DNA from: Rhodospirillales bacterium Ga0074136
GTDB lineage: Bacteria; Pseudomonadota; Alphaproteobacteria; Acetobacterales; Acetobacteraceae
Direction of reading: 5' to 3'
Assembly (NCBI GenBank): GCA_001464375.1
Contig: LNEW01000220.1
Span: 1,228 to 65,227 of the forward strand
DNA length: 64,000 bases
Numbering within the stretch: position 1 is the stretch's first letter; each line of letters starts with the position of its first letter. The notes under the pieces were generated by a model that did no database searches, was not told the origin of the DNA, and saw only the letters and a list, made by a program, of their open reading frames with translations. Shown piece by piece: positions 1 through 64,000 of the stretch. Both the position numbers and the translations under genes were made by a program.

Positions 1-709
1 GCCGCCGCGCGAACCATCCTGCGCGGCGTAGCACGCGGGTCGTCGCTGCCGCCGCCAGGAAGGCCACCGCCGCGGCGCACACGTGATGCAGACCGGAACC
101 GCAATCCAGCCGGTTCGGGTTCACCGCCGCCAGGATGCGCGGCGCCGGGCCCTCGGCCTTGTGGTGGTCCAGCACGACCACGTCGGCACGGCCCTCGGCG
201 GCCGCCAGCGCCTCCGCTGCGGCGATCCCGCAATCGACGCACACGACCAGCGAGGCACCACGGTCACAGAGCGCGGCGATCGCGGCCGCGTTCGGCCCGT
301 AGCCTTCCTTCAGCCGGTCGGGAACATAGGGCGTGACCTCGCAGCCCAGGTCGCGCAGGAAACGCGACATCAGCGCGCCGGAACACGCGCCATCCACGTC
401 GTAGTCACCGAACACCGCGACATGTTCGTCGCTGCGCACGGCGGCGGCGATGCGGTCCGCCGCCAGGTCCATGTCGATGAGCGATGACGGGTCGGGCATC
501 ATCGCCTTTAGCGTCGGTTCCAGGTAGTCGCCCGCCAGGTCGATCCCGATGCCGCGCGCGGCCAGCAGCCGCCCCACCATCTCGGGCACGCCGAGCCGCT
601 GCGCGATGCCGAGCCCCATGCGCGTATCGGCAGCGCGCCACACCCAGCGTCGCCCGGTGACGCTGCGCGCGACCCCCAGCACCGGCGCCTGTGGCGCCTG
701 CCCGTCCAT
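1..709 (-). CDS. recJ: single-stranded-DNA-specific exonuclease RecJ, N-terminal part (gene runs off the left edge)
   Basis: Own translation of the minus strand from ATG 709..707: MDGQAPQAPVLGVARSVTGRRWVWR...PEMVGRLLAARGI...HVAVFGDYDVDGACSGALM...PDRLKEGYGPN...VCVDCGI...VVLDHH (DHH-family RecJ motifs). ATGA overlap with the glpX stop. Absent from the ORF track because it is open at the window edge. hom-glpX-recJ synteny is common in Alphaproteobacteria. Confidence 0.85.
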   Translation of the reverse strand, partial: MDGQAPQAPVLGVARSVTGRRWVWRAADTRMGLGIAQRLGVPEMVGRLLAARGIGIDLAGDYLEPTLKAMMPDPSSLIDMDLAADRIAAAVRSDEHVAVFGDYDVDGACSGALMSRFLRDLGCEVTPYVPDRLKEGYGPNAAAIAALCDRGASLVVCVDCGIAAAEALAAAEGRADVVVLDHHKAEGPAPRILAAVNPNRLDCGSGLHHVCAAAVAFLAAAATTRVLRRAGWFARR

Positions 710-1719
710 CAGGCGACGAAGGCGCTGGGCTTGCGCGCGAAGTTGTGGTGGCCCTCCACGTAGCGGACCGTGCCGGATTTAGACCGCATCACGATCGAAT
801 GGGTATAGGCGCCGCCGGGCGTCCGGCGCACGCCGCGCAGCATGGCGCCGGAGGTCACGCCGGTGGCGGCGAACATGACGTTGCCGCGCGCCATTTCCTC
901 GATCGAATAGATCCTGTTGGGATCGCTGATGCCCATGGATCTTGCGCGGGCCACCTGGTCCTCGTCCTCGAACATCAGCCGCCCCTGCATCTGGCCGCCG
1001 ATGCAGCGCAGCGCGGCGGCGGCCAGCACGCCCTCCGGCGCACCGCCCGATCCCATGTAGATGTCGATGCCGGCCTCGAGCTGACTGACGTTGATCACGC
1101 CCGCCACGTCGCCATCGCCCAGCAGCGTGATGCGCGCGCCGGCGGCACGGCAGGCCTTGATGAGGTCCTTGTGGCGGTCGCGGTCCAGCGTGCAGACCAT
1201 CAGGTCGCTGATCTCGCAGCCCTTGGCCTTGGCCAGTTCGCGCAGGTTCTCGGCCGGCGAGGCATCGATGTGCACCACGCCGTCCGGCAGGCCCGGGCCG
1301 ATGGCGAGCTTGTCCATGTAGATGTCGGGGGCGTGCAGGAAACCGCCCTTCTCGGCCAGCGCCACGGTGGCGATGGCGTTGGGCCCGCCCTTGGCGGTGA
1401 TCGAGGTGCCCTCCAGCGGATCGACCGCGATGTCGACCTCCGGACCGCCGCCGGCCTTGGCATACAGCCCGACCTTCTCGCCGATATAAAGCATCGGCGC
1501 CTCGTCCATCTCGCCCTCGCCGATCACGACCGTGCCGGTGATGGCGACGGTGTCGAAGGCGCGGCGCATGGCTTCCACCGCGGCGCCGTCGGCGGCGTTC
1601 TTGTCGCCGCGGCCGATCCAGCGGGAGGCGGCCAGCGCGGCGGCTTCGGTCACCCGCACCAGTTCCAGCGCCAGGTTGCGGTCGACGAGAAGACTGGAAA
1701 GGTCGGCGCTTTCTGGCAT
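709..1719 (-). CDS. glpX: fructose-1,6-bisphosphatase class II (GlpX)
   Basis: Inner part of ORF 709..1941 starting at MPESADLSSLLVDRNLALELVRVTEAAALAASRWIGRGDKNAADGAAV...IGEGEMDEAPMLYIGEKVG...VDPLEGT. Full-length GlpX-like sequence. ATG at 1719 confirmed in the sequence. Confidence 0.93.
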   Translation of the reverse strand: MPESADLSSLLVDRNLALELVRVTEAAALAASRWIGRGDKNAADGAAVEAMRRAFDTVAITGTVVIGEGEMDEAPMLYIGEKVGLYAKAGGGPEVDIAVDPLEGTSITAKGGPNAIATVALAEKGGFLHAPDIYMDKLAIGPGLPDGVVHIDASPAENLRELAKAKGCEISDLMVCTLDRDRHKDLIKACRAAGARITLLGDGDVAGVINVSQLEAGIDIYMGSGGAPEGVLAAAALRCIGGQMQGRLMFEDEDQVARARSMGISDPNRIYSIEEMARGNVMFAATGVTSGAMLRGVRRTPGGAYTHSIVMRSKSGTVRYVEGHHNFARKPSAFVA

Positions 1720-1798
1720 TGGGGCTTCCTCCGAATCGGCCGGCGGGCGCGGCACCGCCCGCCCGTTGCATTGCCAATAGCCGGAATCGCGCCGCGCG

Positions 1799-2257
1799 TC
1801 AGCGCACGGAGAGCAGCGGCGCCCCCGACCGGCAGGCCTCGGCGGTTGCCGGGCTGCCGCTGCGCTGCACGCGGAAGAACGAACAGCCCGGCCCCTGCAC
1901 CATGCCTTCGATCTGCGCGCCATCCCCGGACAGCCGCCCATCGAGCCCGACCATCAGGTAGTTCGGCGGGCGCCTGAGCCAGCGCAGCGCCGCCAGCGCG
2001 ACATCGCCCGTCGCGGGCGTGAAGCGGCCCTGCATCTCGAAGCAGCCGGTCGGTACGTCCGGGTTGTCCGGCGCCGCCTCGAAGTGGAACAGCGCGGAGA
2101 GCGAGCCGTCCTTGCGCGGTTCGATGGTCAGCGCCAGCGCGGTATTGCCCTGCGCGCAGATGTAGTCGCCACGCCAGGTGCCGCGTAGTTCCTCCTGCGC
2201 GGCGGCCGGTGCCGCGGCCAGCACGGCCGCCAGCAGCGCGGCGGCCGCGTGCCTCAC
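1799..2257 (-). CDS. secreted hypothetical protein (152 aa)
   Basis: 3' part of ORF 1799..3310. GTG at 2257 overlaps the hom stop (GTGA). N-terminus V/MRHAAAALLAAVLAAAPAAAQ looks like a Sec signal peptide. No family recognised. Confidence 0.55.
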   Translation of the reverse strand: MRHAAAALLAAVLAAAPAAAQEELRGTWRGDYICAQGNTALALTIEPRKDGSLSALFHFEAAPDNPDVPTGCFEMQGRFTPATGDVALAALRWLRRPPNYLMVGLDGRLSGDGAQIEGMVQGPGCSFFRVQRSGSPATAEACRSGAPLLSVR

Positions 2258-3546
2258 AGCGATTCGATCCGGATCAGCGCCGGCTTCTCCACCACCGCAT
2301 CCAGCGCGGCGATGCGCGCGAGGGCCGCGCGCACCGATGCCTCGCTGGTCTCGTGCGTGGTCAGCACGACCGGCACCGCCTCGCCCGGCGCGCGGCCGCG
2401 CTGGAGCATGGATTCCAGGCTGATCGCATTGTCGCGCAACACGCCGGTCACGTCGGCGATGACGCCCGGGCGGTCCACCACCATCAGGCGCAGATAGTAG
2501 GCGCCGGTGTGGCGGTCCATCGGCAACGACGGCTCGGGCTTCAGCGCCGCGGCCGCCGCGCCCCAGACCGGGGTGAAGCGCCCGCGCGCGATGTCGATGA
2601 GGTCCGCCACCACGGCGGATGCCGTCGGACCACCACCCGCGCCGCGGCCTTCCATCATGATGCGGCCGACGAAATCGCCTTCCGCCACCACCGCGTTGAA
2701 CACGCCATCGACGCGCGCGATGGGTGCGGTGGCGGGCACCATGCAGGGGTGCACGCGGGTCGAGATGCCGCCCTCCTCGCGCCGCGCGATGCCCAGCAGC
2801 TTGATCCGGTAGCCCAGCTCCTCGGCGAGCGAGATATCCAGCGCGCTGACCTCGCGGATGCCCTCGACATGCACCGCCGCGAAATCGACCGGCCGGCCGA
2901 ACGCGAGGGCGGCCAGGATGGCCAGCTTGTGCGCCGCGTCGATGCCGTCGATGTCGAAGGACGGGTCGGCCTCCGCGTAACCGAGCTTCTGCGCTTCGTT
3001 CAGCACTTCGGAGAATTCGCGCTTCTGCTCGCGCATGGTGGTCAGGATGTAGTTGCAGGTGCCGTTGAGGATGCCGGCGACGCGCGAGATCCGGTTGGCG
3101 GCGAGCCCTTCGCGCAGCGCCTTGATGGCGGGGATGCCGCCGGCGACCGACGCCTCGAAGGCCAGCGCGACGCCCTTCGCCTCGGCGGTGCTGGCCAACG
3201 CCGCGCCGTGCGTCGCCAGCAGCGCCTTGTTCGCGGTGACCACGTGCTTGCCGGCGGCCAGCGCGGCCTCGACCAGCGCCTTCGCCGGCCCGTCCGAGCC
3301 GCCGATGCATTCCACCACAACCTCGACCTGCGGGTCGGATGCCATCGCCACCGGGTCGTCGTACCAGCGCAACCCGGCCACCGGCACGCCGCGGTCGCGC
3401 GCGCGGTCGCGGGCCGAGACGGCGGTCACCGCAATCGGGCGACCGGCGCGCGCGGCGATGATGTCCGCATTCGCGCGCAGGACATTCACAACACCGGCGC
3501 CGACCGTGCCCAGGCCGGCGACCGCGACGGAAACGGGGCGGCTCAT
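2254..3546 (-). CDS. hom: homoserine dehydrogenase
   Basis: Inner part of ORF 2254..4182 from MSRPVSVAVAGLGTVGAGVV... NAD-binding N-terminus, catalytic domain and C-terminal ACT-like domain (YYLRLMVVDRPGVIADVTGVL). ATG at 3546 overlaps the stop of the upstream aminotransferase (ATGA). Confidence 0.93.
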   Translation of the reverse strand: MSRPVSVAVAGLGTVGAGVVNVLRANADIIAARAGRPIAVTAVSARDRARDRGVPVAGLRWYDDPVAMASDPQVEVVVECIGGSDGPAKALVEAALAAGKHVVTANKALLATHGAALASTAEAKGVALAFEASVAGGIPAIKALREGLAANRISRVAGILNGTCNYILTTMREQKREFSEVLNEAQKLGYAEADPSFDIDGIDAAHKLAILAALAFGRPVDFAAVHVEGIREVSALDISLAEELGYRIKLLGIARREEGGISTRVHPCMVPATAPIARVDGVFNAVVAEGDFVGRIMMEGRGAGGGPTASAVVADLIDIARGRFTPVWGAAAAALKPEPSLPMDRHTGAYYLRLMVVDRPGVIADVTGVLRDNAISLESMLQRGRAPGEAVPVVLTTHETSEASVRAALARIAALDAVVEKPALIRIESL

Positions 3547-4763
3547 GCGTTCATTGCTTCCTGTTGTGCGTCCACCGGCGCGGCGTTGTCGCCGGACAGG
3601 AACGTCTTGATGCCCCGCAGCGCCTGGCGGATGCGGTGGTTGTTCTCGACCAGCGCGATTCGGACGTGCTCGTCGCCATGTTCGCCGAAGCCGAGCCCCG
3701 GGGCGACCGCGACCTTCGCCTTCTCGAGCAGCAGCTTCGAGAAACCGACCGACCCCAGGTGCCGGAAGCGCTGGGGTATCGGTGCCCACATGAACATCGA
3801 CGCCTCCGGCGCCGGCACGTCCCAGCCGGCGGCGCGCAGGCCCTTCACCAGCACGTCGCGGCGGTCCTTGTAGAGCACCCGCATCTCCGCGATGCAGTCC
3901 TGCGGTCCGTTCAGCGCGGCGGTGGCGGCGATCTGGATCGGCGCGAAGGCGCCGTAGTCGAGATACGACTTCACCCGCGCCAGGGCCGCGATCAGCCGCG
4001 GATTGCCCGCCGCGAAGCCCATGCGCCAGCCCGGCATGTTGTAGGTCTTGGACATCGAGGTGAATTCGACCGTGATGTCCTTCGCCCCTTCGACTTCCAG
4101 CACCGAGGGCGGCGGCGTGTCGCCGAAATACAATTCGGCATAGGCAAGGTCGGACAGGATGAACAGCTCGTGCCGCCGGCACAGCGCGACCATCTCGCGG
4201 TAGAAGTCGATGCCCGCCACCAGCGCCGTCGGGTTCGACGGGAAGTTCACGATCACCGCGGTCGGCTTGGGCACGGAATGGCGCACGGCGCGGTCGATCG
4301 CCGAGAGCATGTCGTCATCGGGCGTATACGGGATGGAGCGCACCGAGGCGCCGGCGATGATGAAGCCGAACTGGTGGATCGGGTAGGACGGGTTGGGTAC
4401 CAGGATGGTGTCGCCCGGGCTGCTGATGGCCTGCGCCAGGTTGGCCAGCCCCTCCTTCGAGCCCAGCGTGGCGACCACCTCGGTCTCCGGGTCCAGCTTC
4501 ACGCCGAAGCGGCGGTCGTAGTAGCCCGCCAGGGCCTTCCGCAGCCCGGGGATGCCCTTCGACATCGAATAGCGATGCGTGCGCGGGTCCTGCACCGCCT
4601 CGATCAGCTTGGCGACGATGTGCGGGGGCGTCGGGCTGTCGGGATTGCCCATGCCGAGGTCGACGATGTCCTCCGCCGCCGCGCGCGCGCTGGCCTTCGC
4701 CGCGTTCACCTCGGCGAAGACATAGGGCGGCAGGCGGCGGATGCGGTGGAAATCCTCGGTCAT
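3543..4763 (-). CDS. class I/II pyridoxal-phosphate aminotransferase (AlaC / LL-DAP-aminotransferase-like)
   Basis: ORF 406 aa: MTEDFHRIRRLPPYVFAEVN...GNPDSPTP...SMSKTYNMPGWRMGF (PLP-lysine motif SxSK). Exact substrate cannot be read from the sequence. Confidence 0.85.
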   Translation of the reverse strand: MTEDFHRIRRLPPYVFAEVNAAKASARAAAEDIVDLGMGNPDSPTPPHIVAKLIEAVQDPRTHRYSMSKGIPGLRKALAGYYDRRFGVKLDPETEVVATLGSKEGLANLAQAISSPGDTILVPNPSYPIHQFGFIIAGASVRSIPYTPDDDMLSAIDRAVRHSVPKPTAVIVNFPSNPTALVAGIDFYREMVALCRRHELFILSDLAYAELYFGDTPPPSVLEVEGAKDITVEFTSMSKTYNMPGWRMGFAAGNPRLIAALARVKSYLDYGAFAPIQIAATAALNGPQDCIAEMRVLYKDRRDVLVKGLRAAGWDVPAPEASMFMWAPIPQRFRHLGSVGFSKLLLEKAKVAVAPGLGFGEHGDEHVRIALVENNHRIRQALRGIKTFLSGDNAAPVDAQQEAMNA

Positions 4764-4833
4764 GGCGATGGTCCGTGGTGGAAGGGCGGCGACCTATAGA
4801 GCAAGCCCCGCGCAGTGTGTATCGGCGCGCGCC

Positions 4834-5478
4834 TCAGCGGGTCCGCGGGGCGAGCAGATCCGGCGGCGGCAGCGGTGGCGGGGCGGCGCCGGGTGCGAGC
4901 AATTCGGCCGGCGGCGGGGGCGGCGGGGCGGTGTCCATCACGGCTGGGGCCGCGACCGGGGCAGGACGGGTTGGCACCGGCGCGGCCGGGCCAGGCGGCG
5001 GAGCGGCCGGGGTCACCGGGGGCATTCCGGGCGAATCCCAGGGTATGCGCGGCGCTGGCGGGATCGGCGCCGGGCCGGGCGGGCGCATCGCCATGCTGCT
5101 GTTCCCCGGCGTGCCGGAGGGACGCATCGGCTCGGGCCGCATCTCGGGGTCGAGCGGGTTGCGGCTGCGCTGGCGTTCCTCGGCCAGGGCCGCGGTCAGC
5201 GCGTCGCGCACCGCCGGGTCGGCCAGCACAGGGCGCGCCGGGATGGTGCCGAGGTTGGGGAAGTCCTGGTCGGTGCCTGGTGGGGGTTCGCGTCCTTCGA
5301 AGGCCGGGCCGGTCACGCGGGCGAACAGCGGCCCGATCGCCGAGGGCCCCTGCCCCGGGCTGCATCCCGCCGCCAGCAGCGCCAGGCACAGGGCGAGCAC
5401 GACCGGCCGCGCTTGCCCGGCACCTGCCCGGCCCCTACCGTGGACCGACACGATCGCGTGGCCCGTCGTCCAGGTCAT
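4834..5478 (-). CDS. proline-rich lipoprotein, hypothetical
   Basis: Inner start of ORF 4834..5769 at MTWTTGH... Lipobox LALLAAGC, then a Pro-rich C-terminus (PPPPPPAELLAPGAAPPPLPPP). Start site uncertain. Confidence 0.55.
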   Translation of the reverse strand: MTWTTGHAIVSVHGRGRAGAGQARPVVLALCLALLAAGCSPGQGPSAIGPLFARVTGPAFEGREPPPGTDQDFPNLGTIPARPVLADPAVRDALTAALAEERQRSRNPLDPEMRPEPMRPSGTPGNSSMAMRPPGPAPIPPAPRIPWDSPGMPPVTPAAPPPGPAAPVPTRPAPVAAPAVMDTAPPPPPPAELLAPGAAPPPLPPPDLLAPRTR

Positions 5479-5566
5479 GCCGCCTCTGTTCCCGTCATGC
5501 GGAAGCGGTAACCCGAATCGGCCGGAGCGCGAAGCCGGGCATGCCGCCCCACGGACCGGAACACGA

Positions 5567-7369
5567 ATGGCCGACAAAGATCCCCCGAACACCGCCGCCT
5601 TCCGGCTGCCCGACCCGGCGCTGGTCAGCCGGACCATGGCGGATGTGGCGGAACGCGGGCAGCGCATCGTGTCGGACTTCCTCAAGCGCCAGTCGGATGG
5701 GTCGACCGACCCCGATCCCCTCAAGATCGGCCATGCCTTCCTGGAGATGACGCAGCGGCTGATGGCCAATCCGGCACGCCTGGTGCAGGCGCAGCTCGGC
5801 TTCTGGCACGACTACCTCACGCTCTGGCAGAACACGGCGCGGCGCATGATGGGGGACGTGCCCCAGCCGGTGATCGCCGAGGACGACAAGGACCGCCGCT
5901 TCAAGGACGACGCCTGGCGCGACCACGAGGTCTTCGACTTCATCCGCCAATCCTACCTGCTGTCGGCGCGCTACTTCCGGTCCGTGGTGGAAGGCACCGA
6001 GGGCCTCGAGCCCAAGACCGCGCAGAAGGTGGATTTCTACACGCGGCAATTCGTCGATGCGATGAGCCCGACCAACTTCCTGATGACCAACCCCGAGGTG
6101 CTGCGCCGCACTGCGGAATCAGGCGGCGAGAACCTGCTCCGCGGGCTGTCGAACCTGCTGAGCGACCTCGAACGCGGCCGCGGCAAGCTGCGCATCCGCA
6201 TGACCGACGACACCAAGTTCCAGGTCGGCGAGAACATCGCGGTCACGCCGGGCAAGGTGGTGTTCCAGAACGACCTGATGCAACTGATCCAGTATGCCCC
6301 CAGCACCGAGACGGTGCTGAAGCGCCCGCTGCTGATCATCCCGCCCTGGATCAACAAGTTCTACATCCTGGATCTGCGGCCGAAGAATTCCTTCATCCGC
6401 TGGGCAGTGGACCAGGGCCACACGGTCTTTGTCATCTCGTGGGTCAACCCGGACGAGGCGCTGGGCGAGAAGGGCTTCGAGGACTACATGCTCGAAGGCC
6501 CCTATGCCGCGCTGGGTGCGATCGAGCAGGCGACCGGCGAGAAGGGTGCCAACGTCATCGGGTATTGCCTCGGCGGGACGCTGCTGGCCTCGACGCTCGC
6601 GCACATGGCGTCGAAGCGCGACACGCGGGTGAAGTCCGCCACCTTCTTCACGACCATGGTGGATTTCGAGGAAGCCGGCGAACTCGGCGTGTTCATCGAC
6701 GAGGAACAACTCGCCGCGCTCGAGGACAAGATGCAGAAGGTCGGCTTCCTCGAAGGCCGCGAGATGGCGACCACCTTCAACATGCTGCGCGCCAACGACC
6801 TGATCTGGTCCTTCGTGGTCAACAACTACCTGATGGGCCAGGAGCCCTTCCCCTTCGACCTGCTGTACTGGAACGATGATTCCACGCGCATGCCGGCGAA
6901 GATGCATTCCTTCTACCTGCGCCGCATGTACCAGCAGAACGACCTGGTGAAGCCGGGCGGCATCGACCTGCTCGGCGTCAAGCTCGACCTGCGCAAGATC
7001 AAGGTTCCGACCTACATCCTGAGCACGCGCGAGGACCATATCGCGCCGTGGAAATCCACCTATCGCGCCACGCAGCTCTACAAGGGGCCGATACGCTTCG
7101 TACTGGCCGCTTCAGGTCACATCGCCGGCGTGGCCAACCCGCCCGATGCCGGCAAGTACAGCCACTGGGTGCACGACGACATGCCGCGTGATCCCGACGA
7201 ATGGTTCAAGGGCGCGACGGAACTGGCCGGGTCCTGGTGGCCGGATTGGCACCGCTGGGTCGCCGGCCTGGATCGCACGCAGGTGCCCGCGCGCCAGCCC
7301 GGCGACGGCGCGCTGACGCCGATCGAGGACGCGCCCGGGTCCTATGTGAAGGTCATGGCGACCGACTGA
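5567..7369 (+). CDS. phaC: class I poly(3-hydroxyalkanoate) synthase
   Basis: Inner part of ORF 4775..7369 from MADKDPPNTAAFRLPDPALV... Lipase-box GYCLGG, conserved WNDDSTRMPA and HIAP motifs. About 600 aa, as expected for class I PhaC. Confidence 0.93.
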   Translation: MADKDPPNTAAFRLPDPALVSRTMADVAERGQRIVSDFLKRQSDGSTDPDPLKIGHAFLEMTQRLMANPARLVQAQLGFWHDYLTLWQNTARRMMGDVPQPVIAEDDKDRRFKDDAWRDHEVFDFIRQSYLLSARYFRSVVEGTEGLEPKTAQKVDFYTRQFVDAMSPTNFLMTNPEVLRRTAESGGENLLRGLSNLLSDLERGRGKLRIRMTDDTKFQVGENIAVTPGKVVFQNDLMQLIQYAPSTETVLKRPLLIIPPWINKFYILDLRPKNSFIRWAVDQGHTVFVISWVNPDEALGEKGFEDYMLEGPYAALGAIEQATGEKGANVIGYCLGGTLLASTLAHMASKRDTRVKSATFFTTMVDFEEAGELGVFIDEEQLAALEDKMQKVGFLEGREMATTFNMLRANDLIWSFVVNNYLMGQEPFPFDLLYWNDDSTRMPAKMHSFYLRRMYQQNDLVKPGGIDLLGVKLDLRKIKVPTYILSTREDHIAPWKSTYRATQLYKGPIRFVLAASGHIAGVANPPDAGKYSHWVHDDMPRDPDEWFKGATELAGSWWPDWHRWVAGLDRTQVPARQPGDGALTPIEDAPGSYVKVMATD

Positions 7370-7999
7370 CTATTCGCCGAGGCCGAGCCCATCCGTGATC
7401 GCCCCCGGCGCGCCGGCCTGCCACCAGTTCCCCGCGCCCGCCCAGCCGCGGTCGAGATCCAGCCGCCGCACGTCGCGCGCCAGCGCGGCCGTGGCCTGTT
7501 CGGCGGCCGGCAGCGGGCCGATGGCGCCCAGGCGGTCGAGCGTCGCCTCCCCGCCCGGTTCGAACAGGCTGGCGGGCAGCGCGGCGGCGGCACCCCCGCG
7601 GTCACCCGCGCGCAGCCGCGAAGCCGTGAGCGAGAGGGCGCGCACCACGTCCCCGCCTGGCGCGCGCTGCGCGATGCCCAAGGCAGCGCGCGTCTCGTCG
7701 CGCGCGGTACGCATTGCGATGCCGATCGAGGGCGACAGCGCCGGCCAGGCGCGGCGGTCGGCCACTTCCATCTCCAGCGCCTCGAGCCGCGCGATGGCGA
7801 GTGCGGCGTCTGCCGGGCGGCCCTGCACTGCCGCGCCCTGGTTCGTGAAGGCCGCCGCGGCTGCGAAGACCGCCGCGCGCAACGGTGCGCCCGAGCCTGG
7901 CGCACCGGCGAGGATCGCCGGCGGCGGGGTGGCGGGGGTGCGCAATTCCTCGCAGCCGAACAGGGCGATGGGTGCCAGCAGAAGGACGCGACGTTTCAT
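7370..7999 (-). CDS. lipoprotein, hypothetical (paralog of the next gene)
   Basis: Inner start MKRRVLLLAPIALFGCEE (lipobox) of ORF 7370..8269. Alignable by eye with the 8002..8586 product. Confidence 0.6.
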   Translation of the reverse strand: MKRRVLLLAPIALFGCEELRTPATPPPAILAGAPGSGAPLRAAVFAAAAAFTNQGAAVQGRPADAALAIARLEALEMEVADRRAWPALSPSIGIAMRTARDETRAALGIAQRAPGGDVVRALSLTASRLRAGDRGGAAAALPASLFEPGGEATLDRLGAIGPLPAAEQATAALARDVRRLDLDRGWAGAGNWWQAGAPGAITDGLGLGE

Positions 8000-8001
8000 C
8001 T

Positions 8002-8586
8002 TCACCGCCACCTGTCCCGACCGCCCTGGCGTTGGATGCGCCACATCTCGTTCTGCGCCATGGCAGCCGCCCAGGCGGTGCGCGGCAGTGCCGGCAGCGC
8101 ATCGAGCCGCGCGAAGGACGCCGCGCCACCCGGCGTGACCAGTGGCGGCGCCAGCGCGGCCTCCGCCGCCGTGCGGTCCTGCGCGCCGATGCCCATGCGC
8201 ACGCGCGTCATGGCATCGATCACCGTCTGCGGCAGCGCGGCTTCCTGGATGCCGAGGGCGCCGCGCCATTCCGGGCGCGCCTGCAGGAAGGCGATTTGCA
8301 CCACCGGCTGCATCTCGGTCCAGCGCTGGTTGGTGCTGAGGTCGATGGCCAGGAACTCGGCCTCGGAAATGGCCTGCGCCGCCTCCGCCGGGCGCCCGGC
8401 CAGGGCGCGCGGATTGCCGAAGACGAAGGCGGTATGGCCGATCGCCTGCCGAGCCGGGTCGGCCAGCGGATTGTTGGGGTCGGGGGGCAGGTAGACGACT
8501 GGCGGCGGCGGGCGGTTCGTGCAGCTGGCGACCACGCCCAGGGCCAGGGCCCCGGCAGCGCGTCGGGGCAGGCGGACCGGCGTCAT
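8002..8586 (-). CDS. lipoprotein, hypothetical (paralog of the previous gene)
   Basis: Inner start MTPVRLPRRAAGALALGVVASCTN (lipobox) of ORF 8002..8844. Shares GRPA(E/D)AA.AI, RAALGI/RGALGI and F..L(D)AL..LP blocks with 7370..7999. Confidence 0.6.
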   Translation of the reverse strand: MTPVRLPRRAAGALALGVVASCTNRPPPPVVYLPPDPNNPLADPARQAIGHTAFVFGNPRALAGRPAEAAQAISEAEFLAIDLSTNQRWTEMQPVVQIAFLQARPEWRGALGIQEAALPQTVIDAMTRVRMGIGAQDRTAAEAALAPPLVTPGGAASFARLDALPALPRTAWAAAMAQNEMWRIQRQGGRDRWR

Positions 8587-8635
8587 GGCGGTCACCTCCT
8601 GCCGGGGATGGACGCGCAGCATGGCACGCCCGGGA

Positions 8636-9613
8636 TCACAGGCAGCCGGCCGCGCGCGCGCGGGCGCGCACCAGCGACAGCACGGTGCGGCAGGTGGCGG
8701 CCGGTTCGCCGACCAGATCCGCCAGTTCGACCACCGCACCGAGCAGCGCCTCGACCTCCATCGGCCGGCCGCGCTCCAGGTCCTGCAGCATGGATGTCTT
8801 GTGCGCGCCGACCTCCGCCGCGCCGGCGATGCGCTTGTCGACATCGATGGCGAAGCGGATTCCCAACGCTTCCGCCACCCGCTGGCCTTCCAGCATCATG
8901 GTGCGGGCCACGCCACGCTGTTCGTCATCGGCCACCAGCACGTCCAGCGTCGCGGTGGTGAGTGCCGAGATCGGGTTGAAGGCCAGGTTGCCCCACAGCT
9001 TCACCCACAATTCATCGCGGATGCGCGGGCGCACCGGGGCCTTGAAGCCGGCGGCGATCAGCGCCTCGCTCAGCCGCTGCGCGCGCGGGCTGCGGCTGCC
9101 ATCGGGTTCGCCCAGCGAGAAGCGGTCGCCATAGGTGTGCTCGATGACGCCGGGTGCCGAGACCTCCGCGGCGGGATAGACGATGCAGCCGATCGCGCGC
9201 ATGGGCGGCAACAGGCGCGTCACCACGCCGCCAGGGTCGACGCTCTCGACGATGCGCCCGTCATGCGTGCCGCCGATGGCGTGGAAATACCACCAGGGCA
9301 CGCCATTCACGGCGCTGACGATGGCGGTTTCGGGGCCGATCAGCGGCTGCATCTGCTGCGCCGCAGCGGGCAGCGAATGCGCCTTCAGCGTGACCACGAC
9401 ATAATCCTGCGGGCCGGCTTCCACGGCGGTCGCGACGCAGCGCGGGCGGGCGACCACCTCCTGGCCCTCGCTGACCAGGCGCAGCCCGTCCGCCTGCATG
9501 GCCGCGAGGTGCGGGCCGCGGGCGATCACGGTCACGTCAACCTCACCCTTGAGCGCCAGCTTCGCGGCCATCAGCCCGCCGATGGCGCCGGCGCCGAAAA
9601 TGCAGATCCTCAT
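8636..9613 (-). CDS. panE: 2-dehydropantoate 2-reductase (ketopantoate reductase family)
   Basis: Inner start MRICIFGAGAIGG (Rossmann GxGxxG) of ORF 8636..9775. Contains ...KTSMLQDLERGRPMEVEAL, typical of ApbA/PanE. Confidence 0.8.
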   Translation of the reverse strand: MRICIFGAGAIGGLMAAKLALKGEVDVTVIARGPHLAAMQADGLRLVSEGQEVVARPRCVATAVEAGPQDYVVVTLKAHSLPAAAQQMQPLIGPETAIVSAVNGVPWWYFHAIGGTHDGRIVESVDPGGVVTRLLPPMRAIGCIVYPAAEVSAPGVIEHTYGDRFSLGEPDGSRSPRAQRLSEALIAAGFKAPVRPRIRDELWVKLWGNLAFNPISALTTATLDVLVADDEQRGVARTMMLEGQRVAEALGIRFAIDVDKRIAGAAEVGAHKTSMLQDLERGRPMEVEALLGAVVELADLVGEPAATCRTVLSLVRARARAAGCL

Positions 9614-9798
9614 CGGGGCCACTCGTCTCCAGGGCTTCGACGGGGAGTATGCCGGTGCGCCGTGCGCGCCGGAAGGGTACCGCGGACCATGCCGTGCGTC
9701 CCGCTGATCGCGGCAGTGTCCCGGGACAAGGTCCGTTGCGCACACGGGGCTGGCAGTTTGCCGCCGATGCCCCAACTCCCGAGGCTGGAGGATTCACC

Positions 9799-10923
9799 AT
9801 GCTGCATGTCGATATTCCCGGCCGCGACGAATTGCGCGCTCTGGTCGATCACCGCGCCCCGGGGAGCGTGTCGATCTACCTGCCCACGACGCCGCTGACC
9901 CAGGACGTGGGCGCCAGCCGCATCGTGCTGGGCAACCTGGTGAGGAAGGCCGAAGCGCAATTGACCGCCGCCGGGGCCGATCGCCGCGCCGTCGTGGCGC
10001 TGGTGGAACACCTTCACGACCTCGGCGACGACGATGACTTCTGGGCGGTACAAGCGCGGAGCCTGGCGGTGTTCGCGACGGCCGATGGCCTGTCCACCTG
10101 GCGCCTGCCGAACGCGCTCAGCGAGATGGTCGAGGTCTCCGACCGCTACCACCTGAAGCCGCTGCTGCGCGCCGTGACCTTCCCGCAGGCGGCCTATGTG
10201 CTGGCGCTGGCGGCGGGCGGCGTACGCGTGCTGGAAGTCTCACCGGATCTGCCGGTGAGCGAGGCGCGCATTCCCGGCCTGCCGCGCGACGCCGCCAGCG
10301 CCGTCGGCAAGTCGAGCATCAAGGACCGCTCGCACAGCCAACGCATCCATGGCTCGGAAGGCGAGAAGGTGCGCCTGCGGCAATATGCCCGGCAGGTCGA
10401 ACAGGCGCTGCGTGACGTGCTGCGCGGCAGCGAGGTGCCGCTGATCCTGGCGGCCAGCGACACGCTGGCGGCGATCTACCGGTCGGTGAACACCTATCCG
10501 CATCTGGCGACCGCGGGCATCCACGACAGCCCGGAAAACATGACCGATGCGCAGCTGGCCGAGGCCGCGCGCGGCGTGCTGGACGGGCTTCATGCCGAAG
10601 CCGCCGGGGCATGGCGTGCGCGCTTCGCCGAACGTTGCGGCCAGGGCCGTGGAACCACCGACATCGCCGTCGCCGCACGCGCTGCGGTGCAGGGCGCCGT
10701 GGACAGCGTGATGGTCGATATCGATGGGGTGGTGCCAGGCTCGGTCGATCCGCAGACCGGCGCGGTGACCTTCGCCACCGCCGACGATGCGGTCGCCTAT
10801 GGCGTGGTGGACGAGATCGCGCGCCTGACGCTGCAGGCAGGCGGGCACGTGCTGGCCGTGCGGCGGGCGGACATCCCGGGCGACGCGCAGGTCGCGGCGA
10901 TCCTGCGCTACCCGCTCGCCTGA
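9799..10923 (+). CDS. hypothetical protein, probably a bacterial eRF1/Pelota-like (baeRF-type) family member
   Basis: Inner start of ORF 9649..10923 with RBS GGAGG 7 nt upstream: MLHVDIPGRDELRALVDHRAPGSVSIYLPTTP...VSDRYHLKPLLRA...RYPLA. I recognise this conserved alphaproteobacterial family from memory. The family assignment is not verified. Confidence 0.7.
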   Translation: MLHVDIPGRDELRALVDHRAPGSVSIYLPTTPLTQDVGASRIVLGNLVRKAEAQLTAAGADRRAVVALVEHLHDLGDDDDFWAVQARSLAVFATADGLSTWRLPNALSEMVEVSDRYHLKPLLRAVTFPQAAYVLALAAGGVRVLEVSPDLPVSEARIPGLPRDAASAVGKSSIKDRSHSQRIHGSEGEKVRLRQYARQVEQALRDVLRGSEVPLILAASDTLAAIYRSVNTYPHLATAGIHDSPENMTDAQLAEAARGVLDGLHAEAAGAWRARFAERCGQGRGTTDIAVAARAAVQGAVDSVMVDIDGVVPGSVDPQTGAVTFATADDAVAYGVVDEIARLTLQAGGHVLAVRRADIPGDAQVAAILRYPLA

Positions 10924-10954
10924 GCGGTCACGCCGCCCGGGCGCGACGGCGCGC

Positions 10955-12466
10955 TCAGGCGGTGAGGCCGAGCTTCTCCGCCAGGCCGATCCGCATCAGC
11001 TTGCCGGTGGCGCCTTTCGGGATTTCGGCCAGGAACACCACCTTGCGCGGCACCTTGAAGTCGGTGAGGTGCTGCGCGGCGAAGTCGCGCAATTCGCGTT
11101 CCGTGCAGTCCATCCCCTCACGCAGCACCACCGCCGCGCCGACTTCCTCGCCGAGCTTGGCGTGCGGGATGGCGAAGGTCAGGGCCTGGGCCACCGCCGG
11201 GTGGCCGGACAGCACGCCGTCGACTTCGAGCGGGCTCACCTTCTCGCCGCCGCGATTGATCAGTTCCTTGAGGCGCCCGGTGAGCGTCAGGAAGCCATCC
11301 GCGTCGAAGGCGCCCTGGTCGCCGGTGCGGAACCAGCCATTCGTGTAGGCCTTGGCATTGGCCTCGGGATTGGCTTCGTAGCCGGCGGTCACGTTGGGGC
11401 CGCGGATCACCACCTCGCCGATCTCGCCGGTCGGCAGCAGCGTGCCGTCATCGGCCATGACCGCGACCTCGGGCCCCGAGGGCTGGCCGACCGACCCGGG
11501 CTTGCGCGGCCCGGCCAGCGGGTTCGAGCACATCTGGTGCGACGCCTCGGTCATGCCGTAGCTCTCGACCAGCGGGCAGCCGAACACGATTTCGAGTTGC
11601 TGCATCACGGGCCCCGGCAGCGAGGCGGAGGACGACCGCAGGAAGCGCAGCGGCGCGCGGCGGATCACATCGGCGTTGCGTTCGGCGCGCGACAGGATCG
11701 CCTGGTGCATGGTCGGCACCGCGGTCACCCAGGTCGGGCGTTCCTCATCGAGCCAGCGGAAGAAGCGCAGCGCATCGAAGCCCGGCGTGCAGACCACCGC
11801 GCCGCCCGCGCCGACCGAGGCCAGCACCGCCGCCATCAGCCCATGGATGTGGAATAGCGGCATGATGTTGAGGCAGGCATCGTCGGGTGTCAGTGCCAGC
11901 GTGCGCGCGATGTTGCGCGCCGAGGCGCAGACATTGGCCTGGGTCAGCGGCACGATCTTGGGGCGCGCGGTCGTGCCGGAGGTATGCAGCACCAGCGCGG
12001 CGTCTTCCGGCCAGGCCAGGCCGGGCCTGGCGGCATTGGCCGGTGTGCCGCCTTCCAGCGTGAAGTCGCCGGCCGCCTCGCCCGGCACCAGATCCAGCAC
12101 CGGGATGGACAGGCGCGCGGCCACTTCGCGCGCGTCCGACGCCATGCCGTGCAGCACGACCAGCGCCTTCGCGTCGAGGTCCGTCAGGTAGAAGGTGAAT
12201 TCCTCCGCCCGATAGGCGGGGTTGAGCGGCGCGGTGGTCGCACCCGCGCCGATCGCGAGGAAGGCCGCCGCCATCTCCGGCCCGTTCGGCAGCACGATGG
12301 CCACGCGGTCGCCGCGGCCGATGCCCATGCCGTTCAGCGCCTTCACCGTGCGCGCGCACAGGTCGCGCAGCGCGCCGAAGCTCAGCGACGGGCGTTCATT
12401 GGTGCCGCGCAACGCGGGAGCCGCGGCGTCGCCGCTAGCGAGCAGGCGGGAGATGGTCTCGGTCAT
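10955..12466 (-). CDS. AMP-dependent acyl-CoA synthetase/ligase (oxalate-CoA-ligase-like)
   Basis: 503-aa ORF with the AMP-binding motif LHTSGTTARPK, plus YGMTE, TGD and GEKV motifs. The substrate call is only by resemblance. Confidence 0.85.
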   Translation of the reverse strand: MTETISRLLASGDAAAPALRGTNERPSLSFGALRDLCARTVKALNGMGIGRGDRVAIVLPNGPEMAAAFLAIGAGATTAPLNPAYRAEEFTFYLTDLDAKALVVLHGMASDAREVAARLSIPVLDLVPGEAAGDFTLEGGTPANAARPGLAWPEDAALVLHTSGTTARPKIVPLTQANVCASARNIARTLALTPDDACLNIMPLFHIHGLMAAVLASVGAGGAVVCTPGFDALRFFRWLDEERPTWVTAVPTMHQAILSRAERNADVIRRAPLRFLRSSSASLPGPVMQQLEIVFGCPLVESYGMTEASHQMCSNPLAGPRKPGSVGQPSGPEVAVMADDGTLLPTGEIGEVVIRGPNVTAGYEANPEANAKAYTNGWFRTGDQGAFDADGFLTLTGRLKELINRGGEKVSPLEVDGVLSGHPAVAQALTFAIPHAKLGEEVGAAVVLREGMDCTERELRDFAAQHLTDFKVPRKVVFLAEIPKGATGKLMRIGLAEKLGLTA

Positions 12467-12511
12467 GGGCGTCCTTGAAGCTTCTCGGCTGTGGCGGGGC
12501 GCCGGGCGGCG

Positions 12512-13063
12512 TCAGCCCCCCGCGAGGGAGCGCCGGTGGCGCCCGGACAGTTCCACGTAGTGCCCGGCGGTGCGATCGAAGCCGGCGCGCCGTTCGACCG
12601 TCAGCACCTGCACCATCTTCGCCGGATTGCCCATCCAGAGTTCCATCGCCTTGATCACCTTGCCCGGCGGCAGCACGGACCCGGCGGCGAGCACGCCGCC
12701 TTCCTCGATGATGGCGTCGTCCAGCACGGTGGCGCCCATGCCCACGAAGGCGCGGTCGTGCAGCGTGCAGGCGTGGATGATGGCGGCGTGGCCGACGGTC
12801 ACGTCATTGCCGATGGTGGTGCATTGCCGCCCGGCATTGACGTGCACGATGGTGCCGTCCTGGATGTTCGTGCCGGTGCCGATGGTGATGGTGTTGGTGT
12901 CGCCACGCAGCACGCAGTGGTACCAGACATTGGACCCCTCCCCGATCGTGACCTGGCCGATCACCGCGGCGGTCGGCGCCACCCAGGCGCCGGGATGGAT
13001 GACCGGGCGGTGCCCCTCGAACACATACAGGGGCGGCAGGGTCGTGGGCTGATTCGCGTCCAT
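12512..13063 (-). CDS. gamma-carbonic-anhydrase-like / left-handed beta-helix hexapeptide protein
   Basis: 183-aa ORF with hexapeptide repeats (IGEGSNVWYHCVLRGD..ITIGTGTNIQDGTIVH), as in YrdA/PaaY-type proteins. Confidence 0.8.
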   Translation of the reverse strand: MDANQPTTLPPLYVFEGHRPVIHPGAWVAPTAAVIGQVTIGEGSNVWYHCVLRGDTNTITIGTGTNIQDGTIVHVNAGRQCTTIGNDVTVGHAAIIHACTLHDRAFVGMGATVLDDAIIEEGGVLAAGSVLPPGKVIKAMELWMGNPAKMVQVLTVERRAGFDRTAGHYVELSGRHRRSLAGG

Positions 13064-13138
13064 GGCAGGTCCTCCGGCGGCGTCCGGCCCATTCTGCGCC
13101 GACGGGCGGGGTGGCGAAAGGTCACCCCGCCCGGGGTG

Positions 13139-14104
13139 TCATTCCGCGGCAGCGGGACGCTCGACCGGCAGGTCGGCATTGACCGGAATGCCGAGCATCA
13201 GCCCGAGATTCTGCACCGCCGCGCCCGACGCGCCCTTTCCGAGATTGTCGTACCGCGCGACCAGCACCGCCTGGCCCTGCGCCGCATCGCCATGGACGCG
13301 GATCTCGAGCGCATTGGTGCCGTTGAGCGCCTGCGGTTCGATCTTGCCGGAGGGATCGGCCGGCACCACCCGGACATACGCGCTGCCGGCATAGCGCGCG
13401 GCGAGCAGCGCCTCGATCTCGGCCGGGCTGACTCGTTTGGCCAGGGTATCGAGGTGCAGCGGAATGGCGTCGATCATGCCCTGCGCGTAGTCCGCGACGG
13501 CCGGCACGAAGATCGGCCTGCGGGTCAGCAGCGAATACGTCTGCAACTCCGGCACATGCTTGTGCTTCAGGCCGAGGCCGTACATCTCGAAATCAGGCGC
13601 GGTGCGGGACTCATAGGCCGCGACCATCGCCTTGCCGCCGCCGGTATAGCCCGAGACACCGGTCATCGTGACCGGATGGTCGGGCGCCATGATCCCCGCC
13701 TCGACCAGCGGGCGCAGCATGAGGATCGCACCCGTCGGGTAGCAGCCCGGGTTGGACACGCGCGGCGCCGCCGCGATCGCTGCCGGCTGGCCGGGCGTGA
13801 GTTCCGCCAGGCCATAGACCCAGTCCGGATCGACGCGATAGGCGGTCGAGGCATCGAGCAGCTTCGGCGCCTGCGCGCCGAGCGACGTCGCCAGCGCCGC
13901 GCTTTCCTTCGCCGCATCGTCGGGCAGGCAGAGGATCACGAGGTCCACCTCCGCCATCATCTCGCGGCGCGCCCCGGGGTCCTTGCGGCGGTCGGCGGCG
14001 ATCGAGCGCAGTGCCACATGCGGGTTCGCCGCCAGGCGCTCGCGGATCTGCAGGCCGGTCGTGCCGGCTTCGCCGTCGATGAACACGGTGGGGGTCTTGG
14101 CCAT
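13139..14104 (-). CDS. argC: N-acetyl-gamma-glutamyl-phosphate reductase
   Basis: 321-aa ORF: [20 protein letters not shown]... with active-site SNPGCYPTG. Short-type ArgC. Confidence 0.9.
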
Positions 14105-14236
14105 GGGATGGACCTCCGTTGCGGTGCGGCATTAGCCGCGAAATGAACCCTGAAAAGCAAGAGGGGCGAGCCCTTGCGGACCCGCCCCCTGATGGAACCA
14201 GCCATGCGGCCGGGCGTGACGCCCGTCCGCGAGGCG

Positions 14237-14722
14237 TCAGCGCTTGGAGAACTGGAAGGAACGTCGGGCCTTCGCCTTGCCGTACTTCTTGCGCTCGACC
14301 ACGCGCGGGTCGCGCGTGAGGAAGCCCGCCTTCTTGAGGATGGCCCGGAGCTCCGGTTCGTAGTTGGTCAGCGCGCGGGAGATGCCATGGCGCACCGCGC
14401 CGGCCTGGCCCGACAGGCCACCGCCCACCACCGTGCAGTTCACGTCGAACTGCTGGTAGCGGTCGGCCACCAGGAAGGGCTGGGTGATCAGCATGCGCAG
14501 CACCGGACGGGCGAAGTAGCGCGCCGCGGGCTTGTCGTTGATCAGGATCTGGCCCTTGCCGGGCTTCACCCACACGCGGGCCACCGCATCCTTGCGGCGG
14601 CCGGTGGCATAGGCGCGGCCCTGCGCATCGCGCTTGGGTTCGCGCTTGATCGCGGCCTCGGGCGCCGCCGGCGTGCCGGCGACCATCTCCTTGAGGTCGG
14701 CGAGTGTACGGGTCTCGCTCAT
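14237..14722 (-). CDS. rpsI: 30S ribosomal protein S9
   Basis: 161-aa ORF ending ...[19 protein letters not shown]...[25 protein letters not shown]. Confidence 0.97.
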
Positions 14723-14726
14723 GACC

Positions 14727-15185
14727 TCAGGCCACCTTCTTCACGAGAACGGAATTCTTGCGGTTCAGCGCCGCGATATCGAGCTTGGTCGGCTGCTGAC
14801 CGGCGTGCGGATGCTCGGCACCGGCATAGACATGCAGGTTGCGCATCTGCTCGCGGCCGAGCGGGCCGCGCGTGATCATGCGCTCGACCGCCTTCTCGAT
14901 AACCCGCTCGGGGTACTTGCTCTCGAGGCGCTCGCGCACGGTGCGCTGCTTGATGCCGCCGGCGTAGCCGGTGTGCCAGTAGAAGATCTTCTGCTCGGCC
15001 TTGGCGCCGGTCACGCGGATCTTCTCGGCATTGACATGCGGAGTGAATTGCGGCTTGTGCTTGCCGCGAAGGCGATTGGCCACGAGTGTCGCGAGGCGGC
15101 CGAGCACGAGCCCATCCGCATCGATCAGCACCCAGGCCTTCGTCACCTCCGCCGGCTTCAGCGAGGTGGTCTGTCTCGTGAGCAT
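14727..15185 (-). CDS. rplM: 50S ribosomal protein L13 (apparently carrying a 9-aa internal deletion)
   Basis: Inner start [51 protein letters not shown]|NAEKIRVTG... of ORF 14727..15248. rplM-rpsI operon order. See the finding on the missing DxGDxVIVI block. Confidence 0.9.
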
Positions 15186-15293
15186 CGGTTTTCCAGGTTC
15201 AGGCGTGTTTGGTGGCCGGCTTATCGGCACTGGGCGCCGGAAAGTCAAGCGATCCGGCGCCTTGCTGCCTTTGGTATCCTGCTACCGCAATTA

Positions 15294-16544
15294 TCAGCCC
15301 CCGGCGAGGCTGTCGAACCAGGTCTTCCAGGCCGGCACCGACCGCGCATAGGTGCCGCGATGGGTGGCATCCGCGCCGGCGGAGATCGCCTCGACCGTGG
15401 CGTTGCCCATGGCGCGCTGGAAGTCCATCGCGAGGCGGCCAATGCCCACGCGGATCGCCTCGTCGCTCTCGCCATAGTAATTGCGCACCGGCGTGCGGAT
15501 CAGCCAGCGATAGACCTGGTTCGCCGCCAGCAGGCGCCCGAGGGCGGACGCGCCGAAGAACGCCGGGTCGAAATACGCATCATTCACCAGGCTGCGCAGC
15601 GCCGTCGGGATCCGCGCCGGATCGACCGCCTCCCCCCGCCAGGCGCGCTGGGCGATGTCGTAGTGGTCCGGCTTCAGGACCGATCGCGCCAGGCCCGGGA
15701 CGGCGTAGTAGGTCTCGAACGAGAACGACACCAGGATGAACAGCGTGGTGATCCAGGATGCGTCGTTCGGCCGCGGGAAATTCAGGTAGCCGGTCAGCGT
15801 CGCCCAGGGATCGACCGGCGCACTGGCCGTGACCGCGGCACGCACCGGCACCCCGATCGCCTCCAGCCGTTCGAGCAGCGCCATGGTCACATAGCCACCC
15901 TGCGACCAGCCGGCGAGGAACAGGCCGGACGCCGACAGGCCCAGCGCCTGCAACACCGACCGCGCGGCCGGGATCAGGTCGGCACACGCCTGCTGGTGGC
16001 TGCCCTTCACCATGTAGCCCTGGGGCTCGGTGGATTCGCCCATGCCGATGTAGTCGGCGCCGACCATCGCGTAGCCCTGCCCGGCGAACTGCGCGAGCAT
16101 CAGCTGCGTTTCCGGGGATTGCTCGGGAAACGAGGGCACCTGCTGGCGGCCGTACACCGTGCCGTGCTGGTAGGACACCAGGGGAAGCGTCGTCTGACCG
16201 CCTTCCGGGACGGCGAGAAGGCCACTCAGCGTGACCGGCCTGTTGCCGCGTTCCGGCACGACGGAGGGATAGCTCACGCGATACAGTCGCACCGCATTGC
16301 GCGCAGGCGCGTAGGTGACCGGCACGCCGAAGAAGGCGGGCGTATCGACAGCCAGGATGCGGTTGAGCCTGTCGACATCCCACCGACCCACCAGGCGGTA
16401 GGTGACCCCACCCGCAACCGACGCGGCGGCGGCATCCGACTGCGCCGCGGCTGGCACTGTCGCCGCGGCCAGCGCGCTTATCGACAGGGCAGCGCCGCCC
16501 AGGCGGCGGCGCGAGAATGGCAAAGGCACGCCGGCGTTGGTCAT
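15294..16544 (-). CDS. secreted alpha/beta-hydrolase (lipase/esterase-like)
   Basis: 416-aa ORF. N-terminal signal with a twin-arginine-like FSRRRLGGAALSISALAAATVPAAAQ. Nucleophile elbow GWSQGG. Confidence 0.75.
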   Translation of the reverse strand: MTNAGVPLPFSRRRLGGAALSISALAAATVPAAAQSDAAAASVAGGVTYRLVGRWDVDRLNRILAVDTPAFFGVPVTYAPARNAVRLYRVSYPSVVPERGNRPVTLSGLLAVPEGGQTTLPLVSYQHGTVYGRQQVPSFPEQSPETQLMLAQFAGQGYAMVGADYIGMGESTEPQGYMVKGSHQQACADLIPAARSVLQALGLSASGLFLAGWSQGGYVTMALLERLEAIGVPVRAAVTASAPVDPWATLTGYLNFPRPNDASWITTLFILVSFSFETYYAVPGLARSVLKPDHYDIAQRAWRGEAVDPARIPTALRSLVNDAYFDPAFFGASALGRLLAANQVYRWLIRTPVRNYYGESDEAIRVGIGRLAMDFQRAMGNATVEAISAGADATHRGTYARSVPAWKTWFDSLAGG

Positions 16545-16930
16545 GCGATGTCCCGGTCAAGGCGCGGCCCGCGGGATGGGGCGGCGCGTGGCGCAGGATG
16601 ACCGGGACCTCCGAAAATTCCATTGAAGTCTGCGAGATGTCGCGCCCGGCCAGCGCCGGCCCCACTGCCCTGGACAGCGCGGCGCGCGCCGCGGCAGGCT
16701 GGACGCCATCCAGGAAGAAACGCCGCATGACGGCCATGAATCGCCGCGCCGTGCCGATCGGCACCCATCGCCTTCACACGCCGGCGCTGGCGCCGGCGCC
16801 GATGAGCAACGCGGCCCGGCGCGCGCGGATCGACCGCGCATTGCCACTGCATCGGGGCCTGATGCAGCGCGCGGGGCTTGCGCCGTCCTGAACCGCCGCA
16901 CCGGTATCCGCGGCGAAGGGGGCCGCGCCC

Positions 16931-17323
16931 ATGTACAGCCACGTCACCATCGGCACGAACGACATCCGCCGCGCCGTCGCCTTCTATGATGCGCTTCTGT
17001 CCGGCCTCGGCCTGGCGCGGCAGGAGAGCGACCTGGAGAAGGGCTATGCCGGCTATGCCGCCGCGCCGGAGGTCACGCCGCAATTCTGGGTGATGATGCC
17101 GGTCGACCGGCAGCCCGCCTCGGTCGGCAACGGCGTGACCATCGCCTTCGAGGCATCCGACCGTGCCGGCGTGGACCGCTTCCATGCCACCGCGCTGGCG
17201 CATGGGGGCACCAACGAGGGCGCGCCGGGCCTGCGCCCGCACTACCACCCCGACTATTACGGTGCTTATCTGCGCGACCCTGACGGCAACAAGATCTGCT
17301 GCGTGTGCCACCGCCCGGCGTGA
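16931..17323 (+). CDS. VOC (glyoxalase/bleomycin-resistance/dioxygenase) family protein
   Basis: 130-aa ORF: MYSHVTIGTNDIRRAVAFYDALL...YGAYLRDPDGNKI. Typical VOC fold signature. Confidence 0.8.
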   Translation: MYSHVTIGTNDIRRAVAFYDALLSGLGLARQESDLEKGYAGYAAAPEVTPQFWVMMPVDRQPASVGNGVTIAFEASDRAGVDRFHATALAHGGTNEGAPGLRPHYHPDYYGAYLRDPDGNKICCVCHRPA

Positions 17324-17355
17324 GGCGGTGCCGCGCCGCGGCGCGGAGGACACGC

Positions 17356-19053
17356 ATGACCGACAAGCCTTTCGGCCTTGGACGCAACGCTTCGAACTAC
17401 GGCGACCCGGCCTTCGCGCTGTATCTGCGCCGATCCTTCGCCAAATCCATGGGCTACAGCCAGGCCATGCTGGACAAGCCGGTGGTCGGCATCGCCGACA
17501 CCGCCAGCGACTACAACAACTGCCACCGCACGATCCCCGAACTGATCGAGGCCGTGAAGCGCGGCGTGCTCGCGGCGGGCGGGCTGCCGCTGGCCTTCCC
17601 GACCATCAGCATCTGCGAACCCTCGCTCTCCCCGTGCTCGATGCACTATCGCAACCTGATGGCGCTCGACACCGAGACCATGCTGGCGAACCAGCCGATG
17701 GATGCCGCGGTGCTGGTGGGCGGCTGCGACAAGACGGTGCCGGCGCAACTGATGGGCGCGATCAGCTCCGGCACGCCCTCCGTCATGCTGGTGGTCGGCC
17801 CCATGCTGGCGCAGTCCTTCGAGGGCGAGCGCCTGTCCGCCTGCACCGATTGCCGCCGCTACTGGGCGCGCTACCGCGCGGGCGAGGTGACCGACGAGAA
17901 GATCGCGACGCTGGAGGGCAAGCTCGCCACCACCGCCGGCACCTGCGGCGTGATGGGCACCGCGAGCACCATGGCGTGCCTGGCCTCGACGCTCGGCTTC
18001 ATGCCGCTCGATGCCGCCTCCGCACCGGCCGTCCATGCCGACAGGCTGCGCATCGCGGAGGAAGCCGGCGCGCAGGCGGTGCGGTTGATCCGCAACCCCG
18101 TGTCGCCGCTGTCGCTGATGACGCAGGGCAATCTCGACAACGCCGTGCGCGTGCTGCTGTCGCTCGGCGGGTCGACCAACGCGATCGTGCATCTCGCGGC
18201 GATCGCCGGGCGCGCGGGGCTCGATCTCGACCTCAAGCGCCTCGATGCGCTGAGCGAGACCACGCCGGTGCTGGTCGACCTCAAGCCGACCGGCGAGGGC
18301 TACATGGAGGATTTCCACAGCGCGGGCGGCATGCGCGCGCTGTTGTGGGAATTGCGCGACCTGCTCGACATGACCACGAAGGACCTCGACGGCGTGTCCC
18401 TGGCCGACCGCATCGGCGATGGCAGCCACTTCGTCGACCGCCGCATCATTCGCGCGCGCGGCGAGCCGGTCTCGCCGGTCGGCGGCCTGGTCGCGCTGTT
18501 CGGCTCGCTGGCGCCGGACGGCGCCATCCTCAAGCGTTCCGCCGCCACCCCGTCGCTGTTCGAGACCGAGGCGCGTTGCCTCGTCTTCGACGGCCTCGCC
18601 GACCTCTCGGCGCGCATCGACGATCCGGAGCTCGATGTCACGCCGCAGGACATCCTGGTGCTGAAGGGTGCCGGGCCGCGCTCGCCGGCCGGCATGCCCG
18701 AGGCCGGCTACCTGCCCATCCCGAAGAAGCTCGCGCGCCAGGGCGTGAAGGACATGGTGCGCATGAGCGACTGCCGCATGTCCGGCACCGCCTTCGGCAC
18801 CATCGTGCTGCACATCGCGCCGGAGGCGTCGGTCGGCGGGCCGCTGCAGTTCGTGCAGACCGGCGACCGCATCCGGCTGTCGGTCAAGAACCGCACGCTG
18901 GACCTGCTGGTGGACGAGGCGACGTTGGCCGCGCGCCGCGCAGCCTGGACGCCCGCGCCCGCCCCCAAGCGCGGCTGGGACCGCCTGGTGCATGAGCAGG
19001 TGACCCAGGCACCGCTCGGCGCCGACCTGGCCTTCCTGCGCGCGGAGCCTTGA
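17356..19053 (+). CDS. IlvD/Edd-family dehydratase (sugar-acid dehydratase-like)
   Basis: Inner start MTDKPFGLGR (RBS GGAGGA upstream) of ORF 17305..19053. Motifs GGCDKTVPA, CGVMGTASTM, GGSTNAIVHL and DCRMSG. Confidence 0.88.
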   Translation: MTDKPFGLGRNASNYGDPAFALYLRRSFAKSMGYSQAMLDKPVVGIADTASDYNNCHRTIPELIEAVKRGVLAAGGLPLAFPTISICEPSLSPCSMHYRNLMALDTETMLANQPMDAAVLVGGCDKTVPAQLMGAISSGTPSVMLVVGPMLAQSFEGERLSACTDCRRYWARYRAGEVTDEKIATLEGKLATTAGTCGVMGTASTMACLASTLGFMPLDAASAPAVHADRLRIAEEAGAQAVRLIRNPVSPLSLMTQGNLDNAVRVLLSLGGSTNAIVHLAAIAGRAGLDLDLKRLDALSETTPVLVDLKPTGEGYMEDFHSAGGMRALLWELRDLLDMTTKDLDGVSLADRIGDGSHFVDRRIIRARGEPVSPVGGLVALFGSLAPDGAILKRSAATPSLFETEARCLVFDGLADLSARIDDPELDVTPQDILVLKGAGPRSPAGMPEAGYLPIPKKLARQGVKDMVRMSDCRMSGTAFGTIVLHIAPEASVGGPLQFVQTGDRIRLSVKNRTLDLLVDEATLAARRAAWTPAPAPKRGWDRLVHEQVTQAPLGADLAFLRAEP

Positions 19054-19081
19054 CCGCGCGCCCCGCCCGCGGCGCACCCAT

Positions 19082-19762
19082 ATGGGCGGGGTGCGCCGCG
19101 TGATCCTTCTTCTCCTGATCCTGGGTTCCGTGGCCGGGGCGTGGCTGCTGCCGCGCCTGCCGGAGGCCTGGAACCCCTTCGCGCCGATCGACCTGGCCGG
19201 GCCGACAGGGCCGTTCACGCGCCACAAGCTGCGCGGCCTGGCGGGCGATCCGGCGGCCTGCTTCGCCGCGCTGGAGGCCGCCGGCATCGCGGCCACCCCG
19301 CTGCCCGATGCCTCCGCCGGCCCGGACTGCCCGCTGCGCGACACCACCCGCCTGCCCGGCCCCTTCGACCCCGCCCGGCCGCTGCTGACCTGCCCGATGG
19401 CGGCGGCCTGGTCGGTCTATGAACGCCAGGTGCTCGACCCCGCGGCGCAGGCGCATTTCGGCACCGGCATCGCGCGCGTCCGGCACCTCGGCACGCTGTC
19501 GTGCCGCAACGTGCGGGGCGGCTCGCGCCGCAGCCAGCACGCCAGCGCCAATGCCATCGACCTCGCCGGATTGCGCCTCGATGACGGTCGGGAGGTGTCG
19601 GTGCTGCGGGACTGGGGCCGCGAGACCGCGGCCGGCGCCTTCCTGCGCGACGCGCGCGACGGCGCCTGCCGCATCTTCGCCGCCGTGCTCGGGCCGGATC
19701 GCGACGCGGCGCACGCCAATCATGTCCATCTCGACCTCGGTCGCTGGAGCGCCTGCCAATGA
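19082..19762 (+). CDS. extensin-like family protein (membrane-anchored)
   Basis: 226-aa ORF with an N-terminal TM segment and a C-terminal ...SQHASANAIDLAGLRL...HANHVHLD motif, typical of the bacterial extensin-like domain. Confidence 0.7.
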   Translation: MGGVRRVILLLLILGSVAGAWLLPRLPEAWNPFAPIDLAGPTGPFTRHKLRGLAGDPAACFAALEAAGIAATPLPDASAGPDCPLRDTTRLPGPFDPARPLLTCPMAAAWSVYERQVLDPAAQAHFGTGIARVRHLGTLSCRNVRGGSRRSQHASANAIDLAGLRLDDGREVSVLRDWGRETAAGAFLRDARDGACRIFAAVLGPDRDAAHANHVHLDLGRWSACQ

Positions 19763-20619
19763 CCATCGCCCTGATCGGCGCGACGGGGCGGTCCGGCGTG
19801 GCCCTGGCCCGCGCCCTGGCCGAAGCCGGAACGCTCTACATCCCGGTGGCGCGCAGCGCGGCGAAATGGGCGGCACTGGCCCTGCCGGGCGACCTGCGCG
19901 CCAGCGACCTGCACGACGCCACCGCCCTGAAGCGCGCGCTGGCCGGGGCCGAGCGCATCGTCAGCACGGCGCATGCGCGCTTTGCGCCGGCGCTGCTCGC
20001 CGCCGCCGAGCCCGGTGCGTCCTTCGTGCTGATGGGATCGACGCGGCGCTTCTCGCGCTGGCCGGATGACCACGGCGATGGGGTCCGCGCGGGCGAGGCG
20101 GCGTTGCTGGCCTCCGGCCGTGCCGGGGTCATGCTGCACCCGACGATGATCTACGGCGCGGAGGGCGAGGACAATGTCCGCCGGCTGGCCGCGCTGCTGG
20201 CGCGCCTGCCGGTGGCCCCCCTGCCCGGCGGCGGCCGCGCGCTGGTGCAGCCGATCCACCAGGGCGATGTCACGCGTTGCCTGGTCGCCGCGCTGCACCG
20301 GCGCTGGGATGCGCCGCAGACCATCGTCATCGCGGGGCCGACCCCCATGCCCTATCGCGCGTTCCTGCGCGCGGTAGCGGCCGCGGCCGGGCTGCGCGCG
20401 CCGCCCATCCTGCCGATCCCGGCGCTGCCGTTGCGCCTGGCCGCACCGCTCACCCGCATCATTCCGGGCCTGCCGCGCGTGAGCGCGGACGAGATCCGCC
20501 GGCTGACCGAGGACAAGGATTTCGACATCGGTCCGATGCGACGCATCCTGGGCGTCGATCCGATTGGATTGGCGGAGGGTCTTGCCCTGACCTTCGGGCC
20601 GCCCCACACCTCCGCCTGA
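19759..20619 (+). CDS. NAD(P)-binding (NmrA/atypical SDR-like) protein
   Basis: 286-aa ORF MTIALIGATGRSGVALARAL (GxxGxxG). ATGA overlap with the upstream gene. Confidence 0.7.
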   Translation: MTIALIGATGRSGVALARALAEAGTLYIPVARSAAKWAALALPGDLRASDLHDATALKRALAGAERIVSTAHARFAPALLAAAEPGASFVLMGSTRRFSRWPDDHGDGVRAGEAALLASGRAGVMLHPTMIYGAEGEDNVRRLAALLARLPVAPLPGGGRALVQPIHQGDVTRCLVAALHRRWDAPQTIVIAGPTPMPYRAFLRAVAAAAGLRAPPILPIPALPLRLAAPLTRIIPGLPRVSADEIRRLTEDKDFDIGPMRRILGVDPIGLAEGLALTFGPPHTSA

Positions 20620-20635
20620 CACGACGGAGGCCGCC

Positions 20636-21817
20636 ATGCCCGTGAACAACCGCATCGCCGATTTCCATGCCGAGATGACCGCATGGCGGCGCGACTTCCA
20701 CGCCCATCCGGAACTCGCCTTCGAGGAAGTGCGCACCGCGGGCATCGTGGCGCAAAAGCTGCGCGACTTCGGCTGCGACGAGGTGGTCACCGGTATCGCC
20801 AGGACCGGCGTTGTCGGCGTGATCCGCGGCAACGGTGCCGCATCCGGCCGCGCCATCGGGTTGCGCGCCGACATGGACGCTCTGCCGATCCTGGAGGATA
20901 CGGGCGTGGCGCATGCCTCGACGATACCGGGCAAGATGCACGCCTGCGGCCATGACGGGCACACCACCATGCTGCTGGGTGCCGCCAAGTACCTGGCGGA
21001 GACGCGCAACTTCGACGGCACCGTCTATGTCATCTTCCAGCCGGCCGAGGAGAATTTCGGCGGCGGCGAGGTGATGGTGAAGGAGGGCCTGTTCGACCGC
21101 TTCCCGATGGAGCGCGTGTTCGGCCTGCACAACTGGCCGGGCATGCCGGCCGGCACCTTCCTGTGGCGCGAGGGGCCCGTGATGGCCGCGGTCGCGAACC
21201 TGGAAATCACCATCACCGGCAAGGGTGCCCACGGCGCCATGCCCAACAACGGCAACGACCCCATCGTGATCGCCGCCGCCATCGTGCAGGCGCTGCAATC
21301 GATCGTCGCGCGCAATGTCGAACCGGTCGAGGGCGGCGTCATCACCATCGGCCACATCAATGGCGGCTTCACCTACAACGTGATCCCCGAACAGGTGCGC
21401 ATGCTGGGCACCGCGCGCTGGTTCGCGCCGGAGGTCGGCGATTTGCTGGAAAAGCGCTTCCTCGAGACGGTCCACGGCATCGCCGCCGCCTTCGGCGCGA
21501 CGGCGGAAGCGAAGTTCATCCGGCTCTATCCTGCGACAATCAACGAGGTGACATCGGTCCACCTGGCTGCCGACGCCGCCCGCGCCGTGCAGGGCGACGC
21601 CCGCGTGGTGCCGATGACCAAGCCGACCATGGGCGGCGAGGATTTCTCCTTCATGCTGAATGCGAAGGATGGCGCCTACCTGATGCTGGGCGGCGGGCGT
21701 GGGGCGGACGACGCGCAGGTGCATCACCCGCGCTACGACTTCAACGACGAGATCCTGCCCATCGGCGCATCCTGGTGGGCGGCGCTGGCGGAAAGGCTGC
21801 TGCCCCGCGCCGGCTGA
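20636..21817 (+). CDS. M20-family amidohydrolase (N-acyl-L-amino-acid amidohydrolase / hippurate-hydrolase-like)
   Basis: 393-aa ORF: FHAHPELAFEE...MHACGHDGHT...NWPGMPAG...GEDFSFM. Confidence 0.88.
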   Translation: MPVNNRIADFHAEMTAWRRDFHAHPELAFEEVRTAGIVAQKLRDFGCDEVVTGIARTGVVGVIRGNGAASGRAIGLRADMDALPILEDTGVAHASTIPGKMHACGHDGHTTMLLGAAKYLAETRNFDGTVYVIFQPAEENFGGGEVMVKEGLFDRFPMERVFGLHNWPGMPAGTFLWREGPVMAAVANLEITITGKGAHGAMPNNGNDPIVIAAAIVQALQSIVARNVEPVEGGVITIGHINGGFTYNVIPEQVRMLGTARWFAPEVGDLLEKRFLETVHGIAAAFGATAEAKFIRLYPATINEVTSVHLAADAARAVQGDARVVPMTKPTMGGEDFSFMLNAKDGAYLMLGGGRGADDAQVHHPRYDFNDEILPIGASWWAALAERLLPRAG

Positions 21818-21893
21818 TCCGGCCGCGTTAGCAGGTTGGCAAGGTTTACGGGCGAAGGTTGCCGAGGTCCTGCCCTCGCACCGGAGCCCGCCC

Positions 21894-22385
21894 ATGCCCC
21901 GCACCACCCGCAGCATCGATGCCTGGCCCCTGCTGCCGCGCAGCGCCGCGAGCTGGGGGCACGGGCGCCCGGTGGACGAACCCGCCCGCGCGGCCTTCGA
22001 CGCCATGGCCGGCGTGGCCGCGGCGCTGCTGGTCCTGCGCTGGCTGCTGCCGGGCAGCGGCCTTGCTCATGAATTCGCCGCGCAGGTCGCCCTGTGGGGC
22101 GGGCTCGGCGGCATGGCGGTGACGGGCGCGATCCTGTCGCTGCTCGCGGCCATGCCGTTGGCGATGCCGCTGATGGGCGCGATGGGACCGCTGAAGGACG
22201 CCGCGCTACGCGCCCTGGACCACGCCGTCCATTTGGCACTGGTCCTGAGCTGCGCGGGCATGCTCGCCGCCATCGTGCTGTTCGGGAAGGTCAGCGTGCC
22301 GGTGCTGTGGTTCGCCGGCCAGGCGGCGCTGCTGCTGCTGTGCTACCGGATGCGGGTCTGGCTGGCCGGCGAACGCAGCGCCTGA
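21894..22385 (+). CDS. hypothetical membrane protein
   Basis: Inner ATG of ORF 21699..22385. About four hydrophobic segments (GVAAALLVLRWLL, LWGGLGGMAVTGAILSLLAA, VHLALVLSCAGMLAAIVLF, LWFAGQAALLLLCY). No family recognised. Confidence 0.45.
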   Translation: MPRTTRSIDAWPLLPRSAASWGHGRPVDEPARAAFDAMAGVAAALLVLRWLLPGSGLAHEFAAQVALWGGLGGMAVTGAILSLLAAMPLAMPLMGAMGPLKDAALRALDHAVHLALVLSCAGMLAAIVLFGKVSVPVLWFAGQAALLLLCYRMRVWLAGERSA

Positions 22386-22532
22386 GAGGGTTTCGCGCCA
22401 GGCGGTGCAGCGGCAGCAAGGCTTGCTCGCGCCGGCGCGCAGGGTGGAAGCGCATCGCTATTTTCGCGGACGCCTTGCGGCGCGCCGGGCTGGCGCGCCA
22501 TTCCTGCGCCGACCACGCGCAGGAGAAGCCCG

Positions 22533-23030
22533 ATGCCGCATGACGGCCACGACCACACCGCCATCCCCCAGGATGGCTGGAAGCATTCCGGCGTGCGGGT
22601 GATCCCGGGCGACAACCTCGACCCCAACACGGCGCAGACGCCGGGGATGAACCGCGCCGCCGCCATCAACGCCGCGCGCGTCGGCGCGCAGAAAATCTGG
22701 GCCGGCACGGTGCATATCCACCCCGATGCCAAGACCGGCGCGCATCACCACGGGCACCTCGAAAGCGTGATCTACGTCGTGAAGGGCCGCGCGCGGATGC
22801 GCTGGGGCGAGAAGCTGGAATTCGTCGCCGAGGCCGGCCCCGGCGATTTCATCTACGTGCCGCCCTACGTGCCGCACCAGGAGATCAACGCCTCGGCGGA
22901 CGAAACGCTGGAATGCGTGCTGGTGCGCTCCGACAACGAGGCAGTGGCGATCAACATCGACATCGAGCCGGTCGAGAAGCCCGAGGCGGTGCTCTGGGTC
23001 GACCCGATCCACCGGGCGCCGGGCGGCTGA
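22533..23030 (+). CDS. cupin-domain protein
   Basis: 165-aa ORF with cupin metal motifs GAHHHGHLES...GDFIYVPPYVPHQE. Confidence 0.8.
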   Translation: MPHDGHDHTAIPQDGWKHSGVRVIPGDNLDPNTAQTPGMNRAAAINAARVGAQKIWAGTVHIHPDAKTGAHHHGHLESVIYVVKGRARMRWGEKLEFVAEAGPGDFIYVPPYVPHQEINASADETLECVLVRSDNEAVAINIDIEPVEKPEAVLWVDPIHRAPGG

Positions 23031-23095
23031 GCTCCATTGCGCGCAAGGCGGCGGCGGGGAAGACTGCATCCCTCGCCGCCGGGGAACGAACTGCC

Positions 23096-24595
23096 ATGCG
23101 CCGCTTCACGATGCTGCTGGTCCTTGCCTGCCTCGCCGCCCCTGTCCACGCGCAACACCTGCGGATCGGCCTGACCTCGGACCCCGACGTGCTGGACCCG
23201 ACGCTGTCGCGCACCGTGGCCGGCCGGCAGGTCTTCGCCGCGATGTGCGACAAGCTGGTCGACATCAATGAACGGCTCGAGATCATCCCGCAGCTCGCGA
23301 CCGCCTGGCGTTGGGCGGATGACGGCCGTGCGCTGGTCTTCACCCTGCGCGAGGGCGTGCGCTTCCATGATGGCGAGGCACTGACCGGCGAGGCCGCGGC
23401 GATCGGCCTGCGCCGGCACCTGGAGACGCAGGGCTCCACCCGGCGCGCCGAGATGGGGCCGGTCTCCGAGGTCGTGGCGACCGGTCCGATGGAAGTCACC
23501 CTGCGCCTGACCGAGCCCTTCGCGCCGCTGCTGGCCGCGCTGGCCGACCGCGCAGGGATGCTGGTCTCACCGCGCCAGGCCCGCGTCACGGGTGCGGATT
23601 TCCAGCGCGAGCCAGCCTGCGCCGGCCCGTTCCGCCTGACGCGGCGCATCGCGCAGGACCGCATGGAGCTGGAACGGTTCGAGGGCTACTGGGACCGCGC
23701 GAACATCCATGTCGAACGCGTCACCTACCGCCCCATCCCCGATGCGACGGTGCGCCTCGCCAACCTGCGCGCGGGCGCGCTCGACATCATCGAGCGCGTG
23801 AGCCCGTCGGATGTCGGCGACTTCCGCCGCGACCAGCGCGTCCGGCTGCACCAGGGGCCCTCGCTCGCGACCTTCTACATCGCCATCAATGTCGGCAACG
23901 GCGCGCGCGCGAACACGCCGCTTGGCCAGGATGCGCGCGTGCGGGAGGCGCTGGAGCGCAGCATCGACCGCCAGGCACTGGTGAACGTGGCGTTCGAGGG
24001 GCTGTGGAAGCCGGCCAACCAGGCGGTGCCGCCCGACCACCCCTTCTATGCCCGGTCGGTACCGATGCCGCCGCGCGACGTGGCGCGCGCCCGCGCTCTG
24101 CTGCGCGAGGCCGGGCACCAGCGCGTACGCATCCGCCTGTCGGTGCCCAACACCACCGACTACCTGCAGGCTTCCGAAGTCATCCAAGCCATGGCGGCCG
24201 AAGCGGGCATCGATATCGAGATCCTGCAGGTCGAGACGGCGACCATGCTCAACCAATGGACCGCCGGCGACTTCGAGGCGCTGATGATCCAGTGGTCGGG
24301 GCGTGTCGATCTCGATGGCAACATCTTCGCCTTCTACGCCTGCGGCGTGCCGCTGAATGGCGGGCGCTACTGCAACCGCGATGTCGATGCCGCCATGGTC
24401 GAGGCACGGCGCAGCGTGGACCCGGCGGTGCGCGCCGCTGCCTATGACCGCGCGGCGCGGCTGTACCTGGCGGACCGACCCTATATCAACCTCTGGCAGC
24501 CGCTGACGCTGCATGGCGCGGGGGCCGCGATCGAGGGCTTGCGCGTCGTGCCGGACGGCCTCATCCGTCTGCCCGGATTGCGGGGAGCACGGTGA
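23096..24595 (+). CDS. ABC-transporter solute-binding protein, family 5 (peptide/nickel type)
   Basis: Inner start MRRFTMLLVLACLAAPVHAQ (signal peptide) of ORF 22913..24595. Begins LRIGLTSDPDVLDP, typical of family-5 SBPs. No permease or ATPase genes adjacent. Confidence 0.85.
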   Translation: MRRFTMLLVLACLAAPVHAQHLRIGLTSDPDVLDPTLSRTVAGRQVFAAMCDKLVDINERLEIIPQLATAWRWADDGRALVFTLREGVRFHDGEALTGEAAAIGLRRHLETQGSTRRAEMGPVSEVVATGPMEVTLRLTEPFAPLLAALADRAGMLVSPRQARVTGADFQREPACAGPFRLTRRIAQDRMELERFEGYWDRANIHVERVTYRPIPDATVRLANLRAGALDIIERVSPSDVGDFRRDQRVRLHQGPSLATFYIAINVGNGARANTPLGQDARVREALERSIDRQALVNVAFEGLWKPANQAVPPDHPFYARSVPMPPRDVARARALLREAGHQRVRIRLSVPNTTDYLQASEVIQAMAAEAGIDIEILQVETATMLNQWTAGDFEALMIQWSGRVDLDGNIFAFYACGVPLNGGRYCNRDVDAAMVEARRSVDPAVRAAAYDRAARLYLADRPYINLWQPLTLHGAGAAIEGLRVVPDGLIRLPGLRGAR

Positions 24596-24596
24596 C

Positions 24597-25580
24597 ATGA
24601 GCGGCACGATGCGCGCGGCGGTGGTGACGGCGGGTGGCGTGATGGTGCAGGACGCGCCGCGCCCCGTTCCGGGACCGGAGGAGGTGCTGGTGCGCGTGCG
24701 CGCTGCCTCGCTGAACCGTGCCGACCTGGGCGTGGCCGCCGGCGGATCGCATGGCGCGATGGGTGGGGCGGGCACCATCCTGGGGTTGGATTTCGCGGGC
24801 GAAGTGGCGGCGGTGGGCAGCGCCGTGACCGGCGTGAAGGCCGGCGACCGCGTCACCTGTTCCGGGGCCGGCGGCTACGCCGAATACGCGGTGGCGGATA
24901 TCGGGCGCGTGCTGCCGGTACCCGACCGCAACCTGTCCTGGGAACAGGCGGCCACGCTGCCCGTCGCGCTCGCCACCATGCATGACGCGCTGGTGGTGAA
25001 TGGGCGCTTCCGCGCGGGCGAGAGCGCGATGATCCTCGGCGCCTCGTCGGGTGTCGGGCTGATGGGCATGCAGATCGCGAAGTTCCTGGGCGCGAAGGTG
25101 GTGGTGGGCACTTCGACCGACCCGGCGCGGCGCGCGCGGCTGGCGGAATTCGGCGCCGATGTCGCGGTGGACACGAAGGACGCCGGCTGGGTGGACCAGG
25201 TGCTGGCGGCGACCGGTGGGCGCGGCGTGGATGTGGTGGTGGACCAGATCAGCGGCGCGCTGATCAACGCCGCGATGCGCGCCACCGCCATCACCGGGCG
25301 CATCGTCAATGTCGGGCGGCTGGGTGGCGGGCGCGCGGAATTCGACTTCGACCTGCATGCCAACAGGCGCATCGCCTATATCGGCGTGACGCACCGCACG
25401 CGGTCCCGCGACGAGATCCGCGCCGAATACACGGCCATGAAGCGCGACCTTTGGGAAGCCGTGCAGGAAGGCCGCTTCACCCTGCCGGTCGACCGCGTCT
25501 TCCCACTGGAGCAGGCCGCAGAGGCTCTCGCGCACATGAAGGCCAACCAGCATTTCGGCAAGATCGCGCTGTCCATCTGA
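24597..25580 (+). CDS. zinc-type alcohol dehydrogenase / quinone oxidoreductase family protein
   Basis: Inner start MSGTMRAAVV of ORF 24513..25580. MDR-family GASSGVGLMGMQIAK nucleotide-binding motif. Confidence 0.85.
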   Translation: MSGTMRAAVVTAGGVMVQDAPRPVPGPEEVLVRVRAASLNRADLGVAAGGSHGAMGGAGTILGLDFAGEVAAVGSAVTGVKAGDRVTCSGAGGYAEYAVADIGRVLPVPDRNLSWEQAATLPVALATMHDALVVNGRFRAGESAMILGASSGVGLMGMQIAKFLGAKVVVGTSTDPARRARLAEFGADVAVDTKDAGWVDQVLAATGGRGVDVVVDQISGALINAAMRATAITGRIVNVGRLGGGRAEFDFDLHANRRIAYIGVTHRTRSRDEIRAEYTAMKRDLWEAVQEGRFTLPVDRVFPLEQAAEALAHMKANQHFGKIALSI

Positions 25581-25592
25581 GGGAGTGGCCCC

Positions 25593-27302
25593 ATGCATGA
25601 CCTGGTGATCCGCGGTGGCACGGTGGTGGACGGCACCGGCGCGCCGCCCTTCGACGCCGACGTCGCGATCAGCGGCGGGCGTATCGTCGAGGTCGGGCGC
25701 GTCGCGGATCGCGGCGCCGAGGAGATCGACGCCAAGGGCCTGCTGGTCACACCGGGCTTCGTCGACATCCACACGCACTACGACGCGCAGGCGACCTGGA
25801 GCGAGCGGCTGGTCTCCTCCTCCATCAACGGCGTCACCACGGCCTTGATCGGCAATTGCGGCGTCGGCTTCGCGCCCTGCCGGCCGGAGAAGCGCGAAGC
25901 GCTGGTCAAGCTGATGGAAGGTGTGGAGGACCTGCCCGAGGTCGTGCTGACCGAGGGCCTGCCCTGGACCTGGGAATCCTTCCCCGACTACCTGGACTTC
26001 CTCGGCGGCCGCCGCTTCGACACCGATATCGCCGCCATGGTGACGCACGCGCCGCTGCGCGTGCATGTGATGGGCGAACGCGCGGAAGCCCACGCCGAAG
26101 CAACGCTGGCCGAATGCGCCGAGATGGCCCGGCTGGCGGCCGAAGGCCTGGCGGCGGGCGCGGTCGGCATTTCCACGTCGCGCGCGCTGGCGCACCGCAC
26201 GCTGGATGGGCGGCATATCCCGACCCTCGGCGCGCCCGAGGCGGAGCTGGAAGCGCTCGCCGGCGCGCTGCGCGCCCATGGCAGCGGCTGGCTGCAGGTA
26301 ATCTCGGATTTCGATGAGCCGGCGGAGGAGGAGTTCGCCCGCCTGCGCCGCGTCGCCGCGGTGGCCGGGCGGCCGCTCACCTTCTCCCTGTTGCAGCGGG
26401 AATCCAAGCCGCGCTTCTGGCGCTGGCTGCTCGACCGCGTGGACGAAGCCAATGCCGCCGGCGTGACCATGCTGGGCCAGGTGATGGGCCGGCCGGTCGG
26501 ACTGATGTTCGGCTTCGAATTGTCGCAGCATCCCTTCCTGACACGCCCGTCCTTTCGCGAGATCGCGGATCTGCCGCTGCCCGAACGCGTCGCCGCGTTG
26601 CGCGACCCCGCGCGGCGCGCGCGCATCCTGGCGGAAGCGACGGACGACCCGGCGCTGAAGGCGCGGCTGAACAACTGGGACAAGATCTTCCCGTTGAACG
26701 ACCCGCCGGACTACGAACCGCCGCCTGAACGCTCCGTCGCCGCCATGGCGGCCGGGCGCGGCATGACGGCCGAGGCGCTGTGCTACGACCTGATGCTGGA
26801 ACGCGATGGCCGCGCCATCCTCAACCGCCCGCTGCTGAACTATGCCGACGGCGACCTGGCCGCGATCCGCGAGATGATGACGCATCCGCACACGCTGATG
26901 GGGTTGGGCGATGGCGGCGCGCATGTCGGCTACATCTGCGATGCGTCGTGCATGACCCATATGCTGGTGCATTGGGCGCGCGACCGGCAGCGCGGGCCGC
27001 GCCTGCCGGTCGAACAGGCGGTCAAGCGCATCAGCCGCGACAATGCCGCGGCGATGGGCCTGGCGGATCGCGGCGTGATCGCCCCCGGCTACAAGGCGGA
27101 CCTGAACGTGATCGACTTCGCCCGCCTGCGCATGCGCGCGCCCGAGATGCGCTACGACCTGCCCGCCGGCGGCAAGCGGCTGGTGCAGGAAGCCGAGGGC
27201 TATGTCGCGACGGTGCTGTCCGGCGCCGTCACCTATCGCGAGGGCGAGGCTACCGGCGCCCTGCCCGGCCGCCTGGTGCGCGGGCCGCAGCGCGCGGCCT
27301 GA
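25593..27302 (+). CDS. N-acyl-D-amino-acid deacylase (D-aminoacylase) family amidohydrolase
   Basis: 569-aa ORF: [16 protein letters not shown]...[16 protein letters not shown]...GLGDGGAH. Confidence 0.88.
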
Positions 27303-27342
27303 ACGTCGGCGCGGCCCACGCAAGGGGCCACGGGCCCGGTCG

Positions 27343-28149
27343 CTATGCCCAGGCTTCGTCGAGCGTCAGCGGCCGCGGGATCAGCCCCTGCGACGCGCAC
27401 CATCGCGAAGCGAGCTCAATCGCCGGCGCCAGGGCCTGCCGCGTCGTGGCAGCGGGACCGAAGATGCGCAGCAATTCGGCCATCACGGCGGCGTCCTGCG
27501 CGACCTCCGCGCGCACCACCACGAGGTGGTTCACCGGCACGAAGCCGTGACGTGACTCGAAGTCCCGCCCCGCCGCGGCGACATCCGGGAAGACCGGCCG
27601 GAATTCGTCGCCCGGCGGCAATTCCGCCCCGAAGATAGCCGCATCCAGCGCGCCGTCGCGCAGCATCGCCGTCATGTCGGCGCCGGCTGGCGCGCGGCGC
27701 GCGAAGGGCGGGTCGGTGAAGCCCGGCACATGGGCGTCCTCGAAGGTGGTCCAGGCGATGGATTTCGGTGCCACCCCGTGCGCGTCCGCCAGAACACCGC
27801 GCAGCCACATGCCGGTGGTCTGGCTGTAGGCGCGCACGCCGACACGCTTGCCCGCGAGGTCCGTCGGGCCACGGACCGGGCCATCGGCGCGGCACAGCAG
27901 CGCGCCTTCCTGGAAGCGCGCCGCCATCACCACAGGCAGCAGCATGATGGGAATGCCGGCCGCCTTGGCCATCAGGAAGGTGGCGATGGCCATCTCGCTG
28001 ACGTCGTAGCGCGCCTCGCGCACCATCGGCGCGAAGGCGCGGCTGATCGGCTTCACCGTGACGCGGTCGAGCCGCAGCAGATCGGACTCCGCCAGCGATG
28101 CCGTGTGCGGATAATCGCCAAGGGCTGCGGTGAGTACGCGCGCGCTCAC
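27343..28149 (-). CDS. periplasmic-binding-protein-fold (NMT1 / PhtD-like) protein without signal peptide
   Basis: 3' part of ORF 27343..28314. GTG at 28149 overlaps the stop of the upstream hydrolase (GTGA). VSARVLTAALGDYPHTASL...VKPISRAFAPMVREARYDVSEMAI... resembles cytoplasmic NMT1-like / dihydroxyphthalate-decarboxylase-like proteins. Function uncertain. Confidence 0.6.
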   Translation of the reverse strand: MSARVLTAALGDYPHTASLAESDLLRLDRVTVKPISRAFAPMVREARYDVSEMAIATFLMAKAAGIPIMLLPVVMAARFQEGALLCRADGPVRGPTDLAGKRVGVRAYSQTTGMWLRGVLADAHGVAPKSIAWTTFEDAHVPGFTDPPFARRAPAGADMTAMLRDGALDAAIFGAELPPGDEFRPVFPDVAAAGRDFESRHGFVPVNHLVVVRAEVAQDAAVMAELLRIFGPAATTRQALAPAIELASRWCASQGLIPRPLTLDEAWA

Positions 28150-28982
28150 GCGCCCACCTCGGCGAAGAAGGCCTCGACCTTCGCGTTGAAGGCTGCCGCG
28201 TGTTCGAAATGGCCCGAATGGCCGGCCCGTGGCAGCGGCGAGACGCGCGCGTCTGGAATGGCCGGCGCCATGCCTTGCGGGGCGAAGGGCGGGATCACCA
28301 CGTCCTCCTCGCACGGCACGAACATCACAGGCGTCTGCGCCGCCGCGAATTCCGCCGGCGGGCGATTGCGCGCGGCGTGCAGCCGCGCACGCACAGCCTC
28401 GCGGTCGAAGCCCTGCGAGAGCCCGTTGATGTGGGAATAGATCTGCGCCAGCGCCGGCTGTTCCTCGGCCATGCGCGCACCCGAGGCCGGCAGCATGTTG
28501 CGCGCCAGCAGGTCGGATCGTGCCTCGGCACTGGCCTTGCTCCAGGCCGCCAGGCGCGAACGCTCCGGCTCGCGCATCTGCCGCGGGTCGAGCGAGCCCG
28601 TGGTGGCAGCCAGCACCAGCGCCTTCACCCGCCCCGGGCGCAGCAGGGCATATTCCACGCCGGACCAGCCGCCCATCGACTGGCAGACCATGCGGATGTC
28701 ACCGAGCTTCAATTCATCGACCAGCGCCGCCACATCGCCGGCGTATTCCGCCGGATCCGGCCCGCCGGCCGGCGCGGTCGAAGGAAAGAAACCGCGGTGG
28801 GAGAAGGCGACGCAGGTGTAGCGCGGCGCGAAATGCGCCACCTGCTGCCACCACGAGAACAGGCAGCCGCCCAACCCATGCGCGAAGACGATCGCGGGTC
28901 CCTCGCCCGTGATCTCGTAGCGGATGCGCGCATCCGGTCGGTCGATCCAGCCGGCGCGGCGCGGTGGCGCGGTGAAGCTCAT
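28146..28982 (-). CDS. alpha/beta-fold hydrolase
   Basis: Inner start MSFTAPPRRAGW of ORF 28146..29198 (ATGA overlap with the PIG-L gene stop). HGLGG oxyanion motif, nucleophile elbow CQSMGG, C-terminal GHSGHFE. Confidence 0.8.
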   Translation of the reverse strand: MSFTAPPRRAGWIDRPDARIRYEITGEGPAIVFAHGLGGCLFSWWQQVAHFAPRYTCVAFSHRGFFPSTAPAGGPDPAEYAGDVAALVDELKLGDIRMVCQSMGGWSGVEYALLRPGRVKALVLAATTGSLDPRQMREPERSRLAAWSKASAEARSDLLARNMLPASGARMAEEQPALAQIYSHINGLSQGFDREAVRARLHAARNRPPAEFAAAQTPVMFVPCEEDVVIPPFAPQGMAPAIPDARVSPLPRAGHSGHFEHAAAFNAKVEAFFAEVGA

Positions 28983-29695
28983 GCGAGGCTCTCCACGACA
29001 TGCGGGAAGACGGACTGGTAGCCCTCGCCCCAAGTGATCGACTTGTCGGAGTTGCGCGCGGCCTGCGCGCCGCGCTGCTGCGCCACGCGCGTGTAGTACT
29101 CCCACAGGTGCTCCTGCCCGGCCATGCATTCGATGGCGGCGCGCTTCTGCGGCCAGGCGCTGCCGATATCGAGCAACACGTCGGGCTTCCAGCCGCATTG
29201 CTCGGGCTGGTGCGGTTCGAACAGGAAGACCGGCGGCGCACCCAGCACCTTCTCGCCCGGCTTGTGGCCATGCGCCTGCGCGGTGATGCGCGCATGCTGC
29301 GCGAAGTCCGTCACCGCCGGATGGTCGCGGTTGTAGATGTCTTCCTTCGAGTGCGTCAGCACGAAGGCCGGGTGGATGGCGCGATAGACATCGACCAGGC
29401 GGAACAGGGACTCAGTGGTCAGCGTGATCGGGTAGTCGCCCAGGTCCCAGAACTGGATGTCGTGCACGCCGAGCACCGCGGCCGCCTTCTTCGCCTCGAC
29501 CTCGCGCTCGGCCTTCACGCGTTCGAGCGTCATGCCCGGCACGCGCCACAGTTTCGCGGATTCGCCACGCTCGCCGTAGGACAGGCACACCACCGTGACC
29601 TTCCATCCCTTCGCGGCATGGAGCGCGATGGCGCCGCCGGCGCGCCAGACGAAATCGGCGGAATGGGCGGACACCACCAGGGCGGTCTTGGACAT
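28979..29695 (-). CDS. PIG-L / LmbE-family deacetylase
   Basis: 3' part of ORF 28979..31291 from MSKTALVVSAHSADFVWRAGGAI (the family's AHxDD-type motif). RBS GGAGGA upstream of ATG 29695. Confidence 0.8.
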   Translation of the reverse strand: MSKTALVVSAHSADFVWRAGGAIALHAAKGWKVTVVCLSYGERGESAKLWRVPGMTLERVKAEREVEAKKAAAVLGVHDIQFWDLGDYPITLTTESLFRLVDVYRAIHPAFVLTHSKEDIYNRDHPAVTDFAQHARITAQAHGHKPGEKVLGAPPVFLFEPHQPEQCGWKPDVLLDIGSAWPQKRAAIECMAGQEHLWEYYTRVAQQRGAQAARNSDKSITWGEGYQSVFPHVVESLA

Positions 29696-29794
29696 GCGGT
29701 TCCTCCAGCAGGACAGTCGGCGCCCAGTCTGGCGGGACACAGCGCGCCCGCCTAGGCTGGTTGAAACGGAAACCCCAGGAGCCGACCGCCCGCC

Positions 29795-31438
29795 ATGGCC
29801 AGCACGCCCGACACCTTCGACTACGTCATCGTCGGCGCCGGTGCCGCCGGGTCCATCCTGGCGGCGCGGCTGACCGAGGACCCGGGCGTGACGGTCTGCG
29901 TGTTGGAAGCCGGTCCGCCCGACCGCAACTTCTTCATCCACCTGCCCGCGGGCTTCATCAAGACGCTGGTTGACCCATCCGTCACCTGGCAGTTCAAGAC
30001 CGCGCCGACCGAGCGTACCGGCGGGCGCGCCATCGCGACCACGCAGGGGCGCACGCTGGGCGGGTCGTCCTCGGTGAATGGCATGATCTACAATCGCGGG
30101 CAGCCAAACGACCTGAATGCCTGGGCGCAGCGCGGCAATCGCGGCTGGGGTTATGCGGATTGCCTGCCCTACTACATGCGCACCGAAAAGCGCGTCGGCG
30201 CCGGGCGCGACGACCGCCGCGGGCGCGAGGGCGCGCTGCCGGTCACCGACATGGACTGGATCCACCCGCTCAGCGAGGCCTTCATCGAAGGCTGCATCGG
30301 CGCGGGCGTGCCACGTGCGCCGGACTACAACAGCGGCGACCAGGCCGGCGTGGGGTATTTCCAGCGCGCCATCCAGGGTGGCTGGCGCGTATCGGCCGCA
30401 CGCGCCTTCCTGCACCCGGCGATGGCACGCAAGGAGCTCGAGGTGCGAACCAACGCACGCGCCTGCGGCATCGTCTTCGAAGGCCGTCGCGCGGTCGGCA
30501 TCCGCTACCTGACCGCACGCGGCGCGCAGCCGGTCGAGGTGCGCGCGCGGCGCGAGGTGATCCTGTCCGCCGGCACGGTGAACACTGCGCGGCTGATGCA
30601 GGTGTCGGGCATCGGGCCGGCCTCGACGCTGGCGCGGATCGGCGTGCAGGTGTTCCACGACCTGCCGGTCGGCGAGAATTTCCGCGACCACTACGCGTCG
30701 CGCATCGTCATGCGCGCCAAGCCGGATACCGAGACACTGAACCAGCTCGCCCGCGGCTTCGGCCTGGTGAAGCAGCTGGCGCGCTGGGCGACCGGCAAGC
30801 CGAACATCCTGGCGACCGCGCCATCGCATGTGCACCTGTTCTGGAAGTCCTTCGAAGGGCTCGACGAGCCCGACCTGCAATGCGTGTTCACCCCCGGCTC
30901 CTATGCCGAGGGCAAGGTCTATGTGCTGGACGATTACCCGGGCTGCACCGCCGGCGCCTGGCAGCACCGCCCCGACAGCGTCGGCTGGGTGCGCGCGAAG
31001 ACCGCCGATGTCTTCGACGACCCCGAGATCCAGCCCAACTACCTGAGCGACGAGAACGACCGTCGCGTCCACCTGGGCGGCATGCGCCTGATCCGACGCC
31101 TGCTTCACACGCCGCAGATGATGCGCTTCCTGGAACGCGAGACGCTGCCCGGCCCGACCATCGAGCGCGATGACGAGTTGCTCGACTTCGCCTATCGCAA
31201 CGGCAGCACGACCTACCACCTCATCGGCACCTGCCGCATGGGGCCGGAGACCGACACCACCTCGGTGGTGAATGACCGGCTGCAGGTGCACGGGCTGCAG
31301 GGGCTGCGCGTGGTGGATGCGTCGGTGATGCCGTCCATGCCCTCGGCCAATACCTACGCCACCACCATGATGATCGCGGAGAAGGCGGCGGACTTCATCC
31401 GCGGCCGCGCGCCCCTGCCCGCGGCGGAAGCGGCGTGA
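29795..31438 (+). CDS. GMC-family FAD-dependent oxidoreductase (choline-dehydrogenase-like)
   Basis: 547-aa ORF: FDYVIVGAGAAGSILAARL (FAD GxGxxG), GRTLGGSSSVNGMIY, C-terminal HLIGTCRMG...VVDASVMP. Its stop overlaps the crtC GTG start (GTGA). Confidence 0.9.
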   Translation: MASTPDTFDYVIVGAGAAGSILAARLTEDPGVTVCVLEAGPPDRNFFIHLPAGFIKTLVDPSVTWQFKTAPTERTGGRAIATTQGRTLGGSSSVNGMIYNRGQPNDLNAWAQRGNRGWGYADCLPYYMRTEKRVGAGRDDRRGREGALPVTDMDWIHPLSEAFIEGCIGAGVPRAPDYNSGDQAGVGYFQRAIQGGWRVSAARAFLHPAMARKELEVRTNARACGIVFEGRRAVGIRYLTARGAQPVEVRARREVILSAGTVNTARLMQVSGIGPASTLARIGVQVFHDLPVGENFRDHYASRIVMRAKPDTETLNQLARGFGLVKQLARWATGKPNILATAPSHVHLFWKSFEGLDEPDLQCVFTPGSYAEGKVYVLDDYPGCTAGAWQHRPDSVGWVRAKTADVFDDPEIQPNYLSDENDRRVHLGGMRLIRRLLHTPQMMRFLERETLPGPTIERDDELLDFAYRNGSTTYHLIGTCRMGPETDTTSVVNDRLQVHGLQGLRVVDASVMPSMPSANTYATTMMIAEKAADFIRGRAPLPAAEAA

Positions 31439-32370
31439 GCGATCGCCCCTGGTCCTTCGACCAGCCCGTCGCGTCGCGCGGGTATCGCTGGTGGTATATC
31501 GATGCGCTGTCGGATGACGGCGCGCATGGCATCACCATCATCGCCTTCATCGGCACGGTCTTCTCGCCCTGGTATGCCTGGGCGCATCGCCGCGGCTCGG
31601 TCGATCCGGCCGAACACTGCTGCGTGAATGTCGCGCTGTACGGCACGCCGAAACGCTGGGCGATGACGGACCGGCGCGCCAGCGCGCTGACGCGCGATGC
31701 GGATACGCTCGCCATCGGCCCTTCGTCGCTGCACTGGGACGGGACAGCGCTGACGATCGATATCGAGGAGGTCACGGCGCCGATCCCCGCGCGCCTCGCA
31801 GGGCGCATCCGCGTCCTGCCCGATGCGCTGTCCGACCGGTCCTTCGTGCTGGATGGCGCGGGCCGCCACCGCTGGCAGCCGATCGCCGCACGCGCGCGGG
31901 TGGAAGTGTCGCTGACGCATCCCACGCTGACCTGGTCCGGCCCGGCCTATTTCGACACCAACACCGGCACCGCGCCGCTGGAGGATGATTTTTCCGAGTG
32001 GGACTGGTGCCGGGCACCCATGCGCGATGCGACGGCGGTGCTCTACAACGCCACGCGGCGCGACGGCACGTCGCAGTCCCTGGCGCTGCGCGTCGGGCGC
32101 GACGGCATAGTGGAGGATTTCGAACCGCCGCCGCCGGCGCAGATGGCACCCACGCTGTGGCGCCTGCCGCGGCCCACGCGCGCCGACGGCGGCCAGGCGA
32201 CCGCCACGCGCACGCTGGTCGATGCGCCCTTCTATTCGCGATCGGAGATCCGCACGCGCCTGCTCGGGCAGGACGCGACGGCAGTGCATGAATACCTGAA
32301 CCTCAGGCGGTTCCGCTCGCCGATCCTGTATTCGATGCTGCCCTTCCGGGTGCCGCGGACGCTGCGCTGA
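31435..32370 (+). CDS. crtC: carotenoid 1,2-hydratase (hydroxyneurosporene synthase)
   Basis: 311-aa ORF: ...GYRWWYIDALSDDGAHGITIIAFIGTVFSPWYAW...HCCVNVALYG... matches my memory of the CrtC family N-terminus. Lies in the crt neighbourhood. GTG start. Confidence 0.75.
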   Translation: MSDRPWSFDQPVASRGYRWWYIDALSDDGAHGITIIAFIGTVFSPWYAWAHRRGSVDPAEHCCVNVALYGTPKRWAMTDRRASALTRDADTLAIGPSSLHWDGTALTIDIEEVTAPIPARLAGRIRVLPDALSDRSFVLDGAGRHRWQPIAARARVEVSLTHPTLTWSGPAYFDTNTGTAPLEDDFSEWDWCRAPMRDATAVLYNATRRDGTSQSLALRVGRDGIVEDFEPPPPAQMAPTLWRLPRPTRADGGQATATRTLVDAPFYSRSEIRTRLLGQDATAVHEYLNLRRFRSPILYSMLPFRVPRTLR

Positions 32371-33499
32371 CCGGCGCATCGCCACGCCACCCGACATCGA
32401 GCGTCGCGACCTCCCCGAAGGTTGCGCGGCTCGCGATGGCGGCGCGGATGATGGGCCAGGTGGTGAAGCACATGGTCAGGAAAGGCATCGGGTCGCGCGC
32501 GCTCCATGTCACGTCGCGCGTCGAGACCAGCGTGCGGAGATTGTGCTGGAAGCCGCCGCCGCGGAACAACGAGAGCTGCGTCTCGGTCAGGCAGGAATAG
32601 AATTGCTGGAGGCGCGTCTCTGGCCGGAAACGCAGCGGGTGGCCAGCGTCGAGCACGGCGGGGGCCAGGTCCTCCGGCGCGAAGAAGTGCAGGCCGCTGG
32701 TGGTGCGCGGGTTGCACTCGATCGCGAAGGGGTGGCCCTGCTGGTCCAGCATGAAGTCGAAGGACAGGAAGCCGGTCCAGCGTGTTGCCGCCGCGTAGCC
32801 GCGCACGAAGCGCTCGATCAGCGGGTCCTCCACGCGTTCGAAGGCGATGCTGACCGAACCCGACTGCATCACGCCCTGATACACGACCGTGCCGCTGACC
32901 ACGCCGTCATGCACCAGCGAACAGGTACTGCGCTCCATGCCAAAGACATGGCCCTGCACGATCGCGGGCGCCGCGGGATCGGCGGCGGGCAGGTCAGCGC
33001 CGCGGCGGACGACGCGCACGCCGCGCCCCGAACAGGCATGCAGCGGCTTGACCACGACATCCTGGCGCTGCGCGAGCGCAGCGGCCTCGGTGCTGCCCAG
33101 CGGGTGGGTGGGTGGCACCGCGAGGCCCCAGCCATCCGACTGGACAGCGAAGCGGCCCTTGTCATGCGCGGCGAGCACCACCTCCTGCGGCATTGCGAAA
33201 AGCCGGGTGCGCGACGGCAGCCGCCCGTGCAGCGCGGCGACATGCACGACTTCCTCGGAGACCGGCAGCACGAGGTCGACGTCTTCCTCAGCCACCACGC
33301 GCAGCAGGTCGCACAGGTAGGCCTCGGCATCGCTCGCGGGGGCGGTCACGACGTGACTGCGGGCGACGGACTTCGAGGCCCCGGCCAGATGCCGGCGGAA
33401 GGGCTCCGCCACGATCACGCGCCAACCCGCGCCATGGAATGCGCGCGCCAGGTCCAGCGCCTTGGGCAGCCGCCCCAGCGTCAGCAGCACCGTGTTCAT
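32303..33499 (-). CDS. ATP-grasp domain ligase, substrate unknown
   Basis: 3' part of ORF 32303..33967 from MNTVLLTLGRLPKALDLARAFHGAGWRVIV. ATP-grasp core ...VVVKPLHACSGRGV...FLSFDFMLDQQGHPFAIECNPR. ATGA overlap with the P450 stop. Its 3' end overlaps the crtC 3' end by 68 nt (convergent). Confidence 0.8.
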   Translation of the reverse strand: MNTVLLTLGRLPKALDLARAFHGAGWRVIVAEPFRRHLAGASKSVARSHVVTAPASDAEAYLCDLLRVVAEEDVDLVLPVSEEVVHVAALHGRLPSRTRLFAMPQEVVLAAHDKGRFAVQSDGWGLAVPPTHPLGSTEAAALAQRQDVVVKPLHACSGRGVRVVRRGADLPAADPAAPAIVQGHVFGMERSTCSLVHDGVVSGTVVYQGVMQSGSVSIAFERVEDPLIERFVRGYAAATRWTGFLSFDFMLDQQGHPFAIECNPRTTSGLHFFAPEDLAPAVLDAGHPLRFRPETRLQQFYSCLTETQLSLFRGGGFQHNLRTLVSTRDVTWSARDPMPFLTMCFTTWPIIRAAIASRATFGEVATLDVGWRGDAPVSAASAAPGRAASNTGSASGTA

Positions 33500-34875
33500 G
33501 GCACCGGCGTCGTGGTGACCATGATCTGCCCGACCGGGCGCGTGGTCAGCCGGGCCGCGGGGCGCACCGTCTCCGGCGCTACCACGTGGAAGTCGAAGCG
33601 GCGGAACAGCCGCGCCACGAGCAGCACGGTTTCGACCTGCGCAAAGGCCGCGCCGGCACACACGCGGGGGCCGATCCCGAAGGGGATGTAGGCGCCGGTC
33701 GTCATCTCCGCCTCGCGCGAGGCATCGAAGCGGTCGGGGTCGAAGACGTGCGGGTTGCGCCAGTAGCTCTGGTGGCGGTGCAGGACCCAGGGCGCCACCA
33801 TGACCAGCGCGCCGCGCTTCACGCGGTAGCCGTCGAGCGACGTCGCCACGTTCGCCACTCGCGGCAGGAAGGTGATGGGCGGATACAGCCGTAGCGTCTC
33901 GCGGAAGATGTTGCGGATGAACGGCAGCTTGCGCGTGTGCTCGAAGGTGACGGGCCCATCGCCGCATACCGCATCCACTTCCCCGCGCAGGCGCGCGACC
34001 AACGCGGGCTGTATGGCCAGTATATAGAACACCCAGGTCAGAGCGCTGGCGCTGGTCTCGTGCCCCGCCAGGAACAGCACGCCGAGCTGGTCGATCAGTT
34101 CCTCGCGCGTGAAGGCACGTCCCTCACCGTCGCGCGCTTCGATCACCGCCTGGCAGATGTCGTCGAAGGACGCTCCGGCGGCGAGGTGCGTGTCGAGCAG
34201 CGCACCCAGGTGCCCGCGGATCAGCGCGCAGGCGTCCAGCACATGCTGCTTCTGCGGAATGCGCGTCCAGGCGCGATCCAGGATCAGGCGGCGGATCTCC
34301 ACCTGCGCGACCGAGCGTTCGAAATCGGTGAAGGCGTCGAAGACCTCGTGCGCCACCTGGCTTTCGAGGCTGGTCGAGAACACCGTGCGGCAGATGATGT
34401 CGGCCGTGAGGTGGCTCATCATCAGGTCGAGCGAGAACGGCGCGGTGCTGCGCGCCAGGGTTTCCTCGGTCGCCGCCACGCCCGCCTCCATCGCGGGGAA
34501 GGCGCGGTTCACGCGCATCATGGTGAGCGCCGGGTCGATCATGGCGCGCTGGCGCCGCCAGGTATCGCCGGAGGAGACGAAGATCGAATCGCCGATCAGC
34601 GGGTCGAGCGCTTCCACCATCAGGTCGGATTTCGGGAAGATGCCCTCGGGATCGGCCAACACATGCCGCACCAGATCGGGGCGATTGACGATGATGGTCG
34701 ATCGGCGCGACCAGCCGAGCGGGCCGATCGGCATGCGATAGGCCTCGGCGGGCAGCAGGCCCAGCAGGTTGCCTTCGCCTTCCATCATGGCGCGAATGAG
34801 AGCGATCACCGCGGGCAGCGACCGCGGGTGCGGCGGTTCGAAGGGTGCCCATGGAAGCGTGCGCGCGGCGCTCAT
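33496..34875 (-). CDS. cytochrome P450
   Basis: ORF 33496..34956, with a more likely start at MSAARTLPW (34875). I-helix FLAGHETSA, ExxR (ETLR), heme loop FGIGPRVCAG. Confidence 0.9.
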   Translation of the reverse strand: MSAARTLPWAPFEPPHPRSLPAVIALIRAMMEGEGNLLGLLPAEAYRMPIGPLGWSRRSTIIVNRPDLVRHVLADPEGIFPKSDLMVEALDPLIGDSIFVSSGDTWRRQRAMIDPALTMMRVNRAFPAMEAGVAATEETLARSTAPFSLDLMMSHLTADIICRTVFSTSLESQVAHEVFDAFTDFERSVAQVEIRRLILDRAWTRIPQKQHVLDACALIRGHLGALLDTHLAAGASFDDICQAVIEARDGEGRAFTREELIDQLGVLFLAGHETSASALTWVFYILAIQPALVARLRGEVDAVCGDGPVTFEHTRKLPFIRNIFRETLRLYPPITFLPRVANVATSLDGYRVKRGALVMVAPWVLHRHQSYWRNPHVFDPDRFDASREAEMTTGAYIPFGIGPRVCAGAAFAQVETVLLVARLFRRFDFHVVAPETVRPAARLTTRPVGQIMVTTTPVP

Positions 34876-34963
34876 GGCAGGCGCATCGAGAGCGGCGGCG
34901 CACCGCGGTTTCCTGCCCGTTTCACGGCCGTCGGGCTTCCCCTGCATCCGCGCCATTCCGTTG

Positions 34964-34985
34964 CTTGACAGCGATATCTGTCAAG
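34964..34985. promoter_or_regulatory. perfect 8-bp inverted repeat CTTGACAG-N6-CTGTCAAG in the divergent P450 / membrane-protein-crtD intergenic region (candidate operator with two opposed TTGACA hexamers)
   Basis: Read directly from the sequence: cttgacag cgatat ctgtcaag. Lies in a locally AT-richer gap. The half-sites are the same as the TGTCAA/TTGACA halves of the PpsR-type boxes further right, but in swapped order. Confidence 0.5.
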
Positions 34986-35021
34986 CCCGATTGTCGAATC
35001 AAAGCGCGAGGGCCATCGAGG

Positions 35022-35759
35022 ATGGAACTTCTCCTGTTCCACAGCCTGGTCGCCGCCCATATCGTCACGGGCGCGACGGGCGCTATCGCCTTCTGGGTGC
35101 CCGTGCTGGGCCGCAAGGGTGGCGTCAATCATCGCTGGTGGGGCCGGCTTTTCAATCGCTGCATGCTGATCACCGGCAGTCTTGCGATGGGCATGGCGAG
35201 CCTGACGCTGATCGACCCGATCGGCACGCATCCCCACCTGGAAGGGCGCTTCGACGAAGCGTTCCTGCGCGGCATCTTCGGATGGATGATGCTGACCACG
35301 GCGCTGCTGACGATCAACCTCGCCTGGTATGGCTGGCTTGCGGTGCTGAACAAGCGCGGCGGGCATGATCGCAACCGCACGCCACTGAACATCGCGCTGC
35401 AGTACATCCTGCTTGCGGCGTCGTTGAACTGCGCGCTGCAGGGCTGGCTGATCGGACAGCCGCTGATGTACGGCATCGCCGTGGTGGGTGTCGCGACGGT
35501 CGTGACCAACCTGCGCTTCCTCTGGGCGGCCGCGCCGGGGCCGACCTATTGGCTCAAGGAACACGTGAAGGCGTTGGTCGGCGCGGGCATCTCGGTCTAC
35601 ACGGCCTTCATGGCCTTCGGGTCGGTGCGCATCCTGCCGGAACTCGCGCTGCATCCGGTCATGTGGGCCATCCCCTGCGCCACGGGCATCGGCATCATCC
35701 TGTGGCACTGGCGCGCGGTGGACCGGCAATTCGCCGCGCGCCGCGCGGTCGCCGCCTGA
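35022..35759 (+). CDS. uncharacterised polytopic membrane protein (about 6-7 TM), probably co-transcribed with crtD
   Basis: Inner ATG of ORF 34845..35759: MELLLFHSLVAAHIVTGATGAIAFWVPVL... Repeated hydrophobic segments. Its stop is 6 nt before the crtD ATG. Confidence 0.7.
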   Translation: MELLLFHSLVAAHIVTGATGAIAFWVPVLGRKGGVNHRWWGRLFNRCMLITGSLAMGMASLTLIDPIGTHPHLEGRFDEAFLRGIFGWMMLTTALLTINLAWYGWLAVLNKRGGHDRNRTPLNIALQYILLAASLNCALQGWLIGQPLMYGIAVVGVATVVTNLRFLWAAAPGPTYWLKEHVKALVGAGISVYTAFMAFGSVRILPELALHPVMWAIPCATGIGIILWHWRAVDRQFAARRAVAA

Positions 35760-35765
35760 CCCTGC

Positions 35766-37295
35766 ATGGCTGAACCGCGCGTCATCGTGGTCGGCGCCGG
35801 CATGGGCGGGCTGGCCGCCGCGGCGGACCTGGCGCGGCGTGGGGCGCGCGTGACGGTGCTGGACCGTGCATCCGCGCCCGGCGGCAAGATGCGCCGCGTC
35901 GAGGTGGACGGCACCGGCATCGATGGCGGCCCGACAGTCTTCACGATGAAGTGGATCTTTGACGGCCTGTTCGGCGATGCGGGCCAGCGGGTCGAGGACC
36001 ACCTGCACCTGCACAAGGCGGAGATCCTGGCGCGACATGCCTGGCGGCGCGGCGGGCAGCTTGACCTGTTCGCCGATGTCACGCGTTCCGCCGAGGCGAT
36101 CGGCGACTTCGCCGGCGCGCGCGATGCCGCCGGGTATCGCGCCTTCTGCACGCGCGCGGCGGGCATCTACCGCACGCTGGTCGGGCCGTTCATCGCGTCG
36201 GAACGGCCTTCGCAACTCGACCTGGTGCGGCGCATCGGCTTCGCGCATGTCGACAGCCTGGTGCGCACGTCGCCTTTCGCCACGCTCTGGAACGCACTGG
36301 GCGATCACTTCACCGACCCGCGGCTGCGGCAGTTGTTCGCGCGCTACGCCACCTATGTCGGGTGTTCGCCCTTCCTGGCGCCGGCGACGCTGATGCTGAT
36401 CGCGCATGTGGAACAGGATGGCGTTTGGCTGGTGAAGGGGGGCATGCGGCGCGTGGCGGAGGCGGTGCGCAGCCTGGCGGAAGGCCAGGGTGCAACCTTC
36501 CGCTTCGACGCCGAGGTGCGTCGCATCCTGGTGGCGCGCGGCCGCGCCGCCGGCGTCGAGCTGGTCGATGGCGAACGCATCGAGGCCGATGCCGTGGTGT
36601 TCAACGGCGCGCCGGATGCTCTGGCGGCGGGGCTGCTGGGCGACGCCGCCCGCCCCGCGACCGAGCCCGTGCCGCGCGAATCCCGCACGCTCTCGGCCGT
36701 GACGTGGTGCGTGCACGCACCAACTGACGGCTTCACGCTCGATCACCACAACGTCTTCTTCGCCGAGGACTATCAGGCGGAGTTCGAGACCATCTTTCGC
36801 CGCCGCAGCATCGTTCAGGCGCCCACGGTCTATATCTGCGCGCAGGATCGGGGCGGTGCGGATCGCCCTGCCCCGGGCGCGCGCGAACGCCTGCTCCTGC
36901 TGGTGAACGCGCCGCCGGATGGCGACCGCGCGCCAATGGATGAAGCGGCAACGGAAGCCCATGCCGCGCGCGCTTTTGCCGTGCTGCGCGACTGCGGCCT
37001 GACGGTACGGCGCGAGGACGGCGCGGCGGTTGTCACCACGCCCGCCGGCTTCAATGCGCTGTTCCCGGCGACAGGCGGTGCGCTGTACGGACGGCTCGGC
37101 CATGGCTTCAACGGCAGTTTCGCACGACCGGGCGCGCGCAGCGCGATCCCCGGGCTGTATCTCGCCGGCGGCGGCGTGCATCCAGGGCCTGGCGTGCCGA
37201 TGGCAACGATGTCCGGGCGGCTCGCGGCGGCGCGGCTGCTGGAGGACCGCGCCGGGCGGCGGCGCAGCGTCATCGCGATGAAGGTCGGGCGGTAG
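35766..37295 (+). CDS. crtD: hydroxyneurosporene/methoxyneurosporene 3,4-desaturase
   Basis: 509-aa ORF: MAEPRVIVVGAGMGGLAAAADLARRG (FAD motif). Phytoene-desaturase-family C-terminus GLYLAGGGVHPGPGVPMA. CrtD-like rather than CrtI-like overall. Confidence 0.85.
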   Translation: MAEPRVIVVGAGMGGLAAAADLARRGARVTVLDRASAPGGKMRRVEVDGTGIDGGPTVFTMKWIFDGLFGDAGQRVEDHLHLHKAEILARHAWRRGGQLDLFADVTRSAEAIGDFAGARDAAGYRAFCTRAAGIYRTLVGPFIASERPSQLDLVRRIGFAHVDSLVRTSPFATLWNALGDHFTDPRLRQLFARYATYVGCSPFLAPATLMLIAHVEQDGVWLVKGGMRRVAEAVRSLAEGQGATFRFDAEVRRILVARGRAAGVELVDGERIEADAVVFNGAPDALAAGLLGDAARPATEPVPRESRTLSAVTWCVHAPTDGFTLDHHNVFFAEDYQAEFETIFRRRSIVQAPTVYICAQDRGGADRPAPGARERLLLLVNAPPDGDRAPMDEAATEAHAARAFAVLRDCGLTVRREDGAAVVTTPAGFNALFPATGGALYGRLGHGFNGSFARPGARSAIPGLYLAGGGVHPGPGVPMATMSGRLAAARLLEDRAGRRRSVIAMKVGR

Positions 37296-37308
37296 CCCGG
37301 GGCGCGCG

Positions 37309-38811
37309 TCAGGCCGTCCTGACGAAGGCCGCGCCTGCCGGCACCACCTGGTCGAGCAGCTTGGCCGAGGAGATCACCCCCGGCACGCCGGCGCCCGGAT
37401 GCGTGCCCGCGCCCACCAGGAACAGGTTCGCCACTTCCTCGCTGACATTGTGCGGGCGGAACCAGGCGCTCTGGAACAGTTGTGGTTCAAGGGCGAAGGC
37501 CGCGCCGTTCACCGAGAGCAGTCGGTCGCGGAAATCCTGCGGCGTCATGACGCGGGAAGTCACCAGCGCCTCGCCCAGGCCGGGCAGCACGGTGTCCTCC
37601 AGGCGCTTCTGGATCGCGGCGCGATAGGGCTCCGCCTTCGTTGCCCAATCCGTGCCGCTGCCCAGATGCGGCACCGGCGCCAGCACGTAGAAGGAATCGC
37701 AGCCCTCCGGCGCCAGCGACGGATCGGTGGCCGAGGGCCGGTGCAGGTACAGGCTGAAATCGTCCGACAGGTGCTTGCGCGTGAAGATGTCGCGCAGCAA
37801 TTCGCCGTAGCGCGGGCCGAGCACCATGGTGTGGTGATACACATCCTCGTAGCGCCGCTTCGTGCCGAAATACCAGACGAACAGGCTCATGGAGTACCGC
37901 GCGCGCGCGATCTTGCGGTCGGTCCAGCGGCGCCGCTTGTGGTGGCCGAGCAACTTCGAATAGGTCCAGGCCACGTCGGCATTCGAGACCACGATGTCGG
38001 CCGCGATCCGCTCGCCCGATTCCAGCGTCACGCCGGTGGCGCGGCCCTGGTCCACCTCGATGCGGGCGACCTCGGCATTGCAGCGCAGCGTGCCGCCCAA
38101 CCCATCGATCAGCCCGACCATGCCCTGCACCACCGCCCCCATCCCGCCCATCGCGTAGTGCACGCCGTGCATGCGTTCCAGATGCGCGATCAGGCAGTAG
38201 TAGGCCGTGGTGGTCAGCGGGTTGCCGCCGATCAGCAGCGGATGCTCATTCGAGAAGTAGTCGCTGACGCGCGAATAGACCGTGCGGTAGCCCTGCAGCC
38301 GGATCATGTCCGGCGCCGCCTTCAGCAGCGTGCCGAGGCGATGGAACGGGCGGTCGGCGAGCTCCTCGAAGGCGACCTTGTAGATGCGCTCGCTCTCGAG
38401 GATGAAGCGTTCGAAGCCGGCCAGGTCCTCGGGCGCGATGCGGCGGATCTCGGCGCGCGTCGCCTCGATGTCGGCGGAACAGCGCATCACCGTGCCGTCG
38501 TCGAAGCGGATGAAGTAGAACGGGTTCATCTCCCGCAGGTCGACGTCATCCGACAGACGCCGTCCCGCCAGCGCCCACAGTTCCTCGAGCAGGTAGGGCG
38601 CGGTGATGATGGTGGGGCCGGCATCGAAGGTGAAGCCGTCCTGGCGGAACACATAGGCGCGCCCGCCCGACGCATCGAGCTTCTCCAGCACCGTCACGCG
38701 CCAGCCGCGCGCACCCAGGCGGATCGCGGCAGCCAGGCCGCCGAAGCCGGATCCGATCACCACCGCATGCGGGCGTGTGTCGCGGGGTGTCTCGTTGCCG
38801 TCGCGCGCCAT
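37309..38811 (-). CDS. crtI: phytoene desaturase (apparently carrying an 8-aa internal deletion)
   Basis: 500-aa ORF: HAVVIGSGFGGLAAAIRL...GGRAYVFRQDGFTFDAGPTIIT...SLFVWYFG...FSLYLHRPSATDPSLAPEGC...NLFLVGAGTHPGAGVPGV. See the finding on the missing LRQAFSFH block. Confidence 0.9.
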   Translation of the reverse strand: MARDGNETPRDTRPHAVVIGSGFGGLAAAIRLGARGWRVTVLEKLDASGGRAYVFRQDGFTFDAGPTIITAPYLLEELWALAGRRLSDDVDLREMNPFYFIRFDDGTVMRCSADIEATRAEIRRIAPEDLAGFERFILESERIYKVAFEELADRPFHRLGTLLKAAPDMIRLQGYRTVYSRVSDYFSNEHPLLIGGNPLTTTAYYCLIAHLERMHGVHYAMGGMGAVVQGMVGLIDGLGGTLRCNAEVARIEVDQGRATGVTLESGERIAADIVVSNADVAWTYSKLLGHHKRRRWTDRKIARARYSMSLFVWYFGTKRRYEDVYHHTMVLGPRYGELLRDIFTRKHLSDDFSLYLHRPSATDPSLAPEGCDSFYVLAPVPHLGSGTDWATKAEPYRAAIQKRLEDTVLPGLGEALVTSRVMTPQDFRDRLLSVNGAAFALEPQLFQSAWFRPHNVSEEVANLFLVGAGTHPGAGVPGVISSAKLLDQVVPAGAAFVRTA

Positions 38812-38825
38812 GCGTCAGGCCTCCG

Positions 38826-38861
38826 GAAAGAAAAAGGGGGGAGCGGACATGCCGCTCCCCC
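38826..38861 (-). terminator. Rho-independent-type terminator after pufC
   Basis: On the minus strand: GGGGGAGCGG-catgt-CCGCTCCCCC (10-bp perfect stem) followed by TTTTTCTTTCC. Lies between the pufC stop (38906) and the crtI RBS/ATG (38811). Confidence 0.7.
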
Positions 38862-38905
38862 TACCTACCCCCGACGGCAACCGGGGAGTGGCGTCGCCGC
38901 CGTCA

Positions 38906-40012
38906 TCACTGCGGCACGAGAGCTGCCGACCGGGCAGGCCCACCGCTGATTGCGCGCAGTTCGGGATAGTCCTGGAGCATCGGGGCGCCGTTGAGCGGCT
39001 TGTTCAGTCCCCGATGGCAAGTCGAGCAGTTCACCATCAGCGCATCGCCGGCCGGACCCAGGCGCGCGACGCGCGGACCGGCTTCCGGCGGCCCATTCGG
39101 ATTGGCCGCCCAGAGCGGTTGCAGGGGCGTGATGTAGTTGACGTTGATCTCCCGCACCATGCGGATGCCGTGCCAGGCGCTTGCGCGCGCGGGAGGGCTG
39201 CTTTCCCAGGCCGAGAAGGACCGGCTGTTATGGCAGAAGGTGCAATTGACCCCGAGGCTCGAGGACATGTGCATCATCAGCGCGTAGGTGCCCTCGGTCT
39301 GCTGGATGCTGGTGGTGTTGTAGCGCGGCAGCGAAGTCTGGCTGATCACGCGGATATTGGTGTCGCGCAGCAGGTAGGGCGTGAACGGATCGACCGGCAT
39401 GGACGACAGGCCGGCCGCCGGCGAGACCCGGTTCTGCCCGGTCTGCGCCTGCAGGCCATGCTGCGGCAGCACCGGCGCGGACCACACCGCGGACGGCACC
39501 GGCTGGCCGCGGTGGCAGGTGTAGCAGGTGACGCCAGCGCCTTCGGTGCCGCCGAAATGCGGCACCCAGTCATTGTTGATGGTGCGCACCATCTGCAGCA
39601 TCCGGCGCGAGACCACCTTCGTATAGACCTCGTCCGAGGCCATGTTCTCGATGTTATGGCAGTAGGCGCAGCCATTGCCGGCGTCACGCACCTCCTGCGG
39701 CACGACCCATTCCGTCATGGTCTGCATGATGCGCAGGAACTGCGCATTCGACAGGTCACCCAGGAGCTGGACGTTCTGGTACAGCGTGCTCGCGCGGTCC
39801 CCGTCATTGTCGGCGGCCTCGGGCGCCTCGGGCACCTGGTTGGCCGCCACCGTGGTGGCCCGCAGGCGCGGATTGACCACCGTGCCCATGGACGTGCCGC
39901 GGAAGCCGCCCTGCGTGGTTTCCACCGGGGGCCGTTCGAAGGTCGGCACCAGGATCGCCGCGAGGACGAGGGCGCCGACAGCCGCCCCCACCTTGAGGTT
40001 GAAGGTGCTCAT
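38906..40012 (-). CDS. pufC: photosynthetic reaction-centre tetraheme cytochrome c subunit
   Basis: Inner start [22 protein letters not shown] of ORF 38906..40177. Four CxxCH motifs (CAYCH, CYTCH, CTFCH, CSTCH). ATGA overlap with the pufM stop. Confidence 0.93.
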
Positions 40013-40989
40013 CGCGCCGCTCCCTGCGTGATGGAAGGATCGACCGTCGCCGGCCACGTCGTCGGGTAGGCCGGGGCGAAGTGGCGATCGACAGCCCAGA
40101 GGTACCAGTTGTCGACCACCGTGCCGGTCAGCAGGATGCCGATGCCCCCCGCGATGGGACACAGCACCGCGAACCACCAGGCCCAGCGATGGATGCTCTC
40201 GAAGGTGGCGTTGAAGCCCATTGTCCAGCGCCAGAACAATCCACCGCGTTCGGCCGCGGTGCCGCGGTTCAGCGTGAGCTCGATCTCGCGCTCACCGCCG
40301 TAGCGGCCCAGGGCCAGGATCGTCGCGCCGTGCATCGCGAACAGCAGGGTCGACCCGTACAGGAAGACGATGCTGAGCGCATGGAAGGGATTGTAGAACA
40401 GGTTCCCGTACCGGATCGAGAACGCCGCGGTCCAATCGAGGTGCGGGAAGATGCCGAAGGGCACCGCCTCGCTCCAGGAGCCCATGGCGATCGGGCGGAT
40501 GAAGCCCAGCACCAGGTACAACCAGATGGCGGCGGCGAAGGCCCAGGCCACATGCGTGCCCATCCCCAGCGCGCGTGCCCGGCGGTAGGTGCGCACCCAC
40601 CAAAGCAGGATCGACAGGGTCAGGAAGAAGCCTGCCATCAGCCACCAGCCGCCTTCGCGCAGCGGCGGGAAGCGCAGCCCCCATTGCGGGCCCGGCGGCT
40701 CGAGCGCCAGCCAGAACAGCTGCCGGATGAACTGCACCGGGTTCCAGTTCACCGAGGCGAGCATGTTCAGCCCGATGATCTCGAAGGCGATGAAGCCGAA
40801 CAGCAGCGACAGGATGCCGGTGTAGCCGAGGTAGATCGGCCCGATCTGCGCATCGCCGAGCCGCCCGAACAGATGGACTTCCGTCGGCTTGCCGTCGCGC
40901 GCGTCATTGTCGGGACCGAGCGGGATGCCCGGGTAGGGGCTCGGTCCGCGGACCTGCACCCGGGTGAAGATGTTTTGGTATTCGGCCAT
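40009..40989 (-). CDS. pufM: photosynthetic reaction-centre M subunit
   Basis: 326-aa ORF: [16 protein letters not shown]...[17 protein letters not shown]...[30 protein letters not shown]...[11 protein letters not shown]. Confidence 0.98.
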
Positions 40990-41011
40990 GGTGTCCGCCC
41001 TTTCCTTCGCG

Positions 41012-41836
41012 TCAGGACCAGATCGGCAGGTTCAGCCACCAGCCCCACCATTCGGGCCAGCCGCGCGTCCAGAAGGGACCGCTGATGACAATGCACACGG
41101 CGCTCCAGAACCCGGCCGAGAGTGCCAGGAACAGCCCCAGGCGGTGGATGCCCAGCGTGCCGATCGAGTAGCCGATGAAGTCGCGGAAGAAGGTGTTCTC
41201 GTGCTCGGGCGACTTCACCGGCTCGCCTTCCGGCGGGTTCAGGGCCGAGAGCACCAGGCCACCATGCAGCGACAGCGCGAAGGTCGTCGTGAAGAAGAAC
41301 GACACCGCGATCATGTGCGCCGGGTTGTAGTGGAAGTGCAGGTACTGGTAGCCGACATTGGAAACCCAATCGAGGTGGCTCCAGATGCCGTAGGGGAACG
41401 CGTGCCCCCAACCGCCCATCAGCACGGGGCGGATCACCACCAGCGTGATGTAGGCGAAGACCGCCACGCCGTAGGCAATCGGGATGTGGTAGCCCATGCC
41501 GAGCTTTCGGCTGATCTCCGCCTGGCGCAACGCCCAGGAGACGAAGGCGCCGATCGCACAGATGGTGATCATCTGCCACAGCCCGCCTTCGCGCATCGGC
41601 GCGAGACGCAGCCCGTAGGAGAGATCCGGCGGCGCGATGTTGATCAGCCACGGGTTCCAGGTGCCCTGGATCGCCGCGCCCATCAGGATCAGCCCCGTGC
41701 CCACGAGGCTGAAGAAAATCGTGGTGACGCCGAAGAAGCCGACCCAGAACGGTCCGACCCAGAAGTCGAACAGATCGCCGCCGACCAGGGTGCCACCGCG
41801 GACGCGGTATTTGCGCTCGAAACTCAGCATGGCCAT
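41012..41836 (-). CDS. pufL: photosynthetic reaction-centre L subunit
   Basis: 274-aa ORF: [36 protein letters not shown]...[16 protein letters not shown]...[13 protein letters not shown]. Confidence 0.98.
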
Positions 41837-41900
41837 CGCTTCAACTCCTCCCTCCGGCGGGTGCGTCCCGCCTTCCGGTCACGGCCTTCTTCGGATGTGC

Positions 41901-41928
41901 GGGCGAGGCCCCGTGCGGGGCCTCGCCC
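41901..41928 (-). other. intercistronic mRNA stem-loop between pufA and pufL
   Basis: Perfect 12-bp stem gggcgaggcccc-gtgc-ggggcctcgccc. Same position as the puf mRNA hairpins known to stabilise the pufBA segment in Rhodobacter. Confidence 0.75.
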
Positions 41929-41960
41929 AGTCCGCCGCTATGCGGCGTGGGTCGCGGGTA

Positions 41961-42140
41961 TCAGCCCCCGACCCGCTGGCCGGGCACGAAGGTCGGCGTC
42001 GTCGCGCACCAACCCAGGTGGTCGCAGTAGCGCGGCGAGCTGAGCACGGCGAAGTGAATGACCGCCGCAACGGCCACCACACCAGCCGCGCCGAGGAAAC
42101 CCACGCGACGTGCGTCGATCACCATCCAGATCTTATGCAT
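41961..42140 (-). CDS. pufA: light-harvesting 1 (B870-type) alpha polypeptide
   Basis: Below the ORF-track size cut-off; own translation: MHKIWMVIDARRVGFLGAAGVVAVAAVIHFAVLSSPRYCDHLGWCATTPTFVPGQRVGG (59 aa). Canonical K/RIW..DPRR-like N-terminus and BChl-ligand His in IHF. Confidence 0.9.
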   Translation of the reverse strand: MHKIWMVIDARRVGFLGAAGVVAVAAVIHFAVLSSPRYCDHLGWCATTPTFVPGQRVGG

Positions 42141-42167
42141 GCTCTATTTCCCTTTCCCGTGCCGGCT

Positions 42168-42344
42168 TCAGAAGAAGCGCCAGTCGGGCGGGACCATCTG
42201 GCCGGTGTAGACCAGTGGCCTCCAGAGCCAGACGAGGATATGAGCGCCCATGGAGGCGAAGACCGCGAAAACCCAGCCCTGGACAACCAGGGAATGGACT
42301 TCGCGGGCTTGCTCCTCCGTCAGACGCGTACGTGCTTCGGTCAT
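42168..42344 (-). CDS. pufB: light-harvesting 1 (B870-type) beta polypeptide
   Basis: Own translation: MTEARTRLTEEQAREVHSLVVQGWVFAVFASMGAHILVWLWRPLVYTGQMVPPDWRFF (58 aa). RBS GGAGG 7 nt upstream. LTEEQAxExH and AHxLxWxWRP motifs. Confidence 0.9.
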   Translation of the reverse strand: MTEARTRLTEEQAREVHSLVVQGWVFAVFASMGAHILVWLWRPLVYTGQMVPPDWRFF

Positions 42345-42480
42345 TGGGAGACCTCCACAGTCGCCTTGCGGCGGTTACCGCGCATATCCCGCGCGGCTGG
42401 GATCGCCCGGACGGCAAGCCGCCCTGGTCGAGTGGTGGCGTGCGCCGCGAGGCGGGCACGCGATGGGGTCCGGAGCGACG

Positions 42481-43917
42481 TCACACGCCCTCCAGTTCAA
42501 GGCTGAGCGCCACGCGCCCGGCGGTGACGCTATCTTCCTGCGCCGCGCGCGCGTCACGTTCGATGCGTTCGCGCAGGCGCTTGGCGGCCGAGATGCGCAG
42601 CAGGAAGGGTTCGCTCTCGACCAGGCGGTCGAGCAGCGCGACCGCCTCGGGCTCCCAGCGTTCGCTCGGCCGCGCCGGCGTCGGTTCCACCTTGTCCATC
42701 TCGGTCGCGAGCGGAAGAATGTGGAACAGCGCGTCGAACAGCGCGTTGCAGTATTCCTGCACGACGTAGGTCGCGCCGGCGTAGCCCATGAAGGGCGTGC
42801 CGGTGGCGCGGCGGATGATCGCGCCTGGGAAGGATGCCGGGATGTAGGCGGCGCGGCAGCCGGCTTCCTGCGCGTACATCCGTTCGTTGAAGGACCCGAA
42901 GATCACCAGCGACGGCTTGGCCTTGATGGCGTCGCGCACCGCCTGGTTGTCGGGCTTCTCGCCGGGCTTGCGCGCGAAGGAGAAGGCGCATGGCACGCCC
43001 ATCTCATCCGACAGGAAGCGCGTCAGGCCGCGCGTGTAGGTCTCGGTCGCGTGCACGCCGAAGGCGGCGGTGGCGAAGAAATCCTGCGTGACGGACCGCC
43101 AGAGGTCCCAGATCGGCTTGATGGTGGAGTGCTTCTCGCGCTCGATGAAAGGCTCGGCGTCGAGGCCGGTGAGCTCGCCCAGCTTGCGCAGGAAATTCGT
43201 GGTGGCGAAGATCCCGAAGGGCGCCATCAGGTAGGGGCGCTCCAGGGTCTCGCACAGCCGCCGCCCGAACTCCCGGTACATGCAGACGTTCACATCGGCA
43301 TCGGGCAGCTTGCCGATGTCCTCGACATGGCTGCCGAGCGGGAAGACCAGGTTGATCTCGCACCCGATGCCCTCGACCAGCCTGCGGATCTCCGCGAGGT
43401 CCGAGGGCATGTTGAAGGTGCCGTAGATCGGCCCGATGATGTTGACGCGCGGACGCTCGCCATCCTTGCGGACACGCGGCTTGATCTTGCCGCGCTTGGC
43501 GCCGAATTCGGTCCACAGCCAGTTGATGGCGCGGTCGGCGGATTGCCACTGGTCCTCGTCGATGGTGCGCGGGATGAAGCGCTGCAGGTTCGATCCCTGC
43601 GGCGTGACACCGCCGCCGATCATCTCGGCGATTGACCCGGTCACCACCACCGCGGGCAGGTCTGGGTCCTGCGTGGCGGCGGCGCGCTTCATCGGGCCTT
43701 CGGTGCCGGTCTGCGACAGCGCGCCTTCATCCAGGCCGGTCACCACGATCGGCAGTTCATGCGGCGGCAGCGCATCGGTGTAGTGCAGCACCGCCGTCAC
43801 CGGCAGGTTCTCGCAGCCGACCGGCCCGTCGATGATCACGCGCAGCCCGCGCACGGCGGAGAAGGCGTAGACCGCGCCCCAGTAGCCCCCTGCCCGGTCG
43901 TGATCGAGGACGAGCAT
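42481..43917 (-). CDS. bchZ: chlorophyllide a reductase subunit Z
   Basis: Inner start [22 protein letters not shown] of ORF 42481..44340. Nitrogenase NifK/BchB-like; position bchXYZ-puf. Confidence 0.93.
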
Positions 43918-43919
43918 GC

Positions 43920-45434
43920 TCAGGTCCCCACCGCTTCTTCGGCCTTGGCCTTCGCGGCGCGCAGCTTGCGCTGGCGTTCGCGGAAGCCTGGCGGATCGGT
44001 GGGTTTCTCGCGGAAGCCGTAGCCGGCGCCATCGGGCGTGCCGACCCCGTCGAAGAAGCCGACCATGCGCGACATGCGCTCGCGCTGCCCGGTCTGCGCG
44101 GCCACAATGCCCGCGAGCGACGCTGCGCCGGCGGGACCGAACAGCGGCCGCGCGCTCACCATGTTGGTGAAGTACAGCGCGGGAATGCCGAGTTCCTTGG
44201 CCTTCTGCACCAGCGGCGTCGTGCCAAGCGCCAGGTCCGGGCGCACATCCTTCATCGCCGCGAGATCCTGCTCGAGCGAGGCGCGGTACTGCACATGCAC
44301 CCCGCGCGCCTCGAGCCACTCGCGGTCGGCATTGCTCCATTCGGTGCGCGGGCAGGCGGTGCCGACATAGGGCACCTCGGCGCCGGCCTCGACCAGAAGC
44401 CGGGCGACCAGAAGTTCGGATCCCTCGTAGCCCGAGACCGTCACGCGCACCTTCACCGGTGCCGCGGCCAATGCACCGGCGATGGCCGGCAGGAAGCGTT
44501 GCTTCGCGGCGTCGATCTTCGCCTGCGGCAGGCCGGCCGCGGCGCCGATCGCATCAAGCCAGGCGGCCGTGCCATCGACACCGACGGGGCCGGAGCCGAC
44601 CACCGGACGTCCCGCGGCTTTGAATTCGCGGATGCTCGCCGTGTAGAAAGGATGCACCGCCGCGGCGACGACGCAGTCAAGCGCGGCATAGAGATCGCGC
44701 CACTCGCGGCACGGCGTCGACGGCGCCAGCGAAAGCCCCATCGCGCCCAGCATCGCGCCGATGCCCGGCGGATCGCCGGGGAACATCTCGCCGATCAGCG
44801 CGACGGTGGGCTCGCCCTCGACCAGGTTGCGCGGGCGCGCCACGGCGCCGGCCTCGGCCTCGCCACGCGCGTATCGCAGCATGGCACCCGCCAGCACGTC
44901 CTTGGCTTCAGCATGCGTCGGCACGCCGAAGCCTGGTACGTCGATGCCGATGATGCGCACGCCGTTGATCTGCTTCGGCAGCAATTCGAGCGGCACGCCG
45001 GAAGCGGTCGGCACACAGAGGTTCGTGATGACCACAGCGTCGTAGTCCTCGGGCCGCGCCGTGGCGTGCACCGCGTCGCGGATGTCCTCGAACAGCTTGC
45101 CGGTGACCAGCGTCTCGGAATTGAAGGGCACGTAGCCCACGGTCCGCTTCGCGCCGTAGAAGTGGCTCGTGAAGGTCAGGCCGTAGACGCAGCAGGCGCT
45201 GCCCGAAAGGATCGTCGCCACGCGCTTCATGCGCAGGCCGACGCGCAGCGACCCGAAGGCCGGGCACATGGATTGCGGCTGGTCGTGCGGACCCTTCGGA
45301 TAGTCCGCGGCCAGGCGTTCCATCGCCTCGCCCTTCCCGGCCGCGCGCGCCGCTTCCAGCATGGTCTCGCGACCACCATGGCAGCCGCCGTCACTGGCAG
45401 CGGGCGGCGCGGAGGGAGGGAGCGCGTCCATCAC
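43920..45434 (-). CDS. bchY: chlorophyllide a reductase subunit Y
   Basis: 504-aa ORF: ...[17 protein letters not shown]...[14 protein letters not shown]...; NifD/BchN-like. Lies between bchX and bchZ. Confidence 0.93.
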
Positions 45435-46421
45435 TCAGGCGCCCTCGTAGACCACTTCGAGGGACGGCTTGGTGATCACCTCGGCGCCGCACATGTCTTC
45501 CATGGTCGCCGGGTCCAGCACCACGCCGCGGCCGACCGCCTCGCCCTTGAACAGGCCGAGCAGTTCCTCGTGCGTCAGCGGCTTCGGGCGCAGCGGCGGG
45601 GCTTCGGCCACCTGCACGCCCAGCGCCTGGAACAGCGCGCCCCACTGGCTGTCGACCGTTCCGATGATCTCGTAGTTCGCGCTTTTCCGACGGATGTCGT
45701 CATCCTGCGGAATGGCGGCGAGCACCGGAATGCCGGCCGCCTTGGCGAAGGCCGCGGCCTCCCCCGTCCCGTCATCCTTGTTCACCACCATGCCGGCGAC
45801 GCCGACATTGCCGCCGAGCTTGCGGAAATACTCCACCGCCGAGCACACGTTGTTCGCGACATAGAGCGACTGCAGGTCGTTCGACCCGACGACGATCACC
45901 TTCTGGCACATGTCGCGGGCGATCGGCAGGCCGAAGCCGCCGCACACCACGTCGCCCAGGAAGTCGAGCAGCACGTAGTCGAAGTCCCACTGGTGGAAGC
46001 CCAGCTTCTCCAGCAGTTCGAAGCCGTGGATGATACCGCGCCCGCCGCAGCCGCGGCCGACTTCCGGGCCACCCAGTTCCATCGCGAAGACGCCATCGCG
46101 CTTGAAGCAGACATCGCCGATCTGCACCTGCTCGCCGGCGAGCTTCTTCCTGGACGAGGTCTCGATGATGGTCGGGCAGGACCGCCCGCCGAACTTCGGG
46201 TCGCAGCCGATCAGCAGCACGCGCTTGCCCTGCTGCGCCATCATGTAGGACAGGTTCGCCAGCGTGAACGACTTGCCGATGCCGCCCTTGCCGTAGATGG
46301 CGATGACCTGCGCTTCCTTCTTCACCTCGCCGGCATGCACCGGATCGGGTTCGATGGCGGCTTCGGCGCGCAGCGTGGCGGCCTGGCTGGCAGCGGGGGA
46401 GAGGTCGGTCGGTGCGTTCAT
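45435..46421 (-). CDS. bchX: chlorophyllide a reductase iron-protein subunit X (apparently carrying a 7-aa deletion in the switch-I region)
   Basis: Inner start MNAPTDLSPA of ORF 45435..46592 (ATGA overlap with the bchC stop). P-loop YGKGGIGKS, cluster Cys motifs GCGGRG and VVCGGF. See the finding on CDPK|FGG. Confidence 0.92.
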   Translation of the reverse strand: MNAPTDLSPAASQAATLRAEAAIEPDPVHAGEVKKEAQVIAIYGKGGIGKSFTLANLSYMMAQQGKRVLLIGCDPKFGGRSCPTIIETSSRKKLAGEQVQIGDVCFKRDGVFAMELGGPEVGRGCGGRGIIHGFELLEKLGFHQWDFDYVLLDFLGDVVCGGFGLPIARDMCQKVIVVGSNDLQSLYVANNVCSAVEYFRKLGGNVGVAGMVVNKDDGTGEAAAFAKAAGIPVLAAIPQDDDIRRKSANYEIIGTVDSQWGALFQALGVQVAEAPPLRPKPLTHEELLGLFKGEAVGRGVVLDPATMEDMCGAEVITKPSLEVVYEGA

Positions 46422-47356
46422 GCGCAGTCTCTCCAGTCGAGGACCATCTTCAGGCAGGCTGGGTCGGTGAAGGCCTGCGCATAGGCCTGCGGGGCACGCT
46501 CGGCGGCTTCCTGGTGCGTCACCAGGCCATCGAGCCGCAGCGTGCCGTTTGCGATCACGTCGCGCGTGGCACGCAGGTCGGGTTCCTGCCATTCGGCCGC
46601 GATGCGGATGCGTGCCTCCCGCATGAAGGCGGGCGGGAAGGAAAAGCCGATGCGGTCGCTGTAGAAGCCAGCGAGGACGATCTCGCCGCCCGGCGCCATG
46701 CGGCTCACCAGCAGGTCGATGATCTCGCTGTCACCGCTGACGTCGTAGATGCTGCGGTAGTCGCGCCGCGCATCGGCGTCGGGGTCCACCACCTCATAGC
46801 CCTGCGCACCATCGCGGCGCGCGGCGTTGCGTTCCCACACGACCGGCGCGCCACCCTTGAGCACCGCGATGCGCGCCAGAAGCCGGCCGAGCACGCCATG
46901 CCCCACGATCAGATCCGGCAGCGCGGCGTGAGGCGCCGCCATGGCATGCCAGGCGGTGGCGGCCAGCGCCAGCAGCACGCCCTCGGCCCCCGTCGCGTCG
47001 TCCAGCAGCACGGCGCGCTTGTCCGGCACAACGAGGCGCGCCGCGGCACCGCCGAACAACCCGCGCACGTCGCCGAAGCAGCGCGCACCGGCCACGAAGA
47101 CCTTCTCTCCGGGGCGTCGCGTGGCCTGGCTGCCCGCCGAGATCACGCGCCCGACCGATTCGTAGCCCGGCACCAGCGGATACCCCATGCCCGGGAAATG
47201 CGGCATGCGGCCCGACCAGAGCAGGCGCTCGGTGCCCGTGCTGATGCCGCTCCATTCCACCGCGACGACGATGTCGTCATCGCCAGGCGGCGTGAGCGTG
47301 AGCCGGCTGAGGACGAGGTCCTCGGGGGCCTTCAGCAGGACGGCGATGGTGTCCAA
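46418..47356 (-). CDS. bchC: 3-hydroxyethyl-(bacterio)chlorophyllide a dehydrogenase
   Basis: 312-aa ORF: ...VEWSGISTGTERLLWSGRMPHFPGMGYPLVPGYESVG...; MDR fold. The start codon in the sequence is TTG (47356..47354), preceded by GGAGGG. Confidence 0.92.
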   Translation of the reverse strand: MDTIAVLLKAPEDLVLSRLTLTPPGDDDIVVAVEWSGISTGTERLLWSGRMPHFPGMGYPLVPGYESVGRVISAGSQATRRPGEKVFVAGARCFGDVRGLFGGAAARLVVPDKRAVLLDDATGAEGVLLALAATAWHAMAAPHAALPDLIVGHGVLGRLLARIAVLKGGAPVVWERNAARRDGAQGYEVVDPDADARRDYRSIYDVSGDSEIIDLLVSRMAPGGEIVLAGFYSDRIGFSFPPAFMREARIRIAAEWQEPDLRATRDVIANGTLRLDGLVTHQEAAERAPQAYAQAFTDPACLKMVLDWRDCA

Positions 47357-47382
47357 ATCGGCCCTCCCTCGAGCGCGTTAGA

Positions 47383-47426
47383 TGTCAGCGTAGAATGACG
47401 TAAATTACTGTCAAGCTATTCTGACA
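47383..47426. promoter_or_regulatory. bchC promoter region with two PpsR/CrtJ-type palindromes 8 bp apart
   Basis: Perfect TGT-N12-ACA at 47409..47426 (TGTCAAGCTATTCTGACA) and a near-perfect one at 47383..47400 (TGTCAGCGTAGAATGACG). Strongly AT-rich gap. TTGACA lies inside the upstream palindrome when read on the minus strand. Same architecture as the Rhodobacter bchC promoter. Confidence 0.75.
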
Positions 47427-47438
47427 CTTTAAAGCGCG

Positions 47439-48590
47439 TCATGCGCCTGACACCGCCAGCACCGCGCGCGTGAGCAGCGGCGTCGGCGTTGACAACAAGC
47501 GACTTTCCGAGAATCCGGCGGCCGCAATCATCCGTTGGATTTCTTCAGGCGTGCGTGGCCGGCCACGCCCCATCGCCAGCAGGTAGAACCCGAAATAGGC
47601 CTCGCCCATCGGCTCGGCGCCGCTGGTGCCGGCCATCGGCTCGGCCAGCAGCAACCGCCCGCCGGGCGGCAGCGCCGCGCGAATCCGCTTCAGAAGGCCA
47701 AGCGCGACGTCGTCGTCATGGTCGTGCAGCACACGCACCAGGGTGATCAGGTCGGCCCCCTGCGGCAGCGCATCCTGCGTGAAGTCGCCGCCATGCACGC
47801 TGGCCCGCGCGCCGAGTCCCGCCGCGGCGAATCGCGCGCGCGCTTCCGCGGCCACCGCCGGCAGGTCGAACAGCATGAGGTCGAGCCGCGGCGCCTCGGC
47901 CGCCACCGCGCGCAGGAAGGCGCCATTGCCGCCGCCCACATCGAGAACGCGCCGATGGCGGTCGAAGCGGTAGGTGGCGAGCACCTCCTCCGCCACCATC
48001 GGCTGGCTCGCCGCCATCAGCGCGGTGTAGTCGCGGATGCGATCCGCGGGCACCGCGCCGGGCTGCTCGGCGCCGGAATAGGCCCAGTAGTCGGACAGCG
48101 CATTGCCGCCACGCGGACGGCGCAACATCGCCACCGGATCCGCCAGGTCGGCGTAGAGCATGGCGTGGTGCTCAACCATCGCCGCGATGCCGTCATTGCC
48201 GATCATCGCCGCGCCGAGCTGCCCCAGCGTCCAGGTCCCATCGGCGCGCCGCGCGGTCAGCTGCAGCGACGCCCCGGCGGCCATCAGGCGTTCCGTCGCC
48301 TCCGGCGTCAGCGACAGGCGCGGCGCGAGTCGGTCGGTCGTCAGCGGCGCTTCCGCCAGGATGGCGAAGACGCGCAGACGCACGCAGGCCAGCAGCACCT
48401 GCGTGTAGACGAAGCCAGCGCAGAGATCGAACAGCGCGCGTGCACGCCGCCGCGCGAAGGGCCGCGTCAGCGGGAACCGCGTCGCCCAGCGGCGAAAGCC
48501 GGGCTTCGATGCGAGGCCCTCGCGGAAGGCGCGGAATCGATCGAGCACCGAGACCTGCGGAGCCGCGCCCAAGGTATCGGCCCCTGACAT
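47439..48590 (-). CDS. crtF: hydroxyneurosporene / demethylspheroidene O-methyltransferase
   Basis: 383-aa ORF. SAM motif VLDVGGGNGAF. crtE-crtF-bchC order. Confidence 0.9.
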   Translation of the reverse strand: MSGADTLGAAPQVSVLDRFRAFREGLASKPGFRRWATRFPLTRPFARRRARALFDLCAGFVYTQVLLACVRLRVFAILAEAPLTTDRLAPRLSLTPEATERLMAAGASLQLTARRADGTWTLGQLGAAMIGNDGIAAMVEHHAMLYADLADPVAMLRRPRGGNALSDYWAYSGAEQPGAVPADRIRDYTALMAASQPMVAEEVLATYRFDRHRRVLDVGGGNGAFLRAVAAEAPRLDLMLFDLPAVAAEARARFAAAGLGARASVHGGDFTQDALPQGADLITLVRVLHDHDDDVALGLLKRIRAALPPGGRLLLAEPMAGTSGAEPMGEAYFGFYLLAMGRGRPRTPEEIQRMIAAAGFSESRLLSTPTPLLTRAVLAVSGA

Positions 48591-48599
48591 GCGGCAGTC

Positions 48600-49466
48600 T
48601 CAGGCCGCCGCCAGCTTCGCCGGCAGCAGGCGGCGCGTCTCGGCCAGGATCAGCCCGCGCAGCATGGTCTGGCCGGGGCAGTCCGGGATCGAGGCCACGG
48701 CGCCATCGGCCAGCATCGCGAGGCGCGCGATGGCGCCCTTCAACCCGAATTCGGCCACCGCGCTCGGGCGCCCGAGCGCCTTGTCTCGGCCGACCGGCTT
48801 GCCGATGGTGGCTTCATCCTCGACCGCGTCACGCAGGTCATCCGCGACCTGGTAGGCCTCACCGAGGCGGTCGCCGAGCAACCGCCAGGCCTCGGCGTCG
48901 GTCGCACCCGCCGCGGCCGCGCCGCCCACGGCGGCAGCGGCGAACAGCGCGCCGGTCTTCTGCCGCTGGTAGTCGGACAGGTTGACCGCCGGCTCGCATT
49001 CCCAGGCCTGGCCGGCGACGATGCCGAACGGCACGCCCACGCCATCGCCCACAGCTCCGATCACATGGCCAAGCCGCTCCGGCGCGCAGGGCGCGGCCCG
49101 GGCCAGCGTCTGGAACGCCAGGATGATCAGCGCATCCCCCGCCAGCACCGCGAGCGGCTCGCCGAAGGCGCGATGCACAGACGGCTTGCCGCGCCGCGTA
49201 TCGGCATCGTCGAAGCAGGGCAGGTCGTCATGCACGAGCGAGGCGCAGTGCAGCAGTTCGATCGACGCAGCCGCCGCACTGGACAGCCCCGGGCGGTCAT
49301 CGCCGCAGGCCATCGCGACGGCGATGGTCAGGCGGGGACGGATGCGCGCACCCTTGGGGAAGACCGCATGGCGCATGGCCGCGGCCAGGCGCGGCGGTGC
49401 GCCCGTGGCCTCGGCAAGAAGGACGGCATCGGCCAGCGTGCTTTCGATGCGGGTCGCGGGATCCAT
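48600..49466 (-). CDS. crtE: geranylgeranyl diphosphate synthase
   Basis: 288-aa ORF. First and second Asp-rich motifs LVHDDLPCFDD and VADDLRD. Confidence 0.92.
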   Translation of the reverse strand: MDPATRIESTLADAVLLAEATGAPPRLAAAMRHAVFPKGARIRPRLTIAVAMACGDDRPGLSSAAAASIELLHCASLVHDDLPCFDDADTRRGKPSVHRAFGEPLAVLAGDALIILAFQTLARAAPCAPERLGHVIGAVGDGVGVPFGIVAGQAWECEPAVNLSDYQRQKTGALFAAAAVGGAAAAGATDAEAWRLLGDRLGEAYQVADDLRDAVEDEATIGKPVGRDKALGRPSAVAEFGLKGAIARLAMLADGAVASIPDCPGQTMLRGLILAETRRLLPAKLAAA

Positions 49467-49555
49467 CGTCTGACCTTCCCCTCCGGCGTGACGACCCCGT
49501 GGCGTCGCCCGGCGACGAGGGCCGAAGCCTGTCGTCGCTTATTGTCGCTTCATAC

Positions 49556-49573
49556 TGTCAACTTAATCTGACA
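49556..49573. promoter_or_regulatory. PpsR/CrtJ-type box upstream of crtE
   Basis: Perfect TGT-N12-ACA: TGTCAACTTAATCTGACA in the AT-rich part of the 275-bp bchJ-crtE gap. Contains TTGACA when read on the minus strand. Confidence 0.7.
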
Positions 49574-49741
49574 GTCGCGTCAACGGCTTTTCCGGCCGCG
49601 ATCGACGAAGCCGCACGTCGGCGCTTCACCCGGAGGCCGCGCAGGGCGGTGCGCCAGCCGGATTGCAAAGGGCCGCGGCATGGCCGCCGGGGGATTCAGG
49701 GTCCGTGAGCGAGATCGTGCCGCGCACGCTGATATCGACTA

Positions 49742-50329
49742 TCAGCGTGCCTCGAAGATGCAGACTGGCGCGCCGCAGGCCTCGCACTCCGTCTCCACAA
49801 CCTGCGTCGCCGGATGCACCAGCGCGCGGAACAGCCCCGCGAAGGTCGCGGCGTAATAGTCGCAGACCGGCGCCTGCGCGTGCACGCCACGCGCGAGCGG
49901 GCCGCCCGCGATGCTGAAGCGCACCGCGCGTCCAGGCAGAACGGCGAATCGTCCGCTGCCGGCGAAGGTCCAGGCATGCCGCCCGATTGCCATCAGCAGG
50001 ATCCGTGCAGCCCATCGCGCGGGCAGGCGCGGCAGCACCTGGCGCATCACAGGCGGGATGCGATGCGCGAGCAGATAGTCCGCGGTACGCCGCCCGGCAT
50101 CCGCGGCGATCACCGCGGCTTGGCCGGCCGGCATCACGCCGCGCAGCGCGGCATGCAGGGCAACGACTTCGCCCTCGTCCACCATGCGCTCGGGAGGGGA
50201 CTCCAACCGCTCCAGGAGCCCCGCGCGGCGGAACACAGCCAGCGTGTCCGCATGTCCCCGCAGCGCATCCAGCGACTCCGCCAGGCGCGTCACGGCATTG
50301 GGGCCGATGCGTGCAGTGGCGCCCGACAT
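49742..50329 (-). CDS. bchJ: bacteriochlorophyll synthesis protein BchJ (V4R domain)
   Basis: 195-aa ORF: RIGPNAVTRLAESL...VALHAAL... with C-terminal Cys cluster CDYY...ECEACGAPVCIFE. Directly follows bchE. Confidence 0.8.
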   Translation of the reverse strand: MSGATARIGPNAVTRLAESLDALRGHADTLAVFRRAGLLERLESPPERMVDEGEVVALHAALRGVMPAGQAAVIAADAGRRTADYLLAHRIPPVMRQVLPRLPARWAARILLMAIGRHAWTFAGSGRFAVLPGRAVRFSIAGGPLARGVHAQAPVCDYYAATFAGLFRALVHPATQVVETECEACGAPVCIFEAR

Positions 50330-50333
50330 CGCG

Positions 50334-51992
50334 TCAGTCCCCCTGCAGCGTGACCCTTTCGCGCGGCGGCGTCATCGCATCCATCTGCGCTTCCGTCAGT
50401 TGATCCGAACCACCGCCACAGGCACGCACCTCGGCATTGGCCGCCGGGATCTTCACCTTCGGGCGATGCATGGTCTTCCACATCGCGTTATGCGGCGCGC
50501 GCGCGGCTTCGGTGGTCAGCGTGCGCGATGCGTCGAAGTGGAAATCGACATTCTTCTTCGACTGAGGCCCCCAGTAGCCGACCTTACCGAGGTCGTAGAA
50601 GGTCCGCTGAAAGCCGGATTTCGCGAAGGCCCACAGGCAGCCCAGCATGTACTTCCGCTTCACCTTGTCGCGGATCCACGGGTAGCCCAGGAAGGTCTTG
50701 CGCAGGTAGAAGCGACGGTAGTTGTGCATGGTGCGATCAAGCAGCGTGGCGCGGTCCATCGCGTCCGGCTTCATGATCGGCGTGACGAAATTGTACTTCG
50801 AGAAGTCGAACACCTCGACCTTGTCGCCGAGTTCCTTGAACAGGTCATTGAACGGCCAGGGCGTGTACATGGCCCAGTTGGCCATGTCCGGATTCCAGTC
50901 GAGCGCCATGCGGTAGGTCTCTTCCAGCGTTTCCGGCGTCTCGTTCTCGAGCCCGACGATGAACTGCGCCTCGGCGACGATGCCGTTCTGGCGCAGCAGC
51001 TGGATCGCCTTCTTATTCTGCGCGACCGTGGTCTCCTTGTTGAAGCGGTCGAGCTTCAACTGTGCCGCGGCCTCAGTGCCCAGCGAGATGTGGATCAGCC
51101 CCGCCTTCCGGTACAGCGGCAGCAGCGCCTCGTCGCGCAGGATGTCGGTCACGCGGGTGTTGATGCCCCACAGCACGGGCAGGTTGCGCTCGATCAGCGC
51201 CTCGCAGAATTCGACGAACTTCTTCTTGTGGATGGTGGGTTCCTCATCCGCCAGGATGAAGAAGCCGACGCCGTGGTTACGCACCAGATCCTCGATCTCG
51301 TCGACGACCTTCTTCGGGTCGCGCACCCGGTAGTCGCGCCAGAATTTCCACTGACTGCAGAAGGAACAGGTGAAGGGGCAGCCGCGCGCGAGGTTCGGGA
51401 TCGCCACGCGCGTGTTCATCGGGATGTAGATGTACTTGGACCAGTCGAGGATGGCCCAGTCGGCGACAATCCGGTCGACCTCCTTGATCGGCGGGCAGGC
51501 GGCGTTCGCCACGACCGTCCCGTCCTCGGCGGCGAAGGCGATGCCCTTCACGCTGGCGCGCTCGGCCGGCCAGCGGCCTTCGTCGATGCAGCGCACCAGG
51601 TCGAGCAGCACCTGCTCGCCCTCCCCGCGCACCACCACGTCGATCCATGGCGCCTCGGCCAGCACCTGCGGGTACATGAAGGTGCCGTGGATGCCCCCCA
51701 GAACCGTGACGGCCTGCGGGCAGGTCTCCTTGGCCAGCTTCAGCAGCGACTCGGCTTCGTAGATCGCGGGCGTGATAGCCGTCGCACCGATCAGGTCGGG
51801 CTTCAGTTCCGCGAGACGATCGCGCACCTGGTCATGCGTCAGGTGGTTCGTCATCGCGTCGATGAAGGTGATGTCGGTGTAGCCCGCAGCCTTCAGGTAG
51901 CCGCTCAGGTAGGCAACCCAGGATGGCGGCCAGCTGCCGGCGATCTCGGCGCCGCCGGAATGGTAGTTCGGATGAATGAGGACGATACGCAT
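50334..51992 (-). CDS. bchE: oxygen-independent Mg-protoporphyrin IX monomethyl ester oxidative cyclase (B12-binding radical SAM)
   Basis: 552-aa ORF: [14 protein letters not shown]... (B12-binding domain) and radical-SAM CxxxCxxC as GCPFTCSFC. Confidence 0.92.
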
Positions 51993-52065
51993 TCCTGGCC
52001 TCCCGCCGCATCCCTCGCGGCGCGGAACAGGCTGCGGCGGTTCAGGCCCCTCGCGCTTTGCGATA

Positions 52066-52083
52066 TGTCAATCTACGTTGACA
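52066..52083. promoter_or_regulatory. PpsR/CrtJ-type box upstream of bchE, overlapping the crtB stop codon
   Basis: Perfect TGT-N12-ACA: TGTCAATCTACGTTGACA (also TGTCAA-N6-TTGACA). The crtB TGA stop is at 52070..52068, inside the box. Confidence 0.7.
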
Positions 52084-53120
52084 GTTGACACATTGAAGAG
52101 GCGGCGATCGCCCTCGCGGTCGATCTGGTCCATCACCTCCAGCGCCCAGACCAGGCGCGAGCCCCAGCCGCGCGGGATCAGCCCGCGCGGACGGGGCGAA
52201 GCGGCAACCGCGTCGACCAGGTAGGATGCCGCCGCGCAGGGCGGCTCCCCTGCCCCGTGACGGCGCCCGACCAGCGCGCCGGCGGCGCGCGCCAGCAGCA
52301 CCGCCTTGCGCCAGCCCGGCACCACGGCGCGGCGGCTGATGGAATCGAACCCGTTGCGCGCCACCTCGCGGCCGATCTCGGCATAGATCACGCGCGCGGC
52401 GCCGATTCCCGCGCGGCAGTCGCGCGGCAGCAGCGCGATGCCGGCGCCCGCGCGCGCGTAGTGCATGTCGGCCTCCGCCAGGAGCCGCGCGGTCAGCCGC
52501 CCGATCGCCGGCGTGAAGCGAGGCGCCGCCAGGAATTCCTCGGGCGCGATACCTTCCGCCCGCAGCCAGGACAGCGGCAGGAACAGCCTTCCCTCGCGCG
52601 CATCCTCGCCGATGTCGCGCGCGATGTTGGTCAGTTGCATCCCGAGGCCGAGGTCGCAGGCGCGCGCGATCGCGTCGGTGTCGCGCACGCCCATCAGCAG
52701 CGTCATCATCGCGCCCACGGTGCCGGCCACGCGCGTGGCATAGGCTTCGAGAGCGGGCATGTCCTCGTAGCGCCGCCCGACCGCATCCCAGGCGAGGCCC
52801 TCCAGCAGCGCCCCCGGCAAGGTGCGCGGAATGCCGAAATGGTGCACCACCGCGGCGAAGGCGCGATCGACCGGGTCATCCTGCGGATCGCCCGCATAGG
52901 CGGCATCGAGCCGCGCGACCAGGCGCTCCATCGCCGCCTGCTTGCTCTGCGACAGGTCGATCTCGTCGTCCGCGACACGGCAGAAGGCATAGAGCGCGGC
53001 GGCCGGTGCCGCGATCCAGCGCGGCAGCAGCATCGATGCCGCGTGGAAGGTTTTCGACCCACCCGCCAGCAGGTGCCGGCAATGGGCGAGGTCGGACTCG
53101 GCAATCCGGAACCCGGTCAT
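52068..53120 (-). CDS. crtB: phytoene synthase
   Basis: 350-aa ORF: squalene/phytoene synthase motifs YAFCRVADDEID and GMQLTNIARDIGED. ATGA overlap with the upstream DUF3422-like gene. Confidence 0.93.
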   Translation of the reverse strand: MTGFRIAESDLAHCRHLLAGGSKTFHAASMLLPRWIAAPAAALYAFCRVADDEIDLSQSKQAAMERLVARLDAAYAGDPQDDPVDRAFAAVVHHFGIPRTLPGALLEGLAWDAVGRRYEDMPALEAYATRVAGTVGAMMTLLMGVRDTDAIARACDLGLGMQLTNIARDIGEDAREGRLFLPLSWLRAEGIAPEEFLAAPRFTPAIGRLTARLLAEADMHYARAGAGIALLPRDCRAGIGAARVIYAEIGREVARNGFDSISRRAVVPGWRKAVLLARAAGALVGRRHGAGEPPCAAASYLVDAVAASPRPRGLIPRGWGSRLVWALEVMDQIDREGDRRLFNVSTVNVD

Positions 53121-54406
53121 GCTTCCTCCCGTTCCATTCGCCGTCTCACGCGGCGCGTGGCAAAGAACACCGCCGCCGCCACCAGCGGCACGGCCAGGCC
53201 GATCACCACGTCGTCGCGGATCGGCACGCGGCTATCCGACAGCGCCTTGGCGGCATAGGCGATCAGGCCGACGACGTAGTAGGTGATGGCCGCGACCGAG
53301 AGTCCCTCGACCGTCTGCTGCAGCCGCAATTGCTGACGCGCGCGCCGGTCCATCGACGCCAGCAGCGCCTGGTTCTGGCGTTCGCGCGTGAGGTCGACGC
53401 GCGTGCTCAGCAATTGCGTCGCGCGGGCGACGCGTTGGGAGAGCATCTCCTGCCGCTGCGCCATCACCAGGCAGGTGTTCATGGCGGGCGCGAGGCGCCG
53501 CTCGGTGAATTCGCGCACCGTCTGCAGGCCCTCGATGCGGCCCTCGCGCAGGTCCTCGATGCGCTGGCGCACGATCTCGTAATAGGCGGCGGCGGCGGAG
53601 AAGCGGTAGCGGTTGCGCGCCTCCCCGCTCTCGGTCTCGGCGGCCAGGCGCGTCAGCCGGTCGAGCAGCACCGGCTCATCGTTTTCCCCGCACGCGACCA
53701 GCGCATCGGCGACGGCCGCGAGTTCGCGCTCATGCGCGGCAAGCACCGGGGAGAGTTCGCGCGCCAGCGGAAACGCCAGCAGCGCCATGACGCGATAGGT
53801 GTCGATCTCGAGCAGCCGCTGCACGATCCGCCCGGCCTGGCGTTCGCCGGTGCCGCGGTCGATCAGCAGGAACCGGCTGAAGCCGTCGGGCTGGATGCGG
53901 AAATCCGTGATGGCGGTGGCGCGCCCGGCGCTGACCTCGGCACCGATCAGATGGTTGCCGGCAAAGTAGCGCGCCGACAGCGCCGCGAGGTCGAGCGGCG
54001 CACCGTCATCGGCCACCAACGCCACCTGCTGCGCGGCGATGACCCGCCCAGGCAGCGCGGCCAGCCAATCGGCCGGCAGGACGTTCACGGCGGTGGTCGC
54101 GAAGGGGTCCGCCGCCACGCCGCGCACGATCACCATGAAGCGGCTGAATTCGGTGTGGCGTTCCCATTTCAGCCGGAAGGGACCGAAATCGGCGCTGTAA
54201 TGCGCCGCCCCGGCCGGGGGGGGCGGCGCGCCGAAACGCCGCGCGAGGTCCTGCACCGCGGCCAACGCCTGGTCCCGCGGCGCACCTTCCGGGGGGATAA
54301 GCGCGAGGTGCGAAATGCGACTGGGCGGTGTGAGTGCCTCGGGCGGGCGGGCATGGACCTCGTCGTTGAGCTCGGCGCGCAGCGGATGCGAGGGCGGGAT
54401 GCTCAC
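53117..54406 (-). CDS. DUF3422-like membrane-anchored protein (large soluble N-domain, long helical stalk, two C-terminal TM helices)
   Basis: 429-aa ORF, GTG start overlapping the bchO stop (GTGA): MSIPPSHPLRAELNDEVHARPPEALTPPSRISHLAL... matches my memory of the DUF3422/COG4949 N-terminus. C-terminus has GLSVAAITYYVVGLIAYAAKAL and VVIGLAVPLVAAAVFFATRRV. Family assignment not verified. Confidence 0.8.
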   Translation of the reverse strand: MSIPPSHPLRAELNDEVHARPPEALTPPSRISHLALIPPEGAPRDQALAAVQDLARRFGAPPPPAGAAHYSADFGPFRLKWERHTEFSRFMVIVRGVAADPFATTAVNVLPADWLAALPGRVIAAQQVALVADDGAPLDLAALSARYFAGNHLIGAEVSAGRATAITDFRIQPDGFSRFLLIDRGTGERQAGRIVQRLLEIDTYRVMALLAFPLARELSPVLAAHERELAAVADALVACGENDEPVLLDRLTRLAAETESGEARNRYRFSAAAAYYEIVRQRIEDLREGRIEGLQTVREFTERRLAPAMNTCLVMAQRQEMLSQRVARATQLLSTRVDLTRERQNQALLASMDRRARQQLRLQQTVEGLSVAAITYYVVGLIAYAAKALSDSRVPIRDDVVIGLAVPLVAAAVFFATRRVRRRMEREEA

Positions 54407-55287
54407 GGCTCGGCCATCTCCGGCTGCAGCAACCGCAGCAGCAGCGCCGCCGTCAGGTCAGGCCGTTCCTCATGCGCCAGGTGGCCGAGGCCGGGCAACG
54501 TCTCGATGCGCGCCCTGGGCAGGATCTCCTGGACGCGGCGCGCCTTGGCGGGCGGGATCGTCCGGTCGTTGGCGCCGACCACCAACAACAGGTCGGGGGC
54601 CAACCGCGGCAGGTCGCGCAGCAGCGGCCGCAGGTCCCAGTTCGCCATCATGCGCAGCGCGCCGGAGAGATGCCCGGCCCGACGGAACAGCCGCGCGTAG
54701 AGATCGACCCCGCGGGCATCGATGTGCGAGCCGGTGTCGCGCAGCAGCCGTTCCGCCACCTCGCGGTTCGCCGCGCGCCAGGCGAACAGCTTCGGCACGA
54801 AGGGCAGTCCGACCAGCAGCCGCGCGGCCCGGGTGAAGAAGGCGGCGTGCTCACCGCCCAGCGGCGTCAGCGCGCCGTTCAGGCTGACCACGCAGCGCGG
54901 CGCGACGCGACCGTCCAGCACCATGCGCAGCGCCACCGCGGCACCCGCGGAATGCCCCACCACCAGATCCGGCTTGACCTCCAGCGTGGCAAGCAGCGCT
55001 TCGACCAGCCGTGCCATGCCCGGCAGCGCCAGCCCCGGGTCTCCGGGCATGCCGGTGAAGCCATGCCCGGGCAGGTCGGGCGCGACCACGGTAGCGTGCG
55101 GCGCCAGCAGCGGCAGAACGTCGCGCCAGGAATGCGTGGCCGCCGCGGTGCCGTGCAGCAGCAGGACCACCGGCCCCTGCCCCGCCACCTGGACGTGCCA
55201 GTCGATGCCGCCGGCCCGCAGGAAGCGGCTGCACTCCCTGTTCGGCCAGTCGCGGCCCTCGATCGGCCAGGCGGGACGGTCGCTCAT
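54403..55287 (-). CDS. bchO: alpha/beta hydrolase BchO
   Basis: 294-aa ORF following bchD. LLLHGTAAATHSW, nucleophile elbow GHSAGA, C-terminal GLGHLAHEE. Confidence 0.85.
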   Translation of the reverse strand: MSDRPAWPIEGRDWPNRECSRFLRAGGIDWHVQVAGQGPVVLLLHGTAAATHSWRDVLPLLAPHATVVAPDLPGHGFTGMPGDPGLALPGMARLVEALLATLEVKPDLVVGHSAGAAVALRMVLDGRVAPRCVVSLNGALTPLGGEHAAFFTRAARLLVGLPFVPKLFAWRAANREVAERLLRDTGSHIDARGVDLYARLFRRAGHLSGALRMMANWDLRPLLRDLPRLAPDLLLVVGANDRTIPPAKARRVQEILPRARIETLPGLGHLAHEERPDLTAALLLRLLQPEMAEP

Positions 55288-55290
55288 CTC

Positions 55291-57045
55291 TCAGGCCGCC
55301 GCATCGCGCACGGCGTCGGAAAGCCGTGCGGCATCGGCCATGGGCAGCGGCAGGTAGCGCGCGCCCATCGCCGCGGCGAGGTCCCTGGCGAATTGCTGCG
55401 GCCGCGGCGCGGTATCGACCAGCAATGCCGGCACGGCGGCGATGCGCAGCGGCTTCGCGGCATCCAGCGCATCGGTTTCCGCCTGCGCACGGCCGCCCGT
55501 GCCATCGCGCGCGACATTGGCGCGGCCATCGGTCAGCAGCACCAGCAACGGCGTGCGGCCGGCCCGGCGGCAGGCCTCGACCATGCCACGCGCCGCATCG
55601 AGCCCGGCGGCGAGCGGGGTACCGCCGCCGCCTGGCAACCCGGCCAGCGACCGCTTCGCGCGCACCAGCGAGGCCGTCGGCGGCAGCAGCACCTCGGCGC
55701 CACGCCCGCGAAAACCGATCAGCGCCACCTTGTCGCGCCGCACGTAGCAATCGGCCAGCAGCAATTCGACCGCGCCCTTGGCTTCGGAGAGGCGGTGCAT
55801 GGCCGCGGAGCCGGAGGCATCCACCACGAAGATCGCGGTGGTCTCCTGCGGTGCATCGAAGCGGCGCAGGCGAATGTCCTCCCGCTTCACGAGCAGCCGC
55901 GGGCCGCCGGCACGCCCGCGGCGGCGGATCGGCTGCCAGGGGGCGGCGGCGCGCAACGTCTCGACCAGGGCGAGCCTTGCGCCGGCGCGCAATTCGCCCT
56001 GCCGCGTGCCGGCGGGGCGGCCACGCAGCGGCGTGGCGTGGCGTGCCCCGGCCCGGCCATCGGGCGACGCGCGCCGCGCCGCATCACGCAGCCCGGCGCC
56101 AAGCCCGGCCAGCAGCCCTTCCGGCAGCACGGCGCGCGCAGCATCCAGCACGCGATCCTCGAGCGGCGCGTCGGTGCTCTCGCCCTTGGGCGCATCCTGC
56201 GTGTCGCCCTGCTCGGGTGGCGGCGGTTCCTCGGCCGGCGGCGTATCGGCGTCGGGCATGCGGGTCGCGCGCGGGGCCAGCACCAGGCGGGCGGCAAGGG
56301 CGGCGTCCTCCGCCAGCACGGTGTCGCGCCCGGCCAGCGCGGCAGCGGCGATGGCGACGCGCTGCGCCAGCATCGGCGCGCGCAGCGAGGCGATGCCCAG
56401 CGCCACCGCAGCGCCGCACAGCGCCTGCGTCACGTCGTGCGGCACCGTCACGCTATCCAGCCGCGCGCGCGCCGCCGCGATGTCGGGCAGGGTGCCGGCG
56501 GGTGCCGGCGGCAGCGGCATGATGTGGAAGGCGAGACGGTCGCGCAGCGCGGCGGCGACGCCCTCGTCCTCGATACCCTCGTCCAGCGCGACCAGGCCGA
56601 AGCGCGCCGGCAGGCGTCGCGCCAGGCCATCGCGTTCCAGCGCGACCTCGCGCGCATCCATCACCGCGGCCATGCGCGCGGCCATGCCGGGTTCGGCGCG
56701 TTCCGCCATCGCCAGCAGCAGCACCCCGCCATCGGCTTCGGCCAACACGCCGCGTTCGGCCACCGGTCGCCCCGCCGCGAGCGTGGCCGCGAGATCAAGC
56801 CCGCCGAGCAGCCGGCTGTCCGGCACCGAGGCCGGCATCCGGCGCCACGCGCAGCCCTGTGGCAGCGCGCCGCGCAGCAGCGCCAGCCAGCCGTCGCGTT
56901 CCGGACCGGGTGCCGCCCGCAGGACGGCGCCGCCAAGCCCGACCGGATCAACCGCCAGCAGCAGCGCCGCGGCACGCTGGTCCTGAACCGTGGCCGGGTC
57001 CGGCGCCGCGCGCGGCGGGGCGCGCCCGTCGCCGGCGGCGCTCAC
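55291..57045 (-). CDS. bchD: magnesium chelatase subunit D
   Basis: 3' part of ORF 55291..57261. GTG at 57045 overlaps the bchI stop (GTGA). Degenerate AAA-like N-domain, Pro/acidic linker (PPAEEPPPPEQGD), C-terminal vWA domain with MIDAS DASGS. Confidence 0.9.
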   Translation of the reverse strand: MSAAGDGRAPPRAAPDPATVQDQRAAALLLAVDPVGLGGAVLRAAPGPERDGWLALLRGALPQGCAWRRMPASVPDSRLLGGLDLAATLAAGRPVAERGVLAEADGGVLLLAMAERAEPGMAARMAAVMDAREVALERDGLARRLPARFGLVALDEGIEDEGVAAALRDRLAFHIMPLPPAPAGTLPDIAAARARLDSVTVPHDVTQALCGAAVALGIASLRAPMLAQRVAIAAAALAGRDTVLAEDAALAARLVLAPRATRMPDADTPPAEEPPPPEQGDTQDAPKGESTDAPLEDRVLDAARAVLPEGLLAGLGAGLRDAARRASPDGRAGARHATPLRGRPAGTRQGELRAGARLALVETLRAAAPWQPIRRRGRAGGPRLLVKREDIRLRRFDAPQETTAIFVVDASGSAAMHRLSEAKGAVELLLADCYVRRDKVALIGFRGRGAEVLLPPTASLVRAKRSLAGLPGGGGTPLAAGLDAARGMVEACRRAGRTPLLVLLTDGRANVARDGTGGRAQAETDALDAAKPLRIAAVPALLVDTAPRPQQFARDLAAAMGARYLPLPMADAARLSDAVRDAAA

Positions 57046-58145
57046 GGCCCGAACAGCTCGCTGACCGCGCGCTCGACACGGGTGGAGGAGGACGTCTCGT
57101 CGAGCGGATTGCGCCGCAGGCGGTGGCGCAGCGCGGGGCTGGCCACGGCGCGCAATTCGGCATCGCCCACCACCTGCCGGCCCTCCAGCGCGGCATGGGC
57201 ACGCGCGGCCCGGATCAGCGTGAGCTCTCCGCGCAGGCCATCGGTGCCCAGCGCGATGCACAGCTGTGCGGCGCGTTCCAGCGCGGCATCCGGCACCTCG
57301 ATGCTGGCGATCATCGCGCGTGCGGCAAGGATGCGGCGCCGCAGCTTCGCTTGCTCCTTATCCCACGCGGCGCAGAAGGCGGCATGGTCGCGTTCGTAGG
57401 AATCGCGACGGCGTATCACCTCGATGCGCGTCGGCAGGTCCATCGGCGTGCGGACCTCGACGCACAGGCCGAAGCGGTCGAGCAGCTGCGGGCGGAGTTC
57501 GCCTTCCTCGGGATTGCCCGACCCCACCAGCACGAAGCGCGCCGGGTGACGGATGGAGATGCCCTCGCGCTCCACCAGGTTCTCGCCCGAGGCCGCGACA
57601 TCGAGCAGCAGGTCGACCAGGTGGTCCTCGAGCAGGTTCACCTCGTCGATATAGAGGAAGCCGCGATGCGCGCGCGCCAGCAGGCCGGGCTCGAAGGCCT
57701 TCACGCCGTCGGCCAGCGCACGCTCGATGTCGAGCGCACCAGCCACGCGGTCCTCCGTCGCGCCGAGCGGCAGGTCGACAACCGGCACCGGCACCTCGAT
57801 CCCGCGCAGGCGCGGCTTGGTGCGGCAGGCATCGCACAGCGCGGCGGCGTCGCCGGGGTCGCAGCCATAGCGGCAGCCCTCGACCGCCTTCATCGGCGGC
57901 AGCAGCGCGGCCAGCGCGCGTACCGCGGTCGACTTGCCCGTACCGCGGTCGCCCAGCACCAGCACGCCGCCGATGCTGCCATCGACGGCGGCGATCAGCA
58001 GGGCGCGCAGCATCTCCTCCTGCGCGACGATCGCCGCGAAGGGATAGGGCGCACGGCCCGCGGGCACGCCGCGCGCCGGTTTCGAGCGGGTGGAGACGGG
58101 GTTCGCATCGCCACCCCGGCCGTGATCGCCGGGTACGGAATCCAT
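57042..58145 (-). CDS. bchI: magnesium chelatase ATPase subunit I
   Basis: ORF 57042..58178, with the likely start MDSVPGD at 58145 (ATGA overlap with the hemA stop). Walker A GDRGTGKST, Walker B YIDEVNLL, LDRFGL. Confidence 0.95.
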   Translation of the reverse strand: MDSVPGDHGRGGDANPVSTRSKPARGVPAGRAPYPFAAIVAQEEMLRALLIAAVDGSIGGVLVLGDRGTGKSTAVRALAALLPPMKAVEGCRYGCDPGDAAALCDACRTKPRLRGIEVPVPVVDLPLGATEDRVAGALDIERALADGVKAFEPGLLARAHRGFLYIDEVNLLEDHLVDLLLDVAASGENLVEREGISIRHPARFVLVGSGNPEEGELRPQLLDRFGLCVEVRTPMDLPTRIEVIRRRDSYERDHAAFCAAWDKEQAKLRRRILAARAMIASIEVPDAALERAAQLCIALGTDGLRGELTLIRAARAHAALEGRQVVGDAELRAVASPALRHRLRRNPLDETSSSTRVERAVSELFGP

Positions 58146-59356
58146 CAGGCGGCCCGGCGGAGGCTGAATCGGGCCCACACATCCTCCAGCGACGCGACCA
58201 GGTGGTCCATGTCGGCATCGCTGTGCACGGGCGATGGGGTGATCCGCAGCCGCTCCGTGCCGCGCGGCACGGTGGGGTAGTTGATCGGCTGCACATAGAC
58301 CCCGTGCTCGTCCAGCAGCAGGTCCGAGATGTTCTTGCAGATGACCGGGTCGTAGACCATCACCGGCACGATGTGGCTGTCGTTCTGCAGGTGCGGCACG
58401 CCCACCGCGTCAAGGCGGCGGCGCAGCGTGGCGGCGCGTTCGTGCAGCAGCGTGCGCTCGACGTTGCTCGCCCGCAGATGCTGGATCGCGGCGCGCGCGC
58501 CGGCCGCCACCGCCGGCGGCAGCGCGGTCGAGAAGATGAAGCCCGAGGCGAAGGACCGCACGAAGTCGCACATCGCGTGCGTGCCGGCGATGTAGCCGCC
58601 GATCACGCCGAACGCCTTGGCCAGCGTGCCCTCGATGACCGTGAGGCGATGCGATGCGCCGTCGCGTTCCGTGACGCCACCGCCGGTCGGGCCGTACAGG
58701 CCGACGCCGTGCACCTCGTCGCAATACGTCATGGCGCCGAATTCCTCGGCCACGTCGCAGATGTCGTGGATCGGCGCGATGTCGCCGTCCATCGAGTAGA
58801 CGCTTTCGAAGGCCACCAGCTTCGGCGCGCGGGGGTCGAGCTCCGACAGCACGCGGCGCAGGTCGACCACGTCGTTGTGGCGGAACAGGCGGCGTTCGGC
58901 GCGCGAGTGGCGCATGCCCTCGATCATCGAGGCATGGTTCATCTCGTCGGAGATGATGACGCAGCCCGGCATGCGCGAGCCCAGAGTGGACAGCGACGCC
59001 CAGTTCGACATGTAGCCGGAGTTGAACAGCAGCGCCGCTTCCGTCCCGTGCAGCGCGGCGAGTTCCTGTTCCAGCAGCACATGCGCGTGGTTGGTGCCTG
59101 AGATGTTGCGCGTGCCGCCGGCACCGGCGCCGTAGCGGTCGAGCGCATCATGCATGGCGGTAAGCACCTTGGGGTGCTGGCCCATCCCGAGGTAGTCGTT
59201 CGAGCACCACACCGTCACCTCGCGCGCCTTGCCGGCGTCGTGGCGGATGGCGCGGGGGAAGGCGCCGGCCTGGCGCTCGATGTCGGCGAAGACGCGGTAG
59301 CGGCCCTCGCGCCGGAGACCGTCGAGCTGCGCGCGGAAATAGGCTTCGTAGTTCAT
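58145..59356 (-). CDS. hemA: 5-aminolevulinate synthase
   Basis: Inner start [23 protein letters not shown] of ORF 58145..59401. GNDYLGM-type motif (SNDYLGM), PLP-lysine region [17 protein letters not shown]. Confidence 0.95.
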
Positions 59357-59465
59357 GGCGTCACCCCCCGGGTGCTCTGTTGCGCCTTGGTTGACCAGCA
59401 TGCGCGACGGCGCGGCGCGATGCCGTATCGGTCCCGGTTCCGGCCCGGATTGTCACTGACCTGGA

Positions 59466-60536
59466 TCATGCCGCGGCCGGCCGCAGGCAGGTGAGCAGCG
59501 CGGCGCGCAGCCGCATCAGGTCGCTGGTGGGGCCCACCGCGACGACGCGCGGCGCGGCATTGGCACCCGGCGTGATGGGCGCCACGCGTGCCCGCCCGTC
59601 CGAGAGGTCGAACTGCACCCAGCCGGAGGGCGAGCGCAGCGTGCCGCGCAGGCTCTCGACCGGGCCATAGGCGCCGTCCGCGACCTCGTTCAGCAGGTGG
59701 CCGAGGCGGTCGGCGTCGCAGGGTGCCGACAGGCCGGATTCCCAGGCGGCCATGCGCGCGGCGGGGCGGCCCGCAGCCTCGCGCCGGTCCATGGCCCAGC
59801 GCCACAGCCGCTCGATCGGCAGCGGCATCATCAGGAACCAATGTTCCAGCACCGCGAGCGCGGCCAGCGTGCCGAGCAGGCTCGCCCCCGTCACGTCGAA
59901 CGGTGTCGCCCCCATGGCGAAGGCGTGGTGGAACAGCCAGGCGCAGAACAGCGTGGACGCCATGACGGAGACAGGGAACAGCAGGTTCATCGACCGGTGG
60001 CGGAAATAGGACCCGATGTAGCGCAGATGGTCCGGCAGGAAGACTTCGCCAGTGTTCCGCGCGCCCAGAAAGATGTTGATCTTGGTGGATTGGCGCATCA
60101 CCCACAGGATCATGAAGGTCCAGGCGGCCACCTGGTTGGCGGCGCCCCAGGACAGCACCAGGATCGCGGCCGCCGCGGCAATGATCGCGAGTTCATGCCA
60201 CAGGATCACGCCGATCGCGGCGAGCACGCGCCGCGGGCCCGACAGCCCCGGCGGGCACGGCGTGCGCACCGGCCCGGTGATGATGCCGGTCAGGAAGGAC
60301 AATTCGATCCAGCCCCAGACCGCCAGGCCGCACACGAAGCCGAGGTAGGCGCCGAGGACGGTGGTCTCGTCACGCAGCGCCCAAACCCCGATCAGCGCAG
60401 CGGCCAGCAAGCCGCTCGCGACGCCCATCGACCGGCGGAAGGTCTCCCGCCGCAGCCCGTCCAGCAACAGGATCAGCCCGGTGCTGAACCACCAGGCGAA
60501 GATCGTGACGAGGATGGGCAGGCCGATCGCGGCCAT
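59466..60536 (-). CDS. puhE: photosynthetic complex assembly protein PuhE (DUF3623-like membrane domain) with an extra roughly 105-aa C-terminal soluble domain
   Basis: 356-aa ORF: MAAIGLPILVTIFAWWFSTGLILLLDG... Multi-TM to about residue 245, then a hydrophilic tail. acsF-puhE-hemA order as in other photosynthesis gene clusters. Confidence 0.8.
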   Translation of the reverse strand: MAAIGLPILVTIFAWWFSTGLILLLDGLRRETFRRSMGVASGLLAAALIGVWALRDETTVLGAYLGFVCGLAVWGWIELSFLTGIITGPVRTPCPPGLSGPRRVLAAIGVILWHELAIIAAAAAILVLSWGAANQVAAWTFMILWVMRQSTKINIFLGARNTGEVFLPDHLRYIGSYFRHRSMNLLFPVSVMASTLFCAWLFHHAFAMGATPFDVTGASLLGTLAALAVLEHWFLMMPLPIERLWRWAMDRREAAGRPAARMAAWESGLSAPCDADRLGHLLNEVADGAYGPVESLRGTLRSPSGWVQFDLSDGRARVAPITPGANAAPRVVAVGPTSDLMRLRAALLTCLRPAAA

Positions 60537-60557
60537 GGGGCGCGGTTCCTCCCTGCC

Positions 60558-61661
60558 CTACCAGGCCGGCGCCAGGCGGGCGTCGGCGGGCAGTTCGTGC
60601 CGGCGCGGCCGTCGCAGGAAGGCGCGCAGGAAGGTGGCGCCGGCCGCGACCGTCAGCCCGGCCCGCTTCACGCCGCCCAGCACGCCGCCCTGCGCCTTCG
60701 CTGCGCCAATGGACTCCGCCAGCGTGCGGAGCTTCTCCATGTCACGCAGGAAGCCCGGGTGGTCGATGTCGAGCGTCGCCGGGAAGACCTGGCGGCAGAT
60801 CTCCTCGGTGATGCGGAACACGCGCATGTCGTAGTCGGTCGGTGTCATGCCGAGCGCCTTGTGGAATTCCGGCCGTGCATGGTCGCGCACGTACATCGTG
60901 GCGAAGACCGCGAGCTGGAAGAAGCGGCACCACCAGACATTGCCGCCACTGACCAGCGACGGGTTTGCGCGCATCAGCAGGGCGAAGGCCTCGCCGTGGC
61001 GGAACTCGTCGTTGCACCACTTCTCGAACCACTGGAAAATCGGGTGGAAGCGAAGCTCGGGGTGCTTCTCGAACTGCCGGAAGATGGTGATGTAGCGGGC
61101 GTAGCCGATCTTCTCCGACAGATAAGTGGCGTAGAAGATGAACTTCGGCTGGAAGTAGTGGTACTTCTTGGCGCGCGTGAGGAACCCCAGGTCCACGCCG
61201 ACGCCGATATCCTTCAGGCTGTCGTTGATGAAGCCGGCATGGCGGCTTTCGTCACGGGCCATCACGGAGAACAGCTCCTTGATGTCGGGGTTGGTCACGC
61301 GCTTCTTGATCTCGGCATAGAGCACGCAGCCGGAGAATTCCGCCGTGACGCTGCTCACCAGGAACTCGACCAGTTCCTTCTGCAGGCCGGGCGGCAGGCT
61401 GCTGAGGTCGAACTTGTCGAAATCCTCGTTGCGGACGAAGTGGCCCTTGTTGGGGTCGGCGCGGAACTCGTCCATCAGCCGGTCCCACTGCACGCGCAGC
61501 GGTTCGACATCGACCTTGTCCATGGCCGCGAAATCGGTGGTGTAGAAGCGCGGGCTGAGCGCCGTCTCGGTCATCGCCATCTTCGTGGCGACGGCGGAGG
61601 ATCCCTGCTTGGTCGTGATCAGCCCATCATCCGGGCCGCCGAGGACGAGCGCTTCCATCAC
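60558..61661 (-). CDS. acsF: oxygen-dependent Mg-protoporphyrin IX monomethyl ester cyclase
   Basis: 367-aa ORF: SPRFYTTDF... and di-iron ExxH motifs ([20 protein letters not shown]). GTG 61661 or ATG 61658 overlaps the upstream stop. Confidence 0.93.
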
Positions 61662-61978
61662 GCCGCCTCCTTCGGTTCGAAGCCGCAGTGGTACAGCTCC
61701 GTCAGTTCAAAGATCGCGACCCATTGCGTCCAGGCACGCGTGAGCGGCCCGGCGCGATAGACGGTAGCGCGCGTCTCGAAGCTCATCTTCTCGCCGAACG
61801 CGATGTGGTCGGGCGTGCCATGCACCACGACACGGTCACCCGGGCGCAGGTCGACGCCTTCCGGCACGGCATAGGCGTGGAAGCTGTCGAAGCTGCGCTC
61901 GATCTCGACGGTGCAGGGAACCTCCAGCGTGGAGGGTCCGCCCAGCCAGCGCGGCCAGCCATTGCCCTTCGTCGTCAT
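61658..61978 (-). CDS. bciE: small conserved photosynthesis-cluster protein between puhC and acsF (BciE-like auxiliary subunit of the aerobic cyclase)
   Basis: 106-aa ORF in the position of the 'hyp' gene of the puhABC-hyp-acsF-puhE-hemA arrangement. In Rhodobacter the gene directly upstream of acsF encodes BciE. Assignment is by position, not by a recognised motif. Confidence 0.6.
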
Positions 61979-61980
61979 GT

Positions 61981-62427
61981 TTATTTCTCCCCGATTGGCA
62001 GGAGGCGCGCGAAGGCCTCCACTTGCGTCTGGCCGAAGGCCAGGAGGTCGAGGCGCCGTCCCGTGGCCGTATCATCGAGCGTCATGCGCCCATCGGTCCA
62101 GGCCACGAGGCGAAAGGGTGCCTCGGGCCCAAGATCGCGCATGCGGCGGTCGCGCGCCAGTCCGCGCAGCGTGCCGCGCATGAAGCCATCCGCGCCCGGC
62201 GCCGCCACAAGCACGTCGCGGCCGGTCGCGGCATCGGTCAGCACTACCGCGCCATCGCCGCGATCGGCCGCGACGAAGGTCCGCTCGCTGCGCACCATCG
62301 CTTCGCTGTCCGGCGCGCGCACCGAAGGCAGCGGGGCCACGGTCAGGACCACCACGGCCAGGATGACGAGTCCCATGCCGAGCACGGGACCCTTTCCGAA
62401 GACATCCTCACGCATGGTGCGGGGCAT
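61981..62427 (-). CDS. puhC: photosynthetic complex assembly protein PuhC
   Basis: Inner start MPRTMREDVFGKGPVLGMGLVILAVVVLTV (single TM) of ORF 61981..63030, then ...FVAADRGDGAVVLTDAATG...GFMRGTLRGLAR...FRLVAWTDGRMTLDD. Confidence 0.85.
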   Translation of the reverse strand: MPRTMREDVFGKGPVLGMGLVILAVVVLTVAPLPSVRAPDSEAMVRSERTFVAADRGDGAVVLTDAATGRDVLVAAPGADGFMRGTLRGLARDRRMRDLGPEAPFRLVAWTDGRMTLDDTATGRRLDLLAFGQTQVEAFARLLPIGEK

Positions 62428-62450
62428 GGCGGTCTCTCCCTTGTCGCGTG

Positions 62451-63125
62451 TCAGGCCATCGCCTCGGCGCCGGGGCGCGCCGGCACGTGAGCGGCATTGG
62501 CAATCGGCGTCACCGGCATCGAGGACGCGGCGGCGAGCGCCCGGCCCAGGGTCTGGGCGACGGCTTCGGCATCGGGCAGCGCACGAAGCATCGGTTCGGG
62601 CTGCGTGAAGCGCCACGGCCGGCAGTGCGGCCACAGCGCGATCCACGATGCCCGCTGCTTCGTCGCCAGGCGCAGCACCAGGTCCCCGGTGCCATCCGAA
62701 CGCCGCGACAACGCCGCGCTCTCGATCAACGCGAATGGCAGGTTGATGGTGACCGGCAAGGCGACACCGACGCGCATCACCACACGCCGGTTGGTGATGG
62801 AATAGACCGCACCGCGCGCCGCCATCCAGGCATAGGCCACGAGGAACGCGATCGGCATCGCCCCGATCGCCATCATCACGGCGGCGGCGGCCACGGCCTC
62901 GACCGCGCTGCCGCCATCCGCCGCGACCGAAGCGGCCTGCCAGACGGCGACCAGCGCGAAGTATGCGGCGATGGCGCGCACATGCAGCGCCCTGCGCGCC
63001 AGTCCACGCCATCCGGGGCGACCCTGCCACAGCAGCGTCTCGCCCTCCGGCAGGCGCTCAGGCAGGCCGGGCACGGGCTCGAAGCCGTGCTCGGTTACCG
63101 GCGGGCGGGCGGAGGCGGCGCTCAT
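62451..63125 (-). CDS. puhB: photosynthetic complex assembly protein PuhB
   Basis: 224-aa ORF: ...LPEGETLLWQGRP...YSITNRRVVMRVG...; bPH-like. ATGA overlap with the puhA stop. Confidence 0.85.
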   Translation of the reverse strand: MSAASARPPVTEHGFEPVPGLPERLPEGETLLWQGRPGWRGLARRALHVRAIAAYFALVAVWQAASVAADGGSAVEAVAAAAVMMAIGAMPIAFLVAYAWMAARGAVYSITNRRVVMRVGVALPVTINLPFALIESAALSRRSDGTGDLVLRLATKQRASWIALWPHCRPWRFTQPEPMLRALPDAEAVAQTLGRALAAASSMPVTPIANAAHVPARPGAEAMA

Positions 63126-63904
63126 ACCAGCGGCTCGCTGCGCTCGGGGGTGGCATGCAGGTGCCCACCGCCGAAGTAGCCGGCGATCATGTCCTCCTCG
63201 AGCAGCGTCACCTGCTCGGGCAGCTTGAGGCCCGGTGCTGCGGCGAGCTGCGCAGAGGTGACCGAGATCACCCGCACATCGCCATCATCGTTGATGGTCG
63301 CGAGGAACATCGGCACCAGCACGCGGCGGCCACCGACCGCATCGACCTCGAGGTAGCGCAGCACGTATTCCGACCGATCGACCCACAGGTCGACCACGGT
63401 GCCGGCGGTCTCGCCGTCCAGCGTGGTGACGGTGCGCCCGATCGGGTTCGGATCCTGCTCGGCCACGTGCCACCCGGGGGCGGCGCGCAGTGGCACGATC
63501 TTGGGCAGGTTGTCGTCATAGGCCAGGTCGGGCGTGTCGTGCCGCATGGCATAGGAGGCGGCGCCGACGCCATCGCGCATGGCATCGCCCTTCGGCGTGA
63601 TCGGGGTGCCGTTGTACGGGTCCTCGATCACCAGGTGGGAGATGTCGCGCTCGGGCTGGTCGCCCTGCGTGACGGTCGCGCCCGGCGGATAATGCAGGCG
63701 GAACACCTTGGGTGTCGGCGTTTCGCCGAAGCCGTGGATCGTGCCGAAATTCGGCCGGTCGGACCGGTCGGAGACCAGCGGATAGCCCTCCCGCTTGTTC
63801 TCGCGGTGCAGATAGAAGATCAGCCCCGCGAAGAAGGCGAAGAAGACGTAGAGCGACAGCGCCGCGAGGTCGAGGAACACCGGGGTGGGTGGTGGCGTGG
63901 GCAT
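63122..63904 (-). CDS. puhA: photosynthetic reaction-centre H subunit
   Basis: 260-aa ORF: N-terminal TM LDLAALSLYVFFAFFAGLIFYLHRENKREGYPL, PRC-barrel C-domain. RBS GGAGG upstream. Confidence 0.95.
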   Translation of the reverse strand: MPTPPPTPVFLDLAALSLYVFFAFFAGLIFYLHRENKREGYPLVSDRSDRPNFGTIHGFGETPTPKVFRLHYPPGATVTQGDQPERDISHLVIEDPYNGTPITPKGDAMRDGVGAASYAMRHDTPDLAYDDNLPKIVPLRAAPGWHVAEQDPNPIGRTVTTLDGETAGTVVDLWVDRSEYVLRYLEVDAVGGRRVLVPMFLATINDDGDVRVISVTSAQLAAAPGLKLPEQVTLLEEDMIAGYFGGGHLHATPERSEPLV

Positions 63905-63921
63905 GCTGGCCTCCGCTTCCT

Positions 63922-64000
63922 TCAGGGTCGAATGGATGCCGGATCGGCGGCGCCGGTCCGGGTGGGCACGGTTGGTCGCACGCGGGCCACGAGCGGCCCG
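63922..64000 (-). CDS. 3' end of an upstream minus-strand gene (lhaA expected here by synteny)
   Basis: A TGA at 63924..63922 closes an open minus-strand frame (...GAADPASIRP*) that runs off the right edge. Only about 26 codons are visible, so identity is inferred only from the usual lhaA-puhA order. Confidence 0.3.
   Translation of the reverse strand, partial: GPLVARVRPTVPTRTGAADPASIRP

Follow-up and report, generated by a model that had tools for sequence, protein, structure and literature searches.

The window is a stretch of 64,000 nucleotides from Rhodospirillales bacterium Ga0074136. It contains a gene for an oxidoreductase of the GMC family, which is followed on the same strand by crtC, with which the photosynthesis gene cluster ends on this side. 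The stop codon of the former overlaps the start codon of the latter. The features considered here are as follows:

27343..28149, divergent block: orf268
28146..28982, divergent block: alpha/beta hydrolase (Pfam PF00561)
28979..29695, minus strand: gene for a PIG-L/LmbE-family deacetylase, the first of the divergent block (Pfam PF02585)
29696..29794: intergenic region between the divergent PIG-L (minus strand) and GMC (plus strand) genes, candidate promoter/operator of the GMC(-crtC) transcript
29728..29735: conserved block TCTGGCGG in this intergenic region
29750..29758: conserved block GCCTAGGCT in this intergenic region
29795..31438, plus strand: GMC-family FAD oxidoreductase, choline-dehydrogenase-like, 547 aa, ATG start (Pfam PF00732 and PF05199)
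31435..31438, plus strand: GTGA stop/start overlap (GTG, start of crtC; TGA, stop of the GMC gene)
31435..32370, plus strand: crtC, carotenoid 1,2-hydratase, 311 aa, GTG start (NCBIfam NF045922, Pfam PF27123)
32303..33499, minus strand: ATP-grasp gene, in an operon with the P450 gene and convergent to crtC
33496..~34947, minus strand: cytochrome P450 gene, in an operon with the ATP-grasp gene
35022..35759, plus strand: orf245, no family match
35766..37295, plus strand: crtD, following orf245 (NCBIfam NF045637, 678 bits)
58148..59401, minus strand: hemA, 5-aminolevulinate synthase (TIGR01821, 644 bits)
19759, 28146, 28979, 33496, 40009, 53117, 54403, 61658 and 63122: other 4-nt overlaps in the window

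The assignment to the GMC family is based on both domains (GMC_oxred_N, PF00732, 7.6e-46, residues 8-300; GMC_oxred_C, PF05199, 1.9e-38, residues 393-528), on the FAD motif GxGxxG, present as GAGAAG (residues 14-19), and on the C-terminal catalytic His with the His/Asn pair. The His of "YHLIGTCRMG" and the Asn of "SANTYATTMM" align with the His of "YHPVGTVRMG" and the Asn of "VNPNITVMM" in choline oxidase (2jbv), which we take to be the catalytic residues H466 and N510 of that enzyme. Among solved structures, the protein is closest to chloramphenicol oxidase (8b7s) and choline dehydrogenase (9lq0), each matched over the full length with ~310 bits. An annotation as choline dehydrogenase BetA was considered and rejected, given the scores (TIGR01810, 431 bits with a cutoff of 732; PRK02106, 503 with a cutoff of 605) and a neighborhood devoid of betB/betI and choline-transport genes. 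The protein is most likely an FAD-dependent alcohol or choline-type dehydrogenase that acts on small molecules.

CrtC was assigned to its family because of two matches. It matches NF045922 (6e-96, model positions 1-274 of 278) with 321 bits, which is below the cutoff of 400 bits of this Rhodobacter-type equivalog, and Pfam PF27123 is precomputed for exactly this protein and for all its homologs; the Pfam copy used in the analysis gave no match for CrtC even at E=1. In addition to the profile match, the catalytic His/Trp and Tyr/Asp residues are present. All 15 homologs compared have H145, W147, Y172 and D174, and the spacing of these residues (2/25/2) equals that of H239, W241, Y266 and D268, the catalytic residues of Rubrivivax CrtC (PMC4717167), as compared by spacing and not by alignment. 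At its 3' end, crtC overlaps the 3' end of the convergent ATP-grasp gene by 68 nt.

Both ORFs (29795..31438 and 31435..32370) and their overlap at GTGA were found just as the original prediction had described them. The GTG at 31435 is the first in-frame ATG, GTG or TTG and the sole one ahead of residue 77, and three relatives have an ATG at exactly this position (ATG/GTG interchange). Residues 8-25 of CrtC (FD..GY.WWY.DAL) are near-invariant across the family in homologs of 309-325 aa. Among 10 genomes, codons 2-35 show 7, 6 and 23 variations at codon positions 1, 2 and 3, respectively, and we regard the N-terminus as being under purifying selection. The NCBI pipeline starts some crtC orthologs later (P0130, 287 aa; P0175, 248 aa), which would remove near-invariant N-terminal residues. 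Judged by these comparisons, 31435 is the genuine and conserved start of crtC, and the possibility of a false start, which had been raised as a potential objection to the coupling, did not materialize.

The 4-nt overlap between the GMC gene and crtC is kept in all 10 genomes of a Roseomonas/Neoroseomonas clade (10/10), as GTGA in seven and as ATGA in three. Cultured members of the clade include Roseomonas sp. CECT 9278, R. rosulenta OP-27, N. alkaliterrae DSM 25895, N. rubea MO17 and R. nitratireducens PWR1. With a same-strand stop/start overlap that is conserved among relatives and with a start codon that appears genuine, the postulated coupled pair is borne out as far as operon-type organization is concerned. 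A GMC-CrtC fusion or a frameshift artefact is ruled out by 10 independent, concordant assemblies. Overlaps of 4 nt are common in the window, where they occur in at least nine other same-strand gene pairs (see the list above). Strict conservation of the overlap across ~20% divergence of CrtC could reflect selection for co-expression. Shine-Dalgarno sequences at the GMC-crtC junctions are weak or absent (SD:anti-SD +1.9 to -5.0 kcal/mol), while the ATGA junctions between crtD and crtC in relatives reach -7.8 to -10.9 kcal/mol. The C-terminal tail of the GMC protein (AAEAA*), a short stretch of GC-rich Ala codons, was also compared with that of CrtD in one relative (GEAA*, L083), from which it might conceivably descend.

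About 170 related loci were compared, 80 GMC loci from Acetobacteraceae and 88 crtC loci. The GMC orthologs at the 80 loci are 73-96% identical, and we consider the gene to be an intact, resident flavoenzyme gene of the Roseomonas clade that is conserved family-wide. It is directly followed by crtC at only 7 of the 80 loci, all from one subclade. At 30 loci, an ortholog with 77-88% identity has the same divergent neighbors (PIG-L, alpha/beta hydrolase, orf268) and lacks crtC, and the remaining 43 loci represent other, non-carotenoid contexts (e.g., flagellar genes or an epoxide-hydrolase operon). Viewed from crtC, the same-strand upstream neighbor is a crtD-family gene in 57 of the 88 loci and a GMC gene in 3, each of them from the clade of the window. 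The coupling recurs among the 10 genomes of the clade, and a GMC gene is the upstream partner of crtC nowhere else among the crtC loci (3/88). A conserved association with crt genes across taxa, which would mark the GMC gene as part of a carotenoid pathway, was not found (7/80 and 3/88, one subclade). In Paracraurococcus lichenis, the GMC gene and crtDC do not lie within 6-8 kb of each other (L090 and L084, non-overlapping loci).

Pairs of a crtD-family gene and crtC are often ATGA-overlapped and have a strong Shine-Dalgarno sequence. In the clade of the window, the crtD that follows orf245 is the sole copy; several relatives have a second crtD paralog directly before crtC, at the place taken by the GMC gene in the window. 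The P450/ATP-grasp/orf245 module is found beside crtC in ~30 of the 88 loci (e.g., L083, L084, L087 and L088). These belong to other genera and to metagenomes, and crtC is usually preceded by a crtD-family gene, never by a GMC gene.

The opposite boundary is defined by hemA. In crtC-less relatives, hemA is convergent to the GMC gene, the two stop codons being 0-140 nt apart, and hemA of the window is 84-90% identical to the GMC-adjacent gene in L007, L010, L011 and L014. Because the GMC stop abuts the hemA stop in these relatives, the segment 31435..58147 (crtC to bchI) is one clean indel. On the other side of the GMC gene, the divergent block stays in place in crtC-less relatives (synteny table). 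Neoroseomonas eburnea has a DUF3422 gene between the GMC gene and hemA, which is orthologous to 53117..54406 of the window and appears to be left over from loss of the cluster. Neoroseomonas oryzicola, which is reported to possess pufCLM (PMC10715153), has the GMC gene beside hemA at the end of a scaffold (L009). In a neighbor-joining tree of the GMC proteins, the unlinked sequences form a single derived clade; those linked to crtC occupy a basal, paraphyletic position. As to direction (cluster loss versus gain), we infer loss from this one single-protein tree and the one remnant gene. The comparison would then document the decay of a photosynthesis gene cluster, which has left hemA and, in one species, also the DUF3422 gene beside the GMC gene.

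The intergenic region between the PIG-L and GMC genes may serve as promoter. An alignment of 15 upstream regions shows that TCTGGCGG and GCCTAGGCT are conserved in relatives with and without crtC. A sigma-70 consensus scan gave no hit in 29696..29794, and a scan of 29400..35200 for sigma-70 promoters and intrinsic terminators gave none near the junction, such scans being uninformative at 70% GC. Palindromes of the PpsR type (TGT-N12-ACA and TGTCA-N8-TGACA, up to 2 mismatches) are good only at 47409, 49556 and 52066 and degenerate at 34966/34979; the same search found none near the GMC gene or crtC.

In our assessment, the coupling of the two genes is an arrangement for expression (operon capture) and does not reflect a shared pathway, with a probability of about 0.75. 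The adjacency is best described as a lineage-specific accident of gene order at the edge of the photosynthesis cluster. Elsewhere in the Acetobacteraceae, crtC comes second in a pair with a crtD-family gene, with which it shares an ATGA overlap, and is preceded by a good Shine-Dalgarno sequence. The ancestor of one Roseomonas/Neoroseomonas subclade would have lost this upstream partner, and the start of crtC would then have become fused onto the stop codon of the GMC gene. Since no intergenic region precedes crtC, its Shine-Dalgarno sequence is weak or absent and no PpsR-type operator was detected nearby, transcripts that start in the promoter region of the GMC gene most likely read through into crtC, and ribosomes that terminate at the TGA would re-initiate at the overlapping GTG to produce CrtC.

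The weak GGAAG/GGCGG stretch that is found 6-10 nt before the crtC start in the window and in four relatives could also be taken to indicate that crtC is translated independently and has its own promoter in the 3' part of the GMC gene. The overlap would then be incidental, with neither co-regulation nor coupling. Photosynthesis gene clusters often have promoters located inside upstream genes, and the later starts of some NCBI annotations (287 and 248 aa) would be compatible with this explanation. We nevertheless consider it unlikely. The shorter versions lose near-invariant residues, and two clade members (L005 and L086) keep the overlap with essentially no Shine-Dalgarno sequence (-1.7 and +1.9 kcal/mol). 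Neither a promoter-like nor a PpsR-like site was detected at the 3' end of the GMC gene, and there is no sign of an embedded regulatory element in its last 60 codons, where synonymous sites are not conserved above the gene average (0.61-0.71 versus a mean of 0.735). A weak, non-conserved promoter inside the GMC 3' end is conceivable at 70% GC, at which the consensus scans are uninformative.

A biochemical link was at the core of the original prediction. It had been noted that GMC enzymes are not known from the canonical spheroidene and spirilloxanthin pathways, which agrees with the literature on carotenoid pathways of purple bacteria, and the coupling was taken to suggest that the GMC protein oxidizes some carotenoid position. 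Recruited to carotenoid modification, it would, for example, oxidize a hydroxymethyl group made by a P450 to an aldehyde (rhodopinal-like), and this would be the reason for its co-translation with CrtC. GMC enzymes do oxidize primary alcohols (CmO, choline oxidase, HMF oxidase), the crt cluster contains a P450, the overlap is kept in 10 genomes, and no genes have yet been assigned to the steps that lead to rhodopinal (PMC10604819). We consider such a recruitment very improbable, as equally identical orthologs occur without crtC, at the same place (30 loci) or in unrelated contexts (43 loci). The former retain the GMC gene together with the unrelated divergent genes, an outcome that had itself been named as speaking against a carotenoid role. 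In other genera, the P450/ATP-grasp/orf245/crtC module has crtD-family or other genes before crtC and never a GMC gene. Furthermore, the divergence of the GMC protein is not accelerated in crtC-linked genomes (87-96% identity to the window, compared to 86-88% in unlinked genomes). The GMC gene is also retained in Siccirubricoccus and Crenalkalicoccus, genera for which photosynthetic traits are reported to be lacking (PMC10715153). Literature searches found no relevant paper that connects GMC enzymes with crtC or with carotenoid clusters, and no detail on carotenoid genes was found in the Sediminicoccus paper.

The more specific version, in which the GMC protein is a carotenoid alcohol oxidase that cooperates with the neighboring P450 (methyl to hydroxymethyl to aldehyde, rhodopinal branch), with the coupling to CrtC due to a shared pathway, is very improbable as well. 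If it were true, the scattered orthologs in the pink-pigmented Roseomonas clade would act on carotenoids, too. Many crtC-less relatives are still pink and produce carotenoids, so that a carotenoid substrate is formally conceivable even where crtC is missing beside the GMC gene.

If operon capture is the correct explanation, a caution follows for annotation: a 4-nt stop/start overlap reports on operon organization, not on shared biochemistry, and reading it as a pathway link would mis-assign a conserved GMC flavoenzyme to carotenoid synthesis. The clade would provide a case of operon capture in nature, located at the border of a photosynthesis gene cluster. Having probably lost its usual crtD partner and its ribosome-binding site, crtC seems to rely on an unrelated gene for its transcription as well as its translation. 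If so, the regulator of the GMC gene may control the formation of hydroxy-carotenoids in these aerobic phototrophs.

With the two-domain GMC signature, the N-terminal GxGxxG and the C-terminal catalytic His and Asn, the GMC protein resembles BetA, choline oxidase and CmO; it differs from BetA in staying below both NCBIfam cutoffs and in lacking bet neighbors. The gene arrangement resembles the crtD-crtC pair known from purple bacteria and from other Acetobacteraceae, in which crtC likewise lies downstream of a gene on the same strand, with an ATGA/GTGA overlap as in the window (L083, L084, L089 and many metagenome loci). In contrast to that pair, the place of the CrtI-family desaturase gene is taken by the gene for a non-carotenoid GMC oxidoreductase, the Shine-Dalgarno sequence within the upstream gene is largely lost, and the single crtD copy is placed after orf245. 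The junction has the classic layout for termination-reinitiation in bacterial operons coupled via ATGA/GTGA: the same 4-nt overlap without any space between the genes and, for the downstream gene, a Shine-Dalgarno sequence that is weak or missing. Unlike the genes of the usual coupled operons, the GMC gene and crtC are predicted to be functionally unrelated and would have been joined secondarily at the cluster edge.

The genes to the right of the GMC oxidoreductase gene (GMC) are a photosynthesis gene cluster, entered directly with crtC. The window has a G+C content of 70%, and its genes are arranged as follows.

29795..31438, plus strand: GMC, 547 aa (PF00732, 7.6e-46; PF05199, 1.9e-38)
31435..32370, plus strand: crtC, 311-aa ORF
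right of crtC, minus strand: ATP-grasp/P450 operon
right of crtC, plus strand: orf245-crtD
right of crtC, minus strand: crtI
right of crtC, minus strand: pufCML
right of crtC, minus strand: bchZYXC
right of crtC, minus strand: O-methyltransferase, crtE, bchJ, bchE, crtB, DUF3422, bchO, bchD, bchI
right of crtC, minus strand: hemA, puhE, acsF, puhB, puhA
left of GMC, divergent from it: PIG-L deacetylase, alpha/beta hydrolase, orf268
beyond orf268, farther left: amidohydrolase, Zn-ADH, solute-binding protein, cupin, M20 peptidase

As originally predicted, the GTG start of crtC overlaps the TGA stop of GMC (GTGA, 31435-31438). The overlap is found at the identical position in 10 genomes of the Roseomonas/Neoroseomonas clade (GTGA in seven, ATGA in three). 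The product of the 311-aa ORF is assigned as carotenoid 1,2-hydratase. It matches NCBIfam NF045922 (6e-96, 321 bits), below the cutoff (400) of that Rhodobacter-type model. A direct Pfam profile search with this CrtC gave no match; PF27123 (CrtC) is the precomputed Pfam annotation for the exact protein and all its relatives. Residues H145, W147, Y172 and D174, which are unchanged across 15 homologues, are spaced exactly like the catalytic residues H239/W241/Y266/D268 of Rubrivivax CrtC (PMC4717167).

The start at 31435 also held up. There is no other in-frame ATG, GTG or TTG before residue 77, and a start at that residue would cut conserved sequence because the NCBIfam match begins already at residue 35. 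Homologues across the family have 309-325 aa and cover 97-100% of the query, with F8, D9, G16, Y17, W19-Y21 and D23-L25 being near-invariant. In the 10 genomes, codons 2-35 have 7, 6 and 23 variable sites at codon positions 1, 2 and 3, the mark of a translated region. Some public annotations of orthologues have later starts (287 aa for P0130 from R. nitratireducens PWR1, 248 aa for P0175 from N. rubea), which cut off near-invariant residues and hide the GMC overlap; these were compared with the loci L018 and L006. The overlap is not rare in kind, as at least nine other same-strand gene pairs in the window have 4-nt overlaps.

GMC is intact. The GAGAAG FAD motif is present, and a His and an Asn line up with what we take to be the catalytic pair of choline oxidase. 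Among proteins of solved structure, GMC comes closest to CmO, which oxidises chloramphenicol (8b7s, 311 bits), and to an oxygen-dependent choline dehydrogenase (9lq0, 309 bits); choline oxidases, alcohol oxidases and HMF oxidase rank next. The protein scores below both NCBIfam BetA cutoffs, and no bet genes occur in its neighbourhood. By default, its family branch would lead us to expect a small polar or aromatic alcohol as substrate. The closest named relatives are from Roseomonas/Neoroseomonas species (Acetobacteraceae), and an identical protein was found on an activated-carbon metagenome contig.

It had been proposed that GMC is a carotenoid-oxidising enzyme coupled to CrtC. The idea was attractive because the genes for rhodopinal formation are not known according to a recent review (PMC10604819). 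The same review has no GMC enzyme among the spheroidene/spirilloxanthin pathways, in agreement with the original prediction, and a literature search found no link of a GMC enzyme with crtC or with carotenoid gene clusters of bacteria. The comparative evidence gives the proposed role no support, and we consider it very improbable. A scan with one genome per species, with the window neighbours mapped onto the loci found, yielded 80 loci with GMC orthologues (73-96% identity), Acetobacteraceae throughout. In seven of these (L001-L006, L018), crtC follows directly, and then the remainder of the cluster. In 30 others (L007-L017, L019-L033, L035, L037, L039, L049), the divergent hydrolase/orf268 block (with or without PIG-L) is kept on the left and crtC is absent, an arrangement that by the original prediction's own terms speaks against it; the GMC stop is immediately followed by a convergent hemA, by a membrane protein gene or by a CoA-transferase gene. 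The other 43 have neither left block nor crtC near GMC. Among them, GMC lies behind flgF-flgG-flgA-flgH in Roseococcus/Sediminicoccus/Rubritepida, is last in an epoxide-hydrolase/Zn-ADH/FAA-hydrolase operon in Belnapia/Craurococcus/Paracraurococcus/Roseicella, and is found in various further places in the remainder. Within Neoroseomonas, identity to the window GMC is 87-96% for crtC-linked versus 86-88% for unlinked orthologues, so there is no sign of neofunctionalisation. Siccirubricoccus and Crenalkalicoccus, among the genera reported to lack photosynthetic traits (PMC10715153), have kept the orthologue.

A few kb upstream of the GMC orthologue, freshwater Roseomonas MAGs have a second GMC paralogue of ~40% identity on the minus strand (L019-L025, L027, L030-L032, L035, L037, L039, L049; about 1700..4800).

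In total, 88 crtC loci were collected by looking up CrtC homologues and scanning metagenomes. The upstream same-strand neighbour is a CrtD/CrtI-family desaturase gene in 57 and GMC in only three (L086, L091, L092), all from the clade of the window (CrtC at least 78% identical), to which the coupling is thus confined. Another gene or an intergenic region precedes crtC in 19 loci, and the contig ends upstream of crtC in nine. The crtD stop and crtC start overlap as ATGA in Paeniroseomonas aquatica, Paracraurococcus lichenis and Roseomonas sp. F4, and share one base (TGA/ATG) in a Roseococcus MAG. Several relatives have two crtD paralogues (L087, at 6398..7876 and 15303..16835; L088, at 6541..8001 and 12455..13948; L097, L100, L121, L159). 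The more divergent one adjoins crtC upstream (513-560 bits on NF045637, below the cutoff of 580), and the canonical one follows orf245 (624-660 bits). The clade of the window has kept only the canonical crtD after orf245 (678 bits). Since a crtD-family gene is usual before crtC and GMC occurs there only in this clade, GMC probably sits in the place of a lost crtD-family partner. In the distant metagenome contig L164, where CrtC is 53% identical, a different ORF (2601..3950, 449 aa) upstream has a GTGA overlap with crtC (3947..4924), so crtC may more generally tend to be the second, coupled member of a gene pair.

Adjoining crtC at 32303..35759 is a module of an ATP-grasp/P450 operon (minus strand) and a 245-aa ORF without family (plus strand). 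crtC and the ATP-grasp gene converge, and their 3' ends share 68 nt (32303..32370); in L083 and L084, this convergent overlap is 26-38 nt. The module with crtC is seen in L083, L084, L087 and L088 and, without GMC, in roughly 30 of the 88 loci; it is kept in several genera of the Acetobacteraceae and on many contigs from metagenomes. In P. lichenis (L084), no pigment-complex genes are close by. A P450 together with a carboxylate-ligating ATP-grasp enzyme suggests, speculatively, that a carotenoid methyl group may be oxidised to an acid and then conjugated.

The junction coincides with a cluster boundary: sequence similarity between crtC-linked and unlinked relatives does not extend past the GMC stop codon. 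A convergent 5-aminolevulinate synthase gene comes next in N. lacus, N. marina, N. oryzicola and N. terrae; its orthologue in the window (hemA, 58148..59401, 84-90% identical) lies inside the cluster, between bchI and puhE. As GMC abuts hemA in these relatives, the segment 31435..58147 is a single clean indel. In L007, L011 and L014, which lack the crtC-to-bchI segment, hemA is the sole cluster gene left beside GMC. N. eburnea (L010) has, alongside hemA, a DUF3422 gene (11775..13076) orthologous to that at 53117..54406 (76% identity) and apparently left over from the cluster; together, these neighbours give a picture of stepwise cluster decay. In a neighbour-joining tree of GMC, crtC-linked genomes are successive basal branches and unlinked ones form one derived clade. 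According to a published view, the Acetobacteraceae ancestor was phototrophic (PMC10715153). With both, the simplest history would be a single origin of the junction and, later, loss of the cluster in a subclade, which left GMC and hemA in place.

There is no space for a terminator or intergenic promoter between GMC and crtC, and consensus promoter/terminator scans found nothing near the junction. A search of the window for PpsR/CrtJ-type operators found three perfect TGTCA-N8-TGACA palindromes and a degenerate pair, none of them close to GMC or crtC.

47409..47426: perfect palindrome, upstream of bchC
49556..49573: perfect palindrome, near crtE/bchJ
52066..52083: perfect palindrome, upstream of crtB
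34966..34996: two overlapping degenerate palindromes, P450/orf245 divergent intergenic region

In crtC-linked genomes, the last 60 GMC codons have a synonymous conservation of 0.61-0.71 (gene average 0.735), evidence against any conserved element embedded there. Upstream of GMC, a 99-bp region has two blocks, TCTGGCGG and GCCTAGGCT (29728..29758, PIG-L/GMC intergenic region), 14 nt apart, with TGGCGG-TAGGCT cores 17 nt apart. Both are conserved in 15 of 15 aligned relatives and may be a promoter or regulator site. Being present with and without crtC, they suggest that the GMC transcription unit is unaltered by the fusion. Upstream of crtC, SD:anti-SD pairing is predicted to be strong where crtD precedes it (-7.8 to -10.9 kcal/mol) and weak or absent where GMC does (+1.9 to -5.0 kcal/mol). 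Most likely, crtC would be transcribed by read-through from the GMC promoter, and ribosomes ending GMC would re-initiate at the overlapping start. On this narrower point, the predicted co-translation is reasonable.

The pair would make a neat case of operon capture at the edge of a gene cluster, ordinary in kind, and warns against reading pathway links out of gene overlaps. Judged from gene order, it is best seen as a variant, specific to this lineage, of the usual crtD-crtC pair: elsewhere a crtD-family gene mostly precedes crtC, whereas in this clade an unrelated resident gene, GMC, is now the upstream partner.

Follow-up and report, generated by a model that had tools for sequence, protein, structure and literature searches.

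A CYP97-like cytochrome P450, an ATP-grasp enzyme and a membrane protein form a putative carotenoid-tailoring module among the photosynthesis genes of a Roseomonas-like bacterium

CYP97A3 (LUT5) and CYP97C1 are plastid cytochrome P450 monooxygenases of plants that act on C40 carotenoids, hydroxylating their beta or epsilon rings. Photosynthesis gene clusters encode spheroidene monooxygenase, CrtA, a heme enzyme that depends on O2; its heme is His-ligated, and under oxic conditions it adds a conjugated carbonyl beside the end modified by CrtC, CrtD and CrtF. Pentalenene oxygenase (PtlI) and albaflavenone monooxygenase (CYP170A1), whose substrates are C15 sesquiterpenes, oxidize terpenoid allylic carbons to carbonyls in successive steps. 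Among the enzymes cited in PMC8342508, the one named oxidase that converts a carotenoid methyl group to a carboxylic acid is CruH (synechoxanthin). According to reviews of 2021 and 2023, the enzymes forming the C-19/C-20 carotenals and carotenoic acids of phototrophs are unassigned, in agreement with the earlier note on this DNA, which had said that the oxidases for cross-conjugated carotenals lack a genetic assignment (PMC8342508 among the sources). Finally, the DUF2306 protein PraC is required for terminal epoxidation in pramanicin biosynthesis, that is, for the oxygenation of a hydrophobic natural product (PMC12895699).

The window analyzed here is a stretch of 64,000 nt from Rhodospirillales bacterium Ga0074136 (GCA_001464375.1, contig LNEW01000220.1, positions 1,228-65,227, forward strand). 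In this Roseomonas-like host, a P450 and ATP-grasp gene pair lies inside the photosynthesis gene cluster, with crtC on one side and crtD on the other. The features are as follows, in window coordinates:

29795..31438, plus strand: GMC-family FAD oxidoreductase (Pfam GMC_oxred_N and GMC_oxred_C)
31435..32370, plus strand: CrtC carotenoid 1,2-hydratase (NCBIfam CrtC), converging on the ATP-grasp gene
32303..33499, minus strand: ATP-grasp enzyme, 398 aa, PRK06849-like family, second gene of the P450 operon
33496..34875, minus strand: CYP97-like cytochrome P450 of 459 aa when started at the ATG at 34875, first gene of the operon
34876..35021, no strand: divergent promoter region, read directly from the sequence, common to the P450-ATP-grasp operon and the membrane-protein and crtD genes
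34953..34970, minus-strand reading TGTCAAGCAACGGAATGG: PpsR-type half-conserved palindrome, site 2
34979..34996, plus-strand reading TGTCAAGCCCGATTGTCG: PpsR-type palindrome, site 1
35022..35759, plus strand: integral membrane protein, 245 aa, six predicted helices, divergent from the P450
35766..37295, plus strand: CrtD, 1-hydroxycarotenoid 3,4-desaturase (NCBIfam CrtD equivalog)
37309..38811, minus strand: CrtI phytoene desaturase (NCBIfam crtI_fam, 597 bits)

Direct reading of the sequence confirmed the two minus-strand ORFs that had been described as a pair with an ATGA overlap: at 33496..33499 this ATGA contains both the end of the P450 and the beginning of the ATP-grasp, which marks the two as one translationally coupled unit. 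Full-length homologs exist by the hundreds for the P450 and for the ATP-grasp, so both are genuine genes and not chance ORFs. The pair had been taken to separate crtC from crtD on its own; it does lie between them, but the 245-aa membrane protein at 35022..35759 (plus strand) had been overlooked, and its gene ends 6 bp before the crtD start. On the other side, the ATP-grasp gene overlaps crtC tail to tail by 68 bp (read directly). The only intergenic gap of the module is thus the 146 bp of promoter/operator sequence; with the P450 and ATP-grasp genes overlapping their neighbors, there is indeed no precursor-peptide-sized ORF, and in the flanks of the module in the window we found no short precursor-peptide gene beside the ATP-grasp, as a RiPP/ATP-grasp peptide-macrocyclase cassette would have. 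The P450 ORF extends over 33496..34956 (minus strand), and its start is likely the ATG at 34875, as previously chosen, because the alternative ATG at 34956 falls within a conserved operator-like site.

The first gene clearly belongs to the P450 superfamily (Pfam p450, PF00067, E 5.8e-70, 236.8 bits, cut-off 22.8). The motifs attributed to it, AGHETS in the I-helix, ETLR as the K-helix ExxR and FGIGPRVCAG in the Cys-ligand loop, are all present in the translation and align with CYP97A3; the same three elements are found in CYP97C1. These two proteins were also the top PDB sequence matches (E 7.5e-50 for CYP97A3 and 1.6e-33 for CYP97C1). By convention, a protein joins a CYP family when its amino-acid sequence is 40% or more identical to that of a member; judged by eye, the window P450 matches CYP97A3 at roughly one third of the positions that HMMER aligned, so that the protein is only CYP97-like. 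It further differs from the plant enzymes in being bacterial and coupled to an ATP-grasp, with acyclic or monocyclic psi-end carotenoids as its expected substrates. In NCBIfam its top neighbors are the terpene methyl oxidases PtlI and CYP170A1 (E 1.7e-48 and 3e-54), at scores far under the equivalog cut-offs (184 versus 700 and 166 versus 800); weak matches to the RiPP P450 ApyO and to cyclodipeptide-associated P450s were also obtained. CruH is set apart by its description: it comes from an unrelated protein family, its targets are aromatic chi-rings, and no ligase is paired with it.

The second gene had been called a 398-aa ATP-grasp ligase with an AIECNPR core, and length, core and a match to Pfam ATP-grasp_3 (26 bits, cut-off 23.2) all bear this out. 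We considered whether it is a PRK06849 equivalog, an uncharacterized family; the match is full length (E 1.3e-71), but 241.6 bits falls below the curated cut-off of 406, which places it in a related subfamily instead. Its AF2 model (mean pLDDT 82.7) has the three-domain fold of the superfamily, and Foldseek retrieved PylC, biotin carboxylase and PurD at E of about 1e-15, with TM-scores of 0.5-0.6. These hits were generic ATP-grasp ligases and carboxylases only, and no close characterized relative was found among them. The fold, the catalytic, ATP-binding lysine, the Mg-binding E-x-N and the arginine are common to PylC, RizA, BL00235, PurD, PurK and biotin carboxylase; in the window protein the corresponding K151, E261-x-N263 and R265 are invariant across 13 aligned orthologs. 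Since these residues are shared with known ATP-grasp enzymes, an acyl-phosphate mechanism is expected. Identity to the known enzymes is just 12-20%, with TM-scores of 0.5-0.6, and a conserved C-terminal helical extension (residues ~296-367) is specific to the window family. We know of no member of this ATP-grasp family in any carotenoid pathway.

The direction of the ligation admits an alternative. The P450 might do no more than hydroxylate the carotenoid (C-2 and a methyl group are examples of possible positions), with the ATP-grasp activating a small free acid; an amino acid or dicarboxylate would then be esterified onto the new hydroxyl to give an aminoacyl or acyl carotenoid ester. The relatives in CYP97 hydroxylate their substrates and do not oxidize them to acids, and ester-forming ATP-grasp enzymes have precedents in the D-Ala-D-Lac ligases and microviridin ligases. 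Moreover, in related lineages a GNAT N-acyltransferase follows the ATP-grasp or is fused to it, suggesting that an amine-bearing group is put on and acylated afterwards. However, neither the module in the window nor any of the 80 closest loci contains a GNAT gene, and we know of no described aminoacyl carotenoid. We consider this polarity unlikely, if still worth keeping in mind.

The membrane protein has more than 1200 homologs, some of them labeled DUF2306 in UniRef names. It is histidine-rich; five histidines, including those of a THPHL motif, are invariant in the alignment, and conservation extends to an EHxK motif. A Pfam search returned no family at E<=1, DUF2306 (PF10067) included, so that the label comes from UniRef names only, and the AF2 model (mean pLDDT 83) had no fold match in the PDB. 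Like PraC it is small and polytopic, but PraC is fungal, with 393 aa and five predicted helices, and the window protein lacks a Pfam DUF2306 match. A working resemblance to DUF2306 proteins, a family for which heme binding is predicted, is possible.

We then scanned for relatives, with one genome per species. The scan found 304, of which the best 80 were fetched (85 loci in all), from Acetobacteraceae, Sphingomonadales and Hyphomicrobiales. All 85 orthologous loci carry the ATP-grasp, and 79 also the P450; the membrane gene adjoins the P450 in 71. Among the best 80 of the 304 relatives, the order membrane gene (minus), P450 (plus), ATP-grasp (plus) is found wherever the contig permits, with P450 identity of 68-93% versus 52-84% for the ATP-grasp. 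In 58 of 78 loci the P450 and ATP-grasp genes retain the 4-nt stop/start overlap. One or more of crtD, crtI, crtC, crtB, crtY or crtF lies in the same stretch in 78/85 fetched loci, and the seven without a crt gene are short contigs (2.5-13.6 kb). crtI is adjacent to the module in 56/85. Where full 10-kb flanks were available (n = 51), puf or bch genes were present in 28 loci; the other 23 have neither, with crt genes directly adjoining. Arrangements differ among lineages: Sphingomonadales clusters read crtY-crtI-crtB-crtD-membrane gene and, divergently, P450-ATP-grasp(-crtF-crtC), and in Rhabdaerophilum and Beijerinckiaceae the module stands beside crtI alone. In a distant lineage (ATP-grasp 40% and P450 54% identity) crtD, P450, ATP-grasp and a GNAT gene still lie together, arranged as crtD<-P450 | ATP-grasp->GNAT. 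One fragment, P0358, has P450 and ATP-grasp fused.

Physical linkage to crt genes is therefore conserved across lineages in differing arrangements (78/85 loci), and together with CYP97A3 and CYP97C1 as nearest relatives of the P450 this upholds the idea, first drawn from location, of a role in carotenoid tailoring. The outcome that would have spoken against it, orthologous pairs mainly in non-pigmented bacteria with unrelated neighbors, is not what the 85 fetched loci show, given the crt gene in 78. By the same token, the synteny largely refutes the view that a dipeptide, secondary-metabolite or xenobiotic P450/ATP-grasp pair was inserted by chance between crtC and crtD. Such cargo has some appeal: ATP-grasp L-amino-acid ligases do pair with P450s in certain peptide pathways, the matches to ApyO and cyclodipeptide-associated P450s are in line with it, and paralogs of the ATP-grasp occur in non-carotenoid clusters. 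Those paralogs are only 25-35% identical, however, and crt adjacency in three orders and several arrangements is unexpected for an accidental insertion, which makes this origin very improbable indeed.

Among the neighboring carotenoid genes, CrtD scores 677.9 bits (cut-off 580) and qualifies as an equivalog, as does the P450-adjacent CrtD of the distant locus L089 (603.7 bits). CrtC matches its NCBIfam model at E 6.2e-96, with 321 bits, under the curated cut-off of 400. In a neighbor-joining tree, CrtD proteins linked to the membrane gene and those linked to the P450 form one clade, separate from crtC-linked CrtD, and the window CrtD falls in the module-linked clade. The GMC oxidoreductase had been described as fused onto crtC; it is instead a separate ORF whose TGA overlaps the crtC GTG start (GTGA, read directly), an overlap that couples it translationally to crtC. 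It stands beside crtC only in the six closest relatives (L001-L006), and is lineage-restricted and outside the conserved module.

Surroundings of this kind also bear on the suggestion that the module processes carotenoids for turnover or signaling, for instance by conjugating an oxidized, apocarotenoid-like acid for export or sensing. Oxidation followed by conjugation is typical catabolic or signaling logic, and co-regulation with photosynthesis genes would suit a photo-oxidative stress response. Against this, the fetched loci show neither a conserved carotenoid cleavage oxygenase nor a conserved transporter beside the module, the genes around it are biosynthetic crt genes, and the membrane-protein gene sits immediately upstream of crtD. 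We regard a function in turnover as improbable.

The divergent promoter region offers a possible means of such co-regulation. In Rhodobacter, PpsR/CrtJ sites have the palindromic form TGT-N12-ACA; they overlap the promoter and frequently come as tandem pairs with a spacing of about 8 bp. Site 1 in the window has two mismatches to the local consensus TGTCAA-N6-TTGACA and overlaps back-to-back TTGACA -35-like hexamers; it is separated from site 2 by 8 bp, the identical spacing seen in the tandem sites upstream of bchC (47383..47426). The motif is conserved in 63/69 orthologous intergenic regions, and those of Sphingomonadales carry perfect TGT-N12-ACA sites at the site 1 position. Each of the two window palindromes has just one good half-site, and window-wide counts of perfect TGT-N12-ACA and of the consensus with three mismatches are not above chance. 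The conserved motif could simply be two back-to-back -35 boxes instead of PpsR sites.

From its recurrence next to carotenoid genes in some 80 related bacteria that harvest light, we infer a role in making a modified carotenoid, and the module appears to be a conserved carotenoid-tailoring unit. We suggest, at roughly even confidence, a four-gene carotenoid module in which the P450 oxygenates a CrtD-type end, ATP-dependent ligation follows, and the membrane protein assists. It would comprise two divergent units, P450 with ATP-grasp and membrane protein with CrtD, and the common regulatory region with its tandem PpsR-type palindromes may switch them together with the photosynthesis genes. First, CrtC and CrtD would make the 1-hydroxy-3,4-didehydro psi-end of the spirilloxanthin series, which is established chemistry for both families. 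The soluble CYP97-like P450 would then use O2 to oxygenate the region of this modified end, most likely at a methyl, either in-chain (C-19/C-20) or terminal, giving an alcohol and then a carbonyl or carboxyl. Next, the ATP-grasp would use ATP to form an acyl-phosphate and conjugate the oxygenated carotenoid, through an amide or ester bond, with a small polar partner. We take the carotenoid carboxylate to be the acid that would be activated, and this ligation is the weakest link of the mechanism. By analogy with PraC, the His-rich membrane protein could be an additional oxidase working within the bilayer, or could serve the P450 there for docking or electron transfer. The route outlined in the earlier note, CH3 to CH2OH to CHO/COOH to conjugate, is a hypothetical though chemically reasonable one.

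The known carotenals bacteriorubixanthinal, rhodopinal and gemmatoxanthin bear no amide or ester conjugate, so there is no known product that an ATP-grasp step would explain. It is accordingly conceivable, though we think it doubtful, that a cross-conjugated carotenal of this type is the work of the P450 by itself, or of the P450 together with the membrane protein, and that the ATP-grasp acts elsewhere, on a co-required membrane lipid, protein or small cofactor, for example. The better conservation of the P450 would fit, as would the Sphingomonadales clusters, where crtY, crtC, crtD and crtF accompany the module, that is, the bacteriorubixanthin set plus one unexplained oxidation. On the other hand, the two genes keep together in every lineage, distant ones included, and its stop/start overlap is kept in most loci; this constant pairing favors consecutive steps on one substrate, as in the four-gene module.

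We found no publication assigning the P450, ATP-grasp or membrane gene of the module. CrtA resembles the module in its proposed role, but it is not a P450, it introduces a C-2 keto group, and it needs neither an ATP-grasp nor a membrane partner. Sphingomonadales are without crtA, and their photosystems bind bacteriorubixanthinal. By analogy, we propose that the module fills a CrtA-like role in lineages reported to lack crtA. Its genes very probably yield a modified carotenoid so far assigned to no genes. This pigment would be polar, carry a carbonyl and serve aerobic phototrophs that do not have CrtA.

The photosynthesis gene cluster runs from about 31.4 kb to the right end of the window (G+C ~70%) in the order crtC, ATP-grasp and P450, membrane protein and crtD, crtI, pufC, pufM, pufL, bchZ, bchY, bchX, bchC, crtF, crtE, bchJ, bchE, crtB, a DUF3422 gene, bchO, bchD, hemA, puhE, acsF, puhC, puhA. 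Between crtC and crtD lies the P450 and ATP-grasp pair, whose reading frames and motifs agree exactly with the description in the earlier note. The P450 matches its Pfam family (E 5.8e-70) and carries AGHETS, ETLR and FGIGPRVCAG in its translation; the 398-aa product of the second gene matches Pfam ATP-grasp_3 and, below the model cut-off, NCBIfam PRK06849 (E 1.3e-71). The pair is not alone in this interval: a divergent membrane-protein gene, missing from the earlier note, is also present. The pertinent features are as follows.

Features of the crtC-crtD region (coordinates, strand, description)
29795..31438, plus strand: GMC-family FAD oxidoreductase gene
31435..32370, plus strand: crtC
32303..33499, minus strand: ATP-grasp gene
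32303..32370, convergent: ATP-grasp/crtC overlap, 68 bp tail to tail
33496..34875, minus strand: P450 gene
33496..33499, minus strand: ATGA common to the P450 stop and the ATP-grasp start
35022..35759, plus strand: membrane-protein gene, 245 aa, divergent from the P450
35766..37295, plus strand: crtD, starting 6 bp past the end of the membrane-protein gene

In the ATP-grasp protein, the tail encoded in the overlap with crtC (residues 372 to 398) is of low complexity and poorly modelled, and most orthologs lack it. A RiPP cassette, already disfavoured in the earlier note, was rejected, since no precursor ORF is present. The fusion of the GMC oxidoreductase to crtC described in that note is incorrect: the GMC gene ends at its own TGA stop, which overlaps the crtC GTG start (GTGA), so that the two genes are translationally coupled. 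Only the six closest Roseomonas-type genomes conserve this pairing and, to its left, the PIG-L deacetylase and alpha/beta hydrolase genes. We therefore do not count the GMC enzyme as a member of the module; it may provide a lineage-specific extra carotenoid step, for example as an alcohol oxidase. Elsewhere in the cluster, the DUF3422 gene (53117..54406, minus strand; Pfam E 2e-163) lies between crtB and bchO, and both cyclases are encoded, the oxygen-independent BchE (50334..51992, minus strand) and the oxygen-dependent AcsF (60558..61661, minus strand).

ATP-grasp orthologs were aligned, and a scan covering a single genome of each bacterial species turned up 304 loci that encode a relative. 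The best 80 of these were fetched with 10-kb flanks, and five further loci came from other look-ups, giving 85. Gene content was assigned by tblastn with the window proteins; a GC3-based gene caller was noisy and was not relied on. The closest ATP-grasp matches are Roseomonas and Neoroseomonas proteins (80 to 84% identity), which marks the source as a Roseomonas-like bacterium within the Acetobacteraceae. Among the best 80 of the 304 loci, every one that is long enough has the order membrane-protein gene (minus), P450 (plus), ATP-grasp (plus). Their P450s are 68 to 93% identical to the window protein, their ATP-grasps 52 to 84% and their membrane proteins 54 to 93%. In 58 of 78 loci the P450 and ATP-grasp genes share a 4-nt stop/start overlap, and in 4 more they overlap by 1 nt; a fragment in which P450 and ATP-grasp are fused occurs once among database proteins. 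Thus, the module comprises a conserved, translationally coupled P450/ATP-grasp pair and a conserved divergent membrane-protein gene.

Had such pairs occurred mainly in non-pigmented bacteria among unrelated neighbours, the link to carotenoids would have been refuted by the standard that the earlier note set. Instead, the DNA fetched for 78 of the 85 loci includes one or more crt genes, and the other seven loci are contigs of 2.5 to 13.6 kb. Full 10-kb flanks were available for 51 loci; puf or bch genes are present in 28 of these, and the remaining 23 all have crt genes directly adjoining the module. The gene arrangements vary among lineages.

Arrangement of the module and neighbouring genes by lineage
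Roseomonas, Falsiroseomonas, Rubritepida, Roseococcus: pufLMC-crtI-crtD-membrane gene, then P450-ATP-grasp(-crtC)
Paracraurococcus, Dankookia, Roseicella: crtI-membrane gene, then P450-ATP-grasp-crtC-crtD
Sphingomonadales, including the known aerobic phototroph Novosphingobium sp. AAP83: crtY-crtI-crtB-crtD-membrane gene, then P450-ATP-grasp(-crtF-crtC)
Rhabdaerophilum and a Beijerinckiaceae MAG: ATP-grasp-P450, membrane gene, crtI

A distant metagenomic lineage (locus L089), with 40% identity in the ATP-grasp and 54% in the P450, has, immediately downstream of the P450, a CrtD gene that scores above the cut-off of the NCBIfam equivalog; the ATP-grasp is on the opposite strand, followed by an overlapping GNAT gene. 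A search of a plasmid collection returned only ATP-grasp paralogs, none of them above 34% identity. Synteny of this breadth does not fit an accidental insertion between crt genes, which we reject. Given the crt genes at nearly all loci, including those with full flanks and neither puf nor bch, and the varied arrangements, linkage of the module to crt genes independently of the photosynthesis cluster proper is a robust feature, and association with crtD, crtI and crtC persists across three orders. Two further neighbours recur. A small VTT/DedA-like membrane-protein gene adjoins crtI in 23 of the 85 loci (e.g., 12383..12824 in loci L081 to L083), though the window has none between pufC and crtI, and a Pfam FA_hydroxylase gene adjoins the ATP-grasp in two unrelated lineages (6490..7302 in L081; 915..1790 in L088).

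In a neighbour-joining tree of 61 CrtD sequences, the copies beside the membrane-protein gene or the P450, including those of the window, the Sphingomonadales and the distant metagenomic locus, form one clade, and the crtC-adjacent CrtD of Paracraurococcus-type genomes form a second. Falsiroseomonas sp. CW058 (locus L068) has one CrtD of each clade (6295..7653 and 14279..15637). From this split, a CrtD lineage of its own may accompany the module.

The P450 and membrane-protein genes are separated by 146 bp containing two 18-bp sites 8 bp apart (34953..34970 and 34979..34996), each of which matches the local palindrome TGTCAA-N6-TTGACA well in one half. Copies that match this palindrome perfectly or nearly so occur at three other places: a tandem pair with the same 8-bp spacing upstream of bchC (47383..47426), and single sites upstream of crtE (49556..49573) and at the crtB/bchE junction (52066..52083). 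An upstream ATG at 34956 was rejected as the P450 start because it falls inside an operator-like site. Of 69 orthologous intergenic regions, 63 have the same architecture, and the Sphingomonadales versions contain perfect TGT-N12-ACA sites. TGT-N12-ACA is the recognition motif of PpsR/CrtJ. Two such sites have been reported upstream of bchC in the Acetobacteraceae phototroph Sediminicoccus. A sigma-70 and terminator scan found nothing relevant. Because the motif coincides with back-to-back TTGACA-like -35 hexamers, and counts in the window of perfect TGT-N12-ACA and of the 3-mismatch consensus were both not above chance, we only infer that the module may be co-regulated with the photosynthesis genes.

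Among solved proteins, the P450 is closest in sequence to two carotenoid hydroxylases of plants, CYP97A3 (E 7.5e-50) and CYP97C1 (E 1.6e-33), which score well above CYP46, CYP3A and CYP51. Since identity to them is about one third, by eye, we regard the protein as CYP97-like rather than a CYP97 member. Its NCBIfam neighbours are terpene allylic oxidases, with every score far below cut-off, and it has no membrane anchor. By sequence, then, it is a carotenoid-hydroxylase-like P450. The membrane protein has six predicted helices (model mean pLDDT 83), five invariant histidines, including those of a THPHL motif, and a conserved EHxK motif. It gave no Pfam match and no PDB fold match (best E 0.08, TM below 0.3); some of its homologs carry the UniRef label DUF2306. 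PraC, a DUF2306 protein, is required for terminal epoxidation in the fungal pramanicin pathway (PMC12895699), and the family has been predicted to bind heme (preprint).

The ATP-grasp is catalytically intact by its residues: K151, the metal site E261-x-N263 and R265 are invariant in the alignment. A sequence search found no close solved structure, and the Foldseek relatives of its AlphaFold model (mean pLDDT 82.7) are all generic at TM-scores of 0.5 to 0.6 (PylC, biotin carboxylase, PurD, PurK, L-amino-acid ligases), so that these matches do not narrow its substrate. A full-library profile search returned 758 cluster representatives at E<=1e-30. Relatives at ~38 to 59% identity behave as orthologs and those at 25 to 35% as paralogs, the latter found in Nostocales, Paenibacillus, Brevibacillus and rhizobial plasmids. 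The paralogs lie in KASIII - ATP-grasp - Rieske - metallo-beta-lactamase clusters, conserved together with a dehydrogenase in loci L084, L086, L087 and L090 (Nostocales, Brevibacillus, rhizobial-type plasmid), or are paired or fused with a GNAT acyltransferase. An overlapping GNAT gene follows the ATP-grasp in two distant relatives (L089, 4253..6450; L091, 7001..9249), and the two domains are fused in a 751-aa database protein (P0287). These contexts point to chemistry of lipid-like acids and amines for the wider family, and leave the substrate of the window member unfixed.

According to reviews from 2021 and 2023, and in line with the earlier note, no genes are known for making carotenals and carotenoic acids in phototrophic bacteria, nor any enzymes that form lycopenal, rhodopinal, bacteriorubixanthinal or the aldehyde and acid groups of gemmatoxanthin (including PMC8342508). 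Bacteriorubixanthinal is bound in the photosystems of Sphingomonadales, whose phototrophs are said to lack crtA, and their clusters join crtY, crtC, crtD and crtF with the module. This pigment carries a 19'-aldehyde adjoining a 1'-methoxy-3',4'-didehydro end. Gemmatoxanthin has the same arrangement (PMC8342508). The four crt genes plus the module are the gene set expected for a bacteriorubixanthinal-like pigment. The module is very probably a conserved carotenoid-tailoring cassette, with the following as its proposed chemistry. The P450 would oxygenate the psi-end region built by CrtC and CrtD, most plausibly at a methyl group; the ATP-grasp would next ligate the oxidised carotenoid via an acyl-phosphate; and the membrane protein would act as a further oxidase or as a partner of the P450. 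Taken to its full extent, this proposal would make the P450 the missing oxidase that turns a carotenoid methyl into the cross-conjugated aldehyde or acid of aerobic-phototroph photosystem carotenoids (bacteriorubixanthinal, rhodopinal and gemmatoxanthin types), the ATP-grasp the superfamily's first carotenoid-biosynthesis ligase, making undescribed amide or ester conjugates, and the histidine-rich membrane protein a novel type of membrane oxygenase or redox partner. In all its parts together we consider this fullest version rather unlikely and offer it tentatively. The ATP-grasp step is the weak point of the proposed chemistry, because the known carotenals and carotenoic acids of these bacteria carry no conjugate. 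Alternatively, the polarity of ligation may be reversed, the product may be a compound yet to be described, or the enzyme may act on another molecule.

We found no assignment of the P450, ATP-grasp or membrane-protein genes in the literature on photosynthesis gene clusters, bacteriorubixanthinal, rhodopinal, gemmatoxanthin, Roseomonas carotenoids or DUF2306, and papers on Acetobacteraceae phylogeny, Sediminicoccus and CrtA do not mention them. P450s are already known in carotenoid pathways, but no such pathway is known to include an ATP-grasp or a DUF2306-like membrane protein. In aerobic phototrophs, carbonyl carotenoids govern light harvesting as well as protection against singlet oxygen. 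The module supplies concrete, widely conserved candidate genes for carotenal and carotenoic-acid formation, so that a long-open step of bacterial carotenoid biosynthesis gains testable candidates in cultivable carriers (Roseomonas, Falsiroseomonas, Paracraurococcus, Rubritepida and Novosphingobium sp. AAP83). If true, the ATP-grasp step would be a new reaction type for carotenoid chemistry and could supply tools for polar carotenoid derivatives, and the proposed role of the membrane protein would give a large uncharacterised family its second functional foothold.

Follow-up and report, generated by a model that had tools for sequence, protein, structure and literature searches.

A DUF3422 membrane protein translationally coupled to bchO and crtB, a probable accessory of the bchI-bchD-bchO operon in purple bacteria

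The present analysis concerns a gene of the DUF3422 family in the photosynthesis cluster of Rhodospirillales bacterium Ga0074136, within a window of 64,000 nucleotides (the whole stretch of contig LNEW01000220.1 that was analyzed). The genes around it all lie on the minus strand. Upstream of bchI is hemA, coding for 5-aminolevulinate synthase (58145..59401; TIGR01821, E 1e-193), which overlaps the listed bchI open reading frame (ORF) (57042..58178; TIGR02030, E 2.2e-153). The GTG start of bchD (55291..57045; 584 amino acids; NCBIfam PRK13406, E 3e-224) overlaps the bchI stop as GTGA, and bchO, an alpha/beta hydrolase gene (54403..55287; TIGR03056, E 1.5e-94, above the curated cut-off), starts 3 nt past the bchD stop. 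Immediately downstream of bchO comes the DUF3422 gene (53117..54406; GTG start, 429 amino acids plus the stop codon), identified from the ORF list and Pfam PF11902, and immediately downstream of that is crtB, for phytoene synthase (52068..53120; PF00494, E 3e-70), which matches NF045921 at E 2.9e-119, under that model's curated cut-off.

Both junctions of the DUF3422 gene are overlaps of stop and start codons that can be read directly on the minus strand. At the first, bchO ends in GAG CCG TGA and the DUF3422 gene begins GTG AGC ATC CCG, with a common GTGA at 54403..54406; at the second, the DUF3422 gene ends in GAA GCA TGA and crtB begins ATG ACC GGG, with a common ATGA at 53117..53120. Shine-Dalgarno-like GGAG and GGAGG lie 5′ of the two starts, within the preceding genes. 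Read in this way, the overlapping codons show that DUF3422 is translated from one message with BchI, BchD, BchO, and CrtB, in agreement with the sequence-only reading, which had described a 429-residue ORF locked at both ends to its neighbors and integral to a translation unit from bchI-bchD-bchO to crtB. In compact, GC-rich operons a lone overlap of 4 nt is nothing unusual. The one between bchO and DUF3422 is also present in loci L001-L004, L006, L009, L010, L012, L013, L017, L026, L027, L032, L043, and L061, while that between DUF3422 and crtB is also present in L001-L004, and since the former is repeated in at least 10 further lineages at the species level it is not due to chance. Consensus scans for an internal promoter or terminator gave nothing above shuffled expectation. 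At the crtB stop and upstream of bchE there is a PpsR/CrtJ-type palindrome, TGTCAATCTACGTTGACA (52066..52083, plus strand), where the next transcription unit probably begins. The bare pattern TGT-N12-ACA was found 5 times against 3.7 expected, not above chance; the extended form TGTCAA...TGACA is common to three sites, each upstream of bchC, crtE, or bchE.

The possibility of an over-called frame in GC-rich DNA is ruled out for the DUF3422 ORF by codon-position GC (GC3 of 0.88 vs. 0.70 for the window, with neighboring genes alike) and by the huge set of homologues, which number more than 7,900. The family as a whole comprises about 2,700 sequence clusters at 50% identity. Membership in the DUF3422 family, suggested earlier from the sequence, was confirmed by a profile search in which PF11902 matched at E 2e-163 (544.9 bits vs. 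a cut-off of 25) over residues 6-424 of 429 and profile positions 2-418 of 418, i.e. at full length, and the family-wide invariants E86, Y204, R268, Y275, and E367 in a 138-sequence alignment are all present, as is the TVEGLS motif. The NCBIfam scan gave no model for the protein's family. The gene product is a genuine inner-membrane protein of an uncharacterised family. Our literature search found no publication naming this family (PF11902, COG4949), in line with the earlier remark that no function in photosynthesis clusters had been described for it, and in comparative papers on photosynthesis clusters, genes of this kind appear just as boxes in grey marked "hypothetical".

Several features of domain layout could be recognized in an AF2 monomer model (pLDDT 88.3, pTM 0.72). 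The protein begins with a cytoplasmic alpha/beta domain (residues 1-187; 53846..54406, minus strand; pLDDT 88-90 in the AF2 models) made of two beta-alpha-beta-beta-beta units, with motifs HPxRxELNxExHARP (7-21) and WERHTEF (81-87) conserved in two alignments. It is followed by a helical bundle (residues 188-296; 53519..53845, minus strand), whose helices at 188-209, 212-238, and 241-286 lead to a conserved loop and in which the invariant Y204, R268, and Y275 are found. A single continuous helix of 94 residues (297-390; 53237..53518, minus strand) then runs from a cytoplasmic stalk into the first transmembrane helix, TM1 (about 369-390), and the conserved TVEGLS motif (residues 365-370; 53297..53314, minus strand, coordinates checked against the sequence) lies at the cytoplasmic entry of TM1. 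The second transmembrane helix, TM2, and a basic C-terminal tail occupy residues 398-428 (...RRVRRRMEREE; 53123..53215, minus strand), the tail after this helix reading RRVRRRMEREEA; apart from P407 this region is poorly conserved and without periodicity. The model supports a topology in which the N- and C-termini would both be cytoplasmic. The helix-rich stretch, the two C-terminal transmembrane helices, and the basic tail noted earlier are all present, but the single soluble N-domain of about 330 residues proposed with them gives way in the model to an alpha/beta domain of about 185 residues and a helical bundle of about 100.

To place the gene among phototrophs, 80 species-representative DUF3422 loci were surveyed, and the gene lies within a photosynthesis cluster in 38 of them. 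In 28 loci, from Alphaproteobacteria and Steroidobacteraceae, the order is bchI-bchD-bchO-DUF3422, bchO being the next gene upstream and in the same orientation, so the placement beside bchO for which a survey had been proposed does recur; in 7, all Burkholderiales, it is DUF3422-bchI-bchD-bchO with bchI directly downstream, and 3 have other arrangements within the cluster. Direct same-strand adjacency to the bchI-bchD-bchO block was thus found in 35/80 loci across Alpha-, Beta-, and Gammaproteobacteria, with the gene beside the chelatase genes in Acetobacteraceae, several Hyphomicrobiales, Rhodothalassium, Hyphomonadaceae, Steroidobacteraceae, and Burkholderiales. The gene order is the same in relatives with 95%, 78%, and 62% identity, so that the gene is found in close relatives, where its absence would have counted against the sequence-only reading, and far beyond them. 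Because there are two different fusions to the bchIDO block, it may be argued that selection has acted on co-expression with the chelatase and not with the crt genes. From these gene orders, DUF3422 is probably a conserved accessory gene belonging to the bchI-bchD-bchO operon in the photosynthesis clusters of many purple bacteria, and because this placement is found again in three of their classes it is a probable, if putative, helper of bacteriochlorophyll synthesis.

An alternative explanation is that DUF3422 is a housekeeping membrane protein of unrelated function whose gene was fixed next to bchIDO and has since been carried along with the cluster, having no role in pigment synthesis. This could account for the observations that cluster-linked and unlinked copies interleave in the tree, that no photosynthesis gene lies near DUF3422 in 30/80 loci, and that several phototroph lineages have no DUF3422 after bchO: it was not found there in Roseobacter litoralis, Novosphingobium capsulatum, or Thiodictyon, and is therefore not a universal core gene of the cluster. 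Rhodobacter bchIDO, whose gene order is well established, likewise works without DUF3422. R. eburnea has kept a copy that adjoins hemA, with zero bch genes within 6 kb, and this too would suit a passenger. It would explain neither why the gene has stayed next to the bchIDO block throughout Alpha-, Beta-, and Gammaproteobacteria, with two independent gene orders, nor why its 4-nt overlap with bchO recurs. Hardly any other unrelated genes are found in photosynthesis clusters, and one would expect a neutral passenger to have been lost or displaced. We regard simple carriage with the cluster as improbable.

The family is also common in non-phototrophs, and one paralogous subfamily occurs in formaldehyde-detoxification islands on plasmids, in the order frmR-frmA-gfa/VOC-DUF3422-fghA. 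These copies belong to the same Pfam family and have the same length and transmembrane layout, with 38–40% identity, and like the photosynthetic copies they lie inside operons for soluble enzymes; they differ in pathway context, which here is glutathione-dependent formaldehyde oxidation. In the tree they are an outgroup to the clade holding the photosynthesis-cluster copies. At the 30 unlinked loci, clustering of the flanking ORFs and Pfam scans revealed no recurrent partner, the flanks containing LysR regulators, an acyl-CoA synthetase, TldD, a TonB receptor, a BCCT transporter, and others, and the contexts on plasmids of Rhizobium, Sinorhizobium, Paracoccus, Meiothermus, and Thiodictyon are likewise unrelated. 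The formaldehyde-island subfamily has the implication that the basic activity of the family is not specific to Mg chelation, and together with the abundance of the family in non-phototrophs it makes the idea of Mg2+ or Zn2+ supply less specific.

The sequence-only reading had assigned the protein the body plan of CorA, ZntB, and Mrs2, and there are several points of likeness. The Mg2+/Co2+ channels of the CorA/MIT superfamily from Thermotoga maritima and Methanocaldococcus jannaschii, like DUF3422, have an alpha/beta N-domain, a helical "willow" bundle, a stalk continuous with TM1, a short external loop, TM2, and a basic tail, with N-in/C-in topology and a TM1 that is conserved with helical periodicity beside a TM2 that is not. 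ZntB/CmaX, which are Zn2+-transporting CorA relatives, and Mrs2, the mitochondrial Mg2+ channel, have this body plan in common with DUF3422, and from them it follows that the CorA architecture tolerates different metal specificities. A Foldseek search of 350,542 PDB chains returned CorA, CmaX, or Mrs2 for all of the 21 best matches, with probability up to 0.99; CmaX (7nh9) ranked 3rd and CtMrs2 (8q8q, 8q8p) 13-14, at TM-scores of 0.19–0.24. The same matches are marginal, with E of at least 1.5e-3, TM-scores of 0.2–0.3 (0.17–0.24 when normalised to the query), and an rmsd of about 20 Å. The N-domain alone, re-predicted and compared with the PDB, matched neither a CorA domain nor an informative ligand-binding fold, its best match having E 0.02 among small ferredoxin-like or roadblock-like folds.

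Homology with CorA was not detected at the level of sequence or profile. Searches of all PDB chains with the protein (phmmer) and with 47- and 138-sequence profiles (hmmsearch) returned nothing meaningful and no CorA, and none of 47 DUF3422 members matched Pfam CorA (PF01544) even at E 10, where only noise families appeared. In hhalign, DUF3422 against a CorA profile built from 44 aligned homologues (T. maritima CorA sequence verified against the PDB) had a probability of 0.4%, and the sole aligned stretch, TM1 on TM1, was not significant. The GMN (G-x-N) motif is absent from the external end of TM1, which finishes ...GLIAYAAKALSDSRVPI, as had already been noticed. ZntB, CmaX, and Mrs2 match Pfam CorA and keep G-x-N, whereas DUF3422 does neither. 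DUF3422 is, moreover, about 80 residues longer than CorA, its conserved motif (TVEGLS, with an invariant Glu) is at the cytoplasmic end of TM1 and that of CorA at the periplasmic end, its conserved cytoplasmic residues are Arg-rich where CorA has an acidic funnel, and the periplasmic loop that holds the selectivity filter of CorA is unconserved in DUF3422. The proposed body plan stands for the order of the parts, with which the top fold matches agree, but not as homology, and the resemblance of DUF3422 to CorA is architectural only.

Conservation among 138 diverse family representatives (no more than 61% identity) is consistent with a pore-like arrangement. The most conserved region of the whole protein is TM1 with its cytoplasmic entry, where a charged residue at the edge of the membrane never varies: E367, in TVEGLS, is 100% conserved among the 138 members, and Q359, Q363, and S370 are 99% conserved. 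Periodicity of conservation along the stalk and TM1 peaks at 100 degrees (alpha-helical), which indicates one conserved face, and is lacking in TM2, a pattern that fits an internal TM1 and a peripheral TM2, as in CorA. The periplasmic loop is short, and nowhere in the C-terminal region is conservation lower than in its columns. Tentatively, and with less than even confidence, we read DUF3422 as an oligomeric CorA-like channel or transporter made together with Mg-chelatase, the candidate substrate being perhaps a divalent cation. The protein would form a homo-oligomer, probably a pentamer, in which the conserved stalk and TM1 face (N345, L349, M352, Q359, Q363, E367, S370, and Y377) would line a central conduit with a ring of invariant Glu367 at its cytoplasmic mouth, and the conserved His/Glu/Arg-rich N-domain could serve as a gating or ligand-sensing module. 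A pore for porphyrin export was considered; we infer from size only that this is implausible for a CorA-like pore.

It is also conceivable that the channel or transporter passes a non-metal, such as a small anion, an organic acid, or protons, and relieves a by-product or stress; this could be formate from S-formylglutathione hydrolase in the formaldehyde islands and some product, possibly linked to BchO, in the photosynthesis cluster. An alpha/beta-fold hydrolase, FghA or BchO, is a neighbor in both contexts, conserved arginines dominate the stalk and bundle (R303, R304, R318, R325, R328, R336, and R355), and a cation filter of the GMN type is missing, all of which would suit such a substrate. 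We nevertheless think it distinctly unlikely, as the invariant residue at the pore mouth is a glutamate, which favors cations or protons, FghA and BchO are of different hydrolase families, the Burkholderiales copy adjoins bchI and not bchO, a copy in Shinella does not adjoin fghA, and no by-product of Mg chelation is known to need export.

A further alternative is that DUF3422 is a membrane scaffold or regulator of Mg-chelatase (BchH/I/D, perhaps with BchO), its transmembrane hairpin being an anchor only, so that protoporphyrin or Mg-protoporphyrin is handed on to membrane-associated steps. The functional analogue would be GUN4 of oxygenic phototrophs, a soluble porphyrin-binding accessory of Mg-chelatase that has no structural or sequence relation to DUF3422; the sole parallel is in possible function, as a non-catalytic chelatase-associated protein that may modulate Mg2+ dependence or membrane association. 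No GUN4 equivalent is known from purple bacteria, and a scaffold would be consistent with this, with the tight translational coupling to bchO, with linkage to bchI, bchD, and bchO in two gene orders, with the JGI label for the family ("uncharacterized membrane-anchored protein"), and with a large conserved cytoplasmic domain whose Arg-rich surface and His/Glu motifs might bind a partner or a ligand bearing a carboxylate. The motif at residues 7-21 is the most conserved of the N-terminal part, yet has pLDDT of only 57–66 in the monomer model, and this would fit a segment that needs an oligomer or a partner to become ordered. A passive anchor, however, would not need TM1 and its entry to be the most conserved region with an invariant charged residue, the family is common in organisms without the chelatase, and in the formaldehyde islands the partner of the subfamily would have to be a wholly different one. 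A scaffold is in our view rather unlikely.

Returning to the CorA-like channel, DUF3422 would be made in step with the chelatase and would tune the flow of a divalent cation, most obviously Mg2+, or how much of it is available locally; alternatively, DUF3422 may hold the chelatase at the membrane during insertion of Mg into protoporphyrin IX. In a bolder form, which we put forward as speculation with the odds well against it, DUF3422 would belong with the CorA-type pentameric channels, as a branch or an analogue that has so far gone unrecognised, with a cytoplasmic Glu ring as a new selectivity element where CorA has GMN. Mg-chelatase of many purple bacteria would then have in DUF3422 a membrane partner of its own, feeding or metering metal or docking the enzyme. 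If this were true, the first committed step of bacteriochlorophyll synthesis would occur on a membrane-bound complex, and the paralogues in formaldehyde islands would do an equivalent job for metal-dependent detoxification enzymes. Were DUF3422 a channel at all, the CorA architecture would be extended to a family without the defining GMN filter.

For 30 years, work on Mg-chelatase, mostly in Rhodobacter, which is without the DUF3422 gene, has treated it as a soluble enzyme of three subunits. The chelatase operon and the formaldehyde-resistance island offer two sharply different genomic handles on a family that has no assigned function, and several of its carriers are cultured isolates, so that the question is directly testable. 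A membrane protein coupled to the chelatase suggests that an accessory function has gone unrecognised where haem and bacteriochlorophyll synthesis diverge; this function may be metal supply, metal sensing, or membrane docking.

The gene that follows bchO occupies 53117..54406 on the minus strand (429 codons from a GTG start), in exact agreement between the sequence-only reading and the ORF list, and its product belongs to a catalogued, functionally uncharacterised family. The proposed assignment to DUF3422 was confirmed by Pfam (PF11902, E 2e-163, entire protein and entire model aligned); NCBIfam has no model covering the family. The gene had also been described as locked by overlapping codons into a bchIDO-crtB translation unit, and this holds: on the minus strand its start (GTG AGC ATC CCG) overlaps the end of bchO (GAG CCG TGA) and its end (GAA GCA TGA) overlaps the start of crtB (ATG ACC GGG), with Shine-Dalgarno-like GGAG and GGAGG within the preceding genes, ahead of the DUF3422 and crtB starts. 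The GTG start of bchD overlaps the bchI stop and bchO begins 3 nt past the bchD stop, and therefore bchI through crtB form a single tightly packed translation unit. GC3 of the DUF3422 gene is 0.88, as in all adjoining genes, in a window of 70% GC.

The minus-strand order of the cluster is puhA-puhB-puhC-acsF-puhE-hemA-bchI-bchD-bchO-DUF3422-crtB-bchE-bchJ-crtE-crtF-bchC-bchXYZ-pufBALMC. The upstream neighbour is BchO (TIGR03056, E 1.5e-94), crtB encodes phytoene synthase (Pfam, NCBIfam), and BchD, BchI, 5-aminolevulinate synthase, BchE, BchJ, AcsF and PuhE were likewise identified by family matches. The mechanical ORF list gives bchD as 55291-57261, 656 aa from a GTG overlapping bchI by 220 nt; the gene almost certainly begins at position 57045, where a GTG shares the bchI stop (GTGA), giving 584 aa with a PRK13406 match over positions 7-583, comparable to the 578 aa of the relatives' product. 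The 5-aminolevulinate synthase gene hemA (58145-59401, minus strand) lies between puhE and bchI, its 3′ end overlapping the listed bchI ORF by 34 nt, and the order puhE-hemA-bchI is retained in Roseomonas, Belnapia, Dankookia, Roseicella and Rubritepida loci. In loci of the closest relatives (L001 4960-5076, L002 2090-2206) a putative ORF of 38 codons separates puhE from hemA and overlaps both. Three extended PpsR/CrtJ-type palindromes (TGTCAA-N6-[TC]TGACA) at 47409-47426, 49556-49573 and 52066-52083 closely precede bchC, crtE and bchE, respectively, the last overlapping the crtB stop codon; bare TGT-N12-ACA was not above chance in the window. There was no extended palindrome upstream of bchI or hemA in the window, so the promoter of bchIDO-DUF3422-crtB must be further upstream. 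The window has two Mg-protoporphyrin monomethyl ester cyclase systems, aerobic acsF (60558-61661) and anaerobic bchE-bchJ (49742-51992), whereas in the 95%-identical relative a divergent DUF2189 gene (L001 12356-13147) replaces bchE-bchJ between crtB and crtE, implying that the anaerobic cyclase was recently gained or lost. Just beyond the crt end of the cluster, a GMC-family oxidoreductase (29795-31435) and a cytochrome P450 (33496-34956) adjoin crtC/crtD/crtI-like genes at 34845-38811 and are possible carotenoid-modifying enzymes.

Placement of DUF3422 beside the chelatase genes is conserved far beyond what a single sequence could show. The arrangement hemA-bchI-bchD-bchO-DUF3422 recurs in relatives at 95% (three contigs), 78% (Roseomonas alkaliterrae) and 62% identity (Roseomonas sp. 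CAU 1739), followed 3′ by crtB or crtI-crtB, so that absence from all close relatives, named in the sequence-only reading as a refutation, is not what is seen. With one genome scanned per GTDB species, at least 581 relatives came from the first 600 pattern matches, and in the best 80 of these, where linkage was scored by tblastn with the window's cluster proteins and flank lengths were then checked, 38 loci lay within photosynthesis clusters, 30 were clearly unlinked and 12 were on contigs too short to place. The survey for the gene next to bchO, suggested from the sequence alone, gave 28 loci among the same 80 with bchO directly upstream on the same strand, including the Acetobacteraceae Belnapia, Dankookia, Roseicella and Rubritepida, as well as Rhodothalassium salexigens, Rhodomicrobium, Aestuariivirga, Parvularcula, Hyphomonadaceae/Caulobacterales and the gammaproteobacterial Steroidobacteraceae; the 4-nt stop/start overlap with bchO was found again in at least 10 scanned species. 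Seven loci in Burkholderiales (Rubrivivax and Methylibium MAGs, strain AAP65 and others) have DUF3422-bchI-bchD-bchO, and three have other arrangements within the cluster. That the gene has been joined to one bchIDO block in two different ways, across three classes, points to selection for expressing it together with the chelatase genes. That it is a neutral passenger appears improbable. DUF3422 is nonetheless not universal in phototrophs and is dispensable in several lineages: the classical Rhodobacter order is bchI-bchD-bchO-crtI, and on the plasmids that carry the cluster in Roseobacter litoralis, Novosphingobium capsulatum and Thiodictyon syntrophicum, bchIDO is not followed by DUF3422. 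In the last, a purple sulfur bacterium, DUF3422 and bchIDO are on different plasmids (L088 6980-8320, L098; pTs417, pTs485), with DUF3422 adjoining a CHAD-domain gene and the pstSCAB phosphate-uptake operon. In Roseomonas eburnea (L005 4722-7302), hemA (86% identical to that of the window) is followed 67 nt on by DUF3422 (75% identical), and bch, crt and puf genes are all absent within 6 kb; the two genes have the look of a cluster remnant that has lost bchIDO, or else of an ancestral pairing of hemA and DUF3422.

An AlphaFold2 model built from a 47-sequence alignment was confident (pLDDT 88.3, pTM 0.72). It predicts a beta-rich alpha/beta domain of two beta-alpha-beta-beta-beta units (residues 29-183), helices 188-209, 212-238 and 241-286, a conserved loop, a single unbroken 94-residue helix (297-390) whose final turns are TM1, a 7-residue loop, and TM2 (398-428) ending in RRVRRRMEREEA; the basic tail and lack of a signal peptide imply an N-in/C-in topology. 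The CorA/ZntB/Mrs2 body plan read from the sequence stands as architecture, since the best 21 Foldseek matches among 350,542 PDB chains were CorA (T. maritima, M. jannaschii), CmaX and Mrs2, at probabilities reaching 0.99, but the statistics of the CorA-type matches are marginal (best E 1.5e-3, query-normalised TM 0.17-0.24, rmsd about 20 Å). No such resemblance was found for the N-domain, which when predicted separately (pLDDT 89.5) matched no CorA N-domain and nothing significant in the PDB (best E 0.02), or in sequence. The protein and two profiles had no match among PDB sequences, PF01544 was absent at E≤10 from all 47 members scanned, and a sequence link was rejected when hhalign gave 0.4% probability between a 138-sequence DUF3422 profile and a 44-sequence CorA profile. 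The GMN motif of CorA is absent, as had been noted. "CorA body plan" thus describes the predicted architecture fairly, but does not establish that the protein belongs to the CorA superfamily.

Conservation over 138 representatives (35–61% identical to the query) leaves E86, Y204, R268, Y275 and E367 invariant and is densest at the stalk end and first turns of TM1, with Q359, Q363, T365, V366, E367 (100%), G368, L369 and S370, then Y376 and Y377. Across residues 297-390 it is sharply alpha-helical-periodic (100 degrees), so that one face of stalk and TM1 is conserved (N345, L349, M352, A356/R355, Q359, Q363, E367, S370, Y377); TM2 has no such periodicity, and within the C-terminal region conservation is lowest in the periplasmic loop. 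This pattern is as expected if stalk and TM1 formed the core of a homo-oligomer with TM2 outside, as in CorA, although the signature element would then be a glutamate ring at the cytoplasmic mouth, in contrast to the Asn ring at the outer mouth of CorA. Two conserved motifs rich in His, Glu and Arg, HPxRxELNxExHARP and WERHTEF, lie in the N-domain; the former is highly conserved but modelled at low confidence (pLDDT 57–66), which would suit a segment that becomes ordered only on contact with a further subunit, ligand or partner. The reading that we find best supported, though with less than even confidence in the chain of inference as a whole, is that DUF3422 may oligomerise into a CorA-like channel or transporter of the inner membrane whose own cytoplasmic domain gates it. 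Translational coupling would supply it stoichiometrically with BchI/D/O, and in this operon its part in Mg insertion would be on the metal side, for which Mg2+ would be the obvious candidate. A non-conducting membrane scaffold or chelatase regulator would be an unlikely alternative account of the same protein.

The wide distribution of the family tempers a chlorophyll-specific interpretation. More than 7,900 proteins among 8,000 candidates were homologous at E≤1e-5, and a search of 50%-identity representatives gave 2,697 clusters at E≤1e-3, with a length of 420–470 aa and a single architecture in almost every case. Many carriers are non-phototrophs (Rhizobium, Sinorhizobium, Burkholderia, Variovorax, Meiothermus, enterobacterial plasmids), linked and unlinked copies are intermixed inside one large clade of a neighbour-joining tree, and there was no recurrent theme among genes flanking the unlinked copies. 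There is a second conserved context, in which a subfamily 38–40% identical to the window protein is a fixed part of mobile formaldehyde-detoxification islands with the layout frmR-frmA-(gfa or VOC)-DUF3422-fghA-FAD oxidoreductase-uvrA, in E. coli and other Enterobacteriaceae, Acinetobacter and Comamonas, and rearranged in Shinella (plasmid copies at L087 6935-8269, L089 5935-7266, L092 4435-5766 and L093 4468-5742). A ZIP transporter, gshA and cydAB are often nearby. What these proteins basically do is therefore not peculiar to chlorophyll chemistry, and is useful beside two or more distinct sets of soluble enzymes that depend on metals: Mg-chelatase requires Mg2+, and zinc is the metal of class III alcohol dehydrogenase and Gfa. 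A channel conducting something other than a metal, for example a small acid or protons, would be in keeping with the Arg-rich conserved cytoplasmic surface and with hydrolase neighbours in both contexts (FghA and BchO), and seems to us rather improbable.

Comparative studies of photosynthesis clusters have taken bchIDO as a conserved block and drawn additional genes as "hypothetical", and our literature search found no paper mentioning DUF3422, PF11902 or COG4949, in line with the earlier statement that no function had been described for the family in these clusters. The new findings are how widely the gene is linked to the Mg-chelatase operon and its second linkage, to formaldehyde islands, where no role for DUF3422 has been described, for a protein whose architecture is CorA-like but without CorA's defining motif or any sequence similarity to it. 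The association with the chelatase genes is genuine, was not expected in the field and can be acted upon, and the function is a proposal that is directly testable because several carriers are culturable.
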